A DNA stretch of 64,000 nt, from the NCBI GenBank assembly GCA_017608345.1, contig JAFCGA010000002.1, positions 79,023 to 143,022 of the forward strand. Direction: 5' to 3'. Position numbers and translations under genes: made by a program. The DNA is from Candidatus Pacearchaeota archaeon (GTDB taxonomy: Archaea > Nanobdellota > Nanobdellia > UBA10117 > JAFCGA01). Each line of letters opens with the position of its first letter. Positions within the stretch are counted from its first letter, which is position 1. The notes beneath the pieces are model-generated. The model was not told the origin of the DNA. It was given only the letters and a program-made list of their open reading frames with translations, and made no database searches. Shown here one piece after another: positions 1-64,000 of the stretch.

Positions 1-751
1 AAATTTTATTTTCTTTCATTGATTCTATGAGTGCTTTGATGTTGAAATCTGAGTTAGGCAATTGGAGATGGTTCTTTTCTCCTTTAGCGCCATAGTTGAT
101 CCCAGAAACATGCATATGTAAGTTAGACAGTCCCGGAGCTCCGAGATAATCTTTTACAGTATCGAATACTGCGTCGAACTCGCGTTTAGAATTGAACTTG
201 CCATTTGAGCGAGCATGCAGGTGAGCAAAATCAATGCACAGCCAGACTTGTTTGATTTCTTTGGCTAGCTGAAGTAATTCTTTAAGCTCTCCGAACTGAG
301 AAACTTTTCCAGTTGTCTCTGGCGAGACGCGGATCGGATTATTCTCTTTCTTTAACTCTGCAACCATTTCAATCAGCTGAGCTTTAACTATTTCGTAAAC
401 TTCTTTTGGATCTTTTTTCATGTAATACGCTGGATGAAATGTAACTGAAGTTGCGCCAGCAAGATTCCCGATTTTTGCAGACTTTAAAATTCGCTGTACG
501 CTAGCCTTAATTTTCGCTTCTTCTGGAGAATTGAGATTGATATAATATGGCGCGTGAACTGTAAGAGCAATTTTATTCTTTGTAGCTGTTTCTTTGACTT
601 TTTTAGCTAGCTCCGGAGTCATGTAAATGCCGCGCACAAATTCAATTTCTGTAGCTGTTAATCCTAGCTCAGCAACGCGCTTTATTCCTTCTACTGTGCC
701 GGATTTCTTTGTGGAATGTGGTATACCTGCAGTACCGATTAATATTGACAT
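1..751 (-). CDS. Endonuclease IV-like AP endonuclease (xylose-isomerase-like TIM barrel); C-terminus lies beyond the window edge
   Basis: Not in the ORF track because it is open to the window edge. My translation from the ATG at 751 reads MSILIGTAGIPHSTKKSG...LTVHAPYYINL...VTFHPAYY...SPETTGK...IDFAHLHAR, the His/Glu/Asp ligand pattern of the AP endonuclease 2 fold. Confidence 0.65.
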   Translation of the reverse strand, partial: MSILIGTAGIPHSTKKSGTVEGIKRVAELGLTATEIEFVRGIYMTPELAKKVKETATKNKIALTVHAPYYINLNSPEEAKIKASVQRILKSAKIGNLAGATSVTFHPAYYMKKDPKEVYEIVKAQLIEMVAELKKENNPIRVSPETTGKVSQFGELKELLQLAKEIKQVWLCIDFAHLHARSNGKFNSKREFDAVFDTVKDYLGAPGLSNLHMHVSGINYGAKGEKNHLQLPNSDFNIKALIESMKENKI

Positions 752-785
752 GACTGAATTAAGAATTGCTAGGATAAAAGAATTC

Positions 786-938
786 CTATAAAGTGCTTAG
801 AATTATACCAACTATAATTATAGCTATGCAAACTCCGACGACATACCACGGGTTAATCACGAATCTGCTCCTACACTCTTCGTCGTATCTGACTAAGCCA
901 CCTTCAGAAGATGGCATCCGGATTTTGTTTTTGCCCAT
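786..938 (-). CDS. Preprotein translocase subunit Sec61-beta (archaeal SecG), 50 aa
   Basis: Below the ORF-track size cut-off. My translation is MGKNKIRMPSSEGGLVRYDEECRSRFVINPWYVVGVCIAIIIVGIILSTL: a GL-x-RY motif followed by a single C-terminal TM helix. Confidence 0.6.
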   Translation of the reverse strand: MGKNKIRMPSSEGGLVRYDEECRSRFVINPWYVVGVCIAIIIVGIILSTL

Positions 939-984
939 GTTGATGAATAGATTAATTACTTTTTAAAGCTATTGATTAAAAGAG

Positions 985-1310
985 AGTAGCGAGACTATAA
1001 GCCGCCTTATGTTCTGCTCCGTGGTCGGACAGCAGACGCAAGCATTCTACTTAGCGGTCTAGGACCTTGCACTCACTCGAATCGACAAGTTTCACTCACA
1101 ACTCAGCAACCTCACCGAGGATCATCGTGCGCTAAGCATGATTGCTTTCTGTCTATATCGATTTACAGTATTAACCATAGCTAGATTTCCTAGCCGAGCT
1201 GCCTTTTCTTTCACTCCGAGAAGCGAAATCATTAGGGCGTAAGAGGGCGGACTTTCCTCAGTGCTTTGGAGATTAATCCAAGAACTCCGATAGCTTGCCG
1301 TCCCGCTACT
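985..1310 (-). ncRNA. rnpB: RNase P RNA
   Basis: The minus-strand reading contains GAGGAAAGTCCGCCC (CR-I) and GCAGAACATAAGGCGGCTTATAG (CR-IV/V-like). The termini AGTAGCGGGAC and GTCTCGCTACT pair as P1. Confidence 0.85.
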
Positions 1311-1399
1311 GAAAATAAATTTTATTCACCATTTAAAAGCATTATGGTCTGTATTTTAAAGCTAGAAATATACTTAAAAGATCAAACTGAATAAAAATT

Positions 1400-1876
1400 A
1401 TGAAAGATGTTTTTCATAGTTCTGCTATTTTTTCACCCTGTCGAAAATATCGATATACTCTGACTAGGATTTGGAATGGGAATAAACCCTTAGCCTCCTT
1501 TATTGGTCTTAATCCTTCTACAGCAGACGAGATAAAGAATGATCCAACTGTGACTAGATGTATAAATTATGCTAAAAGATGGGGTTATGGTGGAATAATA
1601 ATGCTAAATATATTTGCATTTAGGGCTACAGTACCCAAGATGTTGAAATCTGCTGCTGAGCCGATTGGGAAGGATACTGATGTTTGGATAACGGCTAAAT
1701 CGCAAGAAACTGATTTGACAATTGCTTGTTGGGGTACACACGGGGAATTTATGGATCGGGGCAAAGAAGTTCTAAAATTATTGAATGATTTTAAATGTTT
1801 AGGAATTACAAAGCACGGATATCCTAAGCATCCACTATATCTTAGAAATGATTTAGAACCAATTGATTTTTATTAG
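1400..1876 (+). CDS. DUF1643 domain protein
   Basis: FSPCRKYRYTL...IGLNPSTAD...DPTVTRC...WGYGG...NIFAFRAT...KHPLYL is the typical DUF1643 motif series. Confidence 0.7.
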   Translation: MKDVFHSSAIFSPCRKYRYTLTRIWNGNKPLASFIGLNPSTADEIKNDPTVTRCINYAKRWGYGGIIMLNIFAFRATVPKMLKSAAEPIGKDTDVWITAKSQETDLTIACWGTHGEFMDRGKEVLKLLNDFKCLGITKHGYPKHPLYLRNDLEPIDFY

Positions 1877-1909
1877 AGGTAGGATTGTGCTAGCCCGGAG
1901 GCAGTCGGA

Positions 1910-2104
1910 CTAGCACAGGCGCAGCGATTCCCGGATAAAAAGGTGAGAATTTGAGGCGTTGTCTGTTGAGTATACGTCAGCATTAGACGAAATACCTTGT
2001 AGTTTCTTCATAATCAAGTAGACTGCTTCTTCGAGATTTATTTCGGGATAGAACTGTTTAATTCGTTTGATCTCGTTGGCAAGCATCTTGTATTTGTTCC
2101 TCAT
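1910..2104 (-). CDS. Hypothetical small protein
   Basis: ORF only; convergent with the DUF1643 gene. A 7-bp hairpin (gtgctag...ctagcac, about 1888-1917) lies at the convergence point and overlaps the ORF's last codons and stop. Confidence 0.3.
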   Translation of the reverse strand: MRNKYKMLANEIKRIKQFYPEINLEEAVYLIMKKLQGISSNADVYSTDNASNSHLFIRESLRLC

Positions 2105-2215
2105 ACTAGCATGAAAGAGCTGCCCTTATAAAGCAATTATGAAAAAACAATTAAGAAAAGCAATTAAGAACCGAATTTCATAAAGTACTTAAAGAATATT
2201 TATAAATCGTAATGC

Positions 2216-2902
2216 GTGGAACTGCAAGTACTGATTAACCCGTGGGTTAGTGGAGTTGATTGCGCATTTGATTTAATCGCCATAATCGTGGCTCTGTTAC
2301 TTACTTTATTTGCATATAAGATATATCTATTCTGTAAAATTAGAGAGTACAAATTCTTTAGCTTAGCTTTTCTAGCTATAGCCGGATCATTCTTTTTTAA
2401 GATTTTGACACATATTTCGCTGCATAAGGATCCAGTTTTAGAAGTAGTCACGAATACAGTTAGCTTCGCGGTGCATTCATCTACCAACCTGCGCTTAGCT
2501 TTTATTATATCCATTTTCGCATGGAGAGCATTATTCTTAGCGGGTTTTCTGTTATATTATGTGTTATTAGATAAATCAAGAAATAATCGTCAGCTTTTCC
2601 TTTCACTTTACTTTGCTACCGCAATTGCAGCATTAAGTATCTATCAATCTGTCGTTTTCTATATAACTTCCGCAATCGTATTTGTATTTATCGTATACAT
2701 GTTATATATTAATTCACAGCAAAATAAAGCAAAACACGTTTCAGCGGTTTTTTATGCTTTTACCTTACTTCTCGCTGCACAAGTTACCTTTATATTTGTA
2801 TCGCTCCATAAAAACATATACTTCGTCGGCGAAATCTTGCAGCTAGTAGGGTTTGGTTTGCTTTTAGCGAACTATGTACTGCTAATGAAGCGCAAGTGTT
2901 AG
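2216..2902 (+). CDS. Polytopic membrane protein, unknown function
   Basis: About 7 hydrophobic segments. It overlaps the next ORF by a few nt, suggesting an operon with the wHTH and NUDIX genes. Confidence 0.55.
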   Translation: MELQVLINPWVSGVDCAFDLIAIIVALLLTLFAYKIYLFCKIREYKFFSLAFLAIAGSFFFKILTHISLHKDPVLEVVTNTVSFAVHSSTNLRLAFIISIFAWRALFLAGFLLYYVLLDKSRNNRQLFLSLYFATAIAALSIYQSVVFYITSAIVFVFIVYMLYINSQQNKAKHVSAVFYAFTLLLAAQVTFIFVSLHKNIYFVGEILQLVGFGLLLANYVLLMKRKC

Positions 2903-3180
2903 AAGCGATAATGTCAGTAAGACGAACTAATATAGAAATAATTGGAGATATTCTTAAAGCTATCCGACAGGCTCGAGGTTTGAAGCCGACACATGTTATG
3001 TATAAGGCTAATCTTTCTTATAAGCTGTTGAAGGATTATTTAGATGAATTAAGAGAAAAGGACCTGATAGTTGAAGCAGAGGATAAAGGTCATAAGATGA
3101 TTAATATTACAGATCGGGGATTGAAGTTCTTAGAAAAGTACGAGCAGATGGAGAAGTTTAAGGAGAGCTTTGGGCTATAA
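2896..3180 (+). CDS. Small winged-helix DNA-binding protein
   Basis: About 90 aa; IIGDILKAI...KPTHVMYKANLSYKLLKDYLDEL..KDLI resembles archaeal wHTH regulators. The stop abuts the NUDIX start (TAATG). Confidence 0.5.
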   Translation: MLEAIMSVRRTNIEIIGDILKAIRQARGLKPTHVMYKANLSYKLLKDYLDELREKDLIVEAEDKGHKMINITDRGLKFLEKYEQMEKFKESFGL

Positions 3181-3575
3181 TGGTTAAGGATAGAGTTGCA
3201 GCAATTATTCTAAACAATAAGAAGATGTTGCTGGTTACAGGTTACGATGAATTATATTATTGGACTCCCGGTGGCAAAATAGAAGAAGGAGAGGCCCATG
3301 AAGCATGTTTAAGACGAGAACTAAAATCTGAATTAAATATAGAAATGACTTCTCTGAAACACTACGGCACCTATAAACTCATCAACAAGGTCGAAAACGA
3401 AATGCAGGTAAATAATTACTATTTGGTTCAATACGAAGGAGAATTTAAACCAGGAGATGAGATTACCAAAACAATTTGGTACTCTAAGCAGAATTTTCTA
3501 GATAAGTCACCTAGAATTTCTGAAGGAGTAGAAACAACTCTAATCCCGAAATTAATACAAGATGGATTTTTCTAG
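3180..3575 (+). CDS. NUDIX hydrolase
   Basis: Nudix box GGKIEEGEAHEACLRRELKSELNIE. Confidence 0.8.
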   Translation: MVKDRVAAIILNNKKMLLVTGYDELYYWTPGGKIEEGEAHEACLRRELKSELNIEMTSLKHYGTYKLINKVENEMQVNNYYLVQYEGEFKPGDEITKTIWYSKQNFLDKSPRISEGVETTLIPKLIQDGFF

Positions 3576-3587
3576 TAATTGAACAAT

Positions 3588-3620
3588 GATAGATTCAAAG
3601 ATCTGAATAGCATAATATAA
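3588..3620. repeat. 3'-flank arm of the 23S rRNA processing stem (pairs with 6532-6560)
   Basis: gatagattcaaagatct (3588-3604) is the exact reverse complement of 6544-6560. gcataatataa (3610-3620) is the exact reverse complement of 6532-6542. Confidence 0.8.
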
Positions 3621-3639
3621 TCGAGCTGTTAGTAACTGC

Positions 3640-6525
<2,886 letters not shown>

Positions 6526-6531
6526 CGTGTT

Positions 6532-6560
6532 TTATATTATGCAAGATCTTTGAATCTATC
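6532..6560. repeat. 5'-flank arm of the 23S rRNA processing stem
   Basis: See 3588-3620. Confidence 0.8.
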
Positions 6561-6661
6561 AATTGAATATCAATTATTCAATTACATTGTTCTCGAGCCG
6601 AGAAAATCTCAGTTCGAGTAAACTGTACAAAATCAACGAAGATTCTGAACAGAAAGTAAAG

Positions 6662-6846
6662 TGGACCCGGAGGGATTTTCAAGCTACAAAGTTGCCGAAG
6701 GTATATTCGGAGCGACGAAGTCGCGTAGTAAAATACCTTTTCTTTGGGCTACCTTACACCTTTCTTTTTCTAAAAGAAAGGGGCAGTTTGAACCCCCAGC
6801 CTCCTGCATGCAAAGCAGGCGTTCTACCGGGTTGAACTACAGGCCC
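6662..6846 (-). tRNA. tRNA-Ala(UGC) in the 16S-23S spacer, with an inferred 111-nt insertion (about 6676-6786) in the T-loop
   Basis: The sense strand reads GGGCCTG TA GTTC..GAAC G CCTGC TT TGC AT GCAGG AGGCT GGGGG TTCAAA [111 nt] T CCCTC CGGGTCC A. The acceptor closes with the G3:U70 Ala identity pair. Confidence 0.8.
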
Positions 6847-6964
6847 ATAGTTTTAAGACAGATTGGTCGATTTATAAGGTTTTTCTTTGGGCCACTTATC
6901 GCGAACCGAAGTTCGCGATCTGTTCGTCCGCGTACGCTTGGAATTAGCGTACAAACATGAGTAT

Positions 6965-6981
6965 AAGTAGATGAATAGCTT
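6965..6981. repeat. 3'-flank arm of the 16S processing stem (pairs with 8730-8745)
   Basis: aagtagatgaatagctt versus aagctattcatctact form 16 complementary bp bracketing the 16S gene. Confidence 0.75.
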
Positions 6982-7653
6982 AACCTTCTTTGAGTATTAA
7001 TCAGGATACTTGCAAGCAAGTATCCTGATTTTAAAAGGAGGTGATCCATCTGCAGGTTCCCCTACAGATACCTTGTGTTGACTTCGCCCGCCTCGCTGAA
7101 CCAGGATTCGACTTAACCAAGAAGTTGAGCCTCATCCCAACCCAACTCGGTTGGCGTGACAGGCAGTGTGTGCAAGGGCCAGGGACACATTCACCGCACG
7201 ATGCTAACGCACGATTACTAGGGATTTCGTTTTCACGAGGGTGAGTTGCAACCCTCGATTCGAAAAGATTGAATTTAAGGGATTGGCTTCTCCTTTCGGA
7301 GTTGCAGCCCGTTGTTTCAACCATTGCTTGCCGCGTGTAGCCCAGAGGATTCGAGGCATACTGACCTACCGTAGCCTACACCTTCCTCTCCCTTTCGAGA
7401 GCAGTCCCTTCAGTGTGCTTATTCTCAATGAGAATAGTGGCAACTGAAAGCGTAGGTCTCGCTCGTTGTCTGACTTAACAGAACACCTCACGGCACGAGC
7501 TGACGGCGGCCATGCACCATCTCTCAGCGCGTCGAGTGAGCCATTCAGGCTGACCTTCATTCTGCTGTCGCTTCTGGTAAGGTTCCGGGCGTATAATCCA
7601 ATTGAACCGCAGCACCCACCCCTTGTGGTAGCCCCCCGCCAATTCCTTTAAGT

Positions 7654-7698
7654 ATACTGTAGCTACATTTCTCTAATATTTGTAAGAAAATATAGCAA
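7654..7698 (-). other. 16S insertion 1 (45 nt, putative intron) splitting GGCTGAA | ACTTAAAGGAATTGG
   Basis: The conserved block is contiguous in ordinary archaeal 16S but interrupted here. Boundary is +/-2 nt. Confidence 0.7.
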
Positions 7699-7817
7699 TT
7701 CAGCCTTGCGACCGTACTCCCCAGGTGGCCTGCTTAACGACTTCTCTCCGACACTGCATGCTCACGAAGAACATGCAGCACCTAGCAGGCAGCGTTTACG
7801 GCTAGGACTACGAGGGT

Positions 7818-7882
7818 TATTAGGGCTCTGGAAAATAGTTTTCTTTTTCCAGGGTTTTTCTTTTTAAAAAAAGAAAAAGCCT
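7818..7882 (-). other. 16S insertion 2 (65 nt, putative intron) splitting GGATTAGAT | ACCCTCGTAGTCC
   Basis: The interrupted block is the 785-806 'universal primer' region. The insert folds into two hairpins: TTTTTCTTTTT/AAAAAGAAAAA and CTGGAAAA/TTTTCCAG. Confidence 0.75.
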
Positions 7883-7980
7883 ATCTAATCCTCTTTGATC
7901 CCCTAGCTTTCATCCCTGACCGTCAGACCCGTTCTAGTTAGACGCCTTCGCCGCTGGCGGTCCTCTGGGGATTAAAACAA

Positions 7981-8071
7981 TGTAACTGCACTTTTTCGCT
8001 GCTTTGCAGCAAGTAAAGTAGTTTCTTTTGGGCTACCTTACACCTTTTCTTTCCTAAAGAAAAGGGGCAGT
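7981..8071 (-). other. 16S insertion 3 (about 91 nt, putative intron) splitting GAGCGGTAAAA | TTGTTTTAATCCCCAGAGGACC
   Basis: It interrupts the conserved GGTAAAATCCTGTAATCC-type block and carries a module shared with the tRNA-Ala insertion. Confidence 0.7.
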
Positions 8072-8235
8072 TTTTACCGCTCCCCCCAGAATACCTCTAA
8101 CTCCTCCCGGTCTCAAGCTAAGCAGTATTTTCAGCACGCCTGACAGTTGAGCTGCCAGATTTCACTAAAGACTTACTTAGCCGGCTACGGATGCTTTAGA
8201 CCCAATAAACGTGACCACCACTAAGGGCGCCGGGA

Positions 8236-8266
<31 letters not shown>

Positions 8267-8729
8267 CCCTTTATTCCTGAAGCGTTTTGGACTCCAGAAA
8301 AGCAGACGCAAAAAGCGCCTGCACGTAGGATTCCCCCATCACGCTTGCGCGCATTGTGGAGTATTCAGAACTGCTGCACCCCGTAGGGCTGGGAGCCTTA
8401 TCTCAGTCTCCCTCTCAGGGCTAGGACTCTCATCCCCCTTACAGATCTTAGGTTTGGTGAGCCGTTACCTCACCAACAGCCTAATCTGCCGCCAACTCAT
8501 CCTATGGCGCCGAAGCTTTGGATAAAAGCGCATTCCAGCCTCTTTTATCTATCGGGAATTATCTTCAGTTTCCCGAAGTTATGCCCGACCATAGGGTAGA
8601 TTATTGACGTGTTACTGAGCCTTTCGCCATGATTTCTCATAGACTTGCATGTCTCATGGATCCTACTAGCAGTGGTCTCCCGCAGGATAAACGGGAATTG
8701 TGATCGCATTAAAATAGAATTGGCTATTA

Positions 8730-8745
8730 AAGCTATTCATCTACT
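8730..8745. repeat. 5'-flank arm of the 16S processing stem
   Basis: See 6965-6981. Confidence 0.75.
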
Positions 8746-8835
8746 AATTCATACCAATTTCTAACTGGTATACATAACAAACACAAATCCGACAAAAGTT
8801 GTCTTCACGTGTGCAATTCTATTGTAGAACTAGCC

Positions 8836-8850
8836 TTTAAAAATCTTTCT
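8836..8850 (-). promoter_or_regulatory. Candidate rRNA operon promoter (BRE AGAAAG + TATA ATTTTTAAA on the minus strand)
   Basis: This is the only strong TATA-like element upstream of the 16S processing stem. It is a guess from sequence only. Confidence 0.3.
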
Positions 8851-8891
8851 TATTGAATGCCGCAGATTTAGTAATTTGCAATTTAATTAGG

Positions 8892-8920
8892 GGTCTGACT
8901 GAAGGCGTATTTTGGTTATT
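8892..8920. repeat. 29-nt direct repeat, copy 1 (ggtctgactgaaggcgtattttggttatt)
   Basis: Exact second copy at 9010-9038, 118 bp apart. Confidence 0.9.
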
Positions 8921-9009
8921 GAACGTCGCGGGATTAATACTTTGCATTTTAATGCGGTGTTCAATTCCAAATCGCCGTTGGACCAATAATACCTAGCACT
9001 TTAGTGCTA

Positions 9010-9038
9010 GGTCTGACTGAAGGCGTATTTTGGTTATT
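9010..9038. repeat. 29-nt direct repeat, copy 2; overlaps the stop codon of the antiporter gene
   Basis: Identical to 8892-8920. Confidence 0.9.
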
Positions 9039-10251
9039 TTCTGAGCTTTCGCGGTAGTTTGTTTGCTATTGATGGCAGCATAAATACTGAGAAAGAGGTT
9101 ACTAATATTATTGAGAATACTATCGCGATTATTAATTCTGGGTTTGGAAACTGAGATGAGTAAGACAATGCTAGAACTGCGCAAACTATTCCTCTCGGTC
9201 CGCCGATTAGTTGAAGTTTCCTTACTGCCGGGTCCAGCTTGCTTGAAGTTATTCGAATTGCTAAGAATCTTGCTAGAAGTATGCTTGCTACAAATACTGC
9301 GATTATACCGAAAGTCCAAAGACCGTAACTTAGGAAAACATCGAATCTCAGGATTGCTCCGAGAATTACATACACAAATGTTACTAGCAATAATTCCATC
9401 TCTCCGCCAAATGAGTGAATGATCTTCGGAAGTTGAGGTTTAGCATTACCAAATATTATTCCTACAATTAATGCCGCTGCGATTCCACTAGCTCCGATTA
9501 ATTCTGTTATTGCGTATATTAAGAATACGGCACCGAGCGATAAGATATGTGGTTTTTGATCTGGACTAAGTTTCTGAATTATTTTAAAAATTACATACCC
9601 ACAAACTGCACCCATTCCTATTCCTACGAAGATATTATAGAAGAACGTGCGTGCTGCGAAGGCAACCGAGCCCTTTCCAATTTCCATAACATTTACAACT
9701 ACTATAGCGATAATTACTGCAGGTATGGAGTTCATTGTTGCTTCTAAGTCTAGACTATCTTTGATGAATTTTGAAATTTTCAGATTTTCCAGTGCGGGCG
9801 CTAGAATAGTCAGATCGGTTGATGCAACTAATGCTCCGAGCAGAGCAGATAATAACCAGTCAAATCCGAGCAAGAATCTGGCAGCTAGCATAACTAATCC
9901 AATTGTAATTAATACTCCGACTACTGCTAATCCCGCTGCAGTTTCCAGCTTTTTTTCTAAACCATGTAATTTAATCCCATAACCTACATCGAATAATATG
10001 ACTACTAATGCAAATGTGACAACTGCGTGTATAATTGGTTCAAATTCTGCGGGCGTGAACACCTTAGTTAGTGGTCCGAGGATTATTCCTAGAATTAATA
10101 GCAGAATTATAAGCGGAGACTTTGTTCTTTTTGATAAGATTGTTAAAATTACTCCGAGAATTATAATTGCTCCGACGATGCCAATGGTTGCAGCAGATGA
10201 GATCATAAAGAAGTCTATACTTGAGAATATATAATGGTTTTGGAATCCCAC
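9034..10251 (-). CDS. Cation:proton antiporter (Na+/H+ exchanger family)
   Basis: 405 aa with about 11-12 TM segments and typical CPA-family composition. An 8-bp hairpin cctagcac/gtgctagg at 8992-9011 lies just downstream. Confidence 0.75.
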   Translation of the reverse strand: MGFQNHYIFSSIDFFMISSAATIGIVGAIIILGVILTILSKRTKSPLIILLLILGIILGPLTKVFTPAEFEPIIHAVVTFALVVILFDVGYGIKLHGLEKKLETAAGLAVVGVLITIGLVMLAARFLLGFDWLLSALLGALVASTDLTILAPALENLKISKFIKDSLDLEATMNSIPAVIIAIVVVNVMEIGKGSVAFAARTFFYNIFVGIGMGAVCGYVIFKIIQKLSPDQKPHILSLGAVFLIYAITELIGASGIAAALIVGIIFGNAKPQLPKIIHSFGGEMELLLVTFVYVILGAILRFDVFLSYGLWTFGIIAVFVASILLARFLAIRITSSKLDPAVRKLQLIGGPRGIVCAVLALSYSSQFPNPELIIAIVFSIILVTSFSVFMLPSIANKLPRKLRK

Positions 10252-10268
10252 GTTCTTGATCAGACGGA

Positions 10269-10490
10269 TTATCCCTTAATATATTGAAATGATATTAAAA
10301 AGTATAATATGCTTGTCATCGTAATAAACAGTGCTAAGGTAAGAAGGTTTTCTAAGAGGGTTATCGATATCCCTGCCGAACGCATGATTGTAAGACTGAT
10401 GATAAACGCAACAAATAAGATAATGCTAACTAATAATCCTCTGATTCGGTGTTTTATAATCCACCCCTCATATTTTTTGTTTAAACTCAT
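10269..10490 (-). CDS. Small membrane protein
   Basis: 73 aa with two hydrophobic helices. Confidence 0.35.
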   Translation of the reverse strand: MSLNKKYEGWIIKHRIRGLLVSIILFVAFIISLTIMRSAGISITLLENLLTLALFITMTSILYFLISFQYIKG

Positions 10491-10498
10491 TTAATTAG

Positions 10499-10641
10499 TG
10501 CAGGGGACAGGGTTCGAACCTGCGTAGGCACTAAGCCACTGGGTCCTAAACCCAGCCCGTTCAATCGCAACCAACGCTAAGCTATCTTCTTTCCGCCAGC
10601 GCTTTCTTAAAGGGCTGCTTTGACCACTCCGGCACCCCTGC
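10499..10641 (-). tRNA. tRNA-Leu(UAG) with an inferred 57-nt insertion (about 10561-10617) in the D-loop
   Basis: GCAGGGG TG CCG GAGTGGTCAAAG [57 nt] A CGG G CTGGG TT TAG GA CCCAG, followed by a long variable arm, GCAGG TTCGAAC CCTGT CCCCTGC A. Confidence 0.75.
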
Positions 10642-10679
10642 TTAATAAGATTGAATAGAATTCGGTTTAAAAAGTTAAC

Positions 10680-11024
10680 CTATAAGTATGCATTGATATA
10701 TGGGCCGATTTTTGTTTTTAATATTCTAATTGCGTTATCTATATTCTCAATCTCTACTCTGTTTTCAGTAAGTTGGAGCTGTGATTGAAGCTCTAAGTAT
10801 GCTCTGTTTATGTGTGGGCATGCAGTCTGTATGTATTCGGCAATCGGAGAATCTCCAATGAATGTTTTAAATAGCGCGAACATCAAGTCACGAGTTCTCT
10901 CCTCAAGAAACCCTTCATTTTTTCTAGCGACTTTTAATTTATTAGTTAACGTGAGATTACAGAACTGACCATCTACCATCACTATTCCGAAACCAATTGG
11001 TTTTTCTAAGGGAGTTAAGGGCAT
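10680..11024 (-). CDS. Hypothetical protein
   Basis: ORF only. Confidence 0.4.
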   Translation of the reverse strand: MPLTPLEKPIGFGIVMVDGQFCNLTLTNKLKVARKNEGFLEERTRDLMFALFKTFIGDSPIAEYIQTACPHINRAYLELQSQLQLTENRVEIENIDNAIRILKTKIGPYINAYL

Positions 11025-11081
11025 AACATCGCTAGGGTGTTATAGCTTATAATTATTTAGATAATAAAAGCGATAGTAGAA

Positions 11082-11201
11082 TTATTTCTTCTTCTGTCTA
11101 CGCAGTCTCTTTTTCTTATTAAGCTTCTTTCTGTACCACTTCCAGCGTCCTCGATAGCCAGACTTGTTCTTCTTTTTCCACTTCCGAGAGGATCTTTTCA
11201 T
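11082..11201 (-). CDS. Possible very basic 39-aa protein (MKRSSRKWKKKNKSGYRGRWKWYRKKLNKKKRLRRQKKK)
   Basis: Below the ORF-track cut-off. It fills an otherwise empty 250-nt gap. The composition recalls tiny ribosomal proteins, but I do not recognise the family. Confidence 0.3.
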   Translation of the reverse strand: MKRSSRKWKKKNKSGYRGRWKWYRKKLNKKKRLRRQKKK

Positions 11202-11273
11202 AGTTTTTATTTTGCGTAAGGAACGCTACTTATATCTCCGGCAGAGAGTTTTATAAAGATTTTGCTAAAAATC

Positions 11274-11507
11274 TCAGTCTTCTTCCGCAGCGTCAATAGC
11301 GCGATTTATTTCAGCGACTATCTGATCGGCTTTAAGTCCGTGCATTTTAGCAACATTCGCGAGAGTTCCAAAGTTAACCGAGCCGCATCCACTACATCCG
11401 GCGCAGCCTAGCCCATGCATCATAAGTACTTCTTCTGCAGCAGGAATGTTTAATACTTCTTCTATTGGAGTATCTTTAGTTATTGTCATGGGATAAGCTC
11501 TGAGCAT
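11274..11507 (-). CDS. DUF1858 / hybrid-cluster-protein-associated redox disulfide domain protein
   Basis: TKDTPIEEVL...HGLGCAGCSGC...LANVAKMHGL. The real start is probably the Met at 11489. Confidence 0.65.
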   Translation of the reverse strand: MLRAYPMTITKDTPIEEVLNIPAAEEVLMMHGLGCAGCSGCGSVNFGTLANVAKMHGLKADQIVAEINRAIDAAEED

Positions 11508-11513
11508 CCCTTT

Positions 11514-12191
11514 TTAAAGCTTGCCATTTCTTTCTTTTCGTAAAATAGCTCTTCCCTCTTCGAGTAAATAGATCTCACCAATATTACTTATTTGACCATT
11601 ATTATAAATAAGTGCACTTCTTTCTGGAATAGCATAAATTGTCTTATCCTCTGCTTTAGATAACTTCTGTATTTCTGGCTTCCCCTTACCCGCATGTATT
11701 GGATCTGAGCTACCGTAATGAACCGTAACATAAATATCTGCTAATCCAAGACCTGGGAGAAGAGTTGTTCTCGGTTCCAAATCTTGTCCTTCTACAGCGA
11801 CGTATTTTTTACAAAAAGCAAGTGCTCCAGCACTATTACCAATAATAACTCCCTTGTATTCTTTCAGAATCTGAATTAGTTTATGATCTCTGATTCGATT
11901 AACTAGTAAGCGAGGATTCCCTCCAGGCAAATTAATTATGTTTGAGGTTTTTATCTTCTTTATTAGCTCTTTTTTAGAATCTGAGAGCTCAGCGAAGATG
12001 CTCTTTTTTGCACCTAACTCCCGGAAAAAGTCAGAAGTTATCTTTCGATAAGATTTATCCTCATGTTTTCTCGTCCAAGGGAAAGTCAAAATAATTGGAG
12101 ATTTGCCTGCATCAGAGAATGCTTTTTTGTAAATATCTGCTCCTTCTCGTTTTCTTGTACTTGCTCCGCCAATAAAATAAAGCTTTGGCAT
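11514..12191 (-). CDS. Peptidase S51 (dipeptidase E-like) family protein
   Basis: GGNPRLL and GNSAGA motifs. I moved the start to MPKLYFIGG (12191), 1 nt after the argS stop. Confidence 0.7.
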   Translation of the reverse strand: MPKLYFIGGASTRKREGADIYKKAFSDAGKSPIILTFPWTRKHEDKSYRKITSDFFRELGAKKSIFAELSDSKKELIKKIKTSNIINLPGGNPRLLVNRIRDHKLIQILKEYKGVIIGNSAGALAFCKKYVAVEGQDLEPRTTLLPGLGLADIYVTVHYGSSDPIHAGKGKPEIQKLSKAEDKTIYAIPERSALIYNNGQISNIGEIYLLEEGRAILRKERNGKL

Positions 12192-12192
12192 T

Positions 12193-13896
12193 TTACATCT
12201 CCGCAACTTCTTCAATTCCGAGCAAATTCAAAGCATTTTTTAGCGTATGAGCAAATGCCTTCACAAGAGCTAACCTTGCTCCCTGTAACTTCTTTTCAGC
12301 TCGAATTACTGGACAATTCTCATAAAAGCTAGAAAACAGTTGCGCTAGTTCGTAGGCGTAATTCGCAACCAACTGCGGCGAATAAGAATCAGCTGCTTTT
12401 TCAACAATTTCCGGAAAAAGAGCTATCTTTTTGACTAGCTCAAATTCATAGGGTTTAACTAATAATTCTAAGCTTGCTTTGCTTGGTTTTGCTTCTGATT
12501 TTTGCAAGATTTTGTTAGATCTTACTAATGCATACTGTAAATATGGTCCAGTGTTGCCTTCTAACGAAAGAACTTCGTCCCAATTAAAGCTAATCTGTTT
12601 GGTTGGAGAAACCCGAAGTTCGAAATATCTTATTGCTCCAACAGCGATTTTCTCAGCTAGTTTTAGCGGAGTTTTCTTTTTAGAGATTATTTTTTCTATC
12701 CCTTCATCTAGAATAGCGTCGGCCGGTAGCGTTGTTCCTGATCGAGTTGAGATCTTAACTTTATCGAAATTAACAAAAGATAAGAAAACAACATCGAGGG
12801 TCTTTGATTTTAGTATTCCAAAAATCTCGAGGAGTTTCTTAAGCTCAACAGCTTCGATTTTATGGTCTTCTCCTAGTACGATTATGTTCTTATCAGCAAG
12901 GCTTAGCTTATATTTATGATACGCTAGATCTCTAGTAATATAAACTGATGTTCCATTAGCTCTCAAAAATACAGTTCCTCCGCCCCTACGCTCGAATCCG
13001 TATTTGCTTAGATCCACAGCATGAGCGCCTTCTTCTAATATTTTATATTCGGGTAAGGCCTTTAGTTTATTAGCTATTTTCTTTTGCTCACCTGCTGCTA
13101 CAAGATCGCTTTCAAAGTCGAACTCATCAAAATTTATTCCAAATCGAGCAAGCATCTTTTTCTGTCCTTCCAGGCAAGTTTTGGCAACTTTGTTTAGCTC
13201 TGAAGCGTATTGCTTATTATTTTCTGCTGCGATTAAGAAATCATCAATTTCTTTCATTAGTTTCGGATTTTTCTCAACCAGCTTCATTGCGGTGACATAA
13301 ACGAACATAATTTTGAAGTCTGGGTTGTTCTTATATTTAGAGAATTTCTTAATCAGCGACGCAGAAGTTTTAATTTTATTTTTTATTCCCCAGTTGATTA
13401 TCGCGATTTGCTTGCCCATATCATTGACATAGTAATGCGTTTCTACATTGTAGCCGATTGCTTTGTATAATCTTACTAACGTATCTCCTATGAAAGAATT
13501 TCTTATACGTCCGACATGAGTTGGTCCGGAGGGATTAGTTGAAGTATGCTCGATTATTAATTTCTTGTTCTTCCCCTTATTTGATTTTCCGTAATTCTTG
13601 CTAACTTGTTTGAGTATTTCTGCAGCATATTTGCCTTCATCAACAAAGAAATTCAAATAAGGTCCGGCAATTTCTACTTTTTTAAAAATAGAGCTTTTCG
13701 GAATTGCTAGCTTTTTTCTTATTTGCATAGCAATCTCGCCCGGATTTTTCTTTAGCTTCTTAGATAAAATAAAGCAAGGGAAAGCTAAGTCTCCTAATTT
13801 TGAGTCAGGTGGGATCTCGATTAAATTTATGATCTGATTCTTGTTCAGCGAAATTAGCTTGCTTAGAATGCTAGCTGCTTGGGATTTGATATCCAT
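12193..13896 (-). CDS. argS: Arginine--tRNA ligase
   Basis: HTSTNPSGPTHVGRIRN, DLAYH, and the C-terminal anticodon-binding domain ending ..EVAEM. Confidence 0.9.
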   Translation of the reverse strand: MDIKSQAASILSKLISLNKNQIINLIEIPPDSKLGDLAFPCFILSKKLKKNPGEIAMQIRKKLAIPKSSIFKKVEIAGPYLNFFVDEGKYAAEILKQVSKNYGKSNKGKNKKLIIEHTSTNPSGPTHVGRIRNSFIGDTLVRLYKAIGYNVETHYYVNDMGKQIAIINWGIKNKIKTSASLIKKFSKYKNNPDFKIMFVYVTAMKLVEKNPKLMKEIDDFLIAAENNKQYASELNKVAKTCLEGQKKMLARFGINFDEFDFESDLVAAGEQKKIANKLKALPEYKILEEGAHAVDLSKYGFERRGGGTVFLRANGTSVYITRDLAYHKYKLSLADKNIIVLGEDHKIEAVELKKLLEIFGILKSKTLDVVFLSFVNFDKVKISTRSGTTLPADAILDEGIEKIISKKKTPLKLAEKIAVGAIRYFELRVSPTKQISFNWDEVLSLEGNTGPYLQYALVRSNKILQKSEAKPSKASLELLVKPYEFELVKKIALFPEIVEKAADSYSPQLVANYAYELAQLFSSFYENCPVIRAEKKLQGARLALVKAFAHTLKNALNLLGIEEVAEM

Positions 13897-13934
13897 AAGA
13901 TATAATTCAGCTGCAAGTTTATAATCTTAATTAT

Positions 13935-15083
13935 TTAGAACTTAAATCTCTTAATCTCAGCTCGCTTGATACTATCGCTAATTAGCATTTTCTGGCGCTT
14001 AATATTCTTTTCAATCGTTTCAATTTCGCTAAGCTTAGCTCTAGTTTCAGGATGCTTAGCAATCATAAATGAGCAGCAATCTGGATAGGGTTGAATAGAA
14101 TATTCATAAGTTCCAATTTTCTTTGCGATATCAACAATTTCTTCCTTGTTCATGCCAATCAGAGGAGCAAGAATTGGTAATTCTGCGGCAGAATAAATGC
14201 AGGTTATATTCTCAATTGTCTGTGAAGCGACCTGCCCGATGCTATCTCCCGTAATGATTCCTTTAATCTTTTCAGTCTTAGATATTTCATTGATTATTTT
14301 CATCATGAAGCGCCGATAAATTATCATTCTGAATTTTGCAGGAACATTTGCAATTATTTCTTGCTGGATTTTCTCAAAAGGAACAATGTAAATCTTCGAA
14401 TTTAGTTGGAATTTAGTTAGCTGTTTAACTAGATCATCCAGCTTTGATAAAATCCCTCTGCTAACTGTTGTGTTATGAACGTGCACGAAAACGATTTCGC
14501 AGCCGCGCTTCATTAGCAGAAATGCGCTTACTGGACTGTCTATTCCGCCGGATAGCGAGCAAGCTATTTTGCCGCTAACGCCAACAGGTAATCCGCTAAC
14601 TCCTTGATATTTCTTGCAGAAAAGTAGTGCTTCTTTCTCACCAATTTCAATATAGAGTCTCAGCTCCGGAGTCTTAACGTCCACTTTTTTCTTTAATTTC
14701 GTTATGATATGATCGCCCAGCTCGCAATTTAATTGCTGTGAAGTTAGTTTGAATTTCTTATTAGATCTTTTTGTATCTACCTTGAATGTTTTGAATTTCT
14801 CTTCTTTCAAGAGTTTAATTGAATCAGCTTTAATTGATTTTAGATCTAAAGTTGTCTTAACAGCGAAGGAGAAATTAGCTATCCCTGGCAGTCTTTCTAG
14901 AATTTGTTTTATTTTTTCGAGACCCTCTTTTTTATCTAGCTCACAGATTATTCTTCCATAGCGTCGGTAAGCTTCTTTTTCGATAGCTTTGTTAATATTT
15001 TTAACAAGTCGATTTTCAAAAAAAGCTCTATTCTTACCTTTAGTTCCGATCTCGCTGTAATGAATTACTATACTGTTGTACAT
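13935..15083 (-). CDS. thiI: tRNA 4-thiouridine synthase ThiI (THUMP + PP-loop)
   Basis: SGGIDS PP-loop with an N-terminal ferredoxin-like/THUMP region. Confidence 0.85.
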   Translation of the reverse strand: MYNSIVIHYSEIGTKGKNRAFFENRLVKNINKAIEKEAYRRYGRIICELDKKEGLEKIKQILERLPGIANFSFAVKTTLDLKSIKADSIKLLKEEKFKTFKVDTKRSNKKFKLTSQQLNCELGDHIITKLKKKVDVKTPELRLYIEIGEKEALLFCKKYQGVSGLPVGVSGKIACSLSGGIDSPVSAFLLMKRGCEIVFVHVHNTTVSRGILSKLDDLVKQLTKFQLNSKIYIVPFEKIQQEIIANVPAKFRMIIYRRFMMKIINEISKTEKIKGIITGDSIGQVASQTIENITCIYSAAELPILAPLIGMNKEEIVDIAKKIGTYEYSIQPYPDCCSFMIAKHPETRAKLSEIETIEKNIKRQKMLISDSIKRAEIKRFKF

Positions 15084-15120
15084 GTCTTTTTACTTGTTTT
15101 TTGGTTTAAAAAGCTAGTGC

Positions 15121-15801
15121 TTAGACGGTCCAAGTGAGAAACATAAATATCGCGTAAAGGATTACTCCGGCGAGGAAATATTTCGGATCGCCCTTGCGCC
15201 CAATCGGAAGCATATCTCTTATTGCTATATAAAATAGCGCCCCTACGACGAATCCGAGGAAAATGTGATATACGACTGGAGCAATATTAATATAAATTGC
15301 TAGAAAAACTCCGATAAGTGTCGATGCAGATAATAATACTTTAATAATTGTCTTCTCGCTTATGCTGACGTGAATCTCTTTTAGAGATATTTTACTTAGT
15401 ATTGTGTGGAATGTAATTGGAATAAAGAAAATAGTTCCCATTAGTATGCTGGTTCTGGTGAGCTTTACTAATATAATACCAATAAGTAAATAATATACGA
15501 AAAAGATTATAGCATGGGCTTCAGCTAGTTCGGTTTTAGCTTTTCTTGCCGGATGGTTCCAAATGTGCTTTTCAATTAAATGCAGAACACTAAATCCCAC
15601 TAATACGAATACAAATGCTAGCTTATGGAGATGTTCTACTGTTTCTAATACTTCTGGTAGGAGGAATAAGAAAATGTAAGATATGGTTATGCCTCCTGCG
15701 AAAGACATTAAGCTGACTCTCCCTGCAGTGAATTTTTTGTAAAAGAACTTGTTGAAGTAGTGAATTAGCGCAAGAATTGCACCGAAAATTATTGCTAGCA
15801 T
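15121..15801 (-). CDS. Polytopic membrane protein (possibly a ZIP-like metal permease)
   Basis: 7-8 TM segments with a His-rich loop, HLIEKHIWNH. The functional call is weak. Confidence 0.4.
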   Translation of the reverse strand: MLAIIFGAILALIHYFNKFFYKKFTAGRVSLMSFAGGITISYIFLFLLPEVLETVEHLHKLAFVFVLVGFSVLHLIEKHIWNHPARKAKTELAEAHAIIFFVYYLLIGIILVKLTRTSILMGTIFFIPITFHTILSKISLKEIHVSISEKTIIKVLLSASTLIGVFLAIYINIAPVVYHIFLGFVVGALFYIAIRDMLPIGRKGDPKYFLAGVILYAIFMFLTWTV

Positions 15802-15860
15802 TTAATGAACTTGTAGTTAGAAGTATATAATTCTTTTTGATTATAACACTTACTTAAGCG

Positions 15861-16793
15861 CTATATTTTACTAAGAAACTCTTCCAAAGTTATTTTAGAG
15901 AACAACTGATAATGCTTGATTTGCTCACGCATCCACTTTTTAATACTCTTCTCTAAATTCGGATGCCTTCGGCACTGTTCTATGCACCAGTCCACTGCTC
16001 CGAGAATTCGGAGTTTAATGAAATAATAGATTGCTTTTTTCTCCTCCAAATTTAGTTTAATTCTAGATTGATATGCTTGCAGTAATAGTTTTATTTGGTT
16101 CCAATAAACTAATTTGATTTTAATTAGCATGTGCGCAATGAATATTGCTGATTCCGCAGCATAGAATCCATAATGAGCATCACCCCAATCGATAAGAACT
16201 ATCTTGTTTTCTCTCGACCGAAGCATATTTGATGCTTGAACATCCCCATGTATTACTCCTTCTTTTAGCTTAGATAATTCTAATTTCTTGATCGAAGCTA
16301 TCGTTTTTTTAAACTCGCCCGTAAGATCTATTTCGGGAATTGTTGATGTTATTTCTGTTGCAAACGGACCATAGCCTTCGCGCTTACCGCTTATTTCTGA
16401 AAGTGCTAGATGCATCTTTGCTAAATCTATTCCAAGAGCACTTATTTCTTCATTTGTAAATTTTACCGGATAGTTACCTTCGAAGAAATCTTGTAAGAAC
16501 ATAGTTTTCTTTTTGTAAGTTATATATGTAGTACCGGTCCTAGTTTTAATCAACTTAGGTGTAGCAATTTTCTTATCAGATGCTAGTGCTTGTATTTTAA
16601 TCTCGAATCTCGAATGGTCTCGATACTGTCCTTCGAAGATTTTTAGAACGTATTTTCCTTTCGAAGTTCGGATGAAATACACCGTTGTCTCAAGTGCTTG
16701 AGAACTGTGTCTTGCAGAATGGAATTCACCAATACAATAATTGCTTAATATTTTCTCGAAATCCGCTTTCACTAGTTTTGTTAATATAGTCAT
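15861..16793 (-). CDS. Aminoglycoside phosphotransferase/choline-kinase-fold small-molecule kinase
   Basis: HGDVQASNML catalytic loop and IDWGDA metal-binding motif. Confidence 0.7.
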   Translation of the reverse strand: MTILTKLVKADFEKILSNYCIGEFHSARHSSQALETTVYFIRTSKGKYVLKIFEGQYRDHSRFEIKIQALASDKKIATPKLIKTRTGTTYITYKKKTMFLQDFFEGNYPVKFTNEEISALGIDLAKMHLALSEISGKREGYGPFATEITSTIPEIDLTGEFKKTIASIKKLELSKLKEGVIHGDVQASNMLRSRENKIVLIDWGDAHYGFYAAESAIFIAHMLIKIKLVYWNQIKLLLQAYQSRIKLNLEEKKAIYYFIKLRILGAVDWCIEQCRRHPNLEKSIKKWMREQIKHYQLFSKITLEEFLSKI

Positions 16794-16827
16794 GTTTAGT
16801 TATTCTGAATCGAATATAAAAAAGTAG

Positions 16828-16947
16828 TGCCCCCAGCGGGATTTACCTCGAACGTACCGTTCGTATAAATGCTCGTCACGCTCGCATTTGAACCCACGTC
16901 ACTGGCTTGAAAGGCCAGCATGCTTGGCCGGGCTACACTATGGGGGC
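16828..16947 (-). tRNA. tRNA-Glu(UUC) with an inferred 45-nt insertion in the T-loop
   Basis: GCCCCCA TA GTGT..GCAT G CTGGC CT TTC AA GCCAG TGAC GTGGG TTCAAAT [45 nt ending GGTAAAT] CCCGC TGGGGGC A. Confidence 0.75.
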
Positions 16948-17040
16948 ATGAGTTTTCACAAGTAAAATTGGTTTAAAAAGATTTGGCTTTAAGGCATATT
17001 AAAGTAAGCAAAGGGAAGAGTAAATTATTATAATTCTGAA

Positions 17041-17733
17041 TTAAATTTTTCTGAAGCTTACGATCCAGTGCGCGTTTAACCCTTCTTTTCTGGAATAAAC
17101 GATTTCTTGCATACTTAAAATCATTAAAGAATTTCTTGCTGCTAACTCCTCGAGCTCTTCTCTAGAATAATGATGTAATATTATTCCTGCTTTCTTCCCA
17201 GCTTTTTGTACAAAGGTAATTCCTCTATCTGGGACACGCTCTCCGGGCAACTGTCTCATCTTAGTCGATCTCACGGATAATAGAAATAACCCGTTCTTCT
17301 TTAGAACTCTGCTAACTTCAGAGAATGATTTTTCAGCACCCTTCCAATCGTTATGCTGAAAAACACGCATGCTTAAAATATAATCGAAAGTAGCTTTTTT
17401 ATAAGGTATTTTATAAAAACTTCCTACCCGAACATCTGCTTCGAGCTTATCTTCTTTTAATATTTCCTTAAGTTGTGCTATCGCACTTTTAGAAATATCA
17501 ATTCCGTAAGTTTTGAAGCCTAATTTGGCAACGTATTTAGTATTTCTACCATTTCCGCATCCGATATCTAAAATACTTCCCTTCTTGAATTCATCTCCGT
17601 ATCTGTTTAAGAAATTTCGGACGTGCGGATCTACGTTTCGCTTAAGATAAGGCTTAGTCTTAGTATATCTTGTATCCCATATTTTTTTAGCCGCGTCTTC
17701 GCGGGATTTAAATTTAGCAGTTATATTTATCAT
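17041..17733 (-). CDS. Class I SAM-dependent methyltransferase
   Basis: ILDIGCGNGRN motif I. Confidence 0.8.
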   Translation of the reverse strand: MINITAKFKSREDAAKKIWDTRYTKTKPYLKRNVDPHVRNFLNRYGDEFKKGSILDIGCGNGRNTKYVAKLGFKTYGIDISKSAIAQLKEILKEDKLEADVRVGSFYKIPYKKATFDYILSMRVFQHNDWKGAEKSFSEVSRVLKKNGLFLLSVRSTKMRQLPGERVPDRGITFVQKAGKKAGIILHHYSREELEELAARNSLMILSMQEIVYSRKEGLNAHWIVSFRKI

Positions 17734-17805
17734 TATATGTTCGTAATGTATGTTTATTATATGTCTTATTGGATATTATTCCGCCGTCAGTTTTTAAAAA
17801 GAATA

Positions 17806-17981
17806 TGGCCGAGATGAGATTTGAATTCGTGCACCAATTCCAGTTTAAGGGAAAGGGCGGCTCACGACCTCTGGTTGGCTTAAACGCATCGTAGCCGATG
17901 CGTGTCATATAAGACCAGCGCTCTAACCAGATTACTCACTTTCTCTTTTTCTAAAAGAGAAAAGCTCTAAGCTACTCGGCC
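17806..17981 (-). tRNA. tRNA-Ile(UAU) with three inferred insertions: D-loop 17931-17965, canonical 37/38 site 17877-17907, T-stem/T-loop junction 17826-17860
   Basis: Exons of 16+23+16+20 nt assemble into a 75-nt cloverleaf: GGCCGAG TA GCTT AGACTGGTTA GAGC G CTGGT CTTATAA ACCAG AGGTC GTGAG TTCAAAT CTCAT CTCGGCC A. At the 37/38 insertion, CTTA/TAAG forms the 4-bp helix of a bulge-helix-bulge (BHB) splice motif. Confidence 0.7.
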
Positions 17982-17984
17982 AAG

Positions 17985-18214
17985 CGCCCGTGGTCAGATT
18001 TTCTAAAGCCTGGGAACCAAGGTTCCCTTCTTTCTTCCAGAGAGAAATCCCCGAGATTTCTCTTGGCCACGCGAAACTTAACGAGTTTCGCTTGGTTTCC
18101 CGAGGGTTTTTCTTTCTTCGGGAAGAAAGAAAAAGGCTCTTTGAACTGACGGCCTCACGGTTTCTAACATAAGGCTAACAGCCGTGCGCTATAACCAGAC
18201 TAAGCTACACGGGC
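17985..18214 (-). tRNA. tRNA-Asn(GUU) with an inferred 14-nt anticodon-loop insertion (18162-18175) and a 141-nt T-loop insertion (17999-18139)
   Basis: GCCCGTG TA GCTT..AGC G CACGG CT GTT A [14] A CCGTG AGGCC GTCAG TTCAAA [141] T CTGAC CACGGGC G. It lies only 3 nt upstream of the tRNA-Ile 5' end. Confidence 0.65.
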
Positions 18215-18341
18215 AAGATAATACTCATAGATTCGTTTATAAAATTTGCGCAAGCGAATTTTATTCTCGAAAATCCGCGATTTTTGAGTTGAAAGAGTTT
18301 CTTATCGGAAGAAATATATTATAGTAAAACATTATTTCATT

Positions 18342-18539
18342 ATGCCCTACTCAAAAAACTCTGAATTACCTGCTGCAGTAAAAGATAATCTTCCAGCAAG
18401 AGCACAGACAATCTTTAGAAAAACCTTCAACTCAGCTCATGAGCAGTATAAAGAAGAAGTTCGAGCTTTCAAAGTTGCTTGGGCTGCAGTTAAGAAAGTT
18501 TATATGAAAAATGCTCAAGGTAAGTGGGTTAAGATCTAA
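18342..18539 (+). CDS. ChaB family protein
   Basis: MPYSKNSELPAAVKDNLPARAQTIFRKTFNSA...AFKVAWAAVKK closely follows the ChaB pattern. Confidence 0.7.
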   Translation: MPYSKNSELPAAVKDNLPARAQTIFRKTFNSAHEQYKEEVRAFKVAWAAVKKVYMKNAQGKWVKI

Positions 18540-19102
18540 GTCAGAGAAAGAACTGCTTCTGGATCAACATCGATTCGATCAAAAATATGTTTCTCAATCG
18601 CGTAGACTTTTGGTTTTACTAATTCAAAAAAAGTCATACTTCGCGGGGAGAGACTCCCGTACCGTTTATTAAAGTACTCGAATCGTTCTTCTACTGTGAC
18701 GATTTGATCATTATTTACTCTTTGATCTGCATATAAAGTTATCAGCTCTTCCCAACTCCAAGTGCGGAAATCTTTTTCTTTAAATAGATAAGTTAGAATA
18801 TGTTTGCGAGCGCTTTCACCGATTTCAGGATAACCTTCCTTAGTTAAAGTAGTATATCCAAGCTCTCCATGTCCACTACCGTGTAGCGTTACTCTTATCT
18901 CCTCGGGCTTTCCGATATCGTGGAGCATTGCTATCCTGCTAGCTAGATCTAAATTAACTTCTTCGCCCGCAGCTATTAATTTCTTAGCTAAGAAAACTAC
19001 AATCTTTTCAACCACGAGACTGTGTTTAGTTATGTGTGCAAATTCTTGACCCATGTATTTGTCTAATAATCGCAGACATTCGTCTCGCGTCGGAATTATC
19101 AT
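18536..19102 (-). CDS. HD domain phosphohydrolase
   Basis: H...HDIGK motif. I moved the start to MIIPTRDE (19102) to avoid overlapping top6A. Confidence 0.7.
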   Translation of the reverse strand: MIIPTRDECLRLLDKYMGQEFAHITKHSLVVEKIVVFLAKKLIAAGEEVNLDLASRIAMLHDIGKPEEIRVTLHGSGHGELGYTTLTKEGYPEIGESARKHILTYLFKEKDFRTWSWEELITLYADQRVNNDQIVTVEERFEYFNKRYGSLSPRSMTFFELVKPKVYAIEKHIFDRIDVDPEAVLSLT

Positions 19103-19139
19103 AACGCGCTGTCTAAAGAATATTTTATAAGAGTATTGA

Positions 19140-20249
19140 TTAAACAATAAAGTCTTTATTATCAATAATTGTAGGCAAATAAACCTTAGACGTGAAATCA
19201 ATTGATTTGCTGACCAAAGAATCTGATTCAACTTTATATTTGAAATCTTTCAAAGCTTTTAGCTCAGCCTGCCAAGCCTTATTCTTAAACCAATCATAGT
19301 TCTGGATCTCTTTGATTCTCTTGTAATCAAGATCATTCATCTCAATCCAATTTGTTTTAGGAATATCAAATCGCTTTATATCTTTAGTTTTCAATCCAAT
19401 GTATTTAGCGTCTGGGCAGCCTGCTTTTTCAGAGAAGAAAGCTAGGTTAATTGAGCCTTGCTTGTAAACAGAATAGATGTAATACCCGTAAGCATCCATA
19501 TCTGTGAAGATATAAACTGGAATCTTTAGTTCCTTGCTAATCCTCGCCAGTAATCTCCTTGCAGAACGGGAAGCCTGACCTTTTCCAGTCATAAGCAAGC
19601 AATTATTTTTCTTCCAGTACCGCTCCTGATTTAATAGATTCCAAACCGCGAACTTCTCAACTACGAGAATATAATCTGCGCTGCACTCTTTAAAATTAAC
19701 TACATGATTTTCAGTATTCGGAGGAATAGCCGCTCCGGCAGAGCCTAATTTAGCGCAATTAATAATATCATTAGTTTTCATGTCTTCATATACTAGTGGC
19801 CCAGCTATAACTCCGTCCGGCGTTGCTTCTAATCCGAGTTGTTCTCTAAGGACATCAATCGTAACTTCAACATCTTCAATTACTGGGTCTGTTTCAGTCT
19901 TCTGATCGTCAAAAGTATTTTCTTTTGAGCCTTCTATTGTGTGTTTTAGAATATAGTAGAGCTGTCTAGTTGAGATTGCAGGTTTGTTCTGTTCAAGGAG
20001 CTGTTTAATTCCTGCCGCAACTAAGGAAGTCTGCATGAATTTCTTAGCTTGACCTACGTTGAAAAATGTACGCGTCTGAGTTTTATCACCTAGTTTAATC
20101 AGCCGATCTTTCTCATCAAAGTAAGCATTGCTTAATGTTCTAAGTGGCATAGTCATGCTTGGATTTTTCAGCGCTTCAATAGCTCCATTCATGTCTACAC
20201 CCAAGTTCTTTAATCGTTGAATTATAATATCTCTAGTTAGCTCAGTCAT
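19140..20249 (-). CDS. top6A: DNA topoisomerase VI subunit A (Spo11 family)
   Basis: Winged-helix plus Toprim arrangement (..LVVEKFAVWNLL.., ..IFTDMDAYGYYI..). Confidence 0.9.
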   Translation of the reverse strand: MTELTRDIIIQRLKNLGVDMNGAIEALKNPSMTMPLRTLSNAYFDEKDRLIKLGDKTQTRTFFNVGQAKKFMQTSLVAAGIKQLLEQNKPAISTRQLYYILKHTIEGSKENTFDDQKTETDPVIEDVEVTIDVLREQLGLEATPDGVIAGPLVYEDMKTNDIINCAKLGSAGAAIPPNTENHVVNFKECSADYILVVEKFAVWNLLNQERYWKKNNCLLMTGKGQASRSARRLLARISKELKIPVYIFTDMDAYGYYIYSVYKQGSINLAFFSEKAGCPDAKYIGLKTKDIKRFDIPKTNWIEMNDLDYKRIKEIQNYDWFKNKAWQAELKALKDFKYKVESDSLVSKSIDFTSKVYLPTIIDNKDFIV

Positions 20250-20631
20250 TTTCTTCTCCCTCTACCCAAGCAAATTCAGGTAGCTCTGCTTCTGGCCAGC
20301 CACATTGAAAAGCTAATTCTCTATTATCAAAGGCCGTGATATATGAATCATTTGCGCCAAGATGCTCTCTGATTTGGGCGATAAGCATTGAGCAGTTCCC
20401 ATCTGCGTGCCAATTCTTACAATAAGGGGTTCCGCAAGCCATAGGATGAAGCTTCCCATTTTTTAAAACAATACAGTCGATAGTGGTATCTTGCAAGACG
20501 CTCCGCATGGCGTATTTAGATACTCTAAGCTGGAAGCAGTAGTCTGCATCTTCTGGTTTTCCACCAAAATGCCCTTTTCTTTTATCTAGGATTCTACTTA
20601 AATCTTCTGAGGGAACAATTAACGGTCGCAT
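20242..20631 (-). CDS. Hypothetical 129-aa Cys/His-rich protein between top6B and top6A
   Basis: Start taken at MRPLIV, 7 nt after the top6B stop. The stop overlaps the top6A start (ATGACTGA). Motif HPMACGTPYCKNWHADGNC. Confidence 0.55.
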   Translation of the reverse strand: MRPLIVPSEDLSRILDKRKGHFGGKPEDADYCFQLRVSKYAMRSVLQDTTIDCIVLKNGKLHPMACGTPYCKNWHADGNCSMLIAQIREHLGANDSYITAFDNRELAFQCGWPEAELPEFAWVEGEEND

Positions 20632-20638
20632 TAATAGT

Positions 20639-22429
20639 TTATTCTTCATCCTCTTTAAACTCCGCTTTTTCTTCTTTCCTTTCAGCCTCAAGTTCTTTTT
20701 CTTCAGCTATTTCTTCAGCACCTTCTTTTTCTTCTTTATCGATCTTCTTCTCAGCTTTTTCCAATTTCTTTAATTCTTCAGCTTCTTCTTTTTCTGTCTC
20801 AGCTTCTTCAACTTTAGATAATTCAATTTCGCTCATATACATTGACTCAGCGATTTTTAATAATTGTTCGTGTATCTTCTTAGCTTTCTTTTCTAAATCC
20901 TCAGTTGATAGTTTGAAAGATTCGTCAGTAATTAAATTTGCTACAGATCTAGCAACTTCTCCAGAGTAAGCTTTAAATTTCTCCCGTTTCTTTGCTTCAA
21001 TCTCTGCTCTCTGTCTTCGAGCGACATATCTATACAGACTCCGACCGCATTCTTGTAAAGCTAATTTAGTTTCTTTAATAATTTCAGGATAATTTGCAAT
21101 AGCTTCCTTTCCCTCTGATGTGAATGGAACCCAAACTGAGGCCATGTGGACGAGAACTATCGCTGCGCCAGTTGGCATATTCCCACTGCTTTGACTTAAT
21201 CCGTAGGATTTCCAGCTCATCTTTTTGATAGCTTTTGTTATTGCGCAGGCTCCTTCTTGGTATAGCAGAGGAACTTTATTTGCAAACCTAACCATTTTAA
21301 CTGATCCTTCGGGATCCAAATCTCCGCCATATCCAATTGCAATTTCTATTTGAAAGGGATTTCCGCGATAAACAGATGGCGAACGGGTGATAGCATATGA
21401 GAAATCAATGCTGTATTCGGAATCTAGACTTTTCTTAAGCAATTCCGAGCCAATTGGAGATAAGCAGTCCATTGATGGCTTCATTATCTTTGCTTCTTGC
21501 ATGCCCTTAAGTAACCGCTCGATTTGTTCAGGTTTCAGTAATTTAGGTAAGAACTTCCCGTTGATTTGTGCGTCAACATCTAAAGTATTATTCGCGATCT
21601 TAATAATGTCATTCGCGGAAGTTGAACCTATCTTATCGAATTCTTTCATTAAAAATGACTTTACTGACCGCGCTTTTGTACCATCTATCATCCGTTTAAG
21701 AATTCCTAGCTCAACTCCGTATGGATGTGGTTTTATTTGTTTCGACGGTTTAGGAAGTTTATCTGTAACTCTTGGAAATTCTAGCTTTTCTCCACTCGGA
21801 GCAACATAAACTATTTTAGCGTGCGGGTTAACAATCGCCGTGGCTTTGATATATTCGATAACTGATTGACGATGTTCAATATATTTAGCTTGCATATCCA
21901 CCTCGACTTTAATTCCATGCTCTCTGTCCCATTCGATCCCTGTTGATTCAATTATGTCCGGTTCATTCTTCTTGACGTCGATATGCAGAATATATAATCT
22001 GGCTTTATCATCGTCCTTTGTTTTGGAGATTATTTTAGCTGGCTTTCCAGTAGTTAATTGACCGTACAGAATTACTGCAGAAATCCCAATACCTTGCTGT
22101 CCTCTACCTTGTTTTCCGCCAATGGATTGGAATTTAGAACCGTAAAGTAATTTACCAAATGATTTTGTAAGATGCTTTTTACTGATTCCCGGGCCATTGT
22201 CTTCGACGATCATCTTGAATTTATCCTCGCCGAGATCTATGAGTGATATTTTGATTTCAGGGAGAACTTTAGCAGCCTCGCAAGCGTCTAATGAATTATC
22301 AACTGCTTCTTTTACAGAGGTTAGAAGTGCTTTAGTTGGATTATCAAATCCTAAAAGATGGCGATTCCTCTCGAAAAACTCAGCAATAGAGACAGCCTTA
22401 TGTGTTTCCTTGCTTTTAGAATCAGTCAT
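20639..22429 (-). CDS. top6B: DNA topoisomerase VI subunit B (GHKL ATPase) with an E/K-rich C-terminal tail
   Basis: Bergerat fold motifs EAVDNSLDA and DNGPGI..GSKF..GGKQGRGQQGIG. Confidence 0.9.
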   Translation of the reverse strand: MTDSKSKETHKAVSIAEFFERNRHLLGFDNPTKALLTSVKEAVDNSLDACEAAKVLPEIKISLIDLGEDKFKMIVEDNGPGISKKHLTKSFGKLLYGSKFQSIGGKQGRGQQGIGISAVILYGQLTTGKPAKIISKTKDDDKARLYILHIDVKKNEPDIIESTGIEWDREHGIKVEVDMQAKYIEHRQSVIEYIKATAIVNPHAKIVYVAPSGEKLEFPRVTDKLPKPSKQIKPHPYGVELGILKRMIDGTKARSVKSFLMKEFDKIGSTSANDIIKIANNTLDVDAQINGKFLPKLLKPEQIERLLKGMQEAKIMKPSMDCLSPIGSELLKKSLDSEYSIDFSYAITRSPSVYRGNPFQIEIAIGYGGDLDPEGSVKMVRFANKVPLLYQEGACAITKAIKKMSWKSYGLSQSSGNMPTGAAIVLVHMASVWVPFTSEGKEAIANYPEIIKETKLALQECGRSLYRYVARRQRAEIEAKKREKFKAYSGEVARSVANLITDESFKLSTEDLEKKAKKIHEQLLKIAESMYMSEIELSKVEEAETEKEEAEELKKLEKAEKKIDKEEKEGAEEIAEEKELEAERKEEKAEFKEDEE

Positions 22430-22534
22430 AATATTGATAGTTGATTATCTTAAATTAAAAGGTTTTCTATCGCTATTCTAGAAATGAAGGTTTATGATTT
22501 ATAAAATCGAGCAGATAGCAGAAAGTTAATATCT

Positions 22535-23590
22535 TTAGTTAGCAGTTGTTTTAATATTAGCTAGCTTAACATAGAGTTCTTCTTTTAACTCACCATTCTT
22601 CCAATATAAAACTTTCGCAGATCGTTTAGCAAGATTTACCTTTATTCCGAAATCGATTTCTGGATTTTGCTCAAGTCCGTCTGCAATTGCTACTTCAAGC
22701 TGCATAAAATTCATAGATGGTTTTGATCTTGGCCTCAAGCCCAATTCTTCATCTACTTTTCTTTCTAATTCATAAATCTGAGTATCAATTTCACTCGAGG
22801 AATATGGTTTGAAGAAATCATCTTTAACTGCATCGGTTTCAGCAATACTTTTGCTGCCATTCTTCACTAAAGTTCCAATATTATATCTGTCTTCGTCTGC
22901 GATTGCTTGCAGAACTGCGCGGTCTTTTTCTGAGAAGGTAATCTCTTTTGTTTGAGGGGTATTTGTAGCAACGCTCTCAGTAGAAGGTAAAATTAATAAT
23001 TTTGTTTGTTGTTCTAATGTATATTGTTCATTTAATGTTTGGGTCTGCTCAGTAAGATAAATTACTTGTTGTTCGATAGACTCATATTTTATTTGAAGAT
23101 TATTCCTTAATGTGATTTTAGCACTTATCTTCGGACTATCTTTAACTTTAAGTTTCTGTTTACTTAGGTCTATTGCGTTTATGCTCGACGCTAATGTTCT
23201 AAATCTGGTCTCTTGTTTGTTAGCTAATGCAGCTTTTGCTTGTGCTCGAAGATCTTCTTTGCGAGTATCGTGAGCTTTAAGTTTTTTTCTGTATCCATCT
23301 ATTACTTTAGTTAATGAAGCTATCTCTATGTCTGCTCTATTAAGTTGAGTCTTTGCTTTCTGTAAATCAGTTTTAGTAATGGCGATTTTATATTCCAGTG
23401 TTCCTTCCTCTGGAATGCGTCGATTTGTTGATCTGAGCGACAAAGTAGTTCCATTTTCAGATTGTTGCGCGTCTAATCCCGCCAATCTTTCTGCGCGATA
23501 CTTAGCTACATCTGCTTTCGCTACAGCTTTCTTAGCCTTCCATCTAGCTTTCTCCGCCTTCTGCTGTCTATATTTATCACCATTAAACAT
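22535..23590 (-). CDS. Hypothetical coiled-coil protein
   Basis: 351 aa; the N-terminal two thirds are heptad-like and K/Q/E-rich. No recognisable family. Confidence 0.45.
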   Translation of the reverse strand: MFNGDKYRQQKAEKARWKAKKAVAKADVAKYRAERLAGLDAQQSENGTTLSLRSTNRRIPEEGTLEYKIAITKTDLQKAKTQLNRADIEIASLTKVIDGYRKKLKAHDTRKEDLRAQAKAALANKQETRFRTLASSINAIDLSKQKLKVKDSPKISAKITLRNNLQIKYESIEQQVIYLTEQTQTLNEQYTLEQQTKLLILPSTESVATNTPQTKEITFSEKDRAVLQAIADEDRYNIGTLVKNGSKSIAETDAVKDDFFKPYSSSEIDTQIYELERKVDEELGLRPRSKPSMNFMQLEVAIADGLEQNPEIDFGIKVNLAKRSAKVLYWKNGELKEELYVKLANIKTTAN

Positions 23591-23655
23591 TTTTACTAAT
23601 AAGTGAATAATCTTCTCTTAAAAACCTACCGATAGAAGAGATAATTCATACTTCT

Positions 23656-23677
23656 TCGTATTTTTCCCTAAGAAATC
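23656..23677. repeat. 22-nt direct repeat, copy 1 (tcgtatttttccctaagaaatc)
   Basis: Identical to 23751-23772, which encodes the last codons of the KH gene. Confidence 0.9.
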
Positions 23678-23740
23678 TGCGACTCGCTTTTCCTCGCCAC
23701 CTTATAGGGGTTCGCAAAACCGAGGCCAAAAACCTGTGCT

Positions 23741-24259
23741 TCATTCGAGCTCGTATTTTTCCCTAAGAAATCCGAATGCTGAGCCTTGCTTGGCTCCAGA
23801 TAGAATTCTTTCTACTGCTTGCCGAGCCATAAATGCATCTTCTGTCTTTCCAATTATTCCAATTGTCTTTCCCTGTATTGCTATTTTAACACCCGTGTAT
23901 TTCTGAATGACTCCCTTGACCTTACCTTCTGTTCCAATTATTCTTCCGCGCATCGTCTTTTGCCGATCTTTAGATTTACCACTGAACTCTCGCATGTCAA
24001 TTAATTCAAAAGAATAGTCATCTTTGAAAAGCAGGATTGCATCTTGCGGTGAGAAACCTCTACCAACCGCTTCGATAACTGACTCAGCTATCCATACAGT
24101 GGTTGGATCTTTTGAAATAATCTTAATATTTCCCGTATCTGACTCTATCCAGAGCTTTATTTTTCCAGCTTTTTCAATTAGCTTTCTAGATGCGCCTTTC
24201 TCTCCGATTAGAGCAGCTATTCTAGCTTTTGGAATTAGGATTTCTTGCGTATGGATCAT
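23741..24259 (-). CDS. KH-domain RNA-binding protein (archaeal Dim2/Pno1-like, two KH modules)
   Basis: IGEKGASRKLIE and IGTEGKVKGVIQ GXXG loops. Confidence 0.8.
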   Translation of the reverse strand: MIHTQEILIPKARIAALIGEKGASRKLIEKAGKIKLWIESDTGNIKIISKDPTTVWIAESVIEAVGRGFSPQDAILLFKDDYSFELIDMREFSGKSKDRQKTMRGRIIGTEGKVKGVIQKYTGVKIAIQGKTIGIIGKTEDAFMARQAVERILSGAKQGSAFGFLREKYELE

Positions 24260-24289
24260 AATAGAAATAAGTTTAATTGCTTTAAAAGA

Positions 24290-25885
24290 TTAGCTCTCCG
24301 CTATTTCTTCAAGAGTATATTGAAGTAATTCATCTTTTTTTGAGGATATAGCAGAAGGGAGGTAATTACTTGTATTGTCCATCTGAAACTGTAATCCCAG
24401 TTCATCGAGGATGCTCGTAGTTTCCTGTAAATAATCTCTTTTTTCAGCATCAGATAATTCCTCTCCCGCGTCGATTTTTTCCTCTAGTTGTAATATAATA
24501 TGTTTTTCATCTAAGTTATCGAAATGTTCATACACAACCTCTTCGAATTTGCATTCCCAGTATCTCTGTGGATTAGTAGTTATGCTGATCTTATCGAGCA
24601 CAGGTTTGCAGTATTTTTCGTCTACCTCCTTGGAAGGCATTAAGAAGACCTGCGGCCATTCTTTTTCTAAAGCTTCTTTGTTATCTTGAATAATGATCGA
24701 AGTCTGTTTGTAAGGCTTAGTAGTATCGATGCTTATTCCGAGTTCATCTAGAATTGAATTTGAGTCGTGTGATTTTAGCTCACAAATTGGAGCAACAAAA
24801 GTTTCAATTAAGTCCAGTTTATCTTTCTTGTTTAATTCTCGCCTATATGCAACAGCTGTCGCATGTATAATTTCATTTGCATAGTAAGTTATTATTTTAA
24901 GATTATCCTCAATCCACGTCGCAGCGGAACTGGAGTAAAAAGTTAAGTATGTTAAATGATTAGTTTTTGAGATTGCTTCAAGATTACTTACTATTTTCTG
25001 TAAATTATATTTGATTTTCTGCTGCCCTACTCTTAGAATAATTTCATTTTCGTTGGCTGAATTAACAGTATTTTCTAATCTCGCTCCGAGTTTAATTAAA
25101 TCAGAGTAGACCTGAGAAAAATTATCTAATCCACCTTCATTGAAGAATTCCTGCGCAGTAATTAAGTCTTCAAGAGAATAATGATAATCAGATTTGAGAT
25201 TATCTAATAACTGCGAATACTTGCTGTTTGGTAACATTTCAGAAAGAATAATTGGATTTAGCTCCGCGAAAAATTCTATTAAATATGGTGGTACTATACC
25301 TTCTATTCCTCTTGCTTCTAAATCATCATAAATATCTCCAAATCCGAAATATCCCAACATATTTTCTTCGGTCGGACTCGACTGAATTCTAACTCGATGT
25401 AGTAATTCGTGCGCTAAGGAAGTAAATGCAAGCGTCTCGGGATTGAATCGTGTTTTATTCAACCGAACAATATTTTCAGACTTGTTCGCAGTAGTGGTTC
25501 CTCCGGAATCTCGGCTAATTCGTTCTCTAGTCAAGAAGTGTCTCCGATCAGATACCTCTGCGTCATAATCTGCCAGAAGAAGTTCCAGCTCAGCCTGTGC
25601 GTTATCTGTATCAATCTCACCATTTTCATGACGATCACTCATTTTGCTAATTATTTTTTCTCGAGTTCTATCAATTTTGCGTAGCTCTAGTTCCTCGTCT
25701 CTAGTTCGTGGTTCTACGATTCGAATCTCGGGCATAGCGAAGTTGATATTTGCACCTGTGCGCTCATTAATTTTTGTAGTAGTCTGATCAAAGAAATATT
25801 TACCAAACTCTTGAACCCATCCATCGACAGCTTCCGAGCTAGTAAGATTATATTCTTGCATCTGCGCTTGCGTTAATATTGCCAT
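24290..25885 (-). CDS. Hypothetical acidic 531-aa protein with an HExxH motif
   Basis: LAHELLHRV, and two copies of a SILDELG(I/L) segment in the C-terminal part. Confidence 0.45.
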   Translation of the reverse strand: MAILTQAQMQEYNLTSSEAVDGWVQEFGKYFFDQTTTKINERTGANINFAMPEIRIVEPRTRDEELELRKIDRTREKIISKMSDRHENGEIDTDNAQAELELLLADYDAEVSDRRHFLTRERISRDSGGTTTANKSENIVRLNKTRFNPETLAFTSLAHELLHRVRIQSSPTEENMLGYFGFGDIYDDLEARGIEGIVPPYLIEFFAELNPIILSEMLPNSKYSQLLDNLKSDYHYSLEDLITAQEFFNEGGLDNFSQVYSDLIKLGARLENTVNSANENEIILRVGQQKIKYNLQKIVSNLEAISKTNHLTYLTFYSSSAATWIEDNLKIITYYANEIIHATAVAYRRELNKKDKLDLIETFVAPICELKSHDSNSILDELGISIDTTKPYKQTSIIIQDNKEALEKEWPQVFLMPSKEVDEKYCKPVLDKISITTNPQRYWECKFEEVVYEHFDNLDEKHIILQLEEKIDAGEELSDAEKRDYLQETTSILDELGLQFQMDNTSNYLPSAISSKKDELLQYTLEEIAES

Positions 25886-25923
25886 ACTACTTACAGGTGA
25901 ATTTTACTTAAAAACCTACCTAT

Positions 25924-26268
25924 TTAAAATTCCTCTAGCTCAATCAGCTTCTTCAAAAAGCCTTTTCTTTCTAGCCACTGCCGCTGATTTGGCCGATAAT
26001 TTAGAATAATGTTTCCTTTTCGATCGCCTTCTATTTCCCATGGCTCAATTAGAACAATATCTCCTGGTCGAACCCATAGTCCTCTTTTTAGGTGACCTGG
26101 AACTTTGCAGAGTCTTGTTTTTCCATCTGTGCAATGGACTCTTGACTTTCCGTAGCCGAGCCGAATTTCAACTATGCCGAGGCACTGCCTTCCTTTTGGT
26201 AGCGGCACTCTAATTGCTGCTCCAACTTCTTCTTGTGCACGTTTACGGAATTTCTTCTTCTTAAACAT
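25924..26268 (-). CDS. eif1a: Translation initiation factor aIF-1A
   Basis: S1-like OB fold: ..GIVEIRLGYGKSRVHCTDGKTRLCKVPGHLKRGLWVRPGDIVLIEPWE.. Confidence 0.85.
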   Translation of the reverse strand: MFKKKKFRKRAQEEVGAAIRVPLPKGRQCLGIVEIRLGYGKSRVHCTDGKTRLCKVPGHLKRGLWVRPGDIVLIEPWEIEGDRKGNIILNYRPNQRQWLERKGFLKKLIELEEF

Positions 26269-26315
26269 ACTAAGAAAGCTAAATTAAGGTTTAAAAGGTT
26301 TGTTACGCTTAGAGA

Positions 26316-27026
26316 TTAATCTGTATTAGCTGATCTATCTCCGGCGTCTCCACAGCCCGGATCGATATAGCAGTCCTTATTCAATCCAGAACCATTTATT
26401 CCTCCGGTATCTATCGCACAAGTATAGAAGTTTACTTCTGGAAATTGACTAGCCATTTTCTCAATACCATATTTAGCTGCAAATATGCTTAACGAAACTA
26501 TTTTTTTGTATTTACGTTCTTGCTGTAATCTCTCAATAACATGCCTTAAGGTAGAGCCGCTAGCTAGCATTGGATCAAGCACAAATATTACTGACTCTTC
26601 ATTTGATTGAGGTACTTTCCAAGTAGTATATTGTATATTAACATCAATAATCTTATTATTTAGTATAGCATCTTCTATACAATAATTTTCTCCTTCAAGT
26701 CGCTTGGCATCAACAATCCCCCATGAACGAGATATGTTTTCTAATTCATCTACGCGTTCTCGAGCGCCAGATGCCATCGGCATTGCAGCACGCAGAATCT
26801 CGATTAGAACGAGATTCTCAGCTATTTCTTCACCTTTAGCAGATCCGACTGGAGTCTCCAAATCGACGACTCTACTTGAGGTTTCGTGACGGATAATGTC
26901 ATAGAGCATATCCCTTCCGATGTGCTTTAGTGTCCATGTAAAATAATTGGGTTTAGTATGCTTATTTCTTAATATATTTATGTAGCCATTGATAAATGGA
27001 TTATCTAGAACAACTATATTTCTCAT
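26316..27026 (-). CDS. upp: Uracil phosphoribosyltransferase-like protein
   Basis: PRPP-binding loop VIFVLDPMLASGSTL and C-terminal DPGCGDAGDR. Confidence 0.7.
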   Translation of the reverse strand: MRNIVVLDNPFINGYINILRNKHTKPNYFTWTLKHIGRDMLYDIIRHETSSRVVDLETPVGSAKGEEIAENLVLIEILRAAMPMASGARERVDELENISRSWGIVDAKRLEGENYCIEDAILNNKIIDVNIQYTTWKVPQSNEESVIFVLDPMLASGSTLRHVIERLQQERKYKKIVSLSIFAAKYGIEKMASQFPEVNFYTCAIDTGGINGSGLNKDCYIDPGCGDAGDRSANTD

Positions 27027-27074
27027 CCGAAGACTTCACGAATTATTTGCTATATAAGTTCTTGTATTATATAC

Positions 27075-27752
27075 TTATCTTTCCCGTAACAAAATAGTTA
27101 GCTTAGTCAGCGGCTTGCTTCTTATTTTATCCCAACCGTGTTGTTTAGATGAGAGCGTCATCTTGCAGTTAAGTCTTTTCCTGGCTTCCATAGCTACTGA
27201 TTTTGCAATATCTTTTCGGTCTAAATAAAGGTCTATTCCTTGCTTTCGCTCTTCAGCTTTGATTAGTTTAGCTTTTTTTGTGAACATTCGCGAGGCCTTC
27301 TTGACAAATGCTTCGACGTCTTTGTCGGTTCTTATTTGTACAATGGCTAGATAAGAAGTGCTATTTTCCCGTGAACACTCTGGACAGCAGAATTTTTCAA
27401 TTGTCAATTGGGTTATGTATTCTTTCTCGATCTCTGAATTACCTATTCTGAGCAAGAGTTTAAGTTTTCCTTTTGCTCCGAGCTTTTTGATTTCAGCGTC
27501 GGTAATTGTAGTATTTCGAGGGAGCTTTATTCTTTCAATAACTCTCCGCATAAGATAAGTTTCCAGTGGTTCTTCAGCCTTAATCCAAATACCTCCGAGC
27601 CAGACAGAATTGCATATTGTGCAATGTCTAATTGAAGTTTTTTTTGGAATAGTGATTACATGATTAGCTAAAAAGCATTCTGCGCAGAGACCATCAGCTA
27701 GCTTATCTGTTGAAACTCCGCATTTAGCGCAAAATCTTGACTTTAAGGTCAT
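27075..27752 (-). CDS. NMD3-family protein (short archaeal form)
   Basis: N-terminal CAKCG..CAEC and CTICNS Cys clusters typical of NMD3. Confidence 0.6.
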   Translation of the reverse strand: MTLKSRFCAKCGVSTDKLADGLCAECFLANHVITIPKKTSIRHCTICNSVWLGGIWIKAEEPLETYLMRRVIERIKLPRNTTITDAEIKKLGAKGKLKLLLRIGNSEIEKEYITQLTIEKFCCPECSRENSTSYLAIVQIRTDKDVEAFVKKASRMFTKKAKLIKAEERKQGIDLYLDRKDIAKSVAMEARKRLNCKMTLSSKQHGWDKIRSKPLTKLTILLRER

Positions 27753-27787
27753 GTAGAAATAGAAAAAAAGAGAATTAAAAGGGTTTG

Positions 27788-27970
27788 CTATTTGATTACT
27801 TTGAAGTATTTAGCAAACATTACTAGCGCGATTATTAATGTAACAAAGGTAGCTACAAGTGAAACACCTGATCCAACTGCAACGCTATAACCTGTAATCC
27901 CTGAGTAACTGCCGAAACTTATAACTGCAACTACTAGCGCAATGAAACCTGCCAAAAGTTTTGAATCCAT
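27788..27970 (-). CDS. Small membrane protein
   Basis: 60 aa with two hydrophobic helices. Confidence 0.35.
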   Translation of the reverse strand: MDSKLLAGFIALVVAVISFGSYSGITGYSVAVGSGVSLVATFVTLIIALVMFAKYFKVIK

Positions 27971-28096
27971 ATTTTATTACCTCCTTAGGAATTTAATATA
28001 GAAATGACCCAGAAATATAAAAGTATTTTGTTACTTCTCTCAGTGATTATCCTTGGCTTGATAAATTCTTTTAAAGTTTGAGCTAATTATATTTCT

Positions 28097-28483
28097 ATGG
28101 CGGACTGTGAAATCTGTGGCAAGTCTTCGATAGTGCTAAATGAAATAATTATCGATTCTGCTCATTTTAGCGTTTGTAGCGCTTGCAGAAACTTAGGACC
28201 AGTAGTACAAAAAGCTGCGATCGCTTCGCGACCGAAGATTGCGCCCTCGACACCTTATATTATAAGTCCTGAGCCAGAATTTGACATAACAATTGAATAT
28301 CCGAATCTAATTAGAAATTCTAGAGTTAAGCATAATATGTCTCAGAAAGACTTAGCTAAGATGCTAGCTGAGAAAGAATCTGTAATTCACCGTTTGGAGA
28401 CTGGCAAGTTAAATCCTTCCTTGAGTTTAGCTAGGAAGATGGAGCGGTTTTTAGGGATTAAGTTGGTTGAGAAGGAAGAGTAA
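28097..28483 (+). CDS. Archaeal MBF1 (N-terminal zinc ribbon + C-terminal HTH)
   Basis: CEICGK...CSACRN followed by a cro/C1-type HTH, SQKDLAKMLAEKESVIHRLETGK. Confidence 0.8.
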   Translation: MADCEICGKSSIVLNEIIIDSAHFSVCSACRNLGPVVQKAAIASRPKIAPSTPYIISPEPEFDITIEYPNLIRNSRVKHNMSQKDLAKMLAEKESVIHRLETGKLNPSLSLARKMERFLGIKLVEKEE

Positions 28484-28514
28484 GCTCTTTAAACCCCCCA
28501 AGTTCTTTATTTTT

Positions 28515-29735
28515 ATGGAAAAATATATATTTGTCTTTGCCTGGAATCCATTATTATCGCTAGCTGAAGCTGTTTCTTATTTCCGAACTAGAAATATTAA
28601 ATTCAAGCTAGAAGAATACATCTCGAATACAGCGATATTTTCATTTGAGAAATCAATCAATCAATCAGAAGTTATTTCTTGGCTGGGCGGAACTCTGAAG
28701 ATTGGAGAATTAATCCTTACCGCTAAGCAAGCGGATTTGGTCGAAGAGCTGGATAAGATTACAGCGTATAGCGATGCAGATAAATTCAAGTATGGAATAA
28801 GTATGTTTGGAGCTCACGGAGATGTAGCAGTTTTTGAGCTATTGAGACAGTTCTTTAAGAAGCGATTTAAAGAAGAGCGGACTAAGGCTCAGTATAAGGG
28901 TTTTTCAGCGGCTAGGAAGAAATTGCAGCACGCTCTCGCGGAGCAGCAGAAGCTGGATTTAGAATTTCTAGCGGTTCTTGATGGCGAAGACGTGCACTTT
29001 GGAAAGGTTTTGGCAGCTTCGGAGTTAGATGAAAGAAGGAAGCGAGACAAAAAAAGACCAGTACAGCGACCGAGTTTGAGTATATCTCCGCGTTTGTCAG
29101 AGATTTTGATTAATTTATCTGGAGCTCAAAAAGGCCAGCATTTGCTAGATCCCTTCTGCGGCATTGGAACTATTCTCAGCGAGGCTTTAGTAAAACGAAT
29201 AAACATAACTGGAGTTGACATAGATCGCAATGTAGTCTCTGGCGCAAAGGGCAATTTGAAATGGCTAGTTAAGCAATACAATCTTAGTCCTAAGCTGATT
29301 AAGCAGCTAGTTCAAGGAGATACCAAGCAGCTAGGCAAGCTAGTTGCTGAAAATTCAATTGACGCAGTCGCTACAGAGCCAGATCTCGGACCTGTTCTGC
29401 GTAAGCTACCTATGATAAGAGAAGCGCAGAGGACAATTTCATATGTTGAAGATCTCTACCTAAAGACATTAAAAGAGGTTAAGAAAGCGCTACGCTGCGG
29501 AGGAAAGATTGCTATAACTGCTCCGCGGATCAAAGCGCAAGGCGGAAAGCTGTCAATAGATATGAAAAAGATTGCGCGGAGAGCTGGTTTGGTGGTGGTT
29601 CATCCTCTTGAAGGTGTTTTAGAAGCTAAGATGCCTTTTGTTGATGCACGGAGAAGGCACAAGGTTGAGCGGGAGATTTGGATTCTGGAGAAACTCTTAC
29701 AACCCAGAACTAGTTCCGGGAATAAAACTCGCTAG
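28515..29735 (+). CDS. Trm11/Trm-G10-like RNA methyltransferase
   Basis: LLDPFCGIGTILSEA SAM motif. I moved the start to MEKYIF (28515), downstream of the MBF1 stop. Confidence 0.6.
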   Translation: MEKYIFVFAWNPLLSLAEAVSYFRTRNIKFKLEEYISNTAIFSFEKSINQSEVISWLGGTLKIGELILTAKQADLVEELDKITAYSDADKFKYGISMFGAHGDVAVFELLRQFFKKRFKEERTKAQYKGFSAARKKLQHALAEQQKLDLEFLAVLDGEDVHFGKVLAASELDERRKRDKKRPVQRPSLSISPRLSEILINLSGAQKGQHLLDPFCGIGTILSEALVKRINITGVDIDRNVVSGAKGNLKWLVKQYNLSPKLIKQLVQGDTKQLGKLVAENSIDAVATEPDLGPVLRKLPMIREAQRTISYVEDLYLKTLKEVKKALRCGGKIAITAPRIKAQGGKLSIDMKKIARRAGLVVVHPLEGVLEAKMPFVDARRRHKVEREIWILEKLLQPRTSSGNKTR

Positions 29736-29837
29736 CGTAAGTTTTATAAATCCTCCCCCCGTCTCTCAAATTACCCCTTATAGAATTCTGTCGTCATTAG
29801 ATTTGAGAATAAAAACAGCGTACATAATAGCAGCAAC

Positions 29838-29846
29838 CTTTAAAAA
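29838..29846 (+). promoter_or_regulatory. Candidate TATA box (ctttaaaaa) for the ribosomal protein supercluster
   Basis: It lies about 31 nt upstream of the 29877 ATG, which has a GAGGT Shine-Dalgarno at -9. Confidence 0.4.
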
Positions 29847-29876
29847 CTCATACTCAAACCCTAGAAAGAGGTAGTA

Positions 29877-29942
29877 ATGGGACACAACAAAAGACAGCGA
29901 CCAAAAAGAGGAGCAAATAGTTCTGCAGCCTCGAGCTCTTAA
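29877..29942 (+). CDS. 21-codon upstream ORF whose first 13 residues equal the L3 N-terminus (MGHNKRQRPKRGA)
   Basis: My translation is MGHNKRQRPKRGANSSAASSS*. Compared with rpl3 codons 1-13 there are 8 nucleotide differences, all synonymous. Confidence 0.5.
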   Translation: MGHNKRQRPKRGANSSAASSS

Positions 29943-29978
29943 AAAGAGTTCGTGCAGAAATCACTAATTGAGGCAAAA

Positions 29979-30018
29979 ACACGTCGGAAAACCACGATGT
30001 TGGTTACTTTCCTCGTGT
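29979..30018 (+). ncRNA. 40-nt conserved hairpin ACACGTCGGAAAACCACGATGTTGGTTACTTTCCTCGTGT in the L3 leader
   Basis: Nested stems ACACG/CGTGT, GGAAA/TTTCC and ACCA/TGGT. A near-identical copy sits at 56132-56171. Confidence 0.55.
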
Positions 30019-30055
30019 ATTTATCGCTATTGAAGCGATAAGGAACGCGATAAAC

Positions 30056-31045
30056 ATGGGACACAATAAACGACAAAGACCAAAGCGAGGCGCGAAGCAA
30101 TTCTGGCCGAGAGTCAGAGCTAAACGTATGTATCCGCGGATTCGCTCTTGGCAGAAGCATTCTCAAACTAAGTTATTGGGATTTGCTGGCTATAAGGCCG
30201 GTATGACACATATTCATTTCGTGGATAACCGTGCTAATTCTCCGACAAAGGGCGAGGAGATACGGATGCCCGTTACGGTTCTCGAAACCCCGTCGATTCA
30301 TATTCTTTCTGTTCGTTTATACCAAAAATCTGGTTATGGTCTTTCTTTAATTTCTGAAGCTTGGGCGGATACTCTAACTCAAGATCTCAAACGAAGGCTA
30401 AAATTACCTAAGAAGCGATCAAATAAACTTCAAGAGCTTGAAAAGCAGTTAGAAAAAGCAGCCGAAGTAAGAGTTTTAATTTATACACAACCGAAGTACA
30501 CTGGTTTTGGAAAGAAAAAACCAGACGTATTTGAGTTAGGGATCGGTGGAAGCGATCCAAAGGCTAAGTTTGATTTCGCAAAATCTATTCTGGGAACGGA
30601 TGTTCCACTGTCTCAAGTTTTCAAGGAAGGAGAAATCTTAGATGTCCACGCAATAACCAAAGGAAAAGGATTCCAAGGAGTAGTAAAGCGGTTTGGAGTA
30701 AAAATTCAGCCAAGAAAGGCAGAAACCAGAAGAAAGATCGGAACCCTTGGTCCATGGACGCCAAAGAACGTACCTTACTGGGTTCCAATGGCCGGTCAGA
30801 TGGGTTTCCACCCGCGGACAGAGTACAATAAGCATCTTCTAAAAATTGCAAACGCTAAAGATCAAGAAGTAACTCCGAATGGCGGATTTGTAAGATACGG
30901 GCAAGTCAAAGGAGATTATATCTTGGTTGCAGGATCCGTTCCTGGTCCGAAGAAGCGATTAATCACACTCACACATGCAACACGAGCGTACAAAACAATT
31001 CCCGCTCCAGAGAATGTAGAAATTAGTCGGAGGAGTCAGCAATGA
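30056..31045 (+). CDS. rpl3: 50S ribosomal protein L3 (uL3)
   Basis: N-terminus MGHNKRQRPKRG..FWPRVRA plus cluster position. Confidence 0.95.
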   Translation: MGHNKRQRPKRGAKQFWPRVRAKRMYPRIRSWQKHSQTKLLGFAGYKAGMTHIHFVDNRANSPTKGEEIRMPVTVLETPSIHILSVRLYQKSGYGLSLISEAWADTLTQDLKRRLKLPKKRSNKLQELEKQLEKAAEVRVLIYTQPKYTGFGKKKPDVFELGIGGSDPKAKFDFAKSILGTDVPLSQVFKEGEILDVHAITKGKGFQGVVKRFGVKIQPRKAETRRKIGTLGPWTPKNVPYWVPMAGQMGFHPRTEYNKHLLKIANAKDQEVTPNGGFVRYGQVKGDYILVAGSVPGPKKRLITLTHATRAYKTIPAPENVEISRRSQQ

Positions 31046-31791
31046 AAGCTGATATATATTCGCTAGCTAATACAAAAACAGCAAGCATAGATCTACCTCC
31101 GCAATTCCTAGAGCCAGTCAGAAAAGATCTGATTAAGCGAGCAGTGCTAGCAATTCAATCTCATAATCGACAGCCATATGGTGCTGATCCAAAAGCAGGA
31201 ACAAGGCAAGGTAAGGCAACTTCAAAGCGAAGAAATAGTTTTGGTACAGTTTATGGTCGCGGAGTTTCAAGAGTTAGAAGAAAGGCGATGTGGCATCGTG
31301 GTTCTCAGTTTGGCTGGGTAGCAGCTTTCATCGCAAACGCAACAAAAGGTAGAAAAGCATTCCCCCCAAAAGTAGAGAAAGTAATCAAAGAAAAAATTAA
31401 CAAAAAAGAACGAAGGAAGGCTATTCGATCAGCAATTGCAGCAGCAGACTCAAAAATAGTAGAAGATAAGTTAGAATCAATTGATAAAACTAAGAACTTT
31501 TTAAGCTCACTTAATCGACTTGGCTATGAGAAAGATCTTGGAGAAAGGAAAATCCGAGCCGGAAAAGGAACGCGGCGCGGAAGGAAATATCGAACTAGCA
31601 AAGGTCCGCTAATTGTAGTTTCTCAGGAATGCAAAGCAATGACTGCTGGAAGAAATATTCTCGGAGTAGACCTAGTCGAAGTTAAGAATCTGAATGCTGA
31701 ACTATTAGCTCCCGGAACAAACCCTGGAAGAAAAACAATTTGGACAAAGTCAGCAATTGAAAAATTAAGCAAGGAGAGTTTATTCATATAA
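31042..31791 (+). CDS. rpl4: 50S ribosomal protein L4 (uL4)
   Basis: Position after L3 with ATGA overlap; ..HNRQPYG..AGTRQG.. Confidence 0.9.
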   Translation: MKADIYSLANTKTASIDLPPQFLEPVRKDLIKRAVLAIQSHNRQPYGADPKAGTRQGKATSKRRNSFGTVYGRGVSRVRRKAMWHRGSQFGWVAAFIANATKGRKAFPPKVEKVIKEKINKKERRKAIRSAIAAADSKIVEDKLESIDKTKNFLSSLNRLGYEKDLGERKIRAGKGTRRGRKYRTSKGPLIVVSQECKAMTAGRNILGVDLVEVKNLNAELLAPGTNPGRKTIWTKSAIEKLSKESLFI

Positions 31792-31792
31792 A

Positions 31793-32053
31793 ATGGATCC
31801 ATATAAAATACTTCAATATCCACTAAGCACAGAAAAAGCAGTTAGGGAGATGGAATCAAGCAATTCTCTGCTTTTCGTAGTGTTCAGAAACGCGAAAAAG
31901 CAAGAGATTAAAAAGGCTACCGAAGAAGCTTTTGGTGTCAAAGTACTTAAAGTCAGAACATTGGTAGATCGAGAAAACAAGAAGCGAGCTTATATTCAGC
32001 TCTCGCCAGACACACCAGCTATTGATGTGACGACTAAATTAGGATTAATCTAA
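31793..32053 (+). CDS. rpl23: 50S ribosomal protein L23 (uL23)
   Basis: Size, position, and ..PLSTEKAVREME.. Confidence 0.9.
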   Translation: MDPYKILQYPLSTEKAVREMESSNSLLFVVFRNAKKQEIKKATEEAFGVKVLKVRTLVDRENKKRAYIQLSPDTPAIDVTTKLGLI

Positions 32054-32769
32054 TGGGAAAGAGAATTATATCACAACGTAGAGGAAGAGGATCACCTACT
32101 TACAAGTCTCCGAAGCATAGATTTGTTGGTGCAGTGGGCTTTACAGACTTCGCAACAGAAAAAATCGATGGCGAGGTAATCGAGTTGGTTAACTGCCCAG
32201 GACATTCAGCACCTTTAATGATCGTAGAATACGCGAACGGAAACGCTAGCTTACTTCCTGCACCAATCGGAATCCGGAAAGGCCAGTTTGTTCAGGCAGG
32301 TATGGGCTCAGGAGTTGCAGCTGGTAATGTGCTTTCGTTATCTGAGATTCCCACCGGTACAAAAATATCAAACATCGAAAGAGTACCTTTTGATAAAGGT
32401 CAGCTAGCAAGAACAGGTGGCTCGTCGGCATTAGTAGTTGGAAAGGAAGGAAAAAAAGTGCTAGTTAAAATGCCTTCAAAAAAGATTGTGAAATTTGATT
32501 CAAAATGCAGAGCTATGATTGGAAAAATAGCTGGCGGAGGAAGGCGCGAAAAACCATTCCTGAGAGCAGGAAGTAAATATCATGCTATGCGAGCTAAGAA
32601 TAAGCTATATCCGCGCGTTAGCGGAAATGCAATGAATGCGGTAGATCATCCGCATGGTTGTACTCACACACGTAATACTAAAAGATCAACGACTGTTTCA
32701 AGAAACACGCCACCTGGAGCAAAAGTTGGTTTAATCGCAGCTAGGAGAACTGGGAGGAAGAAGAAGTAA
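32053..32769 (+). CDS. rpl2: 50S ribosomal protein L2 (uL2)
   Basis: MGKRIISQRRGRGSPTY...NAVDHPHG. Confidence 0.95.
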   Translation: MGKRIISQRRGRGSPTYKSPKHRFVGAVGFTDFATEKIDGEVIELVNCPGHSAPLMIVEYANGNASLLPAPIGIRKGQFVQAGMGSGVAAGNVLSLSEIPTGTKISNIERVPFDKGQLARTGGSSALVVGKEGKKVLVKMPSKKIVKFDSKCRAMIGKIAGGGRREKPFLRAGSKYHAMRAKNKLYPRVSGNAMNAVDHPHGCTHTRNTKRSTTVSRNTPPGAKVGLIAARRTGRKKK

Positions 32770-32774
32770 TTACT

Positions 32775-33164
32775 ATGGCTAAAGAATTTTTCTACAGAGG
32801 CAGGAAAGCAGAAGAAATTGCTAGCATGAACCATAAAGAGTTCGCTCCACTGCTAAAAGCTCGTGCTCGGAGAAAGATCACTCGTGGACTAACTGATGTC
32901 GAAAAGAAACTACTTCTGCGAGTAAAAAAATTCAAAGACACTAAAAAGAAGATTAAGACGCAGTCAAGAGCAATGATTGTTCTTCCAGAGATGATCGGAG
33001 CAACAATTCACATCTACAACGGTAAGGATTATTTACCCGTTATTATCACTGTAGAAATGCTAGGTCATAGACTTGGCGAATTTGCATTAACTAGAAGGGA
33101 GGTTAAGCATAAAGCACCGGGTATCGGAGCTACTCGATCCAGTAAAGCGGTATCTGTTAAGTAA
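32775..33164 (+). CDS. rps19: 30S ribosomal protein S19 (uS19)
   Basis: ..IHIYNGKDYLPV...GHRLGEFALTR.. Confidence 0.95.
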   Translation: MAKEFFYRGRKAEEIASMNHKEFAPLLKARARRKITRGLTDVEKKLLLRVKKFKDTKKKIKTQSRAMIVLPEMIGATIHIYNGKDYLPVIITVEMLGHRLGEFALTRREVKHKAPGIGATRSSKAVSVK

Positions 33165-33796
33165 TGGCGTTTAAGGGAAGTTTCCAAGCATATGATAGCA
33201 AAACAATGGCAAAAGTAGTTGGGACTCACCTTCCGATTTCCTCAAAAAACTCACGCGAAATAGCTAGAGTGATTGCAGGCATGAATCTAGATGCTGCGAT
33301 TAAATACCTCGAGGATGTAATGGACAAGAAGCGTGCAGTTCCATACAAGCGATATAATCGAGATACTCCGCATCGAAAAGGAAATGGTTTCGGAGCAGGC
33401 AGATTTCCAAATAAGTCAAGCATGTTCATCATTAATTTACTAAAATCCTTAAAGGCAAACGCTTCAGATAAATCGCTTGATTCAGATAATCTGCAAATCG
33501 TTCACGTTGCAGCACAGCGAGGATCAGTTTTATGGCACTATGGGCGATTGAGAGGTCGGAGAAGAAAATGTACTCACTTCGAAGCCATTGCTAAAGCAAT
33601 AGATAAACCAAAAAAAGACGTAAAGACGATGGATAAGAAAGCAATTCCGAAAGAGATAAAGGAAAAGGTTAGTCCGGAAGTTAAAGTGGAAAAACCAGCA
33701 CAGAAAAAAGAAGAAATTAAGGTTGCGGCACCGAAAGTTGAGAATAAACCAGCGCTAAAGAAAAAAGAAAACGCTACAGTGGAGAATAAAAAATGA
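33164..33796 (+). CDS. rpl22: 50S ribosomal protein L22 (uL22) with a K/E-rich C-terminal tail
   Basis: Core matches archaeal L22 (..SSKNSREIARVIAGM..); about 65 extra low-complexity residues. Confidence 0.9.
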   Translation: MAFKGSFQAYDSKTMAKVVGTHLPISSKNSREIARVIAGMNLDAAIKYLEDVMDKKRAVPYKRYNRDTPHRKGNGFGAGRFPNKSSMFIINLLKSLKANASDKSLDSDNLQIVHVAAQRGSVLWHYGRLRGRRRKCTHFEAIAKAIDKPKKDVKTMDKKAIPKEIKEKVSPEVKVEKPAQKKEEIKVAAPKVENKPALKKKENATVENKK

Positions 33797-34623
33797 TTGA
33801 GCGAGAATTTATCAAAAACAAAGTCCGGGATCTTAATATACAGAAGGAAATCGGATTCATCGTCAAGAAGAATGCAAGTATAGGTAGTATTATTGTTGAA
33901 AAAACACCATTGAGCGAGACTATAACTATTGATGCAGTTAGACCCGGAATAATAATCGGTAGACGCGGAGAAGTAATAAAGAGGATAACTTCGGAGATTA
34001 AGCGTAAATATAAGTTAGATAATCCTCAGATTAAAGTTCGAGAAATCGCACAGCCATTCTTAAACGCACGAGCAGTAGCAGAGAGAATTGCATCGACTCT
34101 GGAACGATTCGGGTCAGCTAGATTCAAGTCAACAGGACACAGATCTGTTTCCTCGATCTTGTCTGCAGGTGCGTTGGGTGCAGAAATCATACTTTCAGGT
34201 AAATTGCCAGGTAAGCGAGCAAGATCTTGGCGATTTTATGATGGGTACATGAAGAAATGCGGTGAGATTTCAGATGTTTATGTTGATAAGGCAATAGAAT
34301 ATGCTACCCTCCCTTCAGGAGTTATCGGGATAAAGGTTAGCATAATGCGAGAAGATGTTCCGCTTCCAGATAAAATTACTATTTTCGAGCCGAAAGAAAG
34401 CGTAGAAGAAATACCTAAAATCGCTATCAAGGCTGCTGAAAAAACCGAAACTAAGCTAGCGGCCGCTGAACAAATAAAAAAATCAGAAGCGGCGACAGTA
34501 AATGCGGAACCCGCTAAAAAAGCAGTAGTTGTCAAGAAAACTGTAGCTAAGAAAGAAAGTAGTTCGAAATTAAAAGTAATTATCAGTAAAGCAACTACGG
34601 AAAAGGAAACCAAAAAGAAGTAA
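33793..34623 (+). CDS. rps3: 30S ribosomal protein S3 (uS3) with a K/A-rich C-terminal tail
   Basis: KH domain ..GIIIGRRGEVIKRI..; position. Confidence 0.95.
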   Translation: MIEREFIKNKVRDLNIQKEIGFIVKKNASIGSIIVEKTPLSETITIDAVRPGIIIGRRGEVIKRITSEIKRKYKLDNPQIKVREIAQPFLNARAVAERIASTLERFGSARFKSTGHRSVSSILSAGALGAEIILSGKLPGKRARSWRFYDGYMKKCGEISDVYVDKAIEYATLPSGVIGIKVSIMREDVPLPDKITIFEPKESVEEIPKIAIKAAEKTETKLAAAEQIKKSEAATVNAEPAKKAVVVKKTVAKKESSSKLKVIISKATTEKETKKK

Positions 34624-34832
34624 TGGCAATACTTAGATATAAAGAAATAGTTAAAATGGGAGAAAAAGAGCTAGATAATAAGTCAACTGAGCTCAAGAAA
34701 GAGCTAATGAAAGTTCGATCTCAAGTAGCTACTGGAACTCCACCAGAGAACCCCGGTAGAATACGGGAAATTCGAAGAACCATGGCTAGAATTAATACTC
34801 TAAGAACAATTAGGGAGGTACAAAACAAATAA
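34623..34832 (+). CDS. rpl29: 50S ribosomal protein L29 (uL29)
   Basis: Size, position, and ..ELKKELMKVRSQ.. Confidence 0.9.
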   Translation: MAILRYKEIVKMGEKELDNKSTELKKELMKVRSQVATGTPPENPGRIREIRRTMARINTLRTIREVQNK

Positions 34833-35141
34833 ATGAGTGATATATGTCCTGTTTGCGGTTTACCAAAGGACCTCTGCATGTGCTCTGCGGTTGCTAAGGA
34901 AAAACAGAAAGTCCTAATAAAGCTTGACAAGCGTCGATACGGTAAGCTTTTGACGCTTATCGAAGGGATCGATAAAAAACAAGTTAACATCAAGGATCTT
35001 GCAAAGCAACTCAAGGGAAAACTTGCATGTGGCGGAACAGTTAAGGATAGCACGATTGAGCTTCAAGGAAGTCATAAAAACGCTGTGAAGAGAATCTTGC
35101 TGACGCTTGGTTTCACCGAAGATTCAATTGAAATAAGGTAA
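34833..35141 (+). CDS. Translation factor SUI1/aIF-1
   Basis: N-terminal CPVCGLPKDLCMC knuckle plus SUI1 fold ..KLACGGTVKD..IELQG.. Confidence 0.9.
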   Translation: MSDICPVCGLPKDLCMCSAVAKEKQKVLIKLDKRRYGKLLTLIEGIDKKQVNIKDLAKQLKGKLACGGTVKDSTIELQGSHKNAVKRILLTLGFTEDSIEIR

Positions 35142-35158
35142 GCTGCGAGGAGAAAAAT

Positions 35159-35422
35159 ATGATAACACCACAAACTATAATTCGACACGAGCTAATCGGA
35201 TTGCGGGCTGAAGTCAAGCAAGCAAAAAACAAAGCCGCGATCGGAATTCGAGGCGTGATCACCGATGAAACTCAGAATACGCTTGAGGTCGAAGGTAAGA
35301 AAGTGTTCAAGGCAGGCTCTGAATTCCAAGTAGAGCTGCCAAATAAAGTGAAAGTATTGGTCGCTGGAGATAACCTCAAAATGCGACCTTGGGAACGGAT
35401 TAAAAAACGGAGAAATGGTTGA
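35159..35422 (+). CDS. rnp1: RNase P protein component 1 (Rpp29/Pop4)
   Basis: HELIGLRAEV..IGIRGVITDETQNTLEV; canonical position before S17. Confidence 0.85.
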   Translation: MITPQTIIRHELIGLRAEVKQAKNKAAIGIRGVITDETQNTLEVEGKKVFKAGSEFQVELPNKVKVLVAGDNLKMRPWERIKKRRNG

Positions 35423-35879
35423 AGCAAAGAAAACAAAATCAAAAGTCGAGAAGAAAACAGCTAGCCCTGCTAAGCCAAAGGTACAAAAGAAACCTGCTGA
35501 AGCGAAACCAAACGCAGTAGCTAAGAAAGCTACGGTGCCGAAAGTGGCTAAAAAATCAGCAAAAGTAGTAATTCCAAAAGCTCCTGAGACGGAAGGAGTA
35601 TGCGAAGATAGGCACTGCGCAGTTCACAAGCATATGAGCGTACGCGGTAGAGTGTTCATTGGAACTGTAATTAAAGATAAAATGAATAAATCAATTGTTG
35701 TTGAGTGGCCACGAAGGGTCTTAATTAGAAAATATGAGCGGTATGCGAAAAAGCGCTCTCGAGTTTCAGCTCACAATCCTAAATGTATTACTGCTAAGGT
35801 CGGCGACCGAGTAAAAATCGCTGAATGTAGACCAATTTCAAAGACTAAGAAATTTGTAGTTGTGGAGGTGCTGAAATGA
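35415..35879 (+). CDS. rps17: 30S ribosomal protein S17 (uS17) with a roughly 55-aa K/A/P-rich N-terminal extension
   Basis: Core ..VRGRVFIGTVIKDKMNKSIVVEW... Confidence 0.9.
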   Translation: MVEAKKTKSKVEKKTASPAKPKVQKKPAEAKPNAVAKKATVPKVAKKSAKVVIPKAPETEGVCEDRHCAVHKHMSVRGRVFIGTVIKDKMNKSIVVEWPRRVLIRKYERYAKKRSRVSAHNPKCITAKVGDRVKIAECRPISKTKKFVVVEVLK

Positions 35880-36232
35880 GCCCGTTCAAATATGATCCTG
35901 TTGAAGTAGCAAGATTAGACGCAGAACGCTGGAAAGCGATAGATGATAAGAATATAGAAAATATTATAGCGGTTGCTACTAAGTTTTACACGGCTCGTTA
36001 TGGTATTTCTGAGAAATCTGCATCAGAACTAACTAATATTCGAACTGAAGCAGCAATGTGCAGAAGAAATGAAAATTATGATGGCGCAGCAGAGCATCTG
36101 ATTCGATTTTATACTCAATTACAAGAGATAATGAGAAAATCAGGAGAAGAAAATGCTACAGGCGTACGAGCTACAGAGTTAGTTGGTAGGATGAATCAAG
36201 CTGAGAAACATTACAGAGATCTTGAAAGATGA
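35876..36232 (+). CDS. Hypothetical 118-aa non-basic protein inserted between S17 and L14
   Basis: ATGA overlaps at both ends. Predicted all-helical, with no ribosomal protein signature. Confidence 0.6.
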   Translation: MSPFKYDPVEVARLDAERWKAIDDKNIENIIAVATKFYTARYGISEKSASELTNIRTEAAMCRRNENYDGAAEHLIRFYTQLQEIMRKSGEENATGVRATELVGRMNQAEKHYRDLER

Positions 36233-36633
36233 AAGCAATAAAATCAAAAGTATCCAAAGGGCTCCCAATAGGAGCTTACGTGAATGTTGTAGATAATTCT
36301 GGAGCTAGAATTATGCAAGTAGTTAGCGTAAGAGGATACAAGACAAGAACAAGAAAGCTAGCTGAGGCAGGTGTTGGAGATAGAATTACTGCAGCTGTAA
36401 CTTCAGGGAAGCCAGATATTAAGCACAAAGTTGTGCACGCAGTAATTGTTCGGCAGAGAAAGCCGTACCATCGCCCAGACGGCACGCGAGTAAAGTTCGA
36501 AGATAATGCAGGAATCATACTCAAAGATATCAAATTAGGTATGCCCAAAGGAACAGTAATAAAGGGTCCAATAGCAAAGGAGGTAGCAGTCCGCTGGGCT
36601 AATGTAGCTAAGATTGCTAGTATGGTATTATGA
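36229..36633 (+). CDS. rpl14: 50S ribosomal protein L14 (uL14)
   Basis: ..VVDNSGARIMQVVSV... Confidence 0.95.
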   Translation: MKAIKSKVSKGLPIGAYVNVVDNSGARIMQVVSVRGYKTRTRKLAEAGVGDRITAAVTSGKPDIKHKVVHAVIVRQRKPYHRPDGTRVKFEDNAGIILKDIKLGMPKGTVIKGPIAKEVAVRWANVAKIASMVL

Positions 36634-36944
36634 CAGAGATGAGACTAACTGCTGACGACTTTCCTGGAAAGAAGAGGAGTGAGCCAATTAACACAGATGA
36701 ACTAATGAGTGAAATTGGTCGTAAATGCGAATTATTGTTTAACAATGACGAATTAGAGCAAGTCAAAGCAGGCAACAGCGGAAAGATCGGGATCTATGGT
36801 ATGAATCGGCATACCTTAGAGATTGCAAGAATAGCTATTGTCGATACGGATATAGATTGCCTTGATTTCAAGACCGCTGAACCATGGGAAAGAGTATATT
36901 GCCAAACATTTGGTGACCGAAGATATGGGGGCACAGTAAATTAG
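36630..36944 (+). CDS. Hypothetical 104-aa acidic protein inserted between L14 and L24
   Basis: ATGA overlap with the L14 stop. Its own stop abuts the L24 ATG directly. Confidence 0.6.
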   Translation: MTEMRLTADDFPGKKRSEPINTDELMSEIGRKCELLFNNDELEQVKAGNSGKIGIYGMNRHTLEIARIAIVDTDIDCLDFKTAEPWERVYCQTFGDRRYGGTVN

Positions 36945-37346
36945 ATGAGAAAGAAATTCAGTCTGAGCTGGAATAGCTCAAAACAGCCCAGGAAACAACG
37001 CAAATACAAATTCAACGCTCCGCTGCACATCAGACACAAGCTAATGGCAGCTCATTTATCAGAAGAGCTAAGGAAAAAGCACAAGAAGAGAAGCTTTCCA
37101 GTTAGAAAAAAGGACAAAGTCAAGATCCTACGGGGTCAATTCAAGGGAATCATGGGAGAAATCGAAGAAGTTAACCTTAAAAAGTACAAAGTTTACGTAA
37201 AAGGAGCTGAAATCGATAGAGGCGAAGGAAGAAAGATAAGATATCCAATATCCCCTTCAAATTTAATCATACTCACATTGAATTTAGACGATAAGCGTAG
37301 AAAAGCTGCACTTGAGCGAAGTAATTCGAAGGAGGAAAAGAAATGA
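36945..37346 (+). CDS. rpl24: 50S ribosomal protein L24 (uL24)
   Basis: KOW motif ..VRKKDKVKILRGQFKG.. Confidence 0.9.
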   Translation: MRKKFSLSWNSSKQPRKQRKYKFNAPLHIRHKLMAAHLSEELRKKHKKRSFPVRKKDKVKILRGQFKGIMGEIEEVNLKKYKVYVKGAEIDRGEGRKIRYPISPSNLIILTLNLDDKRRKAALERSNSKEEKK

Positions 37347-38056
37347 GCAAAAAGCAACACCTAAGTAGGCTAGCAGCGCCGAAAAGCTGGCCAATAAAGC
37401 GAAAAGGAATCAAGTGGGTAGCGAAGCCTACTCCCGGCCCGCATAAATTGCAAGACTCAATGCCGCTTGTCGTAGTACTGCGAGAAATATTAAAAGTAAC
37501 TAAGGATTCAAAAGAAGTAAAATATCTTGTGAGAAATAAGGAAATATTAGTTAATAGTCGGGTTGTTAGAGATATAAAATTAAGTGTTGGATTATTCGAT
37601 ATAATTTCGCTATCTAAGTTAAAACTGCATTACCGAATGGTATTGAGCAAGAATGGTAAGTTTAGATTAATTGAAATCCCTGAGAAAGAATCCGCTTCAG
37701 TGCCGCTTAAAGTAGATAATAAAGTAAGTCTCGGAAAAGATAAGATTCAGATTAATTTTACTAACGGCTGGAACCTTATATCTAAAGAAAAAATTAAGGT
37801 TGGCGATTCAGTTTTGTTTAATGCTAGCACAAACAAGATCGATGCTAAATTACCTTCGGATAAAGGTGTTACAGCATATGTTACTGGCGGTAGACACAGC
37901 GGAGTCGTTGGTAATATTGCAGATGTTCAAAGTATTGGCGAATTCAAGAAGCGAAAGATTGTTTCGATTGCCGTATCTAAAGATGAGACAATAGCTACTG
38001 ATTCTTCACATATATTTATTGTTGGAGGCGCTAAGGCTGCGATTAAAGTAGAATGA
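37343..38056 (+). CDS. rps4e: 30S ribosomal protein S4e
   Basis: MSKKQHLSRLAAPKSWPIKRKG.. Confidence 0.95.
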   Translation: MSKKQHLSRLAAPKSWPIKRKGIKWVAKPTPGPHKLQDSMPLVVVLREILKVTKDSKEVKYLVRNKEILVNSRVVRDIKLSVGLFDIISLSKLKLHYRMVLSKNGKFRLIEIPEKESASVPLKVDNKVSLGKDKIQINFTNGWNLISKEKIKVGDSVLFNASTNKIDAKLPSDKGVTAYVTGGRHSGVVGNIADVQSIGEFKKRKIVSIAVSKDETIATDSSHIFIVGGAKAAIKVE

Positions 38057-38089
38057 AGCGAATTAATTTAAGCGAGGAGATAATTCGCT
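38057..38089 (+). promoter_or_regulatory. Hairpin AGCGAATTA...TAATTCGCT directly after the S4e stop
   Basis: 9-bp stem. One of the few non-coding gaps inside the cluster; the stem sequence recurs at 41529-41550. Confidence 0.4.
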
Positions 38090-38134
38090 ACCTCTCAATT
38101 GTTCTTTTAGAGCGTAAATCCCCGCGTAATTAAG

Positions 38135-38686
38135 ATGACTGCAGATAAGAAACCAGAGATAAAGAAGAAAGCAACTAGCTCGGGCAATAAAATGCGAGAG
38201 ATAAAGGTGGCTAAAGTTACAATTAATATGGGAATTGGTGCAGATCAAGATAAAATAGAGGTTGCAGCTAAGCTGCTGGAAAATATTGCGGGTAAGAAAC
38301 CGGTAAAGACCTTGTCTAAGAAGCGGATTGCTACTTGGAAGATTCGACCAGGTCTGCCGTTAGGGTGGAAAGTTACAGTAAGAAATAAGCAAGCTCTTCA
38401 GCTCCTTTTACGATTACTTAAGGCTATCGATTTTAAGATTAAAAAATCAAGTTTCAATACAAATGGATTTTCATTCGGAATAAAAGAGTATATCGACATT
38501 CCTAATGCGAAATATGATCCAAAAGTAGGAATTATCGGAATGGATGTTTGTGTTACATTAGAACGTCCGGGATTTAGAATAGCAAGAAGAAAATTATTGC
38601 AGAAAAAGATTCCGGCGAAGCACATAATAAATAAAGATGATGCTCGGAAATTTGCTGAGGAAAAATTAGGAGTAATTGTGGAATGA
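38135..38686 (+). CDS. rpl5: 50S ribosomal protein L5 (uL5)
   Basis: ..MREIKVAKVTINMGIG... Confidence 0.95.
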   Translation: MTADKKPEIKKKATSSGNKMREIKVAKVTINMGIGADQDKIEVAAKLLENIAGKKPVKTLSKKRIATWKIRPGLPLGWKVTVRNKQALQLLLRLLKAIDFKIKKSSFNTNGFSFGIKEYIDIPNAKYDPKVGIIGMDVCVTLERPGFRIARRKLLQKKIPAKHIINKDDARKFAEEKLGVIVE

Positions 38687-38901
38687 GACGAATTGGTATA
38701 GAGAAAATAACTGTTGGAAAAACAAAGCTAAAGCGTTTTCTAAGGCACAACTCAAAAAAGGAGCGTAAATTCGGTTCAGATCTAGTTCGCTGTAATCTCT
38801 GCGGTACTTCACGTGCGGTGATTCATAAATACAAATTAGATATTTGTAGGCGCTGTTTTAAGGAAGTAGCGCTGAAGATCGGATTTAGGAAGTTAAAATG
38901 A
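38683..38901 (+). CDS. rps14: 30S ribosomal protein S14 (uS14, zinc type)
   Basis: CNLCG..CRRCF zinc knuckle; position. Confidence 0.85.
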   Translation: MRRIGIEKITVGKTKLKRFLRHNSKKERKFGSDLVRCNLCGTSRAVIHKYKLDICRRCFKEVALKIGFRKLK

Positions 38902-38938
38902 TTCAAATTAAAATTAAAAGTTCAGAGGAGAAAGTAAA

Positions 38939-39331
38939 ATGAGTATGAATGATCCAATGGCCAATGCATTGTCTAAGGTCGACAATGCTGAGCGTGCTGA
39001 AAAAACAGAGGTAGTAGTATCTCCGATATCTAAGCAGATGGTCGCGGTTTTCAACATCCTAAAGAAAGGGGGCTGGATAAAAGATTTCGAAGCAGTTCTT
39101 GACGCAAGGGGTGGACAGATTAAAATTACCTTAGCTAAGAGTATGAATCGAATCGGAGCAATAAAGCCACGTTTTCCAGTTAAGTTCGAAGATTTAGAGA
39201 AGTTCGAGAAGAGTTACCTCCCTGCTAAAGATTTCGGGCGGCTGATAATCTCTACACCGCAAGGAATGATGACTCATATTGAAGCAAGGAAGAAGAAAAT
39301 TGGAGGAATATTAATAGCATATGTCTACTGA
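38939..39331 (+). CDS. rps8: 30S ribosomal protein S8 (uS8)
   Basis: MNDPMANALSKVDNAE.. Confidence 0.95.
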   Translation: MSMNDPMANALSKVDNAERAEKTEVVVSPISKQMVAVFNILKKGGWIKDFEAVLDARGGQIKITLAKSMNRIGAIKPRFPVKFEDLEKFEKSYLPAKDFGRLIISTPQGMMTHIEARKKKIGGILIAYVY

Positions 39332-39854
39332 GCTCGAATTACCTGAAGGATATGAAGCAAAGGTTGAAGCTAGCCAGATATCTATCAAAAAGGAGAATAG
39401 CGAGTTAGTAAGGCGATTTCCAGCTCAGAAAATGGCTATTCGAGTTGAAAACAAAAAGATAATTATCGACTTAAAATTTAAAGATGCTAAGACCCGCGCG
39501 CTTCTTGGCACGTTTAAAGCACATATTAAAAATATGCTTGCGGGATTAAAGGAAGAATTTGTGTACAAGCTAAAGATTTGTTCAGTTCACTTCCCGATGA
39601 ATGTGCAGGTTAAAGGTAATGAACTGTCAATTAATAATTTCATTGGTGGTAAGAAAGCGCGCAATATTAAGATACCTCCTAGTGTAGATATTAGTGTTAA
39701 GGGTAATGATATTTTAGTAAAATCAAGAGACATTGAGCTAGCAGGAATGGCAGCCGCCAGGATTGAACAAATTACAAGGTTATCTAAGAAGGATCGGAGA
39801 GTCTTTCAAGATGGAATATTTATGGTAGAAAAAGCTGGGAAGGTAATTCGATGA
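39321..39854 (+). CDS. rpl6: 50S ribosomal protein L6 (uL6)
   Basis: Position and two-domain L6 pattern. Confidence 0.9.
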   Translation: MSTELELPEGYEAKVEASQISIKKENSELVRRFPAQKMAIRVENKKIIIDLKFKDAKTRALLGTFKAHIKNMLAGLKEEFVYKLKICSVHFPMNVQVKGNELSINNFIGGKKARNIKIPPSVDISVKGNDILVKSRDIELAGMAAARIEQITRLSKKDRRVFQDGIFMVEKAGKVIR

Positions 39855-40609
39855 CTGACTTAAAACAAAAGCTCGCTGAGCGCAAGAAATTGAAGAAAAA
39901 GACACCAACTTTCGCTAGACAGGAAGCTCATGTTAGAAAAAGATTGCCTAGCTCTTGGAGAAAACCACGAGGAGTTCACTCGAAAATGCGCAGAGGGAGA
40001 GCAGGAAAGCACGCAGTAGTTAAAATTGGATATGGTGGCCCCACTGAAGTCAGAGGGCTAACAAAAGAAGGTTTAGTGTCAATAACAGTTAGCACAGCAA
40101 AGGATCTTGCGATGATTACTGGAAAAGCAGCGATTTTATCTAGCACTATTGGGCGCAGGAAGAAATTGCAGATATTAGAAGCTGCAAAGAAGTCAAATAT
40201 ATCTTTTCAGAATGTCAAAGACGTAGCTGCCGAGATAATTAAACTCAAAACCGCTGTTGATAAGCAGAAGCTCGAAAAGAAAAAGCGATTCGAATCTAAG
40301 AAGAAAAAGAGGAAGCTATTCGCGAAGAAAGAAAAGAAAGACGACAAGAAACTTGAGAAAGAAGAGACGAAAGCAGAAGAGAAATCGCCTGAAAGTAAAG
40401 AGCAGAAACCCGCGGAGAAAAAGCAGGAAGCTAAACCTTTAGATGCCGTAAAGAAGACAGAGAGTAAGGAAAAGAGACCTGTAGAAAAGAAGCCGGAACC
40501 AAAAGTTGAGGCACCGAAAGTCGAGAAGAAGCAGCAAAAGCCTGCTGGAAAAGTATTAGAATCAAAACCAAAGAAGGTAGTTCCAAAAGTCGAGGAGAAA
40601 CGCCAGTGA
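39851..40609 (+). CDS. rpl32e: 50S ribosomal protein L32e with a roughly 125-aa K/E-rich C-terminal tail
   Basis: ..FARQEAHVRKRLPSSWRKPRG.HSKMR.. core. Confidence 0.9.
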   Translation: MTDLKQKLAERKKLKKKTPTFARQEAHVRKRLPSSWRKPRGVHSKMRRGRAGKHAVVKIGYGGPTEVRGLTKEGLVSITVSTAKDLAMITGKAAILSSTIGRRKKLQILEAAKKSNISFQNVKDVAAEIIKLKTAVDKQKLEKKKRFESKKKKRKLFAKKEKKDDKKLEKEETKAEEKSPESKEQKPAEKKQEAKPLDAVKKTESKEKRPVEKKPEPKVEAPKVEKKQQKPAGKVLESKPKKVVPKVEEKRQ

Positions 40610-41064
40610 AATTAAAATTACAAAAGAAACTTGCAGCAGATGTTGCTGGAGTGGGAAAAGGAAGAGTAAAATTAGGTAGCGAGAGCCTTGATGATATTAA
40701 ATCTGCGATTACTAAAGCAGATATTCGCGATTTGATTAGAGAAGGTGCAATAACGATTTCAGCGCTTACTGGTACTTCAAGACACCGAGCGCGAAAAAGA
40801 CAGATAAAGCGGAGCAAGGGACGTCAGCGCGGTATGGGTCGGAGAAAAGGAAAAGTCGGCGCTAGAACTCCGAAGAAGCGGACGTGGATGAATAAGATCC
40901 GCTTGCAAAGAAGCATACTCAAACGGCTTAGAGATAATAAAACGCTAGAGACAGCAACTTATCGTAAATTATACTTGCGAGCAAAAGGTGGCTTTTTCAG
41001 AAGCCGCAAGCATTTGTTGTTGTATATGGATCAGCAAGGTTATCTAAAAGGAGCACAAAAATAA
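40606..41064 (+). CDS. rpl19e: 50S ribosomal protein L19e
   Basis: MKLKLQKKLAADV...SRHRARKR.. Confidence 0.95.
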   Translation: MKLKLQKKLAADVAGVGKGRVKLGSESLDDIKSAITKADIRDLIREGAITISALTGTSRHRARKRQIKRSKGRQRGMGRRKGKVGARTPKKRTWMNKIRLQRSILKRLRDNKTLETATYRKLYLRAKGGFFRSRKHLLLYMDQQGYLKGAQK

Positions 41065-41526
41065 GTGGCAACCGGACCAAGATACGCAGTCAGGTTTAGA
41101 AGAAGACGTATGGGTAAAACTAACTATACAAAACGATTAGCTTTACTAAAATCAAAGTTACCGAGAATAGTTATTAGAAAATCTAATAGATATATAATTG
41201 CTCAAATACTCGAGACGACAAGCAAAGGCGATAAGGTTCTAGCCTCCACTCACTCGAAAGCACTTAAAAAATTAGGTTGGAAGCATGATTGCAAGAATAA
41301 ATATGCTGCTTATCTAACTGGATATATGCTTGGAAAATCAGCTAAAGTAGAAAAAGCTATAGCAGACCTTGGGCTAACAACTTTGACTAAAAATTGCAGG
41401 ATTTATGCCGCTCTGACCGGAGCAATAGATTCTGGTCTTGAAGTTCCGCATAGCGATAGTATGCGAGTAGAGATAAAAGGCAAGCTTGAAAAAGACTTCG
41501 AGGAGATTAAAAAGAAGATAAAATGA
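41065..41526 (+). CDS. rpl18: 50S ribosomal protein L18 (uL18), GTG start
   Basis: ..RFRRRRMGKTNYTKRL.. Confidence 0.9.
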   Translation: MATGPRYAVRFRRRRMGKTNYTKRLALLKSKLPRIVIRKSNRYIIAQILETTSKGDKVLASTHSKALKKLGWKHDCKNKYAAYLTGYMLGKSAKVEKAIADLGLTTLTKNCRIYAALTGAIDSGLEVPHSDSMRVEIKGKLEKDFEEIKKKIK

Positions 41527-41528
41527 TA

Positions 41529-41554
41529 AAGCGAATTTGATTATTCGCTTTTTC
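41529..41554 (+). terminator. Hairpin AAGCGAAT/ATTCGCTT followed by a T5 run, between L18 and S5
   Basis: 8-bp stem, 6-nt loop and oligo-T. It resembles an archaeal terminator or attenuator inside the cluster. Confidence 0.4.
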
Positions 41555-41565
41555 TCAATCACATC

Positions 41566-42366
41566 GTGATCAAGATGGTAACAGAAAACAAACCAGAAAC
41601 AGCAAAGCCGGAGAACGTAGAGACAAAGCTAGAAAAAGGAATAGCAATGGTTCCGCAAGAGAAGAAGGTCGAGATAGTTCGGGAACCTACGGCAATGGAT
41701 TTGTGGGAACCTCGGACTGAACTAGGAAAACGAGTAAAAAGCGGAGAAATTAATGATATATCTCAAGTAATTGAATATGGAACTAGAATTATGGAGCCGG
41801 AAATAGTTGATTTCCTAGTCTCGGAGTTAGGTTCAGAGTTCTTATTAATCGGTCAAGCTAAAGGTAAATTCGGTGGCGGCCGAAGAAGAATATTCAAGCA
41901 GACTCAGAAAAAGACTAAGGCAGGTAACAAGCCGCATTTCACTGCCATGGCAGTAGTTGGAAATGATAATGGCTACGTCGGTGTCGGAACAGGAAGTTCC
42001 AAGGAAACCCTCCCAGCAAGGCAAAAAGCTCTACGTATGGCTAAATTAAACATATCTCAAATTAGCCGTGGCTGCGGAGCATGGGAATGTGGCTGCGGAG
42101 AACCTCATTCGCTTCCATTTAAAGTCAAAGGTAGATGCGGAAGTGTTAGGGTGGAATTGCTTCCAGCACCAAAAGGAGTTGGTCTTTGTGTGGATAAAGA
42201 CATTAAGAAGCTAATGAAGCTCGCGGGAATAAAGGACGTATGGTCGAAGACCTACGGTCAGACTAAAAGTAAGATTAATTTTGTAAACGCATGCAAGAAT
42301 GCATTGGAAAAAACAATCAGCACCCGTACGAATAAGGACCAGGAGAAGCAAATTAAGTTTGGATAA
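41566..42366 (+). CDS. rps5: 30S ribosomal protein S5 (uS5) with an N-terminal extension (GTG at 41566 or ATG at 41575)
   Basis: ..AMAVVGNDNGYVGVGTGSSKE.. Confidence 0.9.
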   Translation: MIKMVTENKPETAKPENVETKLEKGIAMVPQEKKVEIVREPTAMDLWEPRTELGKRVKSGEINDISQVIEYGTRIMEPEIVDFLVSELGSEFLLIGQAKGKFGGGRRRIFKQTQKKTKAGNKPHFTAMAVVGNDNGYVGVGTGSSKETLPARQKALRMAKLNISQISRGCGAWECGCGEPHSLPFKVKGRCGSVRVELLPAPKGVGLCVDKDIKKLMKLAGIKDVWSKTYGQTKSKINFVNACKNALEKTISTRTNKDQEKQIKFG

Positions 42367-42834
42367 ATGAAATTAGCAGTAGTTAGAGTAAGAGGCATAG
42401 TTGGAGTAAATCAGCGGATAGAGGATACTATGAAACTTCTTCGGCTGTATAAAAAGAATCACTGTGTTGTTGTCGAAGATTCCAAAGCTGTTCGAGGCAT
42501 GCTAAATAAGATTAAAGATTATAGCACTTTTGGAGAGGTCGACGAAAAGACCGTTAACGAGCTCCTAGAAAAGCGCGGGCGAGTAGTTGGTAATAAACCA
42601 CTCACTGAAGCTTGGACTAGAAAGCAAGCTAAGATGGATATCAAACAGTTAGCTGCTAAGTTCTTCAAAGGAGATATTAAGTTAAAGGACGTTCCAGGAT
42701 TAAAGCCTTGGTTTAAACTAGCTCCTCCGCGAGGCGGTTTCGAGCGAGAGGGTATAAAGAAGGCTTTCTCAGTCGGCGGGGTTTTGGGTTATCGGAAAGA
42801 TAAGATTAGTGCTTTGATTCGGAGGATGATTTAG
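42367..42834 (+). CDS. rpl30: 50S ribosomal protein L30 (uL30)
   Basis: MKLAVVRVRG....TMKLLRL.. Confidence 0.9.
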   Translation: MKLAVVRVRGIVGVNQRIEDTMKLLRLYKKNHCVVVEDSKAVRGMLNKIKDYSTFGEVDEKTVNELLEKRGRVVGNKPLTEAWTRKQAKMDIKQLAAKFFKGDIKLKDVPGLKPWFKLAPPRGGFEREGIKKAFSVGGVLGYRKDKISALIRRMI

Positions 42835-42835
42835 A

Positions 42836-43231
42836 ATGGCAGATATAATTGCAGAGGTAATAGTCTCAAATATAGATACGGATTATCTTAGGATGTGTAT
42901 ATTAAGTGGAGAATCTAGCTCCGCAACGCTAGCTGATAAGAAGCAGACAGAGTTAGAAGGAATACGAAGATTTGTCCCCGCACTAGAGTCTCTCAGAGAT
43001 AAATTGGATCTAGATTTTGATATCTTTGCGCATAAGCGGAGCTGGGATGGCCAGATTTTTTTGTATTTAGGAGAACGTACATATTCAGATAGACCTTATA
43101 TGAATAGCCGATGGCATACAGCGATCACCACAGCTAGTCCGCTTTCTGAGCAAATATCTCTAGATGTTCAATCTACAATTGCTCAACAATTTGTTGACGC
43201 AGTAGAGAACTATAAAGCAGAGAATAATTAA
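42836..43231 (+). CDS. Hypothetical 131-aa acidic protein inserted between L30 and L15
   Basis: 1-nt spacers on both sides. No ribosomal protein signature. Confidence 0.6.
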   Translation: MADIIAEVIVSNIDTDYLRMCILSGESSSATLADKKQTELEGIRRFVPALESLRDKLDLDFDIFAHKRSWDGQIFLYLGERTYSDRPYMNSRWHTAITTASPLSEQISLDVQSTIAQQFVDAVENYKAENN

Positions 43232-43232
43232 C

Positions 43233-43622
43233 ATGTCAATAACTCACAAAACCACAAAAACTCGGAAAAAGCGAGCTAGTCGTACTTATGGCTGGGGCGG
43301 AGGTAAAAAACACCGCGGAGCTGGCTCTAGAGGTGGAAGAGGTAAGGCTGGTTCTGGAAAGCGAGGTCAGCAGAGAGAAACCAAGTATCTTGCTAAACAT
43401 ATAAAAATGGTTGGGAAGCACGGTTTTAAATCACATATAAAGCGATTGAAGATAATTAATGTCTCAGAGATTTCTAAATTAGCAAAAAACAACGAAGTCG
43501 ATATAACTAATTACAAACTCCTTGGCAGCGGAAATATCAGCGAAAAGCTTAAAGTTAAAGTTAAACAATACACTAAGAAAGCTGAAGAAAAAATCAAAGC
43601 TGCTGGTGGAGAGATTGTGTAA
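43233..43622 (+). CDS. rpl15: 50S ribosomal protein L15 (uL15)
   Basis: ..GGGKKHRGAGSRGGRGKAG.. Confidence 0.95.
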   Translation: MSITHKTTKTRKKRASRTYGWGGGKKHRGAGSRGGRGKAGSGKRGQQRETKYLAKHIKMVGKHGFKSHIKRLKIINVSEISKLAKNNEVDITNYKLLGSGNISEKLKVKVKQYTKKAEEKIKAAGGEIV

Positions 43623-45016
43623 TGGTCGACTGGAAAAAGATAGTAGAGTCTTTTCCTGAAGTAGATAGGCCTAAAACAAAGAAACTTGGCTTTAACGCAA
43701 AACTCAAGTGGACAGGTATTGTCCTTTTATTATATTTTCTCTTACTTCATATTCCCTTGCATGGTTTGGGGGCTAATGCTCTTGAGCAATTCGAGTATCT
43801 TTCTATTATTCTTGGAGCGAGTTTTGGTTCAATAATCTCTTTAGGTATTGGACCTATCGTAACAGCGTCTATTGTTCTGCAATTATTAATGGGCTCGGGC
43901 ATGCTTAATCTCGATATGAACACGCACGAAGGCAAAATCAAGTTCCAAGCTCTGCAAAAAATCGCAACCATCGCGTTCATAATTTTCGAAGCAATAGTTT
44001 ACGTTTTCATGGGTGGTCTCGCACCAGCACCGGAACTGGCAGGAACATCTGTTTTCTTGTATATTCAGATTGGATTAGTGATTCAGCTAGCTATTGGCGG
44101 TTATATGCTCGTGCTTATGGATGAAATTATAACTAAATGGGGCTTTGGTTCAGGAGTTTCACTATTTATTGCGGGTGGAGTTTCAAGACAAATATTTATT
44201 TCTGCGCTGAATTGGCTACCTTCGCCGACAAATCCAAATGTACCGGTCGGTAGAATTCCTTTTTTAATTCAAGCTTTAGGGCAAGGAGATCCGTTAGGTG
44301 CATTGATTGCGATTATAGCCATAGTTGCTACTATCGTCGTTTTCTTGCTCTGCGTATATGGGCAGGCTATGAAAGTAGAGATACCGCTCTCCTTTGGTAG
44401 AGTGAGAGGGTATGGTATGCGATGGCCGCTTAAATTCATGTACACTTCTAATATTCCCGTTATACTTATTGCTGCACTGATGGCGAATATCCAGCTATGG
44501 GCTAGACTGTTGCAGAACTGGGGGCACCCGATATTAGGCACTTTTTCAGGTAATGCTCCTGCTACCGGGCTTGTAAAATGGATAGCATCTCCAGATATTG
44601 TAAGATCTTTAGTTGTAGGTGCTGCTACCGGAGAAATGGTCATCCAAGCTGTTGTTTATACTGCGCTGATGGTCGGTGGAGCAATCTTATTCTCGGTTCT
44701 GTGGGTAAAAACCGCTAACATGGACGCTAAGGCTCAAGCTAAGCAGATTCTAGCTTCGGGATTGCAAGTTCCGGGATTTAGAAGAGATCCTAGAATTTTA
44801 GAGTCGGTACTTAATCGATATATTCCTGGTTTAACGATTATGGGTGGAGCACTAGTTGGTTTGCTAGCAGCAGTGGCAGATCTATCTGGCGCATTAAGCC
44901 GAGGTACAGGTATTTTACTTACAGTTATGATTGTGTATAAGCTATTCGAGGATATTTCTAGACAGCATGCGTATGATATGCATCCTGCATTACGTAAGTT
45001 CATGAGTCCCGAATAG
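43622..45016 (+). CDS. secY: Preprotein translocase subunit SecY
   Basis: 10-TM SecY pattern and its position after L15. Confidence 0.95.
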   Translation: MVDWKKIVESFPEVDRPKTKKLGFNAKLKWTGIVLLLYFLLLHIPLHGLGANALEQFEYLSIILGASFGSIISLGIGPIVTASIVLQLLMGSGMLNLDMNTHEGKIKFQALQKIATIAFIIFEAIVYVFMGGLAPAPELAGTSVFLYIQIGLVIQLAIGGYMLVLMDEIITKWGFGSGVSLFIAGGVSRQIFISALNWLPSPTNPNVPVGRIPFLIQALGQGDPLGALIAIIAIVATIVVFLLCVYGQAMKVEIPLSFGRVRGYGMRWPLKFMYTSNIPVILIAALMANIQLWARLLQNWGHPILGTFSGNAPATGLVKWIASPDIVRSLVVGAATGEMVIQAVVYTALMVGGAILFSVLWVKTANMDAKAQAKQILASGLQVPGFRRDPRILESVLNRYIPGLTIMGGALVGLLAAVADLSGALSRGTGILLTVMIVYKLFEDISRQHAYDMHPALRKFMSPE

Positions 45017-46006
45017 TTAGAATTCTTTATTTGGTATTTCTTTCATAAATTCAGAAATAGCGTCTGCTGGCGGTCTATTTTCAAATAAAATAGAATAAAT
45101 CATTTCTATTAATGGTAGCTTTAAATCATGCGTTTTGGCTAGATCCTTAGCAATCTTAGTAGCAGAAACGCCTTCTGTAACTTGAGTCATTTCTGATTGA
45201 CCATCGCTCAAGGATAGTCCTTTTCCGATTTTCTCGCCAAGAGTTCGATTTCTGCTATGCTTGCTAGTCGAAGTTACAAATAAATCCCCCAGTCCACCTA
45301 AGCCAGTCATCGTTAGTGGCTGCGCACCTAATTTAACTGCTAGTTGAGAGATTTCAGCTAGCCCACGAGTTACTAGCGCAGATTTTGTGTTTGGGCCGAA
45401 TCCAAGGCCGTCGCAAATGCCGGCAAGTAGTGCGATTATGTTCTTGAAAGCTCCACCTAGCTCAACGCCTTTGACGTCGTTACTTAGGTAAATTTTGTAA
45501 TAAGGTGCTGAAAAAGTAGCTTGCGCAGTCTTTAGAGCTTCATCGTCTTCGGAAGCAAAAACTACGACTGTTGGAATCTCCGCTGCAAGCTCGTTAGCAA
45601 TAGATGGACCGCCTATAGCAATTATTGGGTTATTCGGAAGCTCTTCTCGGATGACTTCGGACATTAATTTATTTGTGTTTTGTTCTAATCCTTTGGCTAC
45701 GTCCACAATGATCTGATTCTCTTTTATGAATTGTGCAGCTTGTTTTGCAACCACTCTGACAATGTGTGAAGGGACTGCGAGGAGAATTATTTCTGCTTCA
45801 GAAATTGCTTCTTCGATATTTAGCGTCACGATTAATGCTTTTTCTAGCTTTATTCCTGAAAGATATTTCTTATTTTCATTATCCTTGTTTATGCTTTCAA
45901 AGACTTCCTTTTCGATAGTCCAAGTGACTACTTCATGCTTGTTTTTAGTAAGAAGATTAGCTAAAGTAGTGCCCATGTTGCCAGCACCGAGAACTGCTAT
46001 TTTCAT
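45017..46006 (-). CDS. gpsA: NAD(P)H-dependent glycerol-3-phosphate dehydrogenase (bacterial GpsA type)
   Basis: MKIAVLGAGNMGT.., GGAFKNIIALLAGICDGLGFG.N, LVTRGLAEI, GLGDL.VT..S..SRNR. Its stop codon abuts the secY stop with 0 nt between them. Confidence 0.85.
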   Translation of the reverse strand: MKIAVLGAGNMGTTLANLLTKNKHEVVTWTIEKEVFESINKDNENKKYLSGIKLEKALIVTLNIEEAISEAEIILLAVPSHIVRVVAKQAAQFIKENQIIVDVAKGLEQNTNKLMSEVIREELPNNPIIAIGGPSIANELAAEIPTVVVFASEDDEALKTAQATFSAPYYKIYLSNDVKGVELGGAFKNIIALLAGICDGLGFGPNTKSALVTRGLAEISQLAVKLGAQPLTMTGLGGLGDLFVTSTSKHSRNRTLGEKIGKGLSLSDGQSEMTQVTEGVSATKIAKDLAKTHDLKLPLIEMIYSILFENRPPADAISEFMKEIPNKEF

Positions 46007-46092
46007 AATTAGTTATTAAGACAAACTCTTAAAAGAATAGTTGGTGCCACTCTATCCAAAAACCTTAAGAATACTTAGTAAATAGTAGAAGC

Positions 46093-46533
46093 ATGACATT
46101 TTTAGCAGCCGAGCCAGTGGTATTAGGGCTTAGTCCATTTTGGTTTTTATTACTTATTTCGATAGCGTTGTCTGTATTTGTCTCTCTTGTCTATAAATTT
46201 ATGACCGATCAGACGCTTATGAAGGAGCTAAAGAAGGATCTTAAAAAATATCAGGCAGGTATGAAAGACGCAAAGGACGATACTGCTAAAGTTAGCGAGC
46301 TGTCTAAAAAAGCAATGTCTGCGAATATGAAATACATGAAGCAGACTATGCGGCCGATGCTGATAACTATGCTGCCATTTATGCTTATATTTTGGTGGCT
46401 TCGAAAAATATTCGGAGAAGTTATTGTAGTTCCCCTATCTTTCTGGCCAGGTCATTTAGGATGGGTTGGGACATATATAATATTCTCGATGATCTTTACA
46501 ACTCTATTTAGGAAATTACTTAAAGTTTCTTAA
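46093..46533 (+). CDS. DUF106 / EMC3-Oxa1-superfamily membrane insertase-like protein
   Basis: A TM helix, then a K-rich coiled loop (KELKKDLKKYQ), then TM helices. This is the usual position in the archaeal secY-adk-DUF106-cmk neighbourhood. Confidence 0.7.
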   Translation: MTFLAAEPVVLGLSPFWFLLLISIALSVFVSLVYKFMTDQTLMKELKKDLKKYQAGMKDAKDDTAKVSELSKKAMSANMKYMKQTMRPMLITMLPFMLIFWWLRKIFGEVIVVPLSFWPGHLGWVGTYIIFSMIFTTLFRKLLKVS

Positions 46534-46668
46534 CGTCTCAAAAAGAGAAAAAGGATTTTCCGCCTCCGCTTTGCGAGTCGGTTTGTAGACCCACGGGGAA
46601 AGGGGAGTTGTGGAAGTTGCTGAAGGTGTCTTAGAAAGTTTTTTAAGTTTTAGTTTGGCCTCTCAACT

Positions 46669-47337
46669 ATGGCTAAAACTGTGATCAAGCTCGGTGGATC
46701 GTTAATTGTACCGGATCGGATCGATACTAACTTTTTAGTGGGATTTAAGACGGTTGTAGCGGATTATATTCATGCAGATAATCAAGTCGGTCTTGTAATT
46801 GGTGGCGGCGCAACGGCACGTAATTATCAGATAGCGGCGGAGCAATTTAATTCTTATGAACACAGCTTAGACGAAATAGGCATACAGGCTACGCGTTTAA
46901 ATGCCTTGCTTGTAAAATCTGCGTTTGGAGAGCTAGCTTATCCTCAGATTTATGTTGATTACTCTCAGCAAATCTCTGATTTCAAGCTCTTGATCGCAGC
47001 AGGGGATGAACCGGGTCACTCTACAGATTATGGTATGGTACGCCTTGCTCGAAATATCGGAGCTACAAAAGCGATAGTTATGACAAATGTTGATTGTATT
47101 TATTCTTCTGATCCTCGCAAGGATTCTGCTGCTAGTCCAATATTCAATATGCGTTGGGCACAATATCGAGATATGGTGGGAAGCTGGCAGCCAGGAATGC
47201 ATGTTCCAATTGATCCCGTTGCAGCTCAGGTCGCAGAGTCGATTGAGCTAGAAATAATTGTAGCTGGCTCGGACCTCGGAAATCTGGAGAATATCTTGCA
47301 GGGAAAAGTATTCCGCGGCACGACTATCCGACCGTAA
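46669..47337 (+). CDS. pyrH: UMP kinase (amino-acid-kinase fold)
   Basis: VIKLGGS..., VIGGGATARNY. Confidence 0.7.
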   Translation: MAKTVIKLGGSLIVPDRIDTNFLVGFKTVVADYIHADNQVGLVIGGGATARNYQIAAEQFNSYEHSLDEIGIQATRLNALLVKSAFGELAYPQIYVDYSQQISDFKLLIAAGDEPGHSTDYGMVRLARNIGATKAIVMTNVDCIYSSDPRKDSAASPIFNMRWAQYRDMVGSWQPGMHVPIDPVAAQVAESIELEIIVAGSDLGNLENILQGKVFRGTTIRP

Positions 47338-47376
47338 CTTATATAAACCCACTTTTCAAGCTTAGTTTATATGTTC

Positions 47377-47440
47377 ACACGTCGGAAACTCGCTTTTCAG
47401 AAAAGCGAGGCCAAAACCGATAGCCCAAATTTCCTTGTGT
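47377..47440 (+). ncRNA. 64-nt variant of the ACACGTCGGAAA...TTTCCTTGTGT hairpin element, in the L34e leader
   Basis: It has the same outer stems as 29979-30018. The inner part is replaced by CTCGCTTTT CAG AAAAGCGAG plus GCCAAAACC. Confidence 0.45.
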
Positions 47441-47474
47441 GTTTATTCCTGTGCAGTTGAGTAAGTTAATAAAA

Positions 47475-47825
47475 ATGGCATTAAAAACAATCAAAAAGCG
47501 TACGCCCGGTGGAAAAACCGTCATTCATCGAAAGAAGAAAATGACTTCTAAGCATAAGTGCGCTATCTGTCATGATCTCTTGCATGGAACGCCAAGAGGG
47601 CCAAGAGTTGAAATTAGACGATTATCTAAGACTCAGCGGCGTCCGAGCAGGCCGTTCGGAGGTCAATTATGTTCAAAATGCTCACGAAAGATCATTAGTT
47701 TTAAAGCAAGAGTTAATAGCAAGCTAATCGAGCCAAGTGCGGTTCCAATTAGCTTAAGGAAGTATGTAAATAACGCGAATAAATTCGCGAATTTTATTCG
47801 CAAAACGAAAGAAGAAGGCAAATAA
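47475..47825 (+). CDS. rpl34e: 50S ribosomal protein L34e
   Basis: MALKTIKKRTPGGKTVIHRKKK...CAIC...CSKC. I moved the start to the second Met. Confidence 0.9.
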   Translation: MALKTIKKRTPGGKTVIHRKKKMTSKHKCAICHDLLHGTPRGPRVEIRRLSKTQRRPSRPFGGQLCSKCSRKIISFKARVNSKLIEPSAVPISLRKYVNNANKFANFIRKTKEEGK

Positions 47826-47826
47826 A

Positions 47827-48204
47827 ATGGTAGTTGAAATAGGTAGATTATGTATAAAGATCGCTGGCAGAGACGCTGGCAAGGAATGTTTAATTATAGA
47901 TAAAGTTAAGGAAAATTTTGTTCTCATTGACGGAAACACTAGACGCAGAACGTGTAATATTCGTCATTTAGAATTCTTGCCGCAGATAGCTAAGATCAAG
48001 AAAGGAGCTTCGCATGATGAAGTTATGAAAGCTCTCGCGGATTTAGGAATAAAAGCTAAGGCTCGATCTGAATATAAGAAGAAAGAGAAATCTCCTAAAG
48101 CGCAAAAAACCGAGAAAAAGAAAGTATTCTCTCTTAAGAAGAACAAGCCTGAAGCTAAGAAAGAAGACGCTCCTAAGGCGGAAAAGAAGGTTGCTAAAAA
48201 GTAG
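47827..48204 (+). CDS. rpl14e: 50S ribosomal protein L14e with a K-rich tail
   Basis: MVVEIGRLCIKIAGRDAGKECLIID.. Confidence 0.9.
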   Translation: MVVEIGRLCIKIAGRDAGKECLIIDKVKENFVLIDGNTRRRTCNIRHLEFLPQIAKIKKGASHDEVMKALADLGIKAKARSEYKKKEKSPKAQKTEKKKVFSLKKNKPEAKKEDAPKAEKKVAKK

Positions 48205-48243
48205 CCCTAAAAACTTAAATACCAGCAGCAGTTTTATTCTTGC

Positions 48244-51200
48244 ATGAGTACTCACATTAGCCAGCTACAAGTAAAACGATTCAAATCTTTTAATAAACCC
48301 GTAAGACTCACTTTTAATCCAGGATTATCAGTAATTGTTGGACCAAATGGTTCTGGGAAATCTAACTTGCTTGACGCACTCTGTTTTTCTTTAGGCAGAT
48401 TATCAACAAAGAGCATCCGAGCAGATAATTATTCTGATCTGTTACACCGAAATAAGAAGAATGAGATTCTTGGAGAAGGTTACGTAGCGTTCTCTCTAGA
48501 TAATTCATCGAAAATATTCCCGGTAAACACGCCGAAATTAGATATAATCCGGGAGATTAACAAATCCGGGCAGATTGTATATCGAATAAATAGAAAGCGA
48601 GCAACTAGACAGCAAGTCTTAGAGATTCTCTCAATGTCAAAAGTGACGCCGGAGGGGCATAATATAATCTTGCAGGGAGATGTATCTCGCTTTATTACTA
48701 TGTCTCCGATGGAGAAGCGAAAGATAATTGAGGAGATTGCTGGAATTGGTGCATATGAATCTAAAAAAGACGCAGCGCTTAAGCACCTCGAAAAAGTCGA
48801 CAAACGGCTAAACGATGCTCAAATAGTTCTTACTGAGAAGCGCACGTATTTAGAGGGACTAGAAGCTGAGAAAAAGCAGGCGGAAAGATTCAAGTCTTAT
48901 CAGACAGAACAGCTTAGTTCAAAAGCTACTGAACTACGAATGAAGCTAGCTTCAGTTAATCAGCGCAAGGATACGCTAGAAACTAAATTTAGACGGATAC
49001 AAGATGCTGATAAGAAAGCAGAGAAGATTCTTAAGATATCTGAAAAAAAGATCGAGACAATTAGATCGAGGATGTCTATAATTGAGAAGCAAATCGAAAA
49101 GAAAGGCGGAGAAGATCAGCTAGCACTGCAGAAGACAGTAGAGAATCTAAGAATAACTCTTGAGAATAGTAAAAACTTAGTTCAGAGCTCTAATAATGAG
49201 ATACGGAGAATTGAGAATCGAAAAGCTCAGCTTCAGGATAGTCTGAAAGATATTGAGATAAAGATTGCAGAAAAGACTAGAGAGAAGCAGAAATTAGCTA
49301 GCGAAGTAGCTGAGATTAAATCGAGAGAATCTGAGCTGAAGAAAGTATCTCTTGGGGCTGTTAAAAACATTCGGGATTTTGAAATTAAAGCAGAAAAGGC
49401 AGAAATCGCAGTTCTGGAATTAAATAGTCAGAGGGAGGCAGTAAAAGGGTTGCTCCAAAAGACCGAGAGCGATTTGCAAATTGTAGAGTATCGGCTTAAT
49501 GAATTTGGAAATAAGTTCGCAGAGGCTAAGGAAGTACAATCTAAGATTTTTAAAATAAGCAAGGATAAAGAGCAATATAAGAAATTAATACAGCAAGTCA
49601 ATGAGTTTTCTACTAAAAGTTCAGAAATCGGAGCAGAGATCGATGAATTATATAATCAGCAAGTTAATCTAAAGGAAGAGCTAGCTAGAATTCGGATAGC
49701 TGCGACAGCTACTCAAGATATTTTGCAGAGAGACCGAGCAATTAGTACAATTATCAAGTCTAATACTGTAGGAGTTTCCGGAACTGTAGCAGAACTAGGA
49801 AAGGTTGATTCTAAGTATTCAAAAGCACTTCAGGTAGCTGCTGGAGGTAGAATGAAGAATATCGTAGTCAGAGATCCGAATGTTGCTATTCGATGTTTAA
49901 GTTTACTGAAAGAAAGCAGGGCAGGAACAGCAACCTTCTTACCACTTTCTAATCTGAATGTGTCTCCAGTGTCTCAATTTGTGCGAAGTGCAGTTAGTGC
50001 TAAGGGAGTTATAGGTCTAGCAAAGAATTTGGTTTCCTGCGATGCGCGGTTTAGGAAAATATTTGATTATGTTTTTAGAAATACGCTAATTATCGAGGAC
50101 ACAAATACTGCTAAGCGACTTGGTATCAGTAAATTCAGTATGGTTACTCTGGACGGAGATGTTTTTAGCACATCTGGAGCAATTACTGGCGGATATAGGC
50201 GGAGTTTTGGTTTAAGTTTCGGTGAAAAAGCAGCACATAGAAAGCTAGATAATAAGATTGACGAACTTTCTAAGTTGAAGAAAGAAATAGCTGCTAGAGA
50301 AAAAGAGCGTGCGGAGATTGAGAAAAATTTAATGCAGTTCAGTAGAGCAAAAGCAGAGCTCGAGGGAACGATTGCTGCTACAAAAGATCTTTCTGTAGAT
50401 GTTGGTGCACTAACAAAGGAGCAGCGAACGCTATTGCAACAGAAGCGGGATCTAGATTCTCAAAAAAAGAAACTTGAGAAAGAGTTGACGTCGCTAGAAG
50501 ATAAAATAACTAAAACAAAAATAGAAAAGAATGCACTGAAATCCAAAGTTCAGTCCATAAAGTTTGGAAAGCAAAAGCAAGAATTGAGTACATTAGAATC
50601 TAAGCGAAGTTTGCTAGAGAGCCAGAACGCCGCAGTTAAAGCTACTCTTGAAAATGCCTTGCTGCCCGAACAGAGGAATATTCTGAAAGTTCTGATGAGT
50701 TTGGAAAAAGAAAAGAGAGAATTTAATGTACAGATAAAATCTGAGGAAACCAATGCGACCCGGCTTCAGCGAGACCTAGCCAAACAAGAAAAAGCTGAAA
50801 AAGACTTTTTTGGAGCGCTAAAGGAGTTGTTTAGCAAGAAGAATCAGTTCTTCGAAATTGTCAAGCAAGAGGAAGATGTTCTTGCCAGATTAAGACAAAG
50901 TCAGATTGAAGAAAATGAAGAGCGCAACAGTATTTCTATTGCCACAGCTCGTCTGGAAGCAGAACATGCTGCGCTAAAAGAAGAATTAGAGCCAGTTAAG
51001 AAAGCAAATGTCTTGCCTTATTTAAAGACTATAACTGCTGCTAGAGCTAAGCAAGAGGAATTGAGTCGAAAGATTGAAGAAATGGGCAATGTAAACATGC
51101 GAGCGCTGGAAGTCTATAATGAAATTAAGGTTGAATTCGATAAGCTGACTTCTAGAGTTTCTATATTAAGCCGAGAAAAAGAAGACATTCACTCAGTTAT

Positions 51201-51672
51201 CAACAAGATCGAGTACAAGAAGAGATCATCTTTCTTAGAGACGTTTAATGGAATAGCAAAGAATTTCCAAGGGATCTTTGAAAAAGTTTCAGATAAAATG
51301 AATGGCGAAATATTACTTGAGAAACCTCAGACTCCGTTGGAAGGTGGAGTGATAGTTAAGATCACAAACGATAAGGGTCGGCATATGTCTCTAGCGTCTT
51401 TGTCTGGTGGAGAGAAAGTTTTAGTTGCTCTGGCGTTTATATTCTCGATTCAAGAGCATGAGCCAGCACCGTTTTATCTTTTAGACGAAATCGATGCTGC
51501 ATTAGACGGAGTTAATTCAGAAAAGGTTGCGGCATTATTGCAGGAGTATTCCCAAAAAGCACAGGTTATTATAGTTAGCCATAATGATGCAATTATTTCC
51601 GCGGCAGATCAAATTTATGGTGTTTGGAGAGATAAGGAAGGAGAGAGCTATATTAATTCGCTTAAGATATAA
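48244..51672 (+). CDS. smc: Chromosome segregation protein SMC
   Basis: Walker A GPNGSGKSN, a hinge, long coiled coils, signature LSGGEK and Walker B FYLLDEIDAALD. Confidence 0.95.
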   Translation: MSTHISQLQVKRFKSFNKPVRLTFNPGLSVIVGPNGSGKSNLLDALCFSLGRLSTKSIRADNYSDLLHRNKKNEILGEGYVAFSLDNSSKIFPVNTPKLDIIREINKSGQIVYRINRKRATRQQVLEILSMSKVTPEGHNIILQGDVSRFITMSPMEKRKIIEEIAGIGAYESKKDAALKHLEKVDKRLNDAQIVLTEKRTYLEGLEAEKKQAERFKSYQTEQLSSKATELRMKLASVNQRKDTLETKFRRIQDADKKAEKILKISEKKIETIRSRMSIIEKQIEKKGGEDQLALQKTVENLRITLENSKNLVQSSNNEIRRIENRKAQLQDSLKDIEIKIAEKTREKQKLASEVAEIKSRESELKKVSLGAVKNIRDFEIKAEKAEIAVLELNSQREAVKGLLQKTESDLQIVEYRLNEFGNKFAEAKEVQSKIFKISKDKEQYKKLIQQVNEFSTKSSEIGAEIDELYNQQVNLKEELARIRIAATATQDILQRDRAISTIIKSNTVGVSGTVAELGKVDSKYSKALQVAAGGRMKNIVVRDPNVAIRCLSLLKESRAGTATFLPLSNLNVSPVSQFVRSAVSAKGVIGLAKNLVSCDARFRKIFDYVFRNTLIIEDTNTAKRLGISKFSMVTLDGDVFSTSGAITGGYRRSFGLSFGEKAAHRKLDNKIDELSKLKKEIAAREKERAEIEKNLMQFSRAKAELEGTIAATKDLSVDVGALTKEQRTLLQQKRDLDSQKKKLEKELTSLEDKITKTKIEKNALKSKVQSIKFGKQKQELSTLESKRSLLESQNAAVKATLENALLPEQRNILKVLMSLEKEKREFNVQIKSEETNATRLQRDLAKQEKAEKDFFGALKELFSKKNQFFEIVKQEEDVLARLRQSQIEENEERNSISIATARLEAEHAALKEELEPVKKANVLPYLKTITAARAKQEELSRKIEEMGNVNMRALEVYNEIKVEFDKLTSRVSILSREKEDIHSVINKIEYKKRSSFLETFNGIAKNFQGIFEKVSDKMNGEILLEKPQTPLEGGVIVKITNDKGRHMSLASLSGGEKVLVALAFIFSIQEHEPAPFYLLDEIDAALDGVNSEKVAALLQEYSQKAQVIIVSHNDAIISAADQIYGVWRDKEGESYINSLKI

Positions 51673-52577
51673 TGAAAGTTATTGTTAGTAGATACGCAGA
51701 ACATGTTGGATTAAAACTTGCAAGTGCACCGTATAATTTAGAAATCTTGCTTACAGGTAGGAATAAAGAGAAAAAAAGAGATTTTCCAGATGGAGACCCG
51801 TTTATTCAATTATTACCTCAAAATGTAGACTTAAGAGATAATTCAGCAATAGATAAGGCATTAACACAGCAATTAGAAGATGAAGATATAAAGATTTTGA
51901 CCTCTGGGCAGCCAAGAGGTATGTTTTGCATATATGAATCCGAAGCGCTAGTCGATCTTGCTGAAAGATATAATGCTCGGAGCGTTGAAATATTCTTTAT
52001 GTATTTTCCAATGAGTATGGCAGATGCTGAATTCAAACCCGGTATAAGCAATCTTGCGAGAAAGAATTGCGAGAGATTTAAAGATTATCAAATGTATACT
52101 ATCGCTCCGCATTTTGGTAATAAATCATGGGTTTCAGAGTATCGTTTAGAAGCGATATCTGCTGAGCAATTAATTATTAACGAGATAAATAAGCACTTTG
52201 ATTATTCGCAGTATGTTCCTGTTGCTTGTGATGTTGGAGAAGAAGAACGAACGGGAATTCCGGGCTTTTATAAAAAACGCATAGATTCTAATAATGTAAT
52301 AGTTGAAGCAAGCCCTGAGCTCATCAAGAGAATGAGCGGTAATCGTGTCGCGTTAAGGGATGATATAATTGAAACGGGCAATACTGCTTATACTTGTGGT
52401 AAAGTTGCTAAAGAATATGCTTCTGAAGTGATATTTATAGCAACACATGCAGTTATGTCTGAGGGAGTTAGTTTAGTGAGGTCTATTTTTGATGAGGTTT
52501 ACTTTACAAATACAATTGCTAGACGAGATGCGAATGTGGATATAACTCCCGTAGTGTATGAAGTGTTTACAAGATGA
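51672..52577 (+). CDS. Divergent ribose-phosphate pyrophosphokinase-like (PRTase fold) protein
   Basis: FPDGDPFIQL and LRDDIIETGNTAYTCG..FIATHAV. The start overlaps the smc stop (TAATG). Confidence 0.55.
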   Translation: MKVIVSRYAEHVGLKLASAPYNLEILLTGRNKEKKRDFPDGDPFIQLLPQNVDLRDNSAIDKALTQQLEDEDIKILTSGQPRGMFCIYESEALVDLAERYNARSVEIFFMYFPMSMADAEFKPGISNLARKNCERFKDYQMYTIAPHFGNKSWVSEYRLEAISAEQLIINEINKHFDYSQYVPVACDVGEEERTGIPGFYKKRIDSNNVIVEASPELIKRMSGNRVALRDDIIETGNTAYTCGKVAKEYASEVIFIATHAVMSEGVSLVRSIFDEVYFTNTIARRDANVDITPVVYEVFTR

Positions 52578-52669
52578 TAATATGAAAATACAACGGCTCA
52601 AATGAAACAAGAATTATATTTAACGCATCTGGAGTCAGGGCTAAATGCCTTTCTCTTTTGGATGCCTAG

Positions 52670-52693
52670 TTTTCTCTTTCGCGAAAGAGAAAA
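52670..52693 (+). promoter_or_regulatory. Perfect 24-nt palindrome TTTTCTCTTTCGCGAAAGAGAAAA abutting the scpA ATG
   Basis: 12-bp stem. It has the same arm sequence type as the tRNA/rRNA insertion hairpins. Confidence 0.5.
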
Positions 52694-53458
52694 ATGGCGA
52701 TGACAAAACAACTATACGAAGCAATCTTTGATGAGAACAATATCAAATGGCGGTCTCTAATTTATGAGATGGTTAGATCTGGGAAGATAGACCCGTGGGA
52801 TATTGATCTGACGCACTTTACTAAAGAGTATATGAATATGATCCATAAACTAAAAGAGCTGAACTTTAGAGTTTCTGGAAAAGTTGTGCTTGCTGCAGCT
52901 ATTCTTCTTAAGTTAAAGACTAACGGTCTCCGACTAAACGAATTTTTGTCTATGACTGAAGAAGAGCCAGACTATGCAATTGATGTCGAAGAAGATGAGG
53001 AACAATTTATGGACGAAGATGAGCAAAAGCTGGTGAAGCTAGCTAAACATATTGAACATAACAAAAAGAAAGAGTACAAGCTCGAGCCGAACATTTACGG
53101 AGAGCGAACTCGGAAGGTTACTGTTTTTGAATTAGTTGGCGCGCTTAAGAAAGCTCTTGAGGTTGACGAGCGAAGAAAAACTCGAGAAATTGAGCAGGTC
53201 GAAGCGCCAAAACTTATGCAATACAAAGTCAAGATGGTCGATATTGTTGAGAAGATGATTGAAGTTTTTGAAAGGTTAAGTAATCACCTATTAAAGCACC
53301 GCAGGAACAGGGTCCATTTTAGTAAAATAGTTCCTAGTGAAGAAAAGAAGGATCGGATTTGGACCTTTGTTCCGCTTTTACATTTAGCTAATGATGGTAA
53401 AGTCTTCTTACATCAAGATAAACCTTTTGGAGATTTGTTTGTGGAGGTGAAGACGTGA
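52694..53458 (+). CDS. scpA: Segregation and condensation protein A (kleisin)
   Basis: ..KIDPWDIDL...; position after smc and overlap with scpB. Confidence 0.8.
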   Translation: MAMTKQLYEAIFDENNIKWRSLIYEMVRSGKIDPWDIDLTHFTKEYMNMIHKLKELNFRVSGKVVLAAAILLKLKTNGLRLNEFLSMTEEEPDYAIDVEEDEEQFMDEDEQKLVKLAKHIEHNKKKEYKLEPNIYGERTRKVTVFELVGALKKALEVDERRKTREIEQVEAPKLMQYKVKMVDIVEKMIEVFERLSNHLLKHRRNRVHFSKIVPSEEKKDRIWTFVPLLHLANDGKVFLHQDKPFGDLFVEVKT

Positions 53459-53937
53459 GAGAACTAAAATCCAAACTCGAAGCAATCCTTTTCTGCTCTC
53501 CGCAGGGAGTGGAGCTAGCCAAGCTAGCCAAGCTCTGCGGGATTGGAGCAAAGGGGCACGTTAAGGCAGTTCTTAATTCAATTAAAGAAGATCTAGAAAA
53601 ACGCGAAGCTGGAATTAAGCTAATTCGAAACGAAAACGTTTGGAGATTTAGAGTTAGGGATGAGCACGTCGGATTAGTTACAGAATCTGCAAAGCCAGAA
53701 ATTGACAAGGCGATTCTGCAAACTTTAGCATTTATAGCTCATAAGGGATCTGCTCGTCAGTCAGATGTGGTTAAGCTTAGAAGCAATAAGGCATATGATC
53801 ATATTAAACAACTAGTTGACCTCGGTTTTGTCGAAGCTAAGAAAAAAGGAACTACTAAGCTGATTGCTCCGACGAAGAAGTTTTATAAATACTTTAATCT
53901 TAATGAGAATGAAGTTCTCGAAGTTGAAGGAGCATAA
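53455..53937 (+). CDS. scpB: Segregation and condensation protein B
   Basis: LEAILFCSPQGV..; tandem winged-helix pattern. Confidence 0.8.
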   Translation: MRELKSKLEAILFCSPQGVELAKLAKLCGIGAKGHVKAVLNSIKEDLEKREAGIKLIRNENVWRFRVRDEHVGLVTESAKPEIDKAILQTLAFIAHKGSARQSDVVKLRSNKAYDHIKQLVDLGFVEAKKKGTTKLIAPTKKFYKYFNLNENEVLEVEGA

Positions 53938-53973
53938 CCAAAGAAATAAATACTGTAAATCTATTAGTCTTTT

Positions 53974-56091
53974 ATGACAAACTTGCAACGCAGTCATATT
54001 CTTACTTTTGTTCTAATTAGCGTAATTGCTATAATTTCTTTTTCTCTTATTTATCATATTGCTAATCCTCCGATTGTAGTTTATCCAAGAGTAACTGGCA
54101 TGTCAACCGGACAAAGATTTCGAGTAATGGCTGCCGGAACCTTTACAGATACGTCTACAGCGGACTTTGATGCCGGGAATAAGACGGATAATAGTGATGG
54201 GAATTATCAGATTGAGACAAATACGGATAATCCAACTAAGGCAGTAGATAGTTTGTCTTTGTGCGATCGTTATGGATATAATTTTAACAAGCCACACGTT
54301 GATTCGGATATTTGGAAGTTCAACTATCGAACGGTAACTGGAGCACCGACCACAGATGACATTGATACTACTGCTAATGATGAATTATACTTTCTTGGTG
54401 GTGGAGGAGATCAAACTGCGTTTTGGTTCGGAACAACCGATGGCACGGATTATTTGTTTGGTGGAGACTTTTCGATTACAACCAAATTCAAACATCAGGT
54501 CGGTGCAGCAGCGGGAGATAGTATAATTGTTGGAGTATACGCTAATAGTGCAAGCAATCCAGGGTCAAACTACGTTAATCACCCGAAGCGAAGATTGGCT
54601 GAACCGGAACGATTTAGACCGCAATATTCAATAAACGGTGTTGTGACAGGTCATGCAATATCTAATAGTGTTGATACTGATTTTACAATGCGTATAAATC
54701 GCGTTGGTGTATCTACGACCGCAGACATCGATTTAGCTGGTGGTGAAACTTGGACTGCGTTAGGTGGAGCATTTAACTGGCAGGGCGCTGATGTCAACGT
54801 TAGATTTAATTTAAGAAAGGGTCTTGCTGGCGATCATTTTCGATCTGTAGAATATTATAAAATAACTTGTGATTCAGTAGACTCGTCGATTGATATGTAT
54901 CGAACAACCGGAAACTTCACCTCCCAAACCCACAACATCTCCCAAGCAATCTCAATCTCCGAGCTAAGATTCAACTCAACAATCCCAAAAGCTACAGACA
55001 ATATCTCAAAAATAGAACTCTACGGCAGCGATACCAATGACACAAGCGCTGCCGCACTAGTAGACGCCTTCGTAAACGGTACCGATTTCACCATAACGTC
55101 GGGAGAATCCCAAACACTCCATACTATAACAGATTCCAACATAGCCAACGACGCATATCAATTCTGGTGGTACAAATTCACACTCGCAGGAGCAGGAAAC
55201 AGCAGCCCAATTATCTACGACGTAGCGATGGACTATGACACCAACGACGCAACAGCACCAGCAATAATATTACTAAGCCCAACGAACAACTCAATCTTAA
55301 CCACTTCAATCCTAAACATCACCGGCACAGCCAGCGACACAAAGCCAGACTCAATCACAACAAATTCCCCATACTTCGCAACAAACTCCGGAAATTTCAC
55401 CAACTGGAACTTCACAAACACATCGCTAGCAGACGGAACCTACACAATAATAATCTCAGCTAATGACTCTTTCGGAAATACCAACTCAACAAGCATAACT
55501 TTCACAATAAACACCTCCGCACCAACAATCACTCTCTCAGAACCAGTAGACCTAACAATCGGCACATCTTCAACAGCAGTATTCACTTACACCCCAAACT
55601 CCGCAGGAACAATCAGCGATTGCTCCCTAATAATCGATAATAATATCGAGCAAACAGACGCATCTATTACCAAAGGAACTGAACAATCTTTCACACAAAC
55701 AGGTCTATTCGACGCTAAGACTTACATCTGGAGCATCAATTGCACTGACGCAACCGGCGCTACAACTGCCTCCAGCTCAAGAACTCTAAGGATTAGCATA
55801 CCTTCTGAAGCAACCACCGTCCGCCGAACTGGAGGAGCCCCAGCAACTACACCAACCGAAGCACCAACCCAAAAGCCAACAACTTCCTTTAGGCAGCCAG
55901 CTCCAACAAGAAGCGAACCAGCAAAGGAACAGCTAGAAGGTCAAGCAGGGGAAGCAGTATTTGGTACCGTCAGCCGCTCTGAAAAATCAAGTCCAAGCTC
56001 AACGCAAATAGCTATTCTTACTGGAATAATAGCAGTATTTACTCTTGTGTGTCTACAAGGAATCAAACCACTTCTATTAAACACCAAATAA
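53974..56091 (+). CDS. Large surface (S-layer/adhesin-like) protein: N-terminal signal anchor, Thr/Pro-rich stalk, C-terminal TM anchor
   Basis: 705 aa with many N-x-S/T sequons, a PTEAPTQKPTT linker and the terminal helix IAILTGIIAVFTLVCL. Confidence 0.7.
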   Translation: MTNLQRSHILTFVLISVIAIISFSLIYHIANPPIVVYPRVTGMSTGQRFRVMAAGTFTDTSTADFDAGNKTDNSDGNYQIETNTDNPTKAVDSLSLCDRYGYNFNKPHVDSDIWKFNYRTVTGAPTTDDIDTTANDELYFLGGGGDQTAFWFGTTDGTDYLFGGDFSITTKFKHQVGAAAGDSIIVGVYANSASNPGSNYVNHPKRRLAEPERFRPQYSINGVVTGHAISNSVDTDFTMRINRVGVSTTADIDLAGGETWTALGGAFNWQGADVNVRFNLRKGLAGDHFRSVEYYKITCDSVDSSIDMYRTTGNFTSQTHNISQAISISELRFNSTIPKATDNISKIELYGSDTNDTSAAALVDAFVNGTDFTITSGESQTLHTITDSNIANDAYQFWWYKFTLAGAGNSSPIIYDVAMDYDTNDATAPAIILLSPTNNSILTTSILNITGTASDTKPDSITTNSPYFATNSGNFTNWNFTNTSLADGTYTIIISANDSFGNTNSTSITFTINTSAPTITLSEPVDLTIGTSSTAVFTYTPNSAGTISDCSLIIDNNIEQTDASITKGTEQSFTQTGLFDAKTYIWSINCTDATGATTASSSRTLRISIPSEATTVRRTGGAPATTPTEAPTQKPTTSFRQPAPTRSEPAKEQLEGQAGEAVFGTVSRSEKSSPSSTQIAILTGIIAVFTLVCLQGIKPLLLNTK

Positions 56092-56131
56092 AACATCTTA
56101 AATATTTTAGCTGCTTTCTATTTATTGTGTT

Positions 56132-56171
56132 ACACGTCAGAAAGCCACGAAATTGGTTACTTTCCTCGTGT
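56132..56171 (+). ncRNA. Second copy of the 40-nt hairpin (ACACGTCAGAAAGCCACGAAATTGGTTACTTTCCTCGTGT)
   Basis: It aligns without gaps to 29979-30018. Differences keep or wobble the pairing (ACCA/TGGT becomes GCCA/TGGT). Confidence 0.55.
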
Positions 56172-56254
56172 TTCACCAGAGAAAACTCAGAGAGTTTTCT
56201 TGGCCAAGAGAATTTCAATGAAATTCTCTCTGGTTTCACCCAAGGTGAAACGAA

Positions 56255-58222
56255 ATGACTAAAATACTAACTAGCCTGGAACTTCTAGCTGTTGTTAATG
56301 AGCTGAAGGCTTTGCGAGGCGCTAGAATTAATAAAATATATCTCCCTGAGACGAGACTTCTTTTATTAGTATTACACAAACCCGGTGCGAACTATCAGCT
56401 TAAGATTGATTCAGGTGTAGGCGCATATTTAACTTCATATAAATTCGAGATGCCGCAAGCGCCACAAGGTTTCTGCCTCTTCCTCCGAAAGCATCTAAAC
56501 AATGCTATTCTAGATAATATTATACAAAAAGATATCGAGCGAATAATTGAATTTCATTTCCAAACCACGCAAGGTCCGCGCATTTTAATTTGCGAGTTGT
56601 TTTCAAAAGGAAATTTTATTCTGACAGATAGCAAATATGAGATAATAAATGTAGCTTCGATCCAAACCTGGAAAGATCGAATAATCAAGAAGGGCGAGAT
56701 CTATCAATACCCTCCACAACGATTTAACCCACTAAGATTAGATCGGCCTCAATTTATGCAGGCCTTGCAGAATTGGAAATCAAATGAGATTGTTAAGCTA
56801 ATTGCGTCAGGAATTGGATTAGGCGGAATATATGCAGAAGAAGTTTGTCTTAAGGCGGGTGTTGATAAAAATAAGCCGGGTGATAAATTAGATGACCCAG
56901 AAGTTGAGAAAGTTTACTTAGAAATTCAGGCAGCGATTTATGCTGTCCAAAAAAATCCAGATGCACAAGTTATCTATGAAGATTCTCAAATAGTAGATGC
57001 TACTCCGTTTAAATTGGAATTGTACAAGAACGAGATTAACAAACCTGCTGGAAGTTTCAACCAAGCACTAGATGTATTATATTCTCAAGAAGCCATCGCG
57101 CGGTTTAAGGCGGAGAAGTCAACAGTGTTTGACCAAAAACGCCAGCAGTTACAAACCATTTTAGATACTCAGAAACGATCGCTGGAACAATATAAAGTAG
57201 AATATATTCATAACCAAAAGCTAGCCGAGAGCATATATAATAATTATCAATTAATCTCAAACATTTTCAATAAGATAAAAAGTGCTAGAGATGCGGGCTA
57301 CAAATTGGAAGAGATTCATCAAGTTCTTGAAAATGAGAAGGCTCAAGGAGTATACGAAGCTCGAATGGTGCGGGACATAATTCCCGAGACAAATGCAATT
57401 ATTTTGAATATTGATAAAGAACTTAGTCTAGATCTAGCAAAATCAATAGAGCAGAATGCTGGGGATTATTACGAAAATGCTAAGCATTTAAAATCAAAGA
57501 TCGAGGGAGCGCAAAATACTGTTAAGCGAACTGAAAAAGAGATTGAAGAATTAACTGCGGGGAGATCTGAATTTGAACAGAAGCTAGAAAAGCAGCTACC
57601 AAAACCAATAAAGAAAGTTGAAAAAAAATGGTACGAGAATTTCAGGTGGTTCTTCACATCTTCTGGTTTGCTAGCTGTCGGCGGAAGAGATGCGACTAGC
57701 AATGATATTCTGGTTAAGAAATATTTGGAAGTGGGAGATATTATATTTCATACTGAGTTACCCGGATCACCTTTTTTTATTATCAAAGGCGGAAGAGAAA
57801 AGTCAACAGACAAAGATCGAGAAGAGGTTGCAAATGCTACAGCTTCGTTTTCGAGAGCATGGCGTACGGGTGTTGGAACTGCAGAAGTTTATTGGATTCT
57901 TCCAGAGCAAGTTACTAAAGAATACGGCTTGCAAAGAGGCTCATTTATGATCCGAGGCAAGAGAAACTACAACAGAAATGCTATACTTGAAGTGTCTGTG
58001 GGTGTTGATTCAGAAAGCAAGATTATGAGCGGACCAAAATCAGCAATTTCAAAACGCTGTCAGAAATCAGCAACCGTTAGACCGGGGCAAGAAAAGACTT
58101 CGGATGTTGCTAAAAAAATTGCTCAAAAACTAGAACTAAAAGATCAGCTAAACGAGATTATTGCTTCACTTCCTGCGGGCGGAAGTTATATTCAGAAACC
58201 AACGCATCCAGCAAGGTTGTAA
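56255..58222 (+). CDS. NFACT-family protein (FbpA/Rqc2/RqcH homologue, ribosome quality control)
   Basis: N-terminal NFACT-N, a coiled coil and a C-terminal DUF814-like ..FHTELPGSPFFIIKG.. Confidence 0.8.
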   Translation: MTKILTSLELLAVVNELKALRGARINKIYLPETRLLLLVLHKPGANYQLKIDSGVGAYLTSYKFEMPQAPQGFCLFLRKHLNNAILDNIIQKDIERIIEFHFQTTQGPRILICELFSKGNFILTDSKYEIINVASIQTWKDRIIKKGEIYQYPPQRFNPLRLDRPQFMQALQNWKSNEIVKLIASGIGLGGIYAEEVCLKAGVDKNKPGDKLDDPEVEKVYLEIQAAIYAVQKNPDAQVIYEDSQIVDATPFKLELYKNEINKPAGSFNQALDVLYSQEAIARFKAEKSTVFDQKRQQLQTILDTQKRSLEQYKVEYIHNQKLAESIYNNYQLISNIFNKIKSARDAGYKLEEIHQVLENEKAQGVYEARMVRDIIPETNAIILNIDKELSLDLAKSIEQNAGDYYENAKHLKSKIEGAQNTVKRTEKEIEELTAGRSEFEQKLEKQLPKPIKKVEKKWYENFRWFFTSSGLLAVGGRDATSNDILVKKYLEVGDIIFHTELPGSPFFIIKGGREKSTDKDREEVANATASFSRAWRTGVGTAEVYWILPEQVTKEYGLQRGSFMIRGKRNYNRNAILEVSVGVDSESKIMSGPKSAISKRCQKSATVRPGQEKTSDVAKKIAQKLELKDQLNEIIASLPAGGSYIQKPTHPARL

Positions 58223-58255
58223 GTGCGGAGGTGTCGGAACCCCTGGTTCTGACCT

Positions 58256-58657
58256 TTATTTCTTGCAGGAGGTTCTTCGCTTTTTTCTTCGACGGGTTCT
58301 GACTCCCGGTTGTTCTAATAACGCTATTGCGATTAGCATAATTGCTGCAGATGCGGTGAATACCATCCATATTGCGCCAGTGTGAAATGCTCTTTGCTCT
58401 ATCTTTACATTGCGAGCGTCCTTACAGTCTATAACGCAAGTGTATCTCTCGTGCGCTTCGCAAATATGATCTCCGCAGGTAGCTACACAATCCGTTGGAC
58501 AGGTGGCGACGCTTTCTTCGGTCTCGCAAACATAATTTCCGCATTTTGACGAAGATACATAGCCCGTGATATTATCTAATCCGAAAAGAACCATGACTGT
58601 TAAATAGACTACCACAAGAGCTAATCCAATTAACTGCTTCTTCATTTGCTTTTGCAT
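58256..58657 (-). CDS. Small Cys-rich membrane-anchored protein
   Basis: Signal anchor, two CG(N/D)xxCExxE..C..DC repeats, a TM helix and a basic tail. Confidence 0.5.
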   Translation of the reverse strand: MQKQMKKQLIGLALVVVYLTVMVLFGLDNITGYVSSSKCGNYVCETEESVATCPTDCVATCGDHICEAHERYTCVIDCKDARNVKIEQRAFHTGAIWMVFTASAAIMLIAIALLEQPGVRTRRRKKRRTSCKK

Positions 58658-58755
58658 ATTTTAATATATGTTTGATTATATTTAAGTATTTTGAATTATA
58701 GCAAACTTTTAATACTATTATTTATACTAATCTTAAGAATACTTAAATTAATAGT

Positions 58756-58935
58756 ATGGTTAAAGTACAGAAATTGCCTAGCGGACAGTTAGTTATCACT
58801 ATTCCTAAACTTCTTGCTGATTATGAAGGTATAAAGAAAGGTACGAACTTGGTTTTCAAGAAGTATAAGGGGGGAGCTTTCATTTTAGAAGTTGTGAAAG
58901 AGAAATCTAATAATGCGAATAAGAAGAGTAAGTAG
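58756..58935 (+). CDS. AbrB/SpoVT-type DNA-binding protein, 59 aa
   Basis: Below the ORF-track cut-off. My translation is MVKVQKLPSGQLVITIPKLLADYEGIKKGTNLVFKKYKGGAFILEVVKEK.., a swapped-hairpin barrel pattern. Confidence 0.6.
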   Translation: MVKVQKLPSGQLVITIPKLLADYEGIKKGTNLVFKKYKGGAFILEVVKEKSNNANKKSK

Positions 58936-59158
58936 GCTAACTCTGAGAGCAGGTAATGCGCTCTTGCTAGCTGGAATTATCACAGTAATAATTTCATTTT
59001 TAGCAGTAATTGATAGCTCTTCAAATGTGACTGGGATGAGTGTTAGCACTTTGTTATTAGCTATAAAGCCATATCAGATTGTAATACTCATATCTGTGAA
59101 GATAATTGTAATTTCAATATATTTTACGCTACGTAAGTTTAGATTAAGCTATAAATGA
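58913..59158 (+). CDS. Small membrane protein overlapping the AbrB-like gene by 23 nt
   Basis: 81 aa with 2-3 hydrophobic helices. Confidence 0.4.
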   Translation: MRIRRVSRLTLRAGNALLLAGIITVIISFLAVIDSSSNVTGMSVSTLLLAIKPYQIVILISVKIIVISIYFTLRKFRLSYK

Positions 59159-59192
59159 GTCTATCAGCGAGATCAAATAGGTTGTTGTAGCG

Positions 59193-59840
59193 TTATTTAC
59201 TAAACCTGCTTAGAATATTCTTGAACTTAGTCTGCAAGAAGCTTTCTGGTTTCTCAATAATTTTTTTAATGTCTTCGAAAACTTCTGCTCGAGTTCGGTT
59301 TCCATTTATAACATTGAAACCCTTGTCTTCGCTTATTAGTTTTTTATAAGAATCATATACTTTTTGCTGTATTTCTAGCGTCTCGAAGCGAGTCTTAGCT
59401 TCTCCTAATCGCTCTAAACATTCTTCTGGCGGCGTATCTATGAAAATCTTAATGTGCGGCTTAAGTGCATGCGCGTGCACGTTTTTCATCCATTGGAGAT
59501 CTGTTTTAAACAAAGCGCCTTCATACGCGAGGGTAGAGGGAATATAACGATCACAAATAACTATCTTGCCAGCTTCCAGCGCAGGTACTATTGTTTCAGA
59601 TAAGTGCTCATACCGATCAGCAATATATAGAAGAGTAATTGCTTCATCTGACTTTAATTCGAATTTGCTATCCAACCATTCCCGAATTAATTTGCTTATA
59701 GGGTTATCTGATGTTGGCTCGGAAGTAGATATAACTTCTTTATTTTTTGCCTCAAGATATTCCTTAAGCAAGTTCGCTTGAGTTTTCTTGCCAGCTCCGT
59801 CTAAGCCTTCGAAGATTATGAACTTTCCTTTAGTTGCCAT
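59193..59840 (-). CDS. tmk: Thymidylate kinase
   Basis: P-loop FEGLDGAGKKTQ and DRY motif. Confidence 0.85.
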   Translation of the reverse strand: MATKGKFIIFEGLDGAGKKTQANLLKEYLEAKNKEVISTSEPTSDNPISKLIREWLDSKFELKSDEAITLLYIADRYEHLSETIVPALEAGKIVICDRYIPSTLAYEGALFKTDLQWMKNVHAHALKPHIKIFIDTPPEECLERLGEAKTRFETLEIQQKVYDSYKKLISEDKGFNVINGNRTRAEVFEDIKKIIEKPESFLQTKFKNILSRFSK

Positions 59841-59885
59841 CCTTAAATAAGGGATGTTTAGAAATAAAAGGATTTCGGGGGTTGA

Positions 59886-60575
59886 CTAGTTAACTTCTGC
59901 TCTGATTAAGTTAATATTGAATTCCCGCTCAACTAATTCACATATGCTATTATGCACTACCTCTCGCGGAAGAATCTCTGATTTAGAAGTACCCGGAACT
60001 TTACTCCAGCCTTCGGAATCTGCAAGTTCACTATATAATTTAACGCATTCACGTAAATACTCAATTTTAGATTCGTGTATATCTTTTGTACGAGTAATAT
60101 CTCGCTCTGCTCTTTCGTCGATTAATTTTTGAGATATATCTGCATCCATCTGTATGTAAATTACTAGATCTTCTTCTGGCTCTCTTCGCTCGACGTCTTT
60201 AATAAACTGGATAAGGTTTTCTCTTGCTTTTCCGTGGTACTTTGCGCCTTGATGCACTAGATTCGATTGTCGATACCGGTCTAACACAAACCAGTGTCCG
60301 TTTTTTATCCCTTGTGTTATATACGGCACGGCTTGGTATCGATCTACAGCATACAATAAGATCGGTATCTCGGGGAGGACATCTTCAAGTTTACCGAATT
60401 CTCCATGCAAATACTTTGCGGTTAATCCACCTAGTAATGTGTGATATTGTGGAAAACTTAGGAGTTCTGATTTAATTCCGCTTAGAATTAATGAGTTTTT
60501 TAATAAGCTTGCCTGCGTGTTTTTCCCAGAACCATCTGAGCCTTCTATTACTATTAGTTTCCCTTGCATTATCAC
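59886..60575 (-). CDS. Thymidylate kinase paralogue
   Basis: P-loop IEGSDGSGKNTQ and LDRY. Confidence 0.75.
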   Translation of the reverse strand: MIMQGKLIVIEGSDGSGKNTQASLLKNSLILSGIKSELLSFPQYHTLLGGLTAKYLHGEFGKLEDVLPEIPILLYAVDRYQAVPYITQGIKNGHWFVLDRYRQSNLVHQGAKYHGKARENLIQFIKDVERREPEEDLVIYIQMDADISQKLIDERAERDITRTKDIHESKIEYLRECVKLYSELADSEGWSKVPGTSKSEILPREVVHNSICELVEREFNINLIRAEVN

Positions 60576-60606
60576 ATATTTCGCTTAAAATAAGCTATAA
60601 AAATAT

Positions 60607-61455
60607 TTATATGCTTAACAGCTTAACAACTTCAGAAGGCAATCTAGCAACTTTTATTCCCGCTTTCTCTAATGATTTTATCTTGGATTCTGCAGTTCCG
60701 GCCGAGCCCTCAATTATTGCGCCCGCATGACCCATTTGTTTTCCTTCTGGCGCAGTTCTGCCAGCAATATAAGCCACTATTTTTTTAGGAAACTTTGTTT
60801 TAATTATATACTCTGCAGCGCGCTCTTCTAAATTTCCTCCGATTTCTCCAAGTAGAATAATCGATTCGGTATTAGTATCTTTTCTTAATATTTTGAGAAT
60901 ATCAACAAAGTCAGTTCCAATTAGCTGATCGCCCCCAACCCCAACAACTAAACTCTGTCCGATTCCAGCTTTATTCATCTGACTTACAATTTCATAAGTT
61001 AGCGTTCCTGAGCGGGAAATAACTGCAACTGATCCTTTTTTGAAAATATGTGCCGGCATTATACCTATCTTGCTTTTCCCTGGCGCGATTATACCCGGAC
61101 AGTTTGGTCCGATGACAGTCCGCTTTTTTTTCTTAGCTAGCTTAAGTATTTCTAGCGTATCGAGTACTGGAATTCCTTCAGTTATAATTATAATATTCAG
61201 ATTATGTTCTAGCGCGTCTATTGCTGCTTCTTTGGCAAACTTCGCGGGAATGAAGAGGATAGAGTAATCTGCTCTGTGTTTTGCTAATGCATCAGCTAAA
61301 GTAGGATATATTGGAACACCTTCTAGCTCGCCAGTCTGCGATCTCGATACAGCTGCAACAATCTTAGTTCCGTATTCGCGCATTAATTTGAGATGGAACC
61401 TACCCTGCTTACCTATTCCCTGTACTATTACGTGAGTGTTCTTATTTATTAGCAT
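60607..61455 (-). CDS. sucD: Succinyl-CoA synthetase (ADP-forming) alpha subunit
   Basis: GPNCPGII, SRSGTLTYE and the phospho-His loop GHAGA. Confidence 0.85.
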   Translation of the reverse strand: MLINKNTHVIVQGIGKQGRFHLKLMREYGTKIVAAVSRSQTGELEGVPIYPTLADALAKHRADYSILFIPAKFAKEAAIDALEHNLNIIIITEGIPVLDTLEILKLAKKKKRTVIGPNCPGIIAPGKSKIGIMPAHIFKKGSVAVISRSGTLTYEIVSQMNKAGIGQSLVVGVGGDQLIGTDFVDILKILRKDTNTESIILLGEIGGNLEERAAEYIIKTKFPKKIVAYIAGRTAPEGKQMGHAGAIIEGSAGTAESKIKSLEKAGIKVARLPSEVVKLLSI

Positions 61456-62413
61456 CTTTAACTGCTATTCTTGCGCAGTCCTCCATAGAATCATATGATT
61501 TTATATTATTCTTATCCAATATTTCCTTAGCTTTTTCTTCACTAGTTCCTATCATCCTTATAACTAACGGTATTGAAAGTTTTTGATTAACAATTCCTCT
61601 GGCGATGTCGTCGCAGCGAGTTATTCCTCCGAATATATTGATGAAAATAACTTTTGGTTTTGTTTTTGCAACAATCTCGAGCGCTTTTTGCATCTTATTA
61701 ACTGCTGCTCCGCCGCCAAGATCTAAGAAATTAGCAACTTTCCCCCCGAAGTGCGAAATTACATCTAATGTGGCCATAACTAACCCCGCTCCGTTTCCGA
61801 TTAGTCCGATGTTTCCATCTAGCTCTACGTAGCTTAATCCGCTCCTTTCTGCCTCAAGTTCTAAAATAGTTTTATCTTGTTTGAAGTCTGGATGCATTAT
61901 ATTATCATCTAAAATTATCTTTGAGTCAGCTGCAATTAATTTTCCGTTCGATAGAACTAGCGGATTTATTTCTACTAGCAGGGCATTATACTCAATCATC
62001 AATTTGTGCATAGCACGGATTATTTGTATAATTTCTTTGTTCTGGAATTTATTAATATTCGAGTAAGCTAGATTCTGAATGTTCTTGCTATCCTCCACAT
62101 CTATCCCGCCAGATTCAGAAAACAAAATTACGATTTCTTTTTCAGTCTTATCAATTGTTAATGCTAGATAGTATTCTTTCTCGATTGTTAATTTTTCTTC
62201 TACGAGAATTTCTTTGCAGTGTTCAAATAAAGCCGTCAGATTTTCTTTTGTTGCAGGTTTTATTAGCCCCCGCTTTCCGCGCTTGCCTTCTAAGACTTGA
62301 GCTTTAGCAATCTTATCTGAGTTCGGTTTTATTGAAGTTATTAGTTCTCCGTGCGGAATAAGAATTCCGTACTTGTTGAATAGCTGTTTTCCTTGATATT
62401 CTTTAAGTCGCAT
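61442..62413 (-). CDS. sucC: Succinyl-CoA synthetase beta subunit, short form (323 aa)
   Basis: ATP-grasp N-terminus MRLKEYQGKQLF..; C-terminal ..NIFGGITRCD.. Confidence 0.75.
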   Translation of the reverse strand: MRLKEYQGKQLFNKYGILIPHGELITSIKPNSDKIAKAQVLEGKRGKRGLIKPATKENLTALFEHCKEILVEEKLTIEKEYYLALTIDKTEKEIVILFSESGGIDVEDSKNIQNLAYSNINKFQNKEIIQIIRAMHKLMIEYNALLVEINPLVLSNGKLIAADSKIILDDNIMHPDFKQDKTILELEAERSGLSYVELDGNIGLIGNGAGLVMATLDVISHFGGKVANFLDLGGGAAVNKMQKALEIVAKTKPKVIFINIFGGITRCDDIARGIVNQKLSIPLVIRMIGTSEEKAKEILDKNNIKSYDSMEDCARIAVKDANK

Positions 62414-62416
62414 TAT

Positions 62417-62824
62417 TTACTCAAAATTAGCACTAATAGCTGAGAGATTTTCACTTGAGAATTTCTTACCTAAGTAGATCTTAATATCTTTCTCAGTTAG
62501 CTGAAAGTTCAATTTATTTAATATTTTTCCCAATAAGCTCATGTTCATTACTTTTCGATTATCGTATTTACTGAGTAATTCTTGCTGCAGGGTTTTATCT
62601 CGTAAGTCATATTTAATATCTGGCTTATCGATTAAGGGGGTCGTTATTTTGTTTTTAGAAAATACAATGAATGCATTGCTATCTCCTGCCCTAACAAACG
62701 GAGAGTAATCTGTAGTTAGAGCAATATTGTATCCTTTGTTCATTAGAATTTTAGTTAAAATCTTACTGACTAGCTTGATCCCTTGTCCTGCGTTCCCCTT
62801 TAATGTTATTTTGCTTATTTTCAT
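62417..62824 (-). CDS. 2-oxoacid:ferredoxin oxidoreductase gamma subunit
   Basis: GNAGQGIK motif, size and position. Confidence 0.7.
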   Translation of the reverse strand: MKISKITLKGNAGQGIKLVSKILTKILMNKGYNIALTTDYSPFVRAGDSNAFIVFSKNKITTPLIDKPDIKYDLRDKTLQQELLSKYDNRKVMNMSLLGKILNKLNFQLTEKDIKIYLGKKFSSENLSAISANFE

Positions 62825-63543
62825 CGTGTTACAATTCCTAATTCATTGTCCTTTAATTTCCGATTTTTGTTGCTTATTTTATACCTTTGTTTGAGTTCGA
62901 TCATCATATCGCCCGCATTCTTGCCAGTCTGACGCGCATAATTAATCAAGCAAGGAGATCTTAATTCTACAAAAGAGAAACCCTTGTGTTTAATTGCTGC
63001 GGTTATGCATTCTTTGAGGTGATTTTGAAATGGTGTGCTAGTACGCGCGTAGAAATATTTCTCGTTTGTTAATAATAATTTCTGAGCATCAATTGGTGCA
63101 ATTGTATTTCCGTAAGGTGTATTCTTCGTTATGCTACCTTTTTCTGTTGTAGGAGAAGCTTGCCCTCCAGTCATAGCAAGAACATTATTATTATTGCATA
63201 TTACAGTAATATCATCGTTCCTCCTCGCAGCGTGAATTAAGTGATTTAATCCAATCCCCAAGAGATCTCCGTCTCCTGAGAAAACCATAACATTAAGCTT
63301 TGGATTGCCAGCTTTTATTCCAACTGCTAGCGGAATAGCTCGCCCATGTAGCCCATGAACTGAGTCTAGATTAAAGTATGCAGCTCCCCTACCGGTGCAG
63401 CCAATTCCCGAGACTACAACTGTGTTGGTCTTATTCAGCTTGTCAAGAACATTATGTGTTGCAGCGAATAGAATATGTAAGCCGCATCCTGGGCACCATT
63501 TTGAAGGCAGCATTTCCTTCCTAACGAATCTTTGAGAGCTCAT
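62821..63543 (-). CDS. 2-oxoacid:ferredoxin oxidoreductase beta subunit (TPP-binding)
   Basis: WCPGCG.., GIGC, GDGD..IG.NH. Confidence 0.85.
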   Translation of the reverse strand: MSSQRFVRKEMLPSKWCPGCGLHILFAATHNVLDKLNKTNTVVVSGIGCTGRGAAYFNLDSVHGLHGRAIPLAVGIKAGNPKLNVMVFSGDGDLLGIGLNHLIHAARRNDDITVICNNNNVLAMTGGQASPTTEKGSITKNTPYGNTIAPIDAQKLLLTNEKYFYARTSTPFQNHLKECITAAIKHKGFSFVELRSPCLINYARQTGKNAGDMMIELKQRYKISNKNRKLKDNELGIVTR

Positions 63544-64000
63544 TGTTAATTTCTTTTAATGAAATCTTACCTCCTAACAAACTAATTAATTTGACTTCCC
63601 GCTTAAGGAAAGCTTGAATTTCTTTCCGGTATTGCCCATCGTTCATTTCAATAACTATCACTTTTTTGTATTTGCTAGCTATTTTCTCTAGCCCTTTGAG
63701 TATAGGATATATTCGAATCGGGCGAAAGATAGAGTATTTGTCTTTAAGGTCAAGTATAACTCTAGAAGTTATTCCGTAGGCGATTAGAAGTGTATCTGAC
63801 TTCTTATTTTCCAAGTATTCGTAGAAATTGTACTTTTTTGCTACGTTAAGAATCTCACTTTTTCGTTTTGAGTACCATTTTTTATATACTTCTGGACTCT
63901 TCGAGCGAGGTATCGAGTCACTAGTTAATCCGGTTAAGTGCCGCTTTTCATCGCCTAATTTGGCCTGCTTCCGGGTTTTAACTCTCACTTTTACTTTGCT
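63521..64000 (-). CDS. 2-oxoacid:ferredoxin oxidoreductase alpha subunit, C-terminal part (N-terminus beyond the window)
   Basis: ..IAYGITSRV...IRIYPIL...VIVIEMNDGQY... The reading frame stays open to the window edge. Confidence 0.7.
   Translation of the reverse strand, partial: SKVKVRVKTRKQAKLGDEKRHLTGLTSDSIPRSKSPEVYKKWYSKRKSEILNVAKKYNFYEYLENKKSDTLLIAYGITSRVILDLKDKYSIFRPIRIYPILKGLEKIASKYKKVIVIEMNDGQYRKEIQAFLKREVKLISLLGGKISLKEINNELSKIR

Follow-up and report, generated by a model that had tools for sequence, protein, structure and literature searches.

Introns with a common 5' cassette in the tRNA-Ala and 16S rRNA genes of a Woesearchaeota-like archaeal rRNA operon suggest intron copying between the two genes

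The rRNA operon analyzed here is read from the minus strand of a 64,000-nt stretch of archaeal DNA, which we call the window. Its sole tRNA-Ala gene, tRNA-Ala(UGC) (minus strand 6662..6846), lies in the 16S-23S spacer and gave partial Rfam and ARAGORN matches. Both exons (exon 1 6846->6787, exon 2 6675->6662) are intact, the G3:U70 pair is present, and the 74-nt product spliced by hand is called as tRNA-Ala by ARAGORN. The exons are separated by a 111-nt intron (minus strand 6676..6786) at T-loop position 59/60, which is a known non-canonical tRNA intron site (PMC4090602).

The 16S rRNA gene (minus strand 7036..8698; 1663 nt; Rfam RF01959, 1322.8 bits) contains three insertions and measures 1461 nt once they are removed. 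One of them, a 92-nt intron (minus strand 7980..8071), occupies the apical loop of helix 23 at about E. coli position 696/697 in our own numbering; the Rfam alignment places a 93-nt insert at model position 636/637, and borders were also obtained by MAFFT alignment with the intron-less 16S gene of L012. A 65-nt BHB intron (minus strand 7818..7882) lies in the helix-24 (790) loop at about position 793, again in our own numbering, with a polypyrimidine/polypurine (Y/R) hairpin of its own, UUUUUCUUUU/AAAAGAAAAA. The third, at about E. coli 908, is a 45-nt strict hBHBh' mini-intron (minus strand 7654..7698) at a locus recorded as an archaeal 16S intron site (PMC4496867). In five Woesearchaeota relatives (L011, L012, L015, L019 and L020), whose 16S genes are 82-84% identical to this one, all three sites are uninterrupted. 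Removal of the inserts at the positions predicted by the ruler test described below left the helix 23, helix 24 and 908 regions identical to those of the five relatives, and the helix-23 junction then reads GCGGTAAAATGT as it does in them. Together the inserts place 202 nt at sites used by universal primers. The 23S gene of one relative, L019, is itself interrupted by large insertions where group I introns typically lie.

The original prediction held that the T-loop and helix-23 insertions share a module of about 50 nt, and every string it quoted was found at the position given for it. Plus-strand positions 6737-6786 and 8021-8070 align end to end without gaps and are identical at 42 of 50 positions (84%; blastn E about 4e-12). 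Within them lies the predicted identical core, an exact 21-mer, TTTGGGCTACCTTACACCTTT (plus strand 6743-6763 and 8027-8047), which has no third occurrence in the window when as many as three mismatches are allowed and for which shuffles gave a chance expectation of 0.00. When each whole insertion was searched against the window by blastn, the other was retrieved at 88% identity over 51 nt (E of 4-5e-12); an nhmmer profile search of the window gave an E value of about 2e-17 for both copies, and in pairwise comparisons of 19 intron and trailer sequences no pair scored higher than the tRNA-Ala and helix-23 introns (z=25.6). The alignable stretch runs on into a second hairpin, whose 3' arm (TAYTTTACT) it includes, giving a module of about 60-65 nt, slightly longer than had been proposed; downstream of it the similarity is non-significant (matched by 388 of 2000 shuffles). 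Because the identity is far above chance, it supports common descent of the two insertions through copying, as had been argued, rather than independent expansion. The copies differ at 16% of positions, so the copying event would not be very recent.

Viewed in RNA sense, the module stands at the 5' end of both minus-strand insertions, in agreement with the earlier description. Copy 1 (minus strand 6724..6788) begins with the clamp CUGCC and continues with hairpin 1 (6781->6759, CCUUUCUUUU/AAAAGAAAGG) and hairpin 2 (6757->6728, GUAAGGUA...UAUUUUAC, loop CCCAAAGAAAA); copy 2 (minus strand 8010..8072) has the same clamp, followed by hairpin 1 (8065->8043) and hairpin 2 (8041->8013). The conserved loop of hairpin 2 is CCCAAAGAA. 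Hairpin 1 is polypyrimidine/polypurine and forms a perfect 10-bp stem in both copies; the four positions at which the stems differ in the ungapped alignment amount to two compensatory base-pair changes, one from C-G to U-A and one from U-A to C-G. Downstream of the module each insertion has a private GC hairpin, GCGAC-UUC-GUCGC in one and GCUGC-AAA-GCAGC in the other, and both were confirmed and fold.

A partial third copy had also been reported from the spacer between the 16S and tRNA-Ala genes, at 6878-6898. It is present as written but statistically insecure, and we regard it as marginal. The candidate (minus strand 6873..6900; GAUAAGUGG CCCAAAGAAAAA CCUUAUA) has only the hairpin-2 loop in common with the module, gave E values of 11 with nhmmer, 0.65 with blastn and about 0.7-0.95 with the covariance model in whole-module searches, and folds weakly (-1.2 kcal/mol). 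The 12-mer GCCCAAAGAAAA occurs only there and in copy 1; an 18-mer with up to three mismatches is expected 0.11 times per window. None of the three search methods returned a secure further copy inside the 64-kb window.

Splice sites were assessed with a ruler test that looks for a 4-bp central helix with cuts 2 nt downstream on each strand and has a chance rate of 1.7% per register. In the tRNA-Ala intron, the T-stem GGGGG:CCCUC is followed by a 3-nt bulge AAU, the helix UUCA:UGAA and the closing stem CUGC:GUAG; the minimum free energy (MFE) fold likewise gives the T-stem, the AAU bulge, UUCAA:UUGAA and then CUGC:GUAG, and all four pairs lie in the register that yields UUCAAA^UCCCUC. The helix-23 intron has GAGCG-GUAA-AA^A-CUGC on its 5' strand and GCAG-UUAC-AU^U-GUUU on its 3' strand, also scores 4/4, and folds well in its pre-rRNA context (z=-5.4), with three hairpins within the closing stem. 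Both junctions are of the relaxed BHB type, each with just one canonical 3-nt bulge: in tRNA-Ala this is the AAU bulge on the 3' side, the 5' site being inside a 1x1 internal loop, and in helix 23 it is the AAA bulge on the 5' side, with a 3' bulge of 2-3 nt. Precise removal restores the conserved mature sequence in both genes. No group I or group II core was matched by Rfam in either insertion, at the gathering threshold or at E<=5, and neither resembles a homing-endonuclease rRNA intron, the only ORFs across the 92- and 111-nt introns being long antisense frames that span the exons. By every sequence-only test, the finding that both insertions behave as BHB introns is supported. Genes for EndA and RtcB were not found among about 40 ORFs of the window that were scanned against Pfam.

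Eleven such introns are present in the window, the three in 16S and eight in five tRNAs, and the central helix lies in the correct register with 4/4 pairs in eight of the 11 and with 3/4 in the other three. The T-loop position 59/60 is also occupied in tRNA-Asn(GUU) (gene 18214->17985), by a 141-nt intron (minus strand 17999..18139) that begins GAGCC and continues with a 12-bp Y/R hairpin, and in tRNA-Glu(UUC) (gene 16947->16828), by a 45-nt intron (minus strand 16842..16886) without a Y/R hairpin. A 35-nt D-loop intron (minus strand 17932..17966) in tRNA-Ile(UAU) (gene 17981->17806), which has further introns at 37/38 and 53/54, contains the hairpin UUUCUCUUUUAGAAAAAGAGAAA, identical to that of the T-loop intron in the tRNA-Ile of L020. 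The 59-nt D-loop intron of tRNA-Leu(UAG) (minus strand 10561..10619; gene 10641->10499) begins AGCAGCCCUUU; the orthologous tRNA-Leu in L009 is intron-less. Several of the window introns open with the same GC clamp followed by a Y/R hairpin, and of the window's six perfect Y/R hairpins with 10 bp or more, five are intronic (introns cover ~1% of the window; shuffles gave 0 such hairpins).

Module-like copies, whose lack would have counted against the original prediction, were also recovered outside the window. In L015, another Woesearchaeota genome, a hairpin pair with the conserved CCCAAAGAA loop stands directly 3' of the tRNA-Ala gene, which is intron-less there as in L012 (covariance model 18.7 bits, E 0.02); its stem is fully covaried. 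A MAFFT alignment of the hairpin-2 instances was out of structural register. A cassette directly after a tRNA 3' end is found in L011 as well. L001, a non-coding environmental contig from sample Ga0209211, has two module copies in inverted orientation that bound about 415 nt of non-coding DNA, which folds as a giant hairpin (z=-6.0). It keeps 24 of 24 nt of the core while all surroundings differ; the element has no Rfam or tRNA match, and the neighboring protein has no homologues. Introns at 59/60 recur in the tRNA-Ala of L019 and the tRNA-Ile of L020.

Exact-core searches returned little else. A 20-mer of the core had no match in genome contigs, and an 18-mer had none in viral contigs, two bacterial matches judged to be chance in genome contigs, and six matches in metagenome contigs, of which we accept only L001 as real, the other five (L002-L006) being coding sequence or chance. 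The contigs with the closest homologues of the antiporter (L009 and L010) stop before the rRNA operon, and those reached through the methyltransferase neighbor look bacterial (SecA, sigma-70) and are irrelevant. Viral scans with a Y/R 23-mer and a T-loop/intron junction 16-mer gave an unrelated phage family and chance coding matches. Since the Y/R hairpin is of low complexity and an identical 23-mer occurs in that unrelated gut-phage family, the hairpin alone is weak evidence of kinship. Y/R hairpins also follow tRNA genes and precede scpA, but a role as plain terminators fails to explain their position at the 5' ends of introns. We found no antisense target of the conserved core in 16S or 23S, a 9-nt match to 23S (UAAGGUAGC) being within chance.

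We read the two insertions as homologous BHB introns of a tiny, Woesearchaeota-like DPANN archaeon, both located in the same co-transcribed rRNA operon, with the cassette or the whole intron having been copied between the genes, and give this reading a probability of about 0.72. One intron was probably copied from the other, most likely from tRNA-Ala into 16S. Demonstrable homology is confined to the first ~60 nt, and because each intron is significantly similar to the other only over roughly its 5' half, a copy of the whole intron is unproven. In the proposed mechanism, the last bases of the intron would form a helix with the four exon bases that immediately precede the 5' splice site (UUCA:UGAA in the tRNA, GUAA:UUAC in 16S), and its first bases, CUGC, with GUAG or GCAG near the 3' end, the other side being closed by a host stem, which is the T-stem in tRNA-Ala and the distal helix-23 stem in 16S. 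The tRNA splicing endonuclease would be expected to cut the resulting relaxed BHB 2 nt downstream of the 4-bp helix on both strands, after which RtcB would join the exons and circularize the intron. The predicted spliced junctions are GGUAAAA^UGUUUU for 16S and UUCAAA^UCCCUC for tRNA-Ala, and the predicted circular-intron junctions are ...GUUACAU^ACUGCC and ...CUUGAAAA^CUGCC, respectively. The module, comprising clamp, 10-bp Y/R hairpin and second hairpin with its CCCAAAGAA loop, would act as a self-folding cassette just inside the closing stem; after copying between host genes 1.2 kb apart, each 3' end may have adapted to pair with its own exon and the rest of the sequence diverged. A wider clamp-plus-Y/R-hairpin family in Woesearchaeota probably includes the cassette, with members inside introns (those of the tRNA T-loop and D-loop and those of 16S) as well as immediately 3' of tRNA genes, and we infer that the cassette is mobile.

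The end of the significant similarity after about 60-65 nt would also be expected if two independently acquired introns had later exchanged only their 5' ~60 nt, through intra-operon recombination or ectopic gene conversion. Only 1.2 kb separates the copies, which share a strand, and the two other, unrelated introns in 16S indicate that independent acquisitions happen. We nevertheless consider such module shuffling unlikely, given that the downstream architecture matches too (a GC hairpin of 5 bp with three loop nucleotides, followed by the closing stem GCAG/GUAG) and that the module begins exactly at the splice site in both introns. The uneven divergence is equally explained by selection on a functional core, as the fully kept core of L001 amid differing surroundings suggests. 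The inverted pair in L001 bears on a further explanation, in which the cassette would be the end of a DNA-level mobile element, MITE-like or an integrative remnant targeting T-loop-like sequence, and the introns domesticated or decayed transposon copies. The cassettes that directly follow the 3' end of a tRNA in L015 and L011, the repeated use of position 59/60 in different tRNAs, the similar target loops (GGUUCAAA^U and GGUAAAA^U) and the tRNA-integrating element proposed as an intron source in Caldiarchaeum (PMC3293823) fit this explanation, which we consider rather unlikely. Apart from the 4-6-bp closing stem, no terminal inverted repeat bounds the window copies; target-site duplications are lacking, neither a transposase nor an integrase was seen in their vicinity, and a single element of the L001 type was found, L001 being the only real match in the exact-core scans of the genome and metagenome collections and its neighbor protein having no relatives. 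On the same explanation, insertions in the loops of structured RNAs would survive only where their ends happen to form a BHB. The broader speculation, to which we lend equally limited credence, is that small non-autonomous mobile cassettes in Woesearchaeota enter T-loop-like RNA loops and tRNA 3' flanks and persist where their ends read as a BHB, that the tRNA-Ala/16S pair exemplifies ORF-less rRNA mini-introns arising from tRNA introns, and that BHB introns generally are domesticated transposon remnants.

The relaxed form of the BHB motifs and the lack of an EndA gene in the window could be taken to mean that the insertions are not spliced, either being retained as expansion segments or being cut without religation to leave a fragmented 16S and a non-functional tRNA-Ala. 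This is very unlikely: the three loops concerned (T-loop, 690 and 790) are universally conserved and functional and are identical to those of relatives once the inserts are removed, the ruler register suits all 11 insertions, and the operon would be left with no other tRNA-Ala although the exons of this one are intact. An assembly artefact deserves mention because the contig was evidently assembled from a metagenome and misassembly readily affects rRNA operons, but the copies differ at eight of 50 positions in a compensatory pattern and correct exon sequence flanks each of them at base resolution. With a chance expectation of about 0 for the similarity, we consider artefact and chance or convergent resemblance alike to be highly improbable.

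Transposition of introns between tRNA genes has been inferred only from sequence families of Thermoproteales, and the spread of rRNA introns is thought to need a homing endonuclease. A transposed intron group as Fujishima used the term in 2010 is said to have intron sequences more than 70% similar in evolutionarily distinct host genes; the tRNA-Ala and 16S introns are 84% identical over the first 50 nt and alignable over about 60-65 nt, with downstream halves that are not significantly similar. In the tRNA-to-tRNA transposition documented in Thermoproteales (Sugahara 2008 and Fujishima 2010, summarized in PMC4090602), the introns are likewise short and ORF-less, have BHB or relaxed-BHB junctions at non-canonical sites including 59/60, and include highly similar introns in unrelated hosts, read as transposition that needs a BHB at the new site. 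Here, in contrast, one partner is a 16S rRNA gene, the host is a DPANN archaeon and not a crenarchaeote, the similarity is confined to the 5' cassette, and the cassette is not restricted to introns, being present also in a tRNA 3' trailer and as an inverted pair in non-coding DNA. Archaeal 16S introns, including the short hairpin-only ones of Thermoproteales (PMC4496867), are also BHB-bounded, lie in conserved 16S regions and include some ORF-less mini-introns, and the 45-nt intron shares their locus 908, whereas the sites at about 696 and about 793 (own numbering) are absent among the 8 of 13 Thermoproteales loci compared. That paper deems a homing endonuclease necessary for rRNA intron spread, and none is present in or adjacent to the introns here. 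The Caldiarchaeum proposal (PMC3293823) similarly ties tRNA introns to DNA-level mobile elements targeting tRNA genes, much as the cassette sits in T-loops and after tRNA 3' ends, but here there is no recombinase gene or full-length element and the elements measure about 60-415 nt. Insertions in Woesearchaeota rRNA genes are known, both as BHB introns and as group I or homing-endonuclease introns of DPANN archaea (PMC6125680); unlike the latter, those described here are 45-141 nt long, have no Rfam match and no ORF, and are of the BHB type, not self-splicing. A DPANN EndA with an L3 loop has been associated with disrupted tRNAs (PMC5829648).

Copying from a tRNA gene to 16S would extend the intron transposition known among tRNA genes, and the pair suggests that archaeal introns of the protein-spliced kind can pass by copying from tRNA to rRNA genes. 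The presence of tRNA and rRNA introns with a common cassette in one operon points to a single evolutionary pool for both classes and to an origin of rRNA mini-introns that requires no homing endonuclease. With 11 introns in a 64-kb window, DPANN archaea of this kind are very intron-rich and offer a good system for studying the mechanism of intron spread. Three of the five tRNAs in the window are missed by standard tRNA finders, a practical consequence for annotation tools.

The tRNA-Ala(UGC) gene in the 16S-23S spacer and the 16S rRNA gene each carry a predicted intron on the minus strand (111 nt at 6676..6786, T-loop position 59/60, and 92 nt at 7980..8071, helix 23, respectively) that opens with the same module. 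The strings on which the original prediction was built are present where it placed them; the shared 21-nt core occurs exactly twice and never in shuffles, and the 50-mers align end to end without gaps (42 of 50 identical). The two copies match with E values of ~4e-12 (blastn) and ~2e-17 (nhmmer profile). In RNA sense the module stands at the start of both insertions, as had been claimed, with UUCAAA followed by CUGCCCC in the tRNA and GGUAAAA followed by ACUGCCCC in the 16S rRNA. Half of the eight differences between the copies fall in hairpin 1 as two compensatory pairs, so that a perfect 10-bp stem is kept in each copy; the arms do pair as predicted, by compensation within an ungapped alignment and not despite the indels that had been proposed. 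Hairpin 2 consists of GUAAGGUAG, the loop CCCAAAGAA and then YUAYUUUAC, and because the similarity runs through its 3′ arm the module is about 60–65 nt long. Beyond it the insertions diverge, as had also been claimed, with no significant similarity (388 of 2000 shuffles score equal or higher); each has its own GC hairpin of 5 bp with a 3-nt loop, and both introns terminate in a strand that pairs with their initial CUGC. Searches of the window with nhmmer --max and with a covariance model (CM) with filters off returned no further module copy.

A third, partial copy had been proposed in the spacer (6878–6898; taken here as 6873–6900). It has the loop 12-mer GCCCAAAGAAAA in common with the tRNA-Ala module copy, a word confined to those two places, and its 18-mer, with at most three mismatches allowed, has a chance expectation of 0.11 per window. 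None of three whole-module searches gave a significant match (E = 11, 0.65 and 0.7–0.95), and the fold is weak. A true module copy at this position is possible but unproven.

The 16S gene (8698→7036, minus strand) measures 1663 nt against a 1478-position model, and its insertions were defined relative to both the model and an intron-less relative. Besides the 92-nt insertion in the helix-23 apical loop, a 65-nt insertion occupies the helix-24 (790) loop (7818–7882, minus strand), a BHB (bulge-helix-bulge) intron with its own polypyrimidine/polypurine (Y/R) hairpin, and one of 45 nt lies near E. coli position 908 (7654–7698, minus strand), a strict hBHBh′ mini-intron. The three place 202 nt of inserts in primer-relevant conserved regions, at sites that correspond, by our own alignment, to about E. 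coli 696, 793 and 908. A BHB has a 4-bp helix and is cut 2 nt downstream of the helix on each strand. Using this established geometry as a ruler, we sought a 4-bp helix in the exact register that gives the homology-predicted mature sequence. The result was positive for all three 16S insertions, tRNA-Ala and tRNA-Leu; over all 11 window insertions, four of four pairs formed in eight and three of four in three, against a null of 1.7% per register. With the insertions removed, the 16S sequence is identical to its counterpart in all five relatives over three stretches, namely helix 23 (GCGGTAAAATGT), helix 24 (GGATTAGATACCC) and the surroundings of 908. The hand-spliced tRNAs other than tRNA-Glu were all accepted by ARAGORN, with Asn and Ile recognised as complete tRNAs. 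We infer from sequence that the insertions are probably excised. Both module-bearing junctions are modelled as relaxed BHBs: T-stem, AAU bulge, UUCA(A):(U)UGAA, 1×1 loop and CUGC:GUAG in tRNA-Ala, and distal helix-23 stem, 2–3-nt bulge, GUAA:UUAC, AAA bulge and CUGC:GCAG in the 16S rRNA. Position 59/60 is a documented non-canonical tRNA intron site (PMC4090602), and DPANN endonucleases that carry the L3 loop have been linked to tRNAs disrupted in this way (PMC5829648). Among about 40 window ORFs scanned against Pfam there is no gene for EndA, the tRNA splicing endonuclease, or for RtcB, the expected exon ligase and intron circulariser.

The host is a Woesearchaeota-like DPANN archaeon (39% G+C), because homologues of the Na+/H+ antiporter neighbouring the rRNA operon carry the label Candidatus Woesearchaeota and the order of ArgRS, Topo VI, eIF-1A and NMD3 is that of Woesearchaeota contigs. 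Through the antiporter homologues we reached the rRNA operons of five other Woesearchaeota (contigs L011; L012 with L013 and L014; L015–L018; L019; L020), 82–84% identical to the window in 16S. In all five, the three 16S sites are free of insertions. L012 and L015 have no intron in tRNA-Ala; that of L019 has an unrelated 31-nt intron, likewise at 59/60. In L009, the closest relative found (antiporter 69% identical), tRNA-Leu(UAG) is intron-less, whereas its window orthologue has a 59-nt D-loop intron. Since relatives lack them at corresponding sites, the insertions are optional, lineage-specific elements. The L019 tRNA-Ala locus lies at 10935–11260 and the 23S insertions of that contig at 13195–13534 and 14164–15076; the latter, ~340 and ~910 nt long, occupy positions typical of group I introns reported for Woesearchaeota.

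The module CM pointed to two tRNAs at 17.8–18.2 kb missed by ARAGORN and Rfam, and a weak Rfam tRNA match to a third at 16.9 kb. These genes, all missed by ARAGORN and absent or below threshold in Rfam, are tRNA-Asn(GUU) (17985–18214, minus strand; introns at 37/38 and, 141 nt long, at 59/60), tRNA-Ile(UAU) (17806–17981, minus strand; introns in the D-loop and at 37/38 and 53/54) and tRNA-Glu(UUC) (16828–16947, minus strand; a single 45-nt intron at 59/60). Non-canonical introns occur in all five window tRNAs. Several open with a short GC clamp and then a U-rich tract with C (CUGCCCCUUUC, GAGCCUUUUUC, AGCUUUUCUC, AGGCUUUUUC, CCGCCCUUUC, AGCAGCCCUUU). Perfect Y/R hairpins of at least 10 bp number six in the window and none in shuffles, and five of the six are inside introns, which cover ~1% of the window. 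The sixth (52643–52718; UUUUCUCUUU CGCG AAAGAGAAAA) lies between the preceding ORF and scpA, directly before the ATG, with an extra CCUUUCUCUUUU tract just upstream. Either a terminator or a further cassette could account for this hairpin.

Cassettes of this type are also found outside introns. In L015 a module-like hairpin pair (12990–13047; CCCUUUCUUU/AAAGAAAGG, then CUUCUAAC, loop CCCAAAGAAC, then GGUUAGAAG) directly follows the 3′ end of tRNA-Ala, which has no intron there; its loop is conserved and its second stem shows full covariation (CM E 0.02). In L011 a Y/R hairpin (~1200–1245) immediately follows tRNA-Leu. One cassette type therefore occurs both as a tRNA trailer and within introns. 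The environmental contig L001 (Ga0209211_10188246) matches the core at 24 of 24 nt; at 135–547 two inverted module copies, one with the tRNA-type loop (CCCAAAGAAAA) and the other with the 16S-type (CCCAAAAGAAAC), bound ~415 nt of non-coding DNA adjoining an orphan membrane-protein gene. This region, which is predicted to fold into one very large branched hairpin (z = −6.0) and has no Rfam or tRNA match, may represent either a mobile element or a novel structured RNA. A lack of further copies had been named as grounds for refutation; the L015 pair, detected with the CM, and the two L001 copies are such module-like copies. The scans of large collections used exact words, which diverged copies elsewhere would escape.

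The tRNA-Ala and 16S helix-23 introns are, on this comparison, homologous: either one is a copy of the other, or a common element gave rise to both. Y/R hairpins can arise independently: a 23-mer of the tRNA-Ile introns, UUUCUCUUUUAGAAAAAGAGAAA, is also present without mismatch in a family of related phage contigs from IMG/VR (L026–L046), at one conserved locus in an unrelated context. Between the window tRNA-Ile D-loop intron and the L020 tRNA-Ile T-loop intron, 27 of 29 nt are common, including a 23-nt identical hairpin, in contrast to the ~84% 16S identity of the two genomes. For the module, copying from tRNA to 16S is favoured, because introns with the same clamp and hairpin are found widely at T-loop 59/60, a second genome also has the cassette in association with tRNA-Ala, and the helix-23 insertion is absent from relatives. 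The target loops resemble each other (GGUUCAAA^U and GGUAAAA^U), and each intron can pair through its 3′ end with its own exon, which splicing at a new site would require. Copying may have gone through recombination at the DNA level, through an integrative or MITE-like element, or through RNA mis-ligation and subsequent reverse transcription; of the mobile or recently copied element originally proposed, homology and copying are borne out, and mobility is one candidate route. Uneven divergence and exact conservation of the core in L001 argue that the core is constrained at the sequence level; speculatively, it would then be a site recognised at the DNA level or bound by a protein. Earlier work has described BHB introns, introns at non-canonical tRNA positions, intron transposition between tRNA genes and BHB introns in rRNA (PMC4090602, PMC4496867, PMC6125680). 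In the full-text literature searched, no paper describes sequence shared between a tRNA intron and an rRNA intron.

The archaeal rRNA operon lies on the minus strand, with the 23S gene at 6543→3609 and RNase P RNA downstream of it (985–1310, minus strand; 69.7 bits, under the Rfam gathering threshold of 84). The latter has a 35-nt extra helix segment, unrelated to the module, relative to its L012 orthologue. Upstream of the 16S 5′ end and overlapping the 3′ end of the antiporter gene is a 52-nt direct repeat (8869–8920 and 8987–9038; 81% identity, 29 nt exact, spacing 118 nt), which could serve the rRNA genes as tandem promoters or as leader elements. The 16S flanks show perfect 16-bp complementarity (8730–8745 with 6966–6981), the expected pre-16S processing stem.

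Follow-up and report, generated by a model that had tools for sequence, protein, structure and literature searches.

The closest precedent for the introns described here is the transposition of tRNA introns in Thermoproteales. Similar introns at differing positions of different tRNAs were read there as intron transposition (Fujishima et al. 2010, Mol Biol Evol 27:2233, as summarised in PMC4090602 and PMC4033280), and the same summaries give the mechanism of this gain as unknown. Compared with those introns as so summarised, the present host is mesophile-type, AT-rich and Woesearchaeota-like (DPANN) rather than a crenarchaeon, the family also occupies two loops of 16S rRNA, there is a defined terminal module consisting of a GC clamp (h') and a pyrimidine/purine (Y/R) hairpin, and orthologous sites in relatives are empty.

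Several other systems share individual features. By the available account, Candidatus Micrarchaeum acidiphilum ARMAN-2 has introns at 53/54 and 59/60 and in tRNA-Ile(UAU), and its EndA cuts relaxed BHB motifs (PMC3239211). The likeness to our locus extends to the DPANN host, both intron positions, relaxed motifs of the hBH type, several introns in one tRNA, and tRNA-Ile(UAU) itself (PMC3239211, PMC3488258); the EndA of ARMAN-2 is given as epsilon2 in these sources. The accessible part of the ARMAN-2 report describes neither sequence families nor sharing with rRNA introns (PMC3239211). The short hairpin-type 16S introns of Thermoproteales are likewise ORF-less, below 50 nt and BHB-keeping at conserved 16S sites (Jay and Inskeep 2015, PMC4496867), and their locus 908 corresponds to that of our 16S-1. 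There, however, introns at separate loci are too divergent to compare (<20% identity) and spread is tied to homing endonucleases or co-conversion (PMC4496867), whereas our introns contain no ORFs, occupy two other loci (~690 and about 790-793) and are clearly homologous to tRNA introns. Finally, the split-tRNA halves of Nanoarchaeum equitans, as outlined in PMC4033280, undergo BHB processing at a junction made by pairing of flanking sequences, the role that h' has here; those halves are separate genes joined in trans, while here one contiguous gene holds both parts and h' measures only 3-6 bp. The lineage, the sharing between tRNA and 16S genes and the defined terminal module are new here.

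Insertions and splice-motif geometry

The window, the whole stretch of DNA analysed, comprises 64 kb of one genome at ~38% GC, ~8% of it stable-RNA genes. All 11 insertions proposed in a first-pass annotation are present on the minus strand (Table 1). Their removal yields cloverleaf tRNAs (Ala-TGC, Leu-TAG, Glu-TTC, Ile-TAT and Asn-GTT) and a 16S rRNA of ~1461 nt that fits the archaeal SSU model of Rfam (1478 positions), the gene itself measuring 1663 nt. Splice-motif geometry moves four of the proposed boundaries by 1-2 nt. Two of these shifts are independently confirmed: the Rfam alignment gives one of 93 inserted nucleotides at 16S-3 to the mature RNA, and the orthologous D-loop of tRNA-Ile in relative L020 reads GCTTAGTCTGGTTAGAGC, in agreement with the new Ile-1 boundary.

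Table 1. Host genes, introns and a related module in the 64-kb window (a, boundary shifted from its first placement)
Feature	Position	Strand	Site or identification	Start motif	Hairpin
pre-tRNA-Ala(TGC)	6662..6846	-	16S-23S spacer; ARAGORN and Rfam matches; spliced cloverleaf with G3:U70 pair
Ala_T, 111 nt	6676..6786	-	T-loop at 59/60	CTGCCCCTTT (6786-6777)	Y/R, 6781-6759
16S rRNA, three introns	7036..8698	-	Rfam RF01959, 1322.8 bits
16S-1, 45 nt	7654..7698	-	before ACTTAAAGGAATTGG (~E. coli position 908)	absent
16S-2, 65 nt (a)	7818..7882	-	inside GGATTAGAT·ACCC (loop at about position 790-793)	GGCTTTTTCTTT (7881-7870)	Y/R, 7878-7855
16S-3, 92 nt (a)	7980..8071	-	helix-23 loop (~position 690)	CTGCCCCTTT (8070-8061)	Y/R, 8065-8043
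pre-tRNA-Leu(TAG)	10499..10641	-	Rfam tRNA 43.8 bits, 62-nt D-loop insert; spliced cloverleaf
Leu_D, 59 nt (a)	10561..10619	-	D-loop; boundary from splice-motif geometry alone	CAGCCCTTT (10617-10609)	short, CTTT/AAAG
pre-tRNA-Glu(TTC)	16828..16947	-	weak Rfam match; spliced cloverleaf
Glu_T, 45 nt	16841..16885	-	T-loop	absent
pre-tRNA-Ile(TAT), three introns	17806..17981	-	spliced cloverleaf
Ile-3, 35 nt	17826..17860	-	53/54	CCGCCCTTT (17860-17852)
Ile-2, 31 nt	17877..17907	-	canonical 37/38	absent
Ile-1, 35 nt (a)	17932..17966	-	D-loop	A-GCTTTTCTCTTTT	Y/R, 17962-17940
pre-tRNA-Asn(GTT), two introns	17985..18214	-
Asn-2, 141 nt	17999..18139	-	T-loop at 59/60	GAGCCTTTTTCTTT	13-bp Y/R, 18134-18107
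Asn-1 mini-intron, 13-14 nt	18162..18175	-	37/38	starts GCCTT
Possible solo or degenerate family module outside RNA genes	52645..52693	+	directly upstream of scpA start codon	TGCC+TTTCTCTTTT	Y/R, TTTTCTCTTT-CGCG-AAAGAGAAAA

A BHB core (a 4-bp helix with 3-nt bulges) lies at most 2 nt from the exon-defined boundary in 8 of the 11 insertions, whereas shuffled introns would give 1.7 (P ~1.5e-5). Ile-2, the canonical intron at 37/38 in tRNA-Ile, serves as a positive control for the scan and is found with a strict hBHBh' core. Such geometry by itself is easily come by, since coding DNA has 107 full motifs in every 10 kb. BHB-constrained folds lie 0-4.4 kcal/mol from the minimum-free-energy fold, the two coinciding for 16S-1 (hBHBh' core GCTG/CAGT). 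HBh' cores occur in 16S-3 (GTAA/TTAC, bulges AA·A and AT·T, h' CTGC/GCAG), 16S-2 (TTAG/CTAA, h' GGCTTT/AGAGCC), Leu_D (GGTC/GATT with two G-U pairs, h' GCAGCC/GGTTGC) and Ile-3 (CGTG/CACG, h' CGCC/GGTG). Ile-1 consists almost wholly of h', formed by its Y/R hairpin GCTTTTCTCTTTT/AAAAGAGAAAGT and followed by the guide GAGT and AA. In these five the constrained folds put the GC part of the start motif in h'; in Ala_T, whose hBH core comprises the T-stem, the helix TTCA/TGAA and bulges AA·C and AA·T, h' pairing is weak and offset. The scan found no strict core in Asn-2, Asn-1 or Glu_T. By eye, both Asn introns have a relaxed BHB only, with three of four central pairs, and in Asn-2 AGCC/GGCT is offset by 2 nt.

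Start motif and hairpin

The pattern C.GCCCC?TTT has exactly four matches on both strands of the window, at 6786 (Ala_T), 8070 (16S-3), 10617 (Leu_D) and 17860 (Ile-3), each time as the opening bases of an insertion; ~2.2 matches would be expected anywhere by chance. Both matches of G[GC]CTTTTTCTTT are also at insertion starts (16S-2 at 7881, Asn-2 at 18137), and Ile-1 begins A-GCTTTTCTCTTTT. A looser form, GC[CT]{0,3}TTT, is frequent, at 360 sites or 0.28% of positions, and still starts no later than the fourth nucleotide in 6 of the 11 insertions (binomial P ~1e-9, for a motif defined after the fact). The earlier proposal that a common motif opens most insertions is thus borne out for the strict forms, which the 64 kb hold solely at insertion starts, and we agree that Glu_T, 16S-1 and both anticodon-loop introns lack it.

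All seven motif introns occupy non-canonical positions: T-loop, D-loop, position 53/54 and two 16S hairpin loops. The annotation had stressed that these host sites differ. The loops are indeed unrelated, but the exon contexts share A-rich bulges and four exon nucleotides complementary to the intron 3' end.

This exclusively non-canonical placement would suit a sequence-specific determinant, this lineage's EndA or an accessory protein needing GCC and a U-tract beside the 5' cut at such sites, on which unrelated introns converged. On the 5' side C-N-GCCC-TTT is conserved, but the partners of this strand vary in sequence and register (GCAG, GGTTGC, GGTG), and in several DPANN lineages an extra EndA loop (L3) was found to be associated with more disrupted tRNA genes (PMC5829648). 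We nonetheless consider a determinant of this kind unlikely. 16S-1 and Glu_T are non-canonical too, yet lack the motif, and convergence on a 10-nt site cannot account for the 50-60 nt of homology described below. Nor is such a determinant needed, because motif-free introns (Ile-2, Asn-1, 16S-1, Glu_T) share the same precursors and because structure accounts for the GC part of the motif, which forms the 5' strand of helix h'. We know of no EndA that requires a particular sequence. Recognition by EndA is described, in the accounts available, as recognition of BHB structure (PMC3239211, PMC5829648).

The 64 kb contain six hairpins with a Y arm, an R arm and a perfect stem of 10 bp or more, five of them inside insertions just after the motif (Ala_T, 16S-3, 16S-2, Ile-1 and Asn-2). 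No R-first hairpin was found in the window, and Markov shuffles give ~0.85 Y/R hairpin loci even at ≥7 bp. The proposed succession of motif and hairpin therefore holds for five insertions, Leu_D and Ile-3 having only short versions. The five stems are all perfect, yet have C-G pairs at differing positions.

A possible solo or degenerate copy of the module lies in intergenic DNA before scpA, with GCC and a Y-tract ahead of a hairpin whose arm has nearly the same sequence as that of Ile-1; no BHB above chance level was found there. This copy is what one might expect of a DNA-level mobile element, MITE-like or hairpin-forming, that persists in essential RNA genes only where a BHB allows its removal. 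The perfect palindromes fit a DNA hairpin intermediate and could come from a DNA-level mechanism rather than from RNA selection, and archaeal intron gain has been supposed to occur at the DNA level (review, PMC4090602). Such an element nevertheless has little probability in our view: five of six copies lie in stable-RNA genes, similarity begins within ~1 nt of the splice site, the 3' end of every copy is complementary to its own exon, boundaries inspected by eye show neither terminal inverted repeats nor target-site duplications, and the 64-kb window contains no transposase.

Homology among the introns and their age

Similarity between certain insertions reaches far beyond the motif. Ala_T and 16S-3 align over 57-60 nt at 84-87% identity (~52 of 60 positions, z = 25.7), and an independent repeat search recovers the same pair (57 nt, 84% identity). 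Alignment scores are lower for 16S-2/Asn-2 (z = 10.3), Ala_T/Ile-1 (z = 8.4) and 16S-2/Ile-1 (z = 6.3). Across three helices, Ala_T and 16S-3 have 23 homologous base pairs, of which 18 are unchanged, one has a one-sided change, four have changed on both sides (compensatory) and none is broken.

Gene conversion between resident introns could homogenise 5' parts without transposition, and independent introns might also have converged, since an AT-rich genome offers few GC pairs for h' and T-/A-runs for hairpins. The composition of the window is compatible with this, lengths and middles differ strongly within pairs (65 vs 141 nt, 92 vs 111 nt), and Leu_D and Ile-3 have just the 5' 9-10 nt in common with the rest of the family. 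Even so, we judge an origin without transposition very unlikely. Ala_T and 16S-3 share an exact 18-mer that is not low-complexity, the hairpins are all Y-first, the 3' ends within each pair also appear related by eye, and at least five introns were gained in one lineage and none in its relatives, which are lower in GC (31-34%) and have no Y/R hairpin of ≥8 bp in 239 kb of DNA.

In these relatives TopoVI-A is 73–74% identical and gene order is conserved (NMD3-eIF1A-KH-TopoVIB-TopoVIA ... tRNA-Asn, tRNA-Ile, tRNA-Glu ... ArgRS). The tRNA-Asn orthologs in L017, L020 and L021 are uninterrupted at 74 nt, lacking Asn-1 and Asn-2; the tRNA-Glu orthologs in L014 and L020 are uninterrupted, lacking Glu_T; and the tRNA-Ile orthologs in L017 and L020 have the canonical intron only, lacking Ile-1 and Ile-3. 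Their DNA has the motif at one locus, in a gene-annotated stretch (counted twice, in two copies of one contig). Since tRNA-Asn is uninterrupted and tRNA-Ile has only its canonical intron in the relatives, the comparable motif introns are recent gains, on evidence that covers only the Asn, Ile and Glu introns. Ile-2 is ancient, because a homologous intron (TGAC...TTTAAGC) occurs in L017 and L020. With homology far beyond the motif, unrelated host sites and empty orthologous sites in three relatives, we uphold the annotation's claim that conservation belongs to the inserted element.

A probable family of small BHB introns

Very probably, the motif is the conserved module at the 5' end of a single family of small BHB introns without ORFs, recently multiplied in the genome of an uncultivated Woesearchaeota-like archaeon, in tRNA and 16S hairpin loops. 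The paralogy, the BHB geometry, the preservation of hairpins through compensatory changes and the empty sites in relatives all point to this reading, and the family has four tRNA genes and the 16S rRNA gene as hosts.

In the anatomy that we propose, intron nucleotide 1 is the third nucleotide of the 5' bulge, and the next 3-6 nt (NGCC, GC) form the 5' strand of h', whose partner is a tract of GGC/GGU type close to the 3' end. The T-rich stretch is the 5' arm of an A-U-rich pyrimidine/purine hairpin placed directly on h', followed by a variable middle. The last 6 nt are site-specific: four can pair with exon positions -6 to -3 to make the central helix H of 4 bp, and two bulge nucleotides follow. 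So built, the module may fold the intron compactly and present both splice sites in 3-nt bulges beside H, where, we infer, the splicing endonuclease EndA would cut, leaving the exons to be joined by the RNA ligase RtcB. Copying may proceed via the excised intron, which would integrate where it forms a BHB with a new target loop and later become fixed in DNA. We favour this route because the splice site is exactly where homology begins, and because every new exon has to pair with four intron nucleotides. The 64-kb window was found to contain no gene for EndA, RtcB or a reverse transcriptase. With the motif as the conserved 5' end of the intron, this genome gives an unusually young case in which to study the spread of such introns.

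The insertions and their host genes

On the best-supported reading of the window, a family of bulge-helix-bulge (BHB) introns without open reading frames has multiplied in this lineage, entering hairpin loops of tRNAs and 16S rRNA. We located the insertions (n = 11) by anchoring on conserved exon sequence of the minus strand. With the insertions removed, the tRNAs form cloverleaves (Ala-TGC, Leu-TAG, Glu-TTC, Ile-TAT and Asn-GTT) and the 16S rRNA, at ~1461 nt, agrees with the Rfam model over its full length; in the Rfam alignments, segments of 93 and 62 nt stand out as absent from the mature consensus. Intron lengths range from 13 to 141 nt, too short for a homing-endonuclease ORF (LAGLIDADG or other), and covariance models applied to 6500-19000 gave no match at E <= 10 to a group I or group II ribozyme or another Rfam family in the introns. 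A Pfam scan of window ORFs found neither the splicing endonuclease EndA nor the RNA ligase RtcB nor a reverse transcriptase. The intron module has no exact 17-mer match in IMG/VR and no blastn match among INPHARED phages.

Features of the window and of loci from related genomes (L numbers), in the coordinates of each
Feature	Position	Strand	Remark
16S rRNA gene	7036-8698	-	part of the rRNA operon
23S rRNA gene	3609-6543	-	rRNA operon; tRNA-Ala between 16S and 23S
Ala_T		-	insertion in tRNA-Ala, T-loop
16S-1, 16S-2, 16S-3		-	insertions in 16S rRNA, three sites
Leu_D		-	insertion in tRNA-Leu, D-loop
Glu_T		-	insertion in tRNA-Glu, T-loop
Ile-1, Ile-2, Ile-3		-	insertions in tRNA-Ile: D-loop, 37/38, 53/54
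Asn-1	18162-18175	-	insertion in tRNA-Asn, 37/38
Asn-2		-	insertion in tRNA-Asn, T-loop
Intronic T5-T7 runs	7870-7881, 18126-18137	-	in 16S and tRNA-Asn introns
tRNA-Ile, anticodon UAU	17806-17981	-	window
tRNA-Ile, anticodon UAU	20652-20765		L017
tRNA-Ile, anticodon UAU	15516-15629		L020
RNase P RNA, archaeal	985-1310	-	69.7 bits, E = 1.7e-18
52-nt direct repeat	8869-8920, 8987-9038		upstream of 16S; 81% identity
15-bp perfect hairpin	6999-7030		immediately 3' of 16S
10-bp hairpin	8991-9012		within the upstream repeat
GC-rich stretches	1887-1935, 46559-46610	+	intergenic; 65-70% in 40 nt
GpsA-like ORF	45017-46006	-
Element before scpA	52645-52693	+
Sixth Y/R hairpin	52670-52693	+	directly before the scpA ATG at 52694
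Free-standing 368-aa ORF	2987-4093		L012, beside TopoVI-A
Intein-containing RadA	1-1005		L014
Intein-containing 874-aa ORF	664-3288		L019

The window (GC ~38%) is from an archaeal genome. The best named relatives of its SecY and TopoVI-A are Candidatus Woesearchaeota and Nanoarchaeia metagenome-assembled genomes, and other relatives, present only on contigs of 1.6-6.5 kb, reach 87% (SecY) and 81-86% (TopoVI-A) identity. Beyond the rRNA operon, four further tRNA genes lie within 11.5 kb, and none was found elsewhere in the window; standard tools detected tRNA-Ala and tRNA-Leu only, missing all the others. The 23S rRNA gene carries no large insertion, since the whole model is matched in 2935 nt.

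Several neighbouring features were observed alongside. The RNase P RNA, which scores below the Rfam gathering score of 84 and was not picked up by the default scan, has a 65-nt stretch containing GAGUGAAAGAAAAGGCAG where the model expects 14 positions. The repeat and hairpins flanking 16S are probably promoter or processing-stem elements, and the two GC-rich stretches, which have no Rfam match, are possible unannotated small RNAs. The GpsA-like ORF strongly matches bacterial-type NAD-dependent glycerol-3-phosphate dehydrogenase and is unusual in an archaeon. Archaeal RNA polymerase reads such oligo-T tracts as termination signals; the intronic T runs in 16S lie upstream of the operon-mates tRNA-Ala and 23S.

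Terminal motif, hairpins and homology among the introns

The first-pass annotation had placed a common motif at the start of most insertions, followed by a hairpin with a pyrimidine 5' arm and a purine 3' arm (Y/R). The placement of the motif is borne out, its exact forms occurring in the window only at insertion starts: C-N-GCCC(C)-TTT has four matches in 128 kb (both strands), all four being the first bases of an insertion (Ala_T, 16S-3, Leu_D and Ile-3), and both matches to G[G/C]CTTTTTCTTT begin insertions as well (16S-2 and Asn-2), while the 5' end of Ile-1 reads A-GCTTTTCTCTTTT. A loose version is common, with 360 sites and 84 GC+Y8 runs that are mostly antisense to purine-rich coding sequence, so that the motif alone means little and it is position that carries meaning; this version begins in the first 4 nt of six of the eleven insertions (P ~1e-9, for a definition made post hoc). 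In relatives, 239 kb of DNA yielded a single locus with the exact motif; it lies where genes are annotated and was counted twice, on two copies of one contig.

The window has nine perfect hairpins with stems of 10 bp or more; the 5' arm is all pyrimidine in six and all purine in none. Shuffled sequence leads us to expect ~0.85 Y/R hairpin loci, even at a threshold of at least 7 bp, and lower-GC relatives contain no Y/R hairpin of at least 8 bp. Five of the six Y-first hairpins sit directly behind the motif, and the hairpin part of the earlier description thus holds for Ala_T, 16S-3, 16S-2, Ile-1 and Asn-2; in Leu_D and Ile-3 the hairpin is short.

The sixth (TTTTCTCTTT-CGCG-AAAGAGAAAA) adjoins scpA. 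It is preceded by TGCC+TTTCTCTTTT, and its arm sequence is almost that of Ile-1; the element as a whole could be either a solo intron-module copy or a translational element. A BHB intron at this hairpin was considered and dropped, BHB matches being at chance level only. We also set aside the idea that the tracts form a triple helix (Asn-2 has one Y-tract and two R-tracts, the 52.6-kb element two Y and one R); because the tracts are mirror-symmetric, Watson-Crick and Hoogsteen registers are inseparable. Likewise dropped was the idea that the motif imitates a tRNA 3' end with its oligo-T terminator, a suggestive resemblance (in relatives, tRNA-Ile ends CCTGCCCA-TTTT and tRNA-Asn ends GGCG-CTTTTTCTT) that would imply premature termination within the rRNA operon.

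Similarity among the introns extends well beyond the motif. Ala_T and 16S-3 align for ~60 nt from the splice site with ~52 identities (z = 25.7), have the exact non-repetitive core AAGGTGTAAGGTAGCCCA in common, and are recovered as a pair by an independent repeat search (57 nt, 84% identity). Further pairs are 16S-2/Asn-2 (z = 10.3), Ala_T/Ile-1 (z = 8.4, with a 15-nt identity across the loop) and 16S-2/Ile-1 (z = 6.3). Judged by sequence, these similarities connect five introns into one family; the family tie of Leu_D and Ile-3 is a 9-10-nt motif only. By eye, 3' ends are alike within each pair (GUAGCUUGAAAA vs GCAGUUACAU; CCCAGGCUUUAGAAAA vs CCAGAGCCCUAAUA) and the middles vary in length. 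The same three helices appear in the Ala_T and 16S-3 folds, and among 23 homologous pairs, counted by script because MAFFT aligned the hairpin modules out of register, 18 are unchanged, one has a one-sided and four have two-sided changes, and none is broken. Given these compensated pairs, the fold has been kept since the copies separated. Convergence is ruled out for the five clear family members. A search for AAGGTGTAAGGTAGCCCA in genome and metagenome contig collections returned three chance matches in each, on bacterial or otherwise unrelated contigs. As a separate observation, Asn-1, a canonical tRNA-Asn intron of 13-14 nt (GCCTTATGTTAGAA) without counterpart in relatives, resembles the two ends, 5' and 3', of an Asn-2/16S-2-type intron joined together (GAGCCTTTTT...GGCTTTAGAAAA), a possible likeness within a very short sequence.

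Splice-site structure and age of the introns

The BHB core is reportedly, after Marck and Grosjean in 2003, a 4-bp helix H between 3-nt bulges, with cleavage following the second nucleotide of the bulge. We count this convention as checked, since our scan recovers the canonical tRNA-Ile 37/38 intron with the anticodon stem as helix h. Eight of the eleven insertions have a BHB core (or its relaxed hBH/HBh' form) no more than 2 nt from the boundary, against 1.7 expected from shuffled introns (P ~1.5e-5); in Asn-1, Asn-2 and Glu_T the BHB is relaxed or unclear only. Without fixed boundaries the geometry is common, at 107 per 10 kb, and a core counts as evidence only because the exon boundaries were fixed independently. 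Two of the 1-nt boundary shifts implied by the scan have independent confirmation, for 16S-3 by the Rfam alignment, which gives one of 93 inserted nt to the mature RNA, and for Ile-1 by the ortholog D-loop GCTTAGTCTGG.

Folds constrained to the BHB lie 0-4.4 kcal/mol above the minimum free energy, with intron nt 1 as the third bulge nucleotide. In them the GC part of the motif forms the 5' strand of the intron-side helix h' (CUGC/GCAG, GGC(UUU)/(AGA)GCC, GCAGCC/GGUUGC, CGCC/GGUG), a pairing that is weak and offset in Ala_T, and the T-tract opens the Y/R hairpin, which in Ile-1 is h' itself. The last six intron nt are site-specific, four being complementary to exon positions -6 to -3 and followed by two bulge nt (exon/intron 3'-tip helices TTCA/TGAA, GTAA/TTAC, TTAG/CTAA, CGTG/CACG, GGTC/GATT, GCTT/GAGT). 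With the motif as h' strand and the 3' tips site-specific, the conserved element would thus be a module that folds so as to present both splice sites, its 3' tip tailored to each host. By modelled structure the insertions are BHB introns, with EndA cleavage predicted, and the motif is best understood as the conserved 5' end of this ORF-less family. A sequence-specific recognition determinant is an unnecessary alternative, because introns without the motif (two of them, 16S-1 and Glu_T, non-canonical) share precursors with those that have it and EndA is described as recognising BHB structure (PMC3239211, PMC5829648). A K-turn reading of the GG-UGUAA-GG bulge was rejected, as G-A/A-G pairs are absent from it.

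Three sets of relatives (TopoVI-A 73-74% identical) share the order NMD3-eIF1A-KH-TopoVIB-TopoVIA ... tRNA-Asn, tRNA-Ile, tRNA-Glu ... ArgRS. In these relatives tRNA-Asn (74 nt) and tRNA-Glu (75-76 nt) have no intron, and tRNA-Ile(TAT) has the canonical intron only, recognisably homologous to Ile-2. L017, L020/L021 and L014-16 lack Asn-1, Asn-2, Ile-1, Ile-3 and Glu_T, which therefore arose in the window's lineage, in a comparison that covers the tRNA-Asn, tRNA-Ile and tRNA-Glu sites. The sole ancient intron among them, Ile-2, lacks the motif. Together with homology running ~60 nt past the splice site in Ala_T/16S-3, the empty ortholog sites support the first-pass annotation's view that the conservation belongs to the inserted element family. 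Loci L001-L005, from the closest relative by ArgRS (53% identity), showed neither tRNAs nor synteny.

The relatives yielded further observations. Anticodon UAU in tRNA-Ile is shared by the window, L017 and L020, and is the AUA-decoding solution of ARMAN lineages without TiaS according to PMC3239211; ARAGORN miscalls the tRNA-Ile of L020 and L021 as tRNA-Ala. The L012 ORF has a weak LAGLIDADG_3 match and the L019 ORF a counterpart in another relative with a DUF87 domain; with the intein-containing genes, this LAGLIDADG-like ORF indicates that homing-type endonucleases circulate in the clade.

Possible routes of spread and significance

Copying via the excised intron is the route that we infer and prefer. 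A DNA-level element is less likely: the solo hairpin before scpA favours it, but the homology starts exactly at the splice site and the 3' tips are complementary to their own exons; against a MITE-like element, moreover, the 64 kb hold only a single candidate copy that is not in an RNA gene, and by eye the boundaries have no terminal inverted repeats or target-site duplications. Beyond this preference for the excised intron, the family might conceivably, though we consider it unlikely, be an RNA-level mobile element needing no protein of its own, its circularised intron reintegrating via a BHB in trans before being copied into DNA. Once the intron is excised and circular, a 7-nt loop displaying the 4-nt 3' guide would be closed by the h' clamp; pairing of this loop with the complementary loop of a hairpin in another stable RNA (T-loop, D-loop, 16S ~690/~790) would give the trans BHB, which EndA and RtcB would cut and re-join, integrating the intron, and the integrated product would be copied back into DNA. 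The GC clamp and Y/R hairpin would then be the cis-acting core for the cycle. If true, it would be the first case on record of a BHB intron travelling between tRNA and rRNA genes without a homing endonuclease.

The pattern in the window matches that of transposed tRNA introns in Thermoproteales (Fujishima 2010, as related in PMC4090602 and PMC4033280): significant intron-intron similarity within one genome is found in four pairs, and gain, as empty ortholog sites, for Asn-1, Asn-2, Ile-1, Ile-3 and Glu_T. The window introns also occupy 53/54 and 59/60, as do ARMAN-2 introns (PMC3239211). Thermoproteales 16S introns at different loci are <20% identical and their spread is tied to homing endonucleases (PMC4496867); the tRNA and 16S introns of the window are, in contrast, homologous to each other, and the family differs further from known systems in lineage, in its defined module of GC clamp and Y/R hairpin, and in its documented empty sites. 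Our literature search turned up no account of paralogy between tRNA and rRNA introns, a weak negative, as key primary papers fall outside it.

Of the three 16S introns, two fall within the conserved stretches GGATTAGATACCC and AAACTYAAAGGAATTG, the sites of widely used 16S primers. With these primer sites interrupted and tRNAs missed by standard tools, such genomes will be under-annotated and under-detected. More generally, transposition in Thermoproteales has been inferred from sequence similarity alone, its mechanism being described as still unresolved in PMC4090602. BHB intron gain is an unresolved question that this locus makes testable, offering a young family with both ends defined, tRNA and 16S members and empty ortholog sites, in which circular or integration intermediates could be sought, the module parts required by EndA tested and the insertions dated. 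The family is a young, well-delimited case for the study of BHB intron spread.

Follow-up and report, generated by a model that had tools for sequence, protein, structure and literature searches.

The interrupted tRNA-Ala gene

The window analysed here, a stretch of 64,000 nucleotides, carries an archaeal rRNA gene cluster on its minus strand, in which the 16S gene (8698-7036) and the 23S gene (6543-3609) are separated by a spacer containing a partial tRNA match. The genome is that of a tiny uncultivated DPANN-type archaeon, represented by a 1.05-Mb assembly of 15 contigs (designated C1, C2 and so forth) that is 88% complete and has a G+C content of 36-40%. The other 38 genomes of the order measure 0.3-1.2 Mb, sizes that are typical of DPANN archaea. 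The 16S gene spans 1663 nt (window 7036-8698), compared with the 1478 positions of its model. Elsewhere in the window, a 143-nt tRNA gene with a large insertion (10499-10641; Rfam, 43.8 bits, model positions 1-71) is read by ARAGORN as tRNA-Leu(UAA) with a 51-nt intron.

The spacer match can be parsed as a tRNA-Ala(UGC) gene in two pieces. Exon 1 (6846-6787, minus strand; 60 nt, positions 1-59) supplies the 5′ strand of the acceptor stem, the D arm, the anticodon arm with UGC at 6812-6810, the 5′ strand of the T stem and the T-loop bases UUCAAA; its sequence is GGGCCUG UA GUUC AACCCGGUA GAAC G CCUGC UUUGCAU GCAGG AGGCU GGGGG UUCAAA. Beyond a 111-nt insert (6786-6676, minus strand) lies exon 2 (6675-6662, minus strand; 14 nt), U CCCUC CGGGUCC A, which comprises U60, the 3′ strands of the T and acceptor stems and the discriminator A, with no encoded CCA. 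Joined at the predicted junction (...GGGGGUUCAAA-UCCCUC...), the exons form a perfect 74-nt cloverleaf with a G3:U70 pair (6844 and 6665) that ARAGORN calls as tRNA-Ala(tgc). The joined sequence also aligns end to end and without gaps with the uninterrupted tRNA-Ala(UGC) of six relatives, in which the T-loop is TTCAAAT or TTCGAAT; in several of them, the 23S gene comes after the uninterrupted tRNA-Ala. The first-pass annotation had proposed that the cloverleaf closes once 6676-6786 is removed and had cited the G3:U70 pair as support for this parse, and both proposals hold, with the coordinates exact.

By our estimate, a downstream 12-nt segment would complete the T and acceptor stems by chance, with G-U pairs allowed, with a probability of about (6/16)^12 at any one position and of about 0.002 across 300 positions. 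On the unspliced DNA, the Rfam tRNA model covers positions 8-63 only (35 bits). An alternative 94-nt parse that ARAGORN offers for the intact DNA (6754-6847) was rejected, as it has a mismatched acceptor stem, lacks G3:U70 and is not colinear with the orthologues.

The insert is preceded by AAA and ends in AAAA, and these A-runs would by themselves allow the junction to be placed anywhere from 56/57 to 59/60. The bulge-helix geometry described below assigns it to 59/60, the position that had been suggested initially and one that also agrees with the orthologues. The age of the interruption can be judged from an order-wide set of 39 genomes, in which the source genome is the only one of its family. 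tRNA-Ala matches run through position 60 in at least 10 of these genomes, whereas the match in the source genome ends at 60, which shows that the 111-nt insert was gained in this lineage.

Structure of the splice junction

An unconstrained minimum-free-energy fold of the 185-nt precursor (-61.9 kcal/mol, z = -2.1) retains the T stem along with the acceptor, D and anticodon arms. Next to the T stem it places a 3′ bulge (A A U60), followed by the helix U54-A57(A58)/(U)UGAA, which a 1x1 loop separates from the helix CUGC/GUAG. In this fold, the H helix is formed by U54, U55, C56 and A57 (6792-6789, minus strand) with UGAA (6681-6678) near the 3′ end of the insert. The last two bases of the insert and U60 (6677-6675) form a 3-nt bulge that adjoins the T stem and contains the predicted 3′ splice site, so that the 3′ side of the motif occupies 6681-6675 on the minus strand. 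The inner helix h′ pairs CUGC (6786-6783, minus strand) with GUAG (6687-6684), and its counterpart in a related copy within tRNA-Phe is GCUGC/GCAGC. The predicted 5′ splice site (6787/6786) lies in the small internal loop (1x1 or 2x2) between H and h′.

Because this 5′ site falls outside a clean 3-nt bulge, the junction does not contain the strict hBHBh′ motif (3-nt bulge, 4-bp helix, 3-nt bulge). A motif of the relaxed class (hBH, HBh′ or BHL) is nevertheless present in the unconstrained fold, with the T stem as h, AAU as the bulge and UUCA/UGAA as H. With a canonical 3′ site and a relaxed 5′ site, the motif is of the hBH type.

The T arm has a 5-bp stem and a 7-nt loop, as does the anticodon arm. 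In the canonical 37/38 geometry, the first four loop bases form the 4-bp helix and the cuts fall after the sixth loop base and before the last (PMC6379350). Moved to the T arm, this published geometry would place an intron exactly at 59/60, and this position may thus be viewed as the T-arm structural twin of canonical 37/38. The same arrangement recurs among 18 T-loop introns of the genome (see below): an H helix of 3-4 pairs, formed by positions 54-57 and the intron bases that precede the last two, is possible in 16 of them, and in 15 the minimum-free-energy fold leaves the bases of the 3′ bulge unpaired.

Splicing enzymes and the proposed pathway

The genome encodes a single tRNA endonuclease gene, EndA (contig C6, 48847-49578), whose 243-aa product contains both the N-terminal and the catalytic domain (PF02778 and PF01974; 97 bits). 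Its Tyr/His/Lys triad aligns with those of NEQ205 and M. jannaschii EndA, and among relatives of solved structure the N. equitans alpha subunit and the M. jannaschii alpha4 enzyme come closest (both about 1e-28). The protein has a 68-residue N-terminal extension with 18 lysines in the first 48 residues, and does not have the six-residue insertion seen in NEQ205 ahead of the catalytic His. Since a search for a beta subunit or a second EndA-like gene returned no further PF01974 match in the genome, even at E ≤ 10, the enzyme, of the one-unit alpha type, would be expected to assemble as a homotetramer. Homotetrameric alpha-type EndAs are classically restricted to strict motifs, and cleavage of relaxed ones is known for (alpha-beta)2 and epsilon2 enzymes and for EndAs that have a specific loop (L1, L2 or L3). 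Kaneta et al. (PMC5829648) noted alpha4-type enzymes in DPANN lineages whose tRNA genes are heavily disrupted and whose predicted tRNA sets are incomplete. An RtcB ligase is also encoded (532 bits).

The spacer gene appears to be the only source of its tRNA within the 88%-complete assembly. There, BLAST at word size 7 found no second tRNA-Ala 5′ exon, and a scan for UGC anticodon arms found the spacer tRNA-Ala as the only tRNA-like one; none of the 15 Rfam tRNA matches in the genome is an uninterrupted tRNA-Ala. An intact tRNA-Ala(UGC) gene elsewhere, together with a lack of any expressed spliced product from this locus, had been named at the outset as the observation that would mark it as a pseudogene, and no such gene was found in the assembly, although its 88% completeness leaves room for a second copy beyond it.

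We consider it highly likely that the locus is a working tRNA-Ala(UGC) gene, interrupted at 59/60 of its T-loop by a 111-nt archaeal protein-spliced intron that is cut by EndA and joined by RtcB. In the precursor, the T stem would serve as the outer helix, and pairing of U54-A57 with UGAA near the 3′ end of the intron would leave the last two intron bases and U60 as the 3-nt bulge. The 5′ cut would fall after A59, two bases past the 4-bp H, in the internal loop closed by CUGC/GUAG. The resulting relaxed hBH bulge-helix-bulge would rest on a 5-bp stem and 7-nt loop, exactly as that of a canonical 37/38 intron rests on those of the anticodon arm. The lone EndA would then cleave both sites, RtcB would ligate the exons and probably circularise the intron, and RNase P and RNase Z would trim the ends before addition of CCA. 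Cleavage and ligation of this precursor are what we infer from the orthologues, the junction fold, the presence of EndA and RtcB genes and the lack of another tRNA-Ala(UGC) in the assembly, which together favour the original suggestion of a non-canonical intron in a functional gene.

Two features count against this pathway: the 5′ site has no clean 3-nt bulge, and the sole EndA is of the one-unit alpha type without the NEQ205 insertion. The same features, given that this type of enzyme is thought to require strict motifs, would be expected if the precursor were cut or nicked and left unligated, or if the insert were removed without EndA and RtcB, such that a two-piece tRNA is held together by its acceptor and T stems. 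In such a molecule, however, the 3′ exon would be held by the 7-bp acceptor and 5-bp T stems alone; RtcB is encoded, and heavy disruption of tRNA genes in DPANN archaea has been connected with one-unit EndAs (PMC5829648), so that we regard this alternative as very unlikely. Whether an EndA of the one-unit type can cut relaxed motifs is a question for which the tRNA-Ala precursor is a clean substrate. To our knowledge, a two-piece tRNA of the nicked, unligated kind has no precedent.

In principle, a different class of intron might also occupy the site. The chloroplast trnA(UGC) gene of the 16S-23S spacer harbours a group II intron of several hundred nt in its anticodon loop, and the Haloferax volcanii tRNA-Trp intron, of about 105 nt, combines the canonical position and a strict BHB with a C/D box guide RNA. 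The present gene resembles the former in being an interrupted tRNA-Ala(UGC) of an rRNA-operon spacer, here with a predicted protein-spliced intron in the T-loop, and the latter in having an unusually long archaeal tRNA intron, here without the canonical position, the strict BHB or the C/D box guide. A length beyond that of typical archaeal tRNA introns and a conserved internal structure would both suit a self-splicing group I or group II intron, or an intron containing a guide sRNA such as a C/D box RNA. However, a group I or II core would need far more than 111 nt; even at E ≤ 10, no Rfam family, those of the ribozyme cores included, matches 6540-7040 beyond noise, and the sequence contains no pair of C box (RUGAUGA) and D box (CUGA). 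Intron identities of these kinds are thus highly improbable.

Transcription and rRNA processing

Upstream of the tRNA-Ala gene is a promoter-like element (6890-6870, minus strand), composed of an A-rich BRE-like segment CCAAAGAAAAACC (6890-6878) and a TATA box TTATAAAT (6877-6870) at -31 to -24. It is nearly identical to the element at C1:89533, and a TATA motif of this kind, starting at -33 to -29, is found at 24 of 37 tRNA genes in the genome. Given this tRNA-type TATA box at -31, the tRNA-Ala may have its own promoter and need not rely on the 16S transcript, and transcription of the tRNA, perhaps jointly with the 23S gene, may start between the 16S gene and the tRNA. The segment 6878-6890 was also considered as the remnant of a third partial copy of the repeat module described below, and the better match is to the A-rich, BRE-like portion of a tRNA promoter.

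The processing stems of the two rRNAs flank this unit. The 3′ arm of the 16S stem (6963-6981, minus strand; paired with 8730-8748) lies upstream of the promoter-like element, and the 5′ arm of the 23S stem (6544-6561, minus strand; paired with 3587-3604) lies downstream of the tRNA. A scan of both stems for a strict 3-4-3 BHB (helix, 4 bp and bulges of 2-4 nt) gave only imperfect candidates. The 23S stem (window 3560-3608 and 6544-6600) consists of two long helices and a small hairpin, AUUGA-UAU-UCAAU, on the 5′ strand, with no 3-4-3 BHB.

The idea, raised from the sequence at first inspection, that splicing of the tRNA is coupled to rRNA processing is an inference to which the TATA box at -31 and the lack of a strict BHB in the 16S and 23S stems lend no help; at most, the two would share an enzyme. 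The case puts an essential splice, predicted to depend on EndA, inside the rRNA gene cluster.

T-loop introns throughout the genome

The insert in the spacer tRNA is not the lone oddity that it had seemed at first, being one of many T-loop introns in the genome. When the genome was scanned for combinations of T arm and acceptor stem whose T-loop is enlarged by an insert, inserts at 59/60 were found in at least 18 of about 37 delimitable tRNA genes, or about half, on 7 contigs. These inserts are 26-141 nt in length, and nearly all of the 18 terminate in GAAAA|U. The affected genes include all three tRNA-Ala isoacceptors as well as Phe, Trp, Val, Asn, Glu and Lys, with tRNA-Ala(CGC) (C1:68192-68493) and tRNA-Ala(GGC) (C1:91007-91352) each containing further introns besides that at 59/60. 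Examples of T-loop-interrupted genes lie at C1:88612-91352, C2:69861-70354 and C2:95850-97236, and many of the interrupted genes carry introns in the D-loop or at 37/38 as well.

ARAGORN and Rfam detect just 13-15 tRNA genes in this genome, with all alanine tRNAs and others missed by such standard tools, hidden by their introns. The tRNA sets of DPANN genomes of this kind are therefore badly under-annotated.

The breadth of this pattern bears on whether the spacer gene is alive. A repeat landing in the T-loop could have killed it, with GCA then being decoded by a tRNA-Ala(UGC) in the unassembled 12% of the genome; that the insert is a dispersed repeat, present between genes as well, and that the assembly is 88% complete would accord with this. 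Yet neither exon has lost a stem or an identity element, the bulge-helix architecture is preserved at the junction and the promoter-like element is retained. Moreover, inserts at the same site occur in at least 18 tRNA genes, all three alanine isoacceptors included, and these cannot all be dead. A pseudogene consequently seems very unlikely.

A second family of T-loop introns, 39-45 nt in length, has the form UGCGAGCG...CGUUCGAGGUAAA, with the direct repeat AAAU on both flanks. Copies lie at C2:69861-70072, C2:95850-95969, C10:27342-27500, C1:88840-88978 and C1:109736-109900. In this family, the junction is ambiguous, from 56/57 to 60/61, and the H helix is weak.

The intron as a dispersed repeat

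The tRNA-Ala intron has close relatives in tRNA genes of different specificity, as in a paralogous intron family. A 94%-identical copy occupies the same site in tRNA-Phe(GAA) (C1:110504-110628), and 75%-identical copies are found in tRNA-Trp(CCA) and in another tRNA (C1:88612). Partial copies reside in D-loop introns (C6:38356 and C7:11400) and outside tRNA genes (C1:26432, 60765, 167293 and 243182). The 5′ module of the intron also recurs within an insertion in the 16S rRNA gene (8012-8073, minus strand), where it is 84% identical over 63 nt. These sequence relationships mark the tRNA-Ala intron as a recent copy of a repeat that is dispersed through the genome and has settled in many tRNA genes as well as in the 16S gene.

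Four substitutions and two indels separate the Ala copy from the Phe copy. A compensatory pair, GGUAU/AUACC to GGCAU/AUGCC, accounts for two of the substitutions, and another converts a G-U pair of the inner helix to G-C. The compensated helix (GGUAU/AUACC, 6737-6733 with 6704-6700, within 6700-6737 of the minus strand) encloses the hairpin GCGAC-UUC-GUCGC (6724-6712), and the change from U-A to C-G is seen in both the Phe and the Trp copies. Across four T-loop copies, 88.5% of cells pair in the proposed structure, compared with 51-57% when partners are slid, the structure having been derived from one of these same four.

A repeat this similar to another could mislead an assembler, and the 94%-identical copy in tRNA-Phe might have been mis-joined into the rRNA spacer of what is a metagenome-assembled genome. 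The insert is, however, flanked on both sides by unique and correct tRNA-Ala exons with single-base precision, it is distinguished from the Phe copy by the differences given above, and the same design is found in 18 genes on 7 contigs. We therefore find an assembly artefact exceedingly improbable.

The insert offers a dated example of intron gain, since every other family of the order lacks it while a paralogue in its own genome matches it at 94% identity. No shared insertion target sequence is visible 5′ of the element among about 25 copies, and the genome encodes no Y1 (IS200/IS605-type) transposase, considered as a possible mover of hairpin elements. In metagenomes, a search for interrupted orthologues gave no match to the exact 34-nt end of exon 1 and none to a degenerate tRNA-Ala T arm followed by a pyrimidine tract.

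The 5′ part of the intron contains a module (6781-6736, minus strand) laid out in the manner of class II intrastrand triplex motifs (PMC4666352). The pyrimidine tract CCUUUCUUUU (6781-6772) is followed by an AGA loop and a complementary purine tract AAAAGAAAGG (6768-6759), and then, across a 10-nt spacer, by a mirror-image purine tract CCCAAAGAAAAGG (6748-6736). Elsewhere in the genome, hairpins of this kind are accompanied by perfect mirror tracts: 16 of them, representing 10 different sequences, have such a tract of 10-12 nt at a distance of 8-10 nt downstream, which indicates that the third tract covaries with the hairpin. In the type-A copies, to which the tRNA-Ala intron belongs, the mirror is matched at 8 of 10 positions, with CC replacing GG.

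BoxC/PIT elements are class II intrastrand-triplex repeats that are dispersed in bacteria (Holder et al., 2015, PMC4666352). The present module shares with them the order of the tracts on one strand (pyrimidine tract, complement and mirroring purine tract), the covariation of all three and the large number of dispersed copies, the likeness being one of sequence layout. BoxC/PIT elements are G/C-rich, extragenic and not associated with introns, whereas the module has A/T-rich tracts and a second spacer of about 10 nt, and is embedded in predicted spliced introns. Purine-motif triplexes are stated not to form in RNA (PMC4666352), and any triplex adopted by the module would therefore be expected in single-stranded DNA.

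Relation to known archaeal tRNA introns

A relaxed-BHB intron at 59/60 in DPANN archaea is of a kind already known. In ARMAN-2 (Ca. Micrarchaeum), an intron of 13 nt interrupts pre-tRNA-Cys(GCA) at 59/60, and its relaxed hBH motif is cut in vitro by the organism's own EndA (Fujishima et al., 2011, PMC3239211). The two cases share a DPANN host, the T-loop position and a relaxed hBH motif on the T stem, with cleavage assayed in ARMAN-2 and predicted from sequence here. They differ in that the present intron is 111 nt rather than 13 nt long, interrupts a tRNA-Ala in the rRNA spacer and is a copy of a dispersed repeat. They differ also in the enzyme: ARMAN-2 uses an EndA of the three-unit epsilon2 type that has a specific loop, and in the present genome a single gene of the one-unit alpha type is found. 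What is notable in the tRNA-Ala case is accordingly the length, the location in an rRNA spacer tRNA, the recent origin from a dispersed triplex-type repeat and the need for a one-unit EndA to cut it.

A parallel to the spread of the intron is offered by the transposed introns of Thermoproteales, which are nearly identical in unrelated tRNA genes and occupy canonical and non-canonical sites (Fujishima et al., 2010, as relayed in PMC4090602 and PMC4033280). As far as those secondary accounts describe them, the two systems have in common intron copies across tRNA genes, multiple introns per gene and rapid, lineage-specific gain. Set against the same accounts, the present system belongs to another superphylum and has another type of EndA, and its copies extend to the 16S gene and to intergenic sites, while related genomes have them immediately 3′ of tRNA genes. 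The mirror-repeat module common to the copies here is not reported for Thermoproteales, and a literature search found no paper on tRNA introns of the present lineages or on the triplex-type module. The tRNA-Ala intron ties tRNA introns to a dispersed triplex-type repeat.

The module in other genomes

A 23-base version of the module matches 22 stretches in the genomes of other species, mostly in records labelled Ca. Iainarchaeum. These stretches lie within tRNA introns, directly 3′ of tRNA genes and downstream of protein genes. In the genomes labelled Ca. Iainarchaeum, the module (CTGCCC..., hairpin and mirror tract) begins 0-3 nt past the 3′ end of uninterrupted tRNA genes, and in other species it also follows the stop codons of protein genes. 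Judging from these positions, 3′ of intact tRNA genes and after stop codons, the module is not intrinsically an intron.

A broader reading of the insert, which we regard as possible though on balance somewhat doubtful, is that an actively spreading, structured element, made up of the triplex-type mirror module and the covarying hairpin, has left a copy here and persists only where the RNA processing of the host excises it precisely. Such excision would be available at T-loop position 59/60, in D-loops and in 16S loops, and related genomes would add the bases that immediately follow a tRNA 3′ end. Splicing by a one-gene alpha-type EndA, thought to be strict, together with RtcB would then shelter selfish DNA in half of the tRNA genes and in the rRNA operon of a 1-Mb genome. 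Conceivably, the triplex-prone DNA may itself drive copying.

A further arrangement of the module is seen in a relative, Ca. Pacearchaeota Meg22_810_Bin_162 (JAFCGM010000001.1, about 143150-143450), in which it alternates with a 26-nt repeat, ATCAAGCAACATTATCATACACCTCT, in a tandem array with an 85-nt period. This genome contains 17 copies of the module, several of which occur in pairs of module and 26-nt repeat.

Follow-up and report, generated by a model that had tools for sequence, protein, structure and literature searches.

A 176-nt locus on the minus strand of the window (positions 17806-17981; the window being the whole 64,000-nt stretch of DNA analyzed here) is very probably a functional, orthologous tRNA-Ile(UAU) gene of a Woesearchaeota/Pacearchaeota-type DPANN archaeon. 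On removal of three inserts, the locus yielded a 75-nt canonical cloverleaf with the anticodon UAU, and the gene was assigned four exons and three introns from an end-to-end Rfam match, the ARAGORN call on the spliced product and orthology. Read from 17981 to 17806, the minus strand consists of GGCCGAGTAGCTTAG, 35 nt, TCTGGTTAGAGCGCTGGTCTTATA, 31 nt, AACCAGAGGTCGTGAG, 35 nt and TTCAAATCTCATCTCGGCCA. Exon 1 (17967-17981) holds tRNA positions 1-15 (GGCCGAG TA GCTT AG), exon 2 (17908-17931) positions 16-37 (the 3' part of the D-loop, the D-stem, and the anticodon stem and loop as far as A37), exon 3 (17861-17876) positions 38-53 (A ACCAG AGGTC GTGAG) and exon 4 (17806-17825) positions 54-73 (TTCAAAT CTCAT CTCGGCC A), all on the minus strand. 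The anticodon TAT lies at 17909-17911 within exon 2, the discriminator is A73, and CCA is not encoded.

No call was obtained for the unspliced locus from ARAGORN, from Rfam at its gathering threshold or from an Rfam E-value search of the whole window. The Rfam tRNA model (RF00005) aligned with the locus end to end (model positions 1-71 of 71), leaving three large unaligned inserts, with a score of 27.1 bits (E = 0.0012 in a 401-nt search); the shortfall from the gathering score of 29 was due to three insert penalties and a mis-aligned T-arm. In that alignment the T-arm insert had been put in the variable region, giving four non-standard T-stem pairs, and we rejected this placement. The 53/54 junction was chosen instead because it gave a perfect T-arm, identical to that of the orthologues. 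ARAGORN recognized the 75-nt spliced product as tRNA-Ile(tat) with a perfect cloverleaf, and when introns 1 and 3 alone were removed it returned tRNA-Ile(tat) with a 31-nt intron. After splicing, all 21 pairs are standard and the core positions U8, A14, G18G19, A21, U33, G53, T54-T55-C56, A58 and C61 are intact. The fold of the whole gene reached -65 kcal/mol (z = -4.8 against shuffled versions). Among 262 tRNAs from related loci, the nearest body with a different anticodon was the tRNA-Ile(GAU) of a relative, whose variable loop and T-arm are identical to those of the window gene.

All three junctions carry the core of the bulge-helix-bulge (BHB) motif, which is cut by the archaeal splicing endonuclease. 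Junctions were enumerated as all site pairs with a 4/4 central helix and two 3-nt bulges, with cuts after the second bulge nucleotide. Intron 2 (17877-17907, minus strand; 31 nt at 37/38) had the best-scoring BHB in the whole region, a strict hBHBh' motif composed of H1 CTGGT/ACCAG (5 bp), the bulge TA|T, H2 CTTA/TAAG, the bulge CC|A and an inner helix formed either by GAC/GTT or by the 8-bp stem ACGCATCG/CGATGCGT; its local fold had a z of -4.1. Intron 3 (17826-17860, minus strand; 35 nt, inserted after T-stem position 53 and before T-loop position 54) has a relaxed motif (HBh'), CGTG[AG|C]...CACG[AA|T], with a 4/4 H2 and the inner helix CGCC/GGTG; it lacks an outer helix. This helix-bulge-helix was present in the minimum free energy (MFE) structure whether the whole gene or its local context was folded. 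For these two introns, the boundaries given by an earlier sequence-only reading proved exact: no other junctions restore the loop CTTATAA or the arm GTGAG/TTCAAAT/CTCAT. The 37/38 motif of that reading (CTTA/TAAG, CC|A and the 8-bp stem) is also present. The clean BHB core of intron 3 had been absent from that reading. Its two broader claims, a tRNA gene with three insertions and the anticodon UAU, also held, the first by the full-length Rfam alignment and the spliced cloverleaf in ARAGORN, the second by BHB-defined splicing, which gives the loop CUUAUAA. We also looked for a splice that would change the anticodon, and no other BHB-compatible splice gave a cloverleaf with a different one. Splice pairs after 17930/17907 or 17911/17864 deleted the anticodon arm and left no cloverleaf.

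The D-loop junction is the least certain of the three. Intron 1 (17932-17966, minus strand; 35 nt at 15/16) was placed by BHB enumeration together with the D-loop consensus of the orthologues. In this register, GCTT[AG|A]...GAGT[AA|T], H2 is 4/4, H3 has 6 bp and the restored D-loop is AGTCTGGTTA; two pairs of the central helix are G·U and there is no outer helix. An alternative register, 17933-17965, would give a 33-nt intron, CTTA[GA|G]...TGAG[TA|A], and a 12-nt D-loop. The orthologue consensus is AG[C/T]CTGGTTA, and 17932-17966 is preferred over the 17931-17965 of the sequence-only reading because all 37 aligned sequences have C or T at position 16, the window gene included when 17932-17966 is removed. 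The insert of that reading is therefore real, but its boundary is not favored by the BHB and the orthologues; the D-loop intron probably occupies 17932-17966, one base off the earlier call, with a boundary ambiguous by 1-2 nt. This shift leaves the anticodon unaffected. Junction folding was favorable for introns 2 and 3 but not for intron 1, whose BHB was absent from the local MFE fold (local z = -0.8). Intron 2 has both outer and inner helices and introns 1 and 3 have the inner helix alone (HBh', relaxed), so that a broad-specificity EndA would be required. When the introns were shuffled with their junctions fixed, a 4/4 central helix appeared in 1.4-2.8% of shuffles, and a 4/4 helix plus an inner helix of the observed length in at most 0.07% for each intron (5e-5 for intron 1).

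Orthologues were collected by scanning metagenome contigs for an exact match to the 23-nt D/anticodon arm, which returned at least 120 stretches. This element, CTGGTTAGAGCGCTGGTCTTATA (17908-17930, within exon 2), is identical in L001, L002, L020 and at least 120 metagenome contigs. Metagenome stretches and genome loci together gave at least 124 orthologous tRNA-Ile(UAU) genes of Woesearchaeota/Pacearchaeota-type DPANN archaea, all with an identical D/anticodon arm. For exon 3, the string AGGTCGTGAG is identical in L146 and in the tRNA-Ile(GAU) of L054. From these orthologues, 112 complete genes were recovered by the parser, 109 of which had no D-loop insert; 89 of the 112 contained the 37/38 intron alone, and a few more, mis-scored through acceptor mismatches, are also intron-free in the T-arm. 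Among the matches listed, approximately 15 orthologues add a T-loop intron at 59/60 and two tRNA-Ile(UAU) genes are intron-free. The window gene is the only one of the at least 124 orthologues listed to have three introns, and none of the others has an intron at 53/54. Two further inserts are independent gains in other lineages of tRNA-Ile(UAU): in L175 (~665-725, minus strand), a D-loop intron of ~47 nt whose BHB, at 14/15, is relaxed, and in L131, a 22-nt insert that separates the variable loop from the T-stem.

The 37/38 introns of the clade, whose lengths range from 14 to 238 nt, have conserved ends (5' TGAC and 3' TCTAAGAG) and follow a common splice rule. The four nucleotides preceding the last two of the intron pair 4/4 with CTTA(32-35) in 74 of 84 distinct introns, the pairing 4-mer being TAAG in 58 of the 74, and 4/4 pairing with CTTA(32-35) at any other offset was found in none of the 84. 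Intron 2 of the window gene (TAAG followed by CC) obeys this rule, and its TGAC...TAAG ends are common to the clade. When 37 distinct spliced sequences were aligned, 99.7% of the stem cells were paired and nine pairs were compensatory, compared with 23-47% paired in slid-partner controls, although acceptor pairing was partly imposed by the parser and the D and anticodon arms were fixed by the search pattern. Four of the nine covarying pairs are in the T-stem, which was constrained by neither. We also built a clade covariance model, R1, from the 37 spliced orthologues. On the unspliced window gene R1 gave a partial 16-bit match, because three long inserts were penalized. The intron mode of ARAGORN mis-placed the intron in some orthologues (L002, L084 and others), which it assigned to other isotypes, Ser(tga), Ala(tgc) and Leu(aag) among them, so that the AUA decoder will be mislabelled when genomes of this clade are annotated automatically.

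The surroundings of the gene are archaeal: the window (~38% GC) contains an archaeal rRNA operon with a tRNA-Ala in its spacer, and a Top6A gene located 1.2 kb upstream of the tRNA has its closest relatives (73-74% identity) in Woesearchaeota and Pacearchaeota MAGs (DPANN). Many of the next-best Top6A relatives (L014-L080, 43-50% identity) were on contigs labelled Phycisphaerae/Planctomycetota, Myxococcaceae or Elusimicrobia, and these bacterial-labelled sequences may represent a topoisomerase VI that bacteria obtained from DPANN-like archaea or have in common with them. At 985-1310 (minus strand), a match to archaeal RNase P RNA covered the full model with 69.7 bits against a gathering score of 84, which suggests that this RNA is divergent or reduced. 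A tRNA-Asn(GUU) gene (17985-18214, minus strand) ends 3 nt upstream of tRNA-Ile. It received no ARAGORN call and a partial Rfam match of 13 bits, and was delineated from its sequence and BHB enumeration; its two introns, of 14 and 141 nt, lie at 37/38 and 59/60, respectively. A TATA-like box, TTTTATAAA (18236-18244, minus strand), is centred ~26 nt upstream of G1 of tRNA-Asn, the usual archaeal geometry for a promoter, and an oligo-T tract, TTCTTTTT (17796-17803, minus strand), a putative archaeal terminator, starts 2 nt downstream of the 3' end of tRNA-Ile. Because of the 3-nt spacing, the upstream putative promoter and the downstream oligo-T tract, the two genes are likely to form a dicistronic Asn-Ile transcript. 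L002 and L020 have the same tandem of tRNA-Asn(GUU) and tRNA-Ile(UAU), likewise located just downstream of Top6A, and there both tRNA genes have the 37/38 intron alone.

Non-canonical introns are present in all five tRNA genes of the window. The tRNA-Ala(UGC) gene (6662-6846, minus strand), located in the 16S-23S spacer, has a 111-nt intron with a strict BHB at 59/60 (6676-6786); its true 3' half, TCCCTC CGGGTCC A, is at 6662-6675 and G3:U70 is intact, whereas ARAGORN called 6754-6847 with a wrong 3' end and Rfam covered model positions 8-63 alone. The tRNA-Leu(UAG) gene (10499-10641, minus strand) was a 143-nt Rfam match; its variable arm is long and its D-arm contains an intron of ~60 nt. 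The tRNA-Glu(UUC) gene (16828-16947, minus strand) was detected by R1 alone, not by ARAGORN or Rfam; it has a T-loop intron of ~45 nt, and the junctions needed to restore the T-loop have a relaxed BHB with a 3/4 central helix. ARAGORN and Rfam at the gathering threshold thus missed three of the five tRNA genes of the window, and ARAGORN misplaced the 3' end of a fourth. With every tRNA gene of the window interrupted, including the tRNA-Ala of the rRNA operon, the genome must process such introns.

Of the Ile codons, 33% are AUA, which occurs 29.5 times per 1000 codons, nearly twice as often as AUG; an efficient AUA decoder is needed. In the pathway that we propose, tRNA-Ile would probably be transcribed together with the adjacent tRNA-Asn, and RNase P and RNase Z would trim the ends of the transcript. 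The three BHB motifs would then be cut by an archaeal EndA of broad specificity and the exons rejoined by an RNA ligase, and a CCA tail would be added to the tRNA, which is 75 nt long before CCA. Once charged, the mature UAU tRNA, with U34 presumably modified, would read AUA in place of agmatidine (TiaS) and tRNA-Ile2(CAU), as in ARMAN, Nanoarchaeum and Korarchaeum, and TiaS would have been lost. Neither EndA nor TiaS was found in a Pfam scan of 30 ORFs of the window. The sequence-only reading had regarded UAU tRNA-Ile as rare; this is true of archaea across the literature, but in the Woesearchaeota/Pacearchaeota clade it is the rule (at least 120 contigs), and a UAU tRNA is the normal solution for AUA in this large clade.

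The main competing explanation, which we consider improbable but worth weighing, is that the tRNA is spliced as proposed while TiaS and tRNA-Ile2(CAU) are also kept, the UAU tRNA being a redundant or supplementary AUA decoder. Room for it is left by the 64 kb of the genome that are visible and by the literature searched, in which no report of tiaS or agmatidine in Woesearchaeota or Pacearchaeota was found. Against it, tRNA-Ile(UAU) goes with the loss of tiaS and tRNA-Ile(CAU) in every archaeal lineage examined (ARMAN: PMC3239211), no TiaS domain was found among 30 window ORFs, and ARAGORN called no CAU tRNA in 1.9 Mb of related loci, a non-random sample. Nor was a tRNA-Ile2(CAU) found within the 64-kb window, although such a stretch is poor evidence for the genome as a whole.

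A decaying pseudogene, in which random insertions have accumulated in an old tRNA-Ile(UAU) copy while AUA is read by a gene elsewhere (a second UAU copy, or tRNA-Ile2(CAU) with TiaS), is very unlikely. It would agree with the fact that three inserts were seen in the window gene alone among the at least 124 orthologues listed, that standard finders miss the locus, and that the genome is visible over 64 kb only. However, the window gene retains all 46 positions that do not vary among the 37 aligned sequences, its 21 stem pairs are all standard, and the syntenic position next to tRNA-Asn has been kept. Moreover, each insert has a 4/4 BHB central helix exactly at the junction that restores the cloverleaf, and the four other tRNA genes of the window, including that of the rRNA operon, are interrupted likewise.

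Intron 1 appears to have relatives elsewhere in the window. Its 11-bp hairpin, TTTTCTCTTTT/AAAAGAGAAAG, which contains one G·U pair, is identical at 21 of 22 aligned positions to the first hairpin of the T-loop intron of tRNA-Ala, with a further match to a 65-nt insert of the 16S gene. This 16S rRNA insert (7817-7881, minus strand) lies inside the universal GGATTAGATA|CCCTCGTAGTCC region (785-806), a binding site of common primers, and resembles the 5' part of the T-loop intron of tRNA-Asn; a quick manual check revealed no strict BHB at its obvious junction. In each of these three comparisons, none of 500 shuffles reached the observed score, although these statistics are generous because the hairpins are low-complexity pyrimidine/purine sequences. 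The homology of the D-loop hairpin with the tRNA-Ala and 16S modules, noted by the sequence-only reading, is supported by these figures, which suggest one intron family common to tRNA and rRNA genes. The least probable of the explanations, that the gene is functional with its D-loop insert retained as an expansion hairpin or removed at other junctions, might draw on the two possible registers, the presence of two G·U pairs in the central helix of the preferred register, the missing outer helix and a BHB that is not the local MFE, but a 35-nt insert at 15/16 would disrupt the D-loop/T-loop core, the combination of a 4/4 helix, correct 3-nt bulges and a 6-bp inner helix arose in 5e-5 of shuffles, the same hairpin module sits inside the strict-BHB T-loop intron of tRNA-Ala, and L175 alone of the other 123 orthologues listed carries any D-loop insert. 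For the spliced tRNA-Ile(UAU) gene, we suppose that the 37/38 intron is ancestral in the clade, and that those in the D-loop and at 53/54 were gained recently in the window lineage alone. The D-loop intron is probably a member of the hairpin family that also occurs in this genome's tRNA-Ala, tRNA-Asn and 16S rRNA genes. This hairpin-intron family may be actively spreading and colonizing tRNA and 16S rRNA genes.

The 37/38 intron was present in 122 of the 124 tRNA-Ile(UAU) genes among the matches listed, and in the same loci ARAGORN called introns in 4 of 57 tRNA-Glu and 0 of 14 tRNA-Asn genes. Such near-universal retention may point to an intron-dependent step specific to tRNA-Ile(UAU). C/D-box motifs were found in none of 84 37/38 introns. 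Intron-dependent modification is exemplified in yeast by the pseudouridines made by Pus1 at positions 34 and 36, and in C. merolae by pseudouridylation that the introns gate; by analogy the intron might be kept across the clade for the modification of the anticodon uridines, an idea that we put forward tentatively and regard as doubtful. If it were true, UAU could read AUA without reading AUG. To our knowledge, no Pus1-type dependence is known in archaea. Both the near-universal retention of this intron in tRNA-Ile(UAU) and the intron family shared by tRNA and rRNA genes can be followed up experimentally.

Comparison with known systems places the window gene within two published kinds of tRNA gene. 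First, three introns are the published archaeal maximum, reported in Thermoproteales, where intron transposition among tRNA genes has also been described (PMC4033280). As in Thermoproteales, similar intron sequences recur across the tRNA genes of one genome and an EndA of relaxed specificity would be needed. However, the host there is a hyperthermophilic crenarchaeote, whereas the window belongs to a low-GC (~38%) DPANN archaeon, to which the range of three-intron tRNAs is now extended, and here the intron family also includes an insert in 16S rRNA. The enzyme may differ as well: an alpha4 EndA with an L3 loop, a form associated with disrupted tRNA genes, has been suggested for DPANN (PMC5829648), in contrast with the (alpha-beta)2 EndA with a crenarchaeal loop in Thermoproteales. 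The predicted tRNA sets of Pacearchaeota and Woesearchaeota are incomplete (PMC5829648), and the window gene provides a concrete example of such "missing" DPANN tRNA genes that standard finders fail to call, which distorts estimates of tRNA complement and codon capacity for DPANN lineages.

Second, ARMAN-2, -4 and -5 have tRNA-Ile(UAU) and lack tiaS and tRNA-Ile(CAU), and the pre-tRNA-Ile(UAU) of ARMAN-2 contains a 25-nt intron at 37/38 with a strict hBHBh' motif, which is cut in vitro by the epsilon2 EndA of ARMAN-2 (PMC3239211). The window gene is likewise a DPANN tRNA-Ile(UAU) with a strict hBHBh' intron at 37/38, but whereas the ARMAN gene has this intron alone, the window gene has two others, located at 15/16 and 53/54. 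Among 167 archaeal genomes, tRNA-Ile(UAU) was found in 2, those of Nanoarchaeum equitans and Korarchaeum cryptofilum, which also decode AUA with a UAU tRNA, and the UAU gene of Korarchaeum has an intron whereas its GAU paralogue has none (PMC6000648). Those are single genes in two isolated genomes, in contrast with the at least 120 contigs of one clade and the three introns of the window copy observed here. A likeness in arrangement is seen with the red alga C. merolae, in which the same isoacceptor has introns in the same three arms. In this alga, excision of the anticodon intron comes last, and pseudouridine formation at positions 34, 36 and 55 is gated by the introns. Since the red-alga gene is eukaryotic, this resemblance is of independent origin. 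Three-intron tRNAs (Thermoproteales and the red alga) and DPANN tRNA-Ile(UAU) (ARMAN and Nanoarchaeum) have both been published, and the window gene therefore represents no new category; it joins two known kinds, the BHB multi-intron tRNAs and the DPANN tRNA-Ile(UAU), in a single, unusually fragmented gene.
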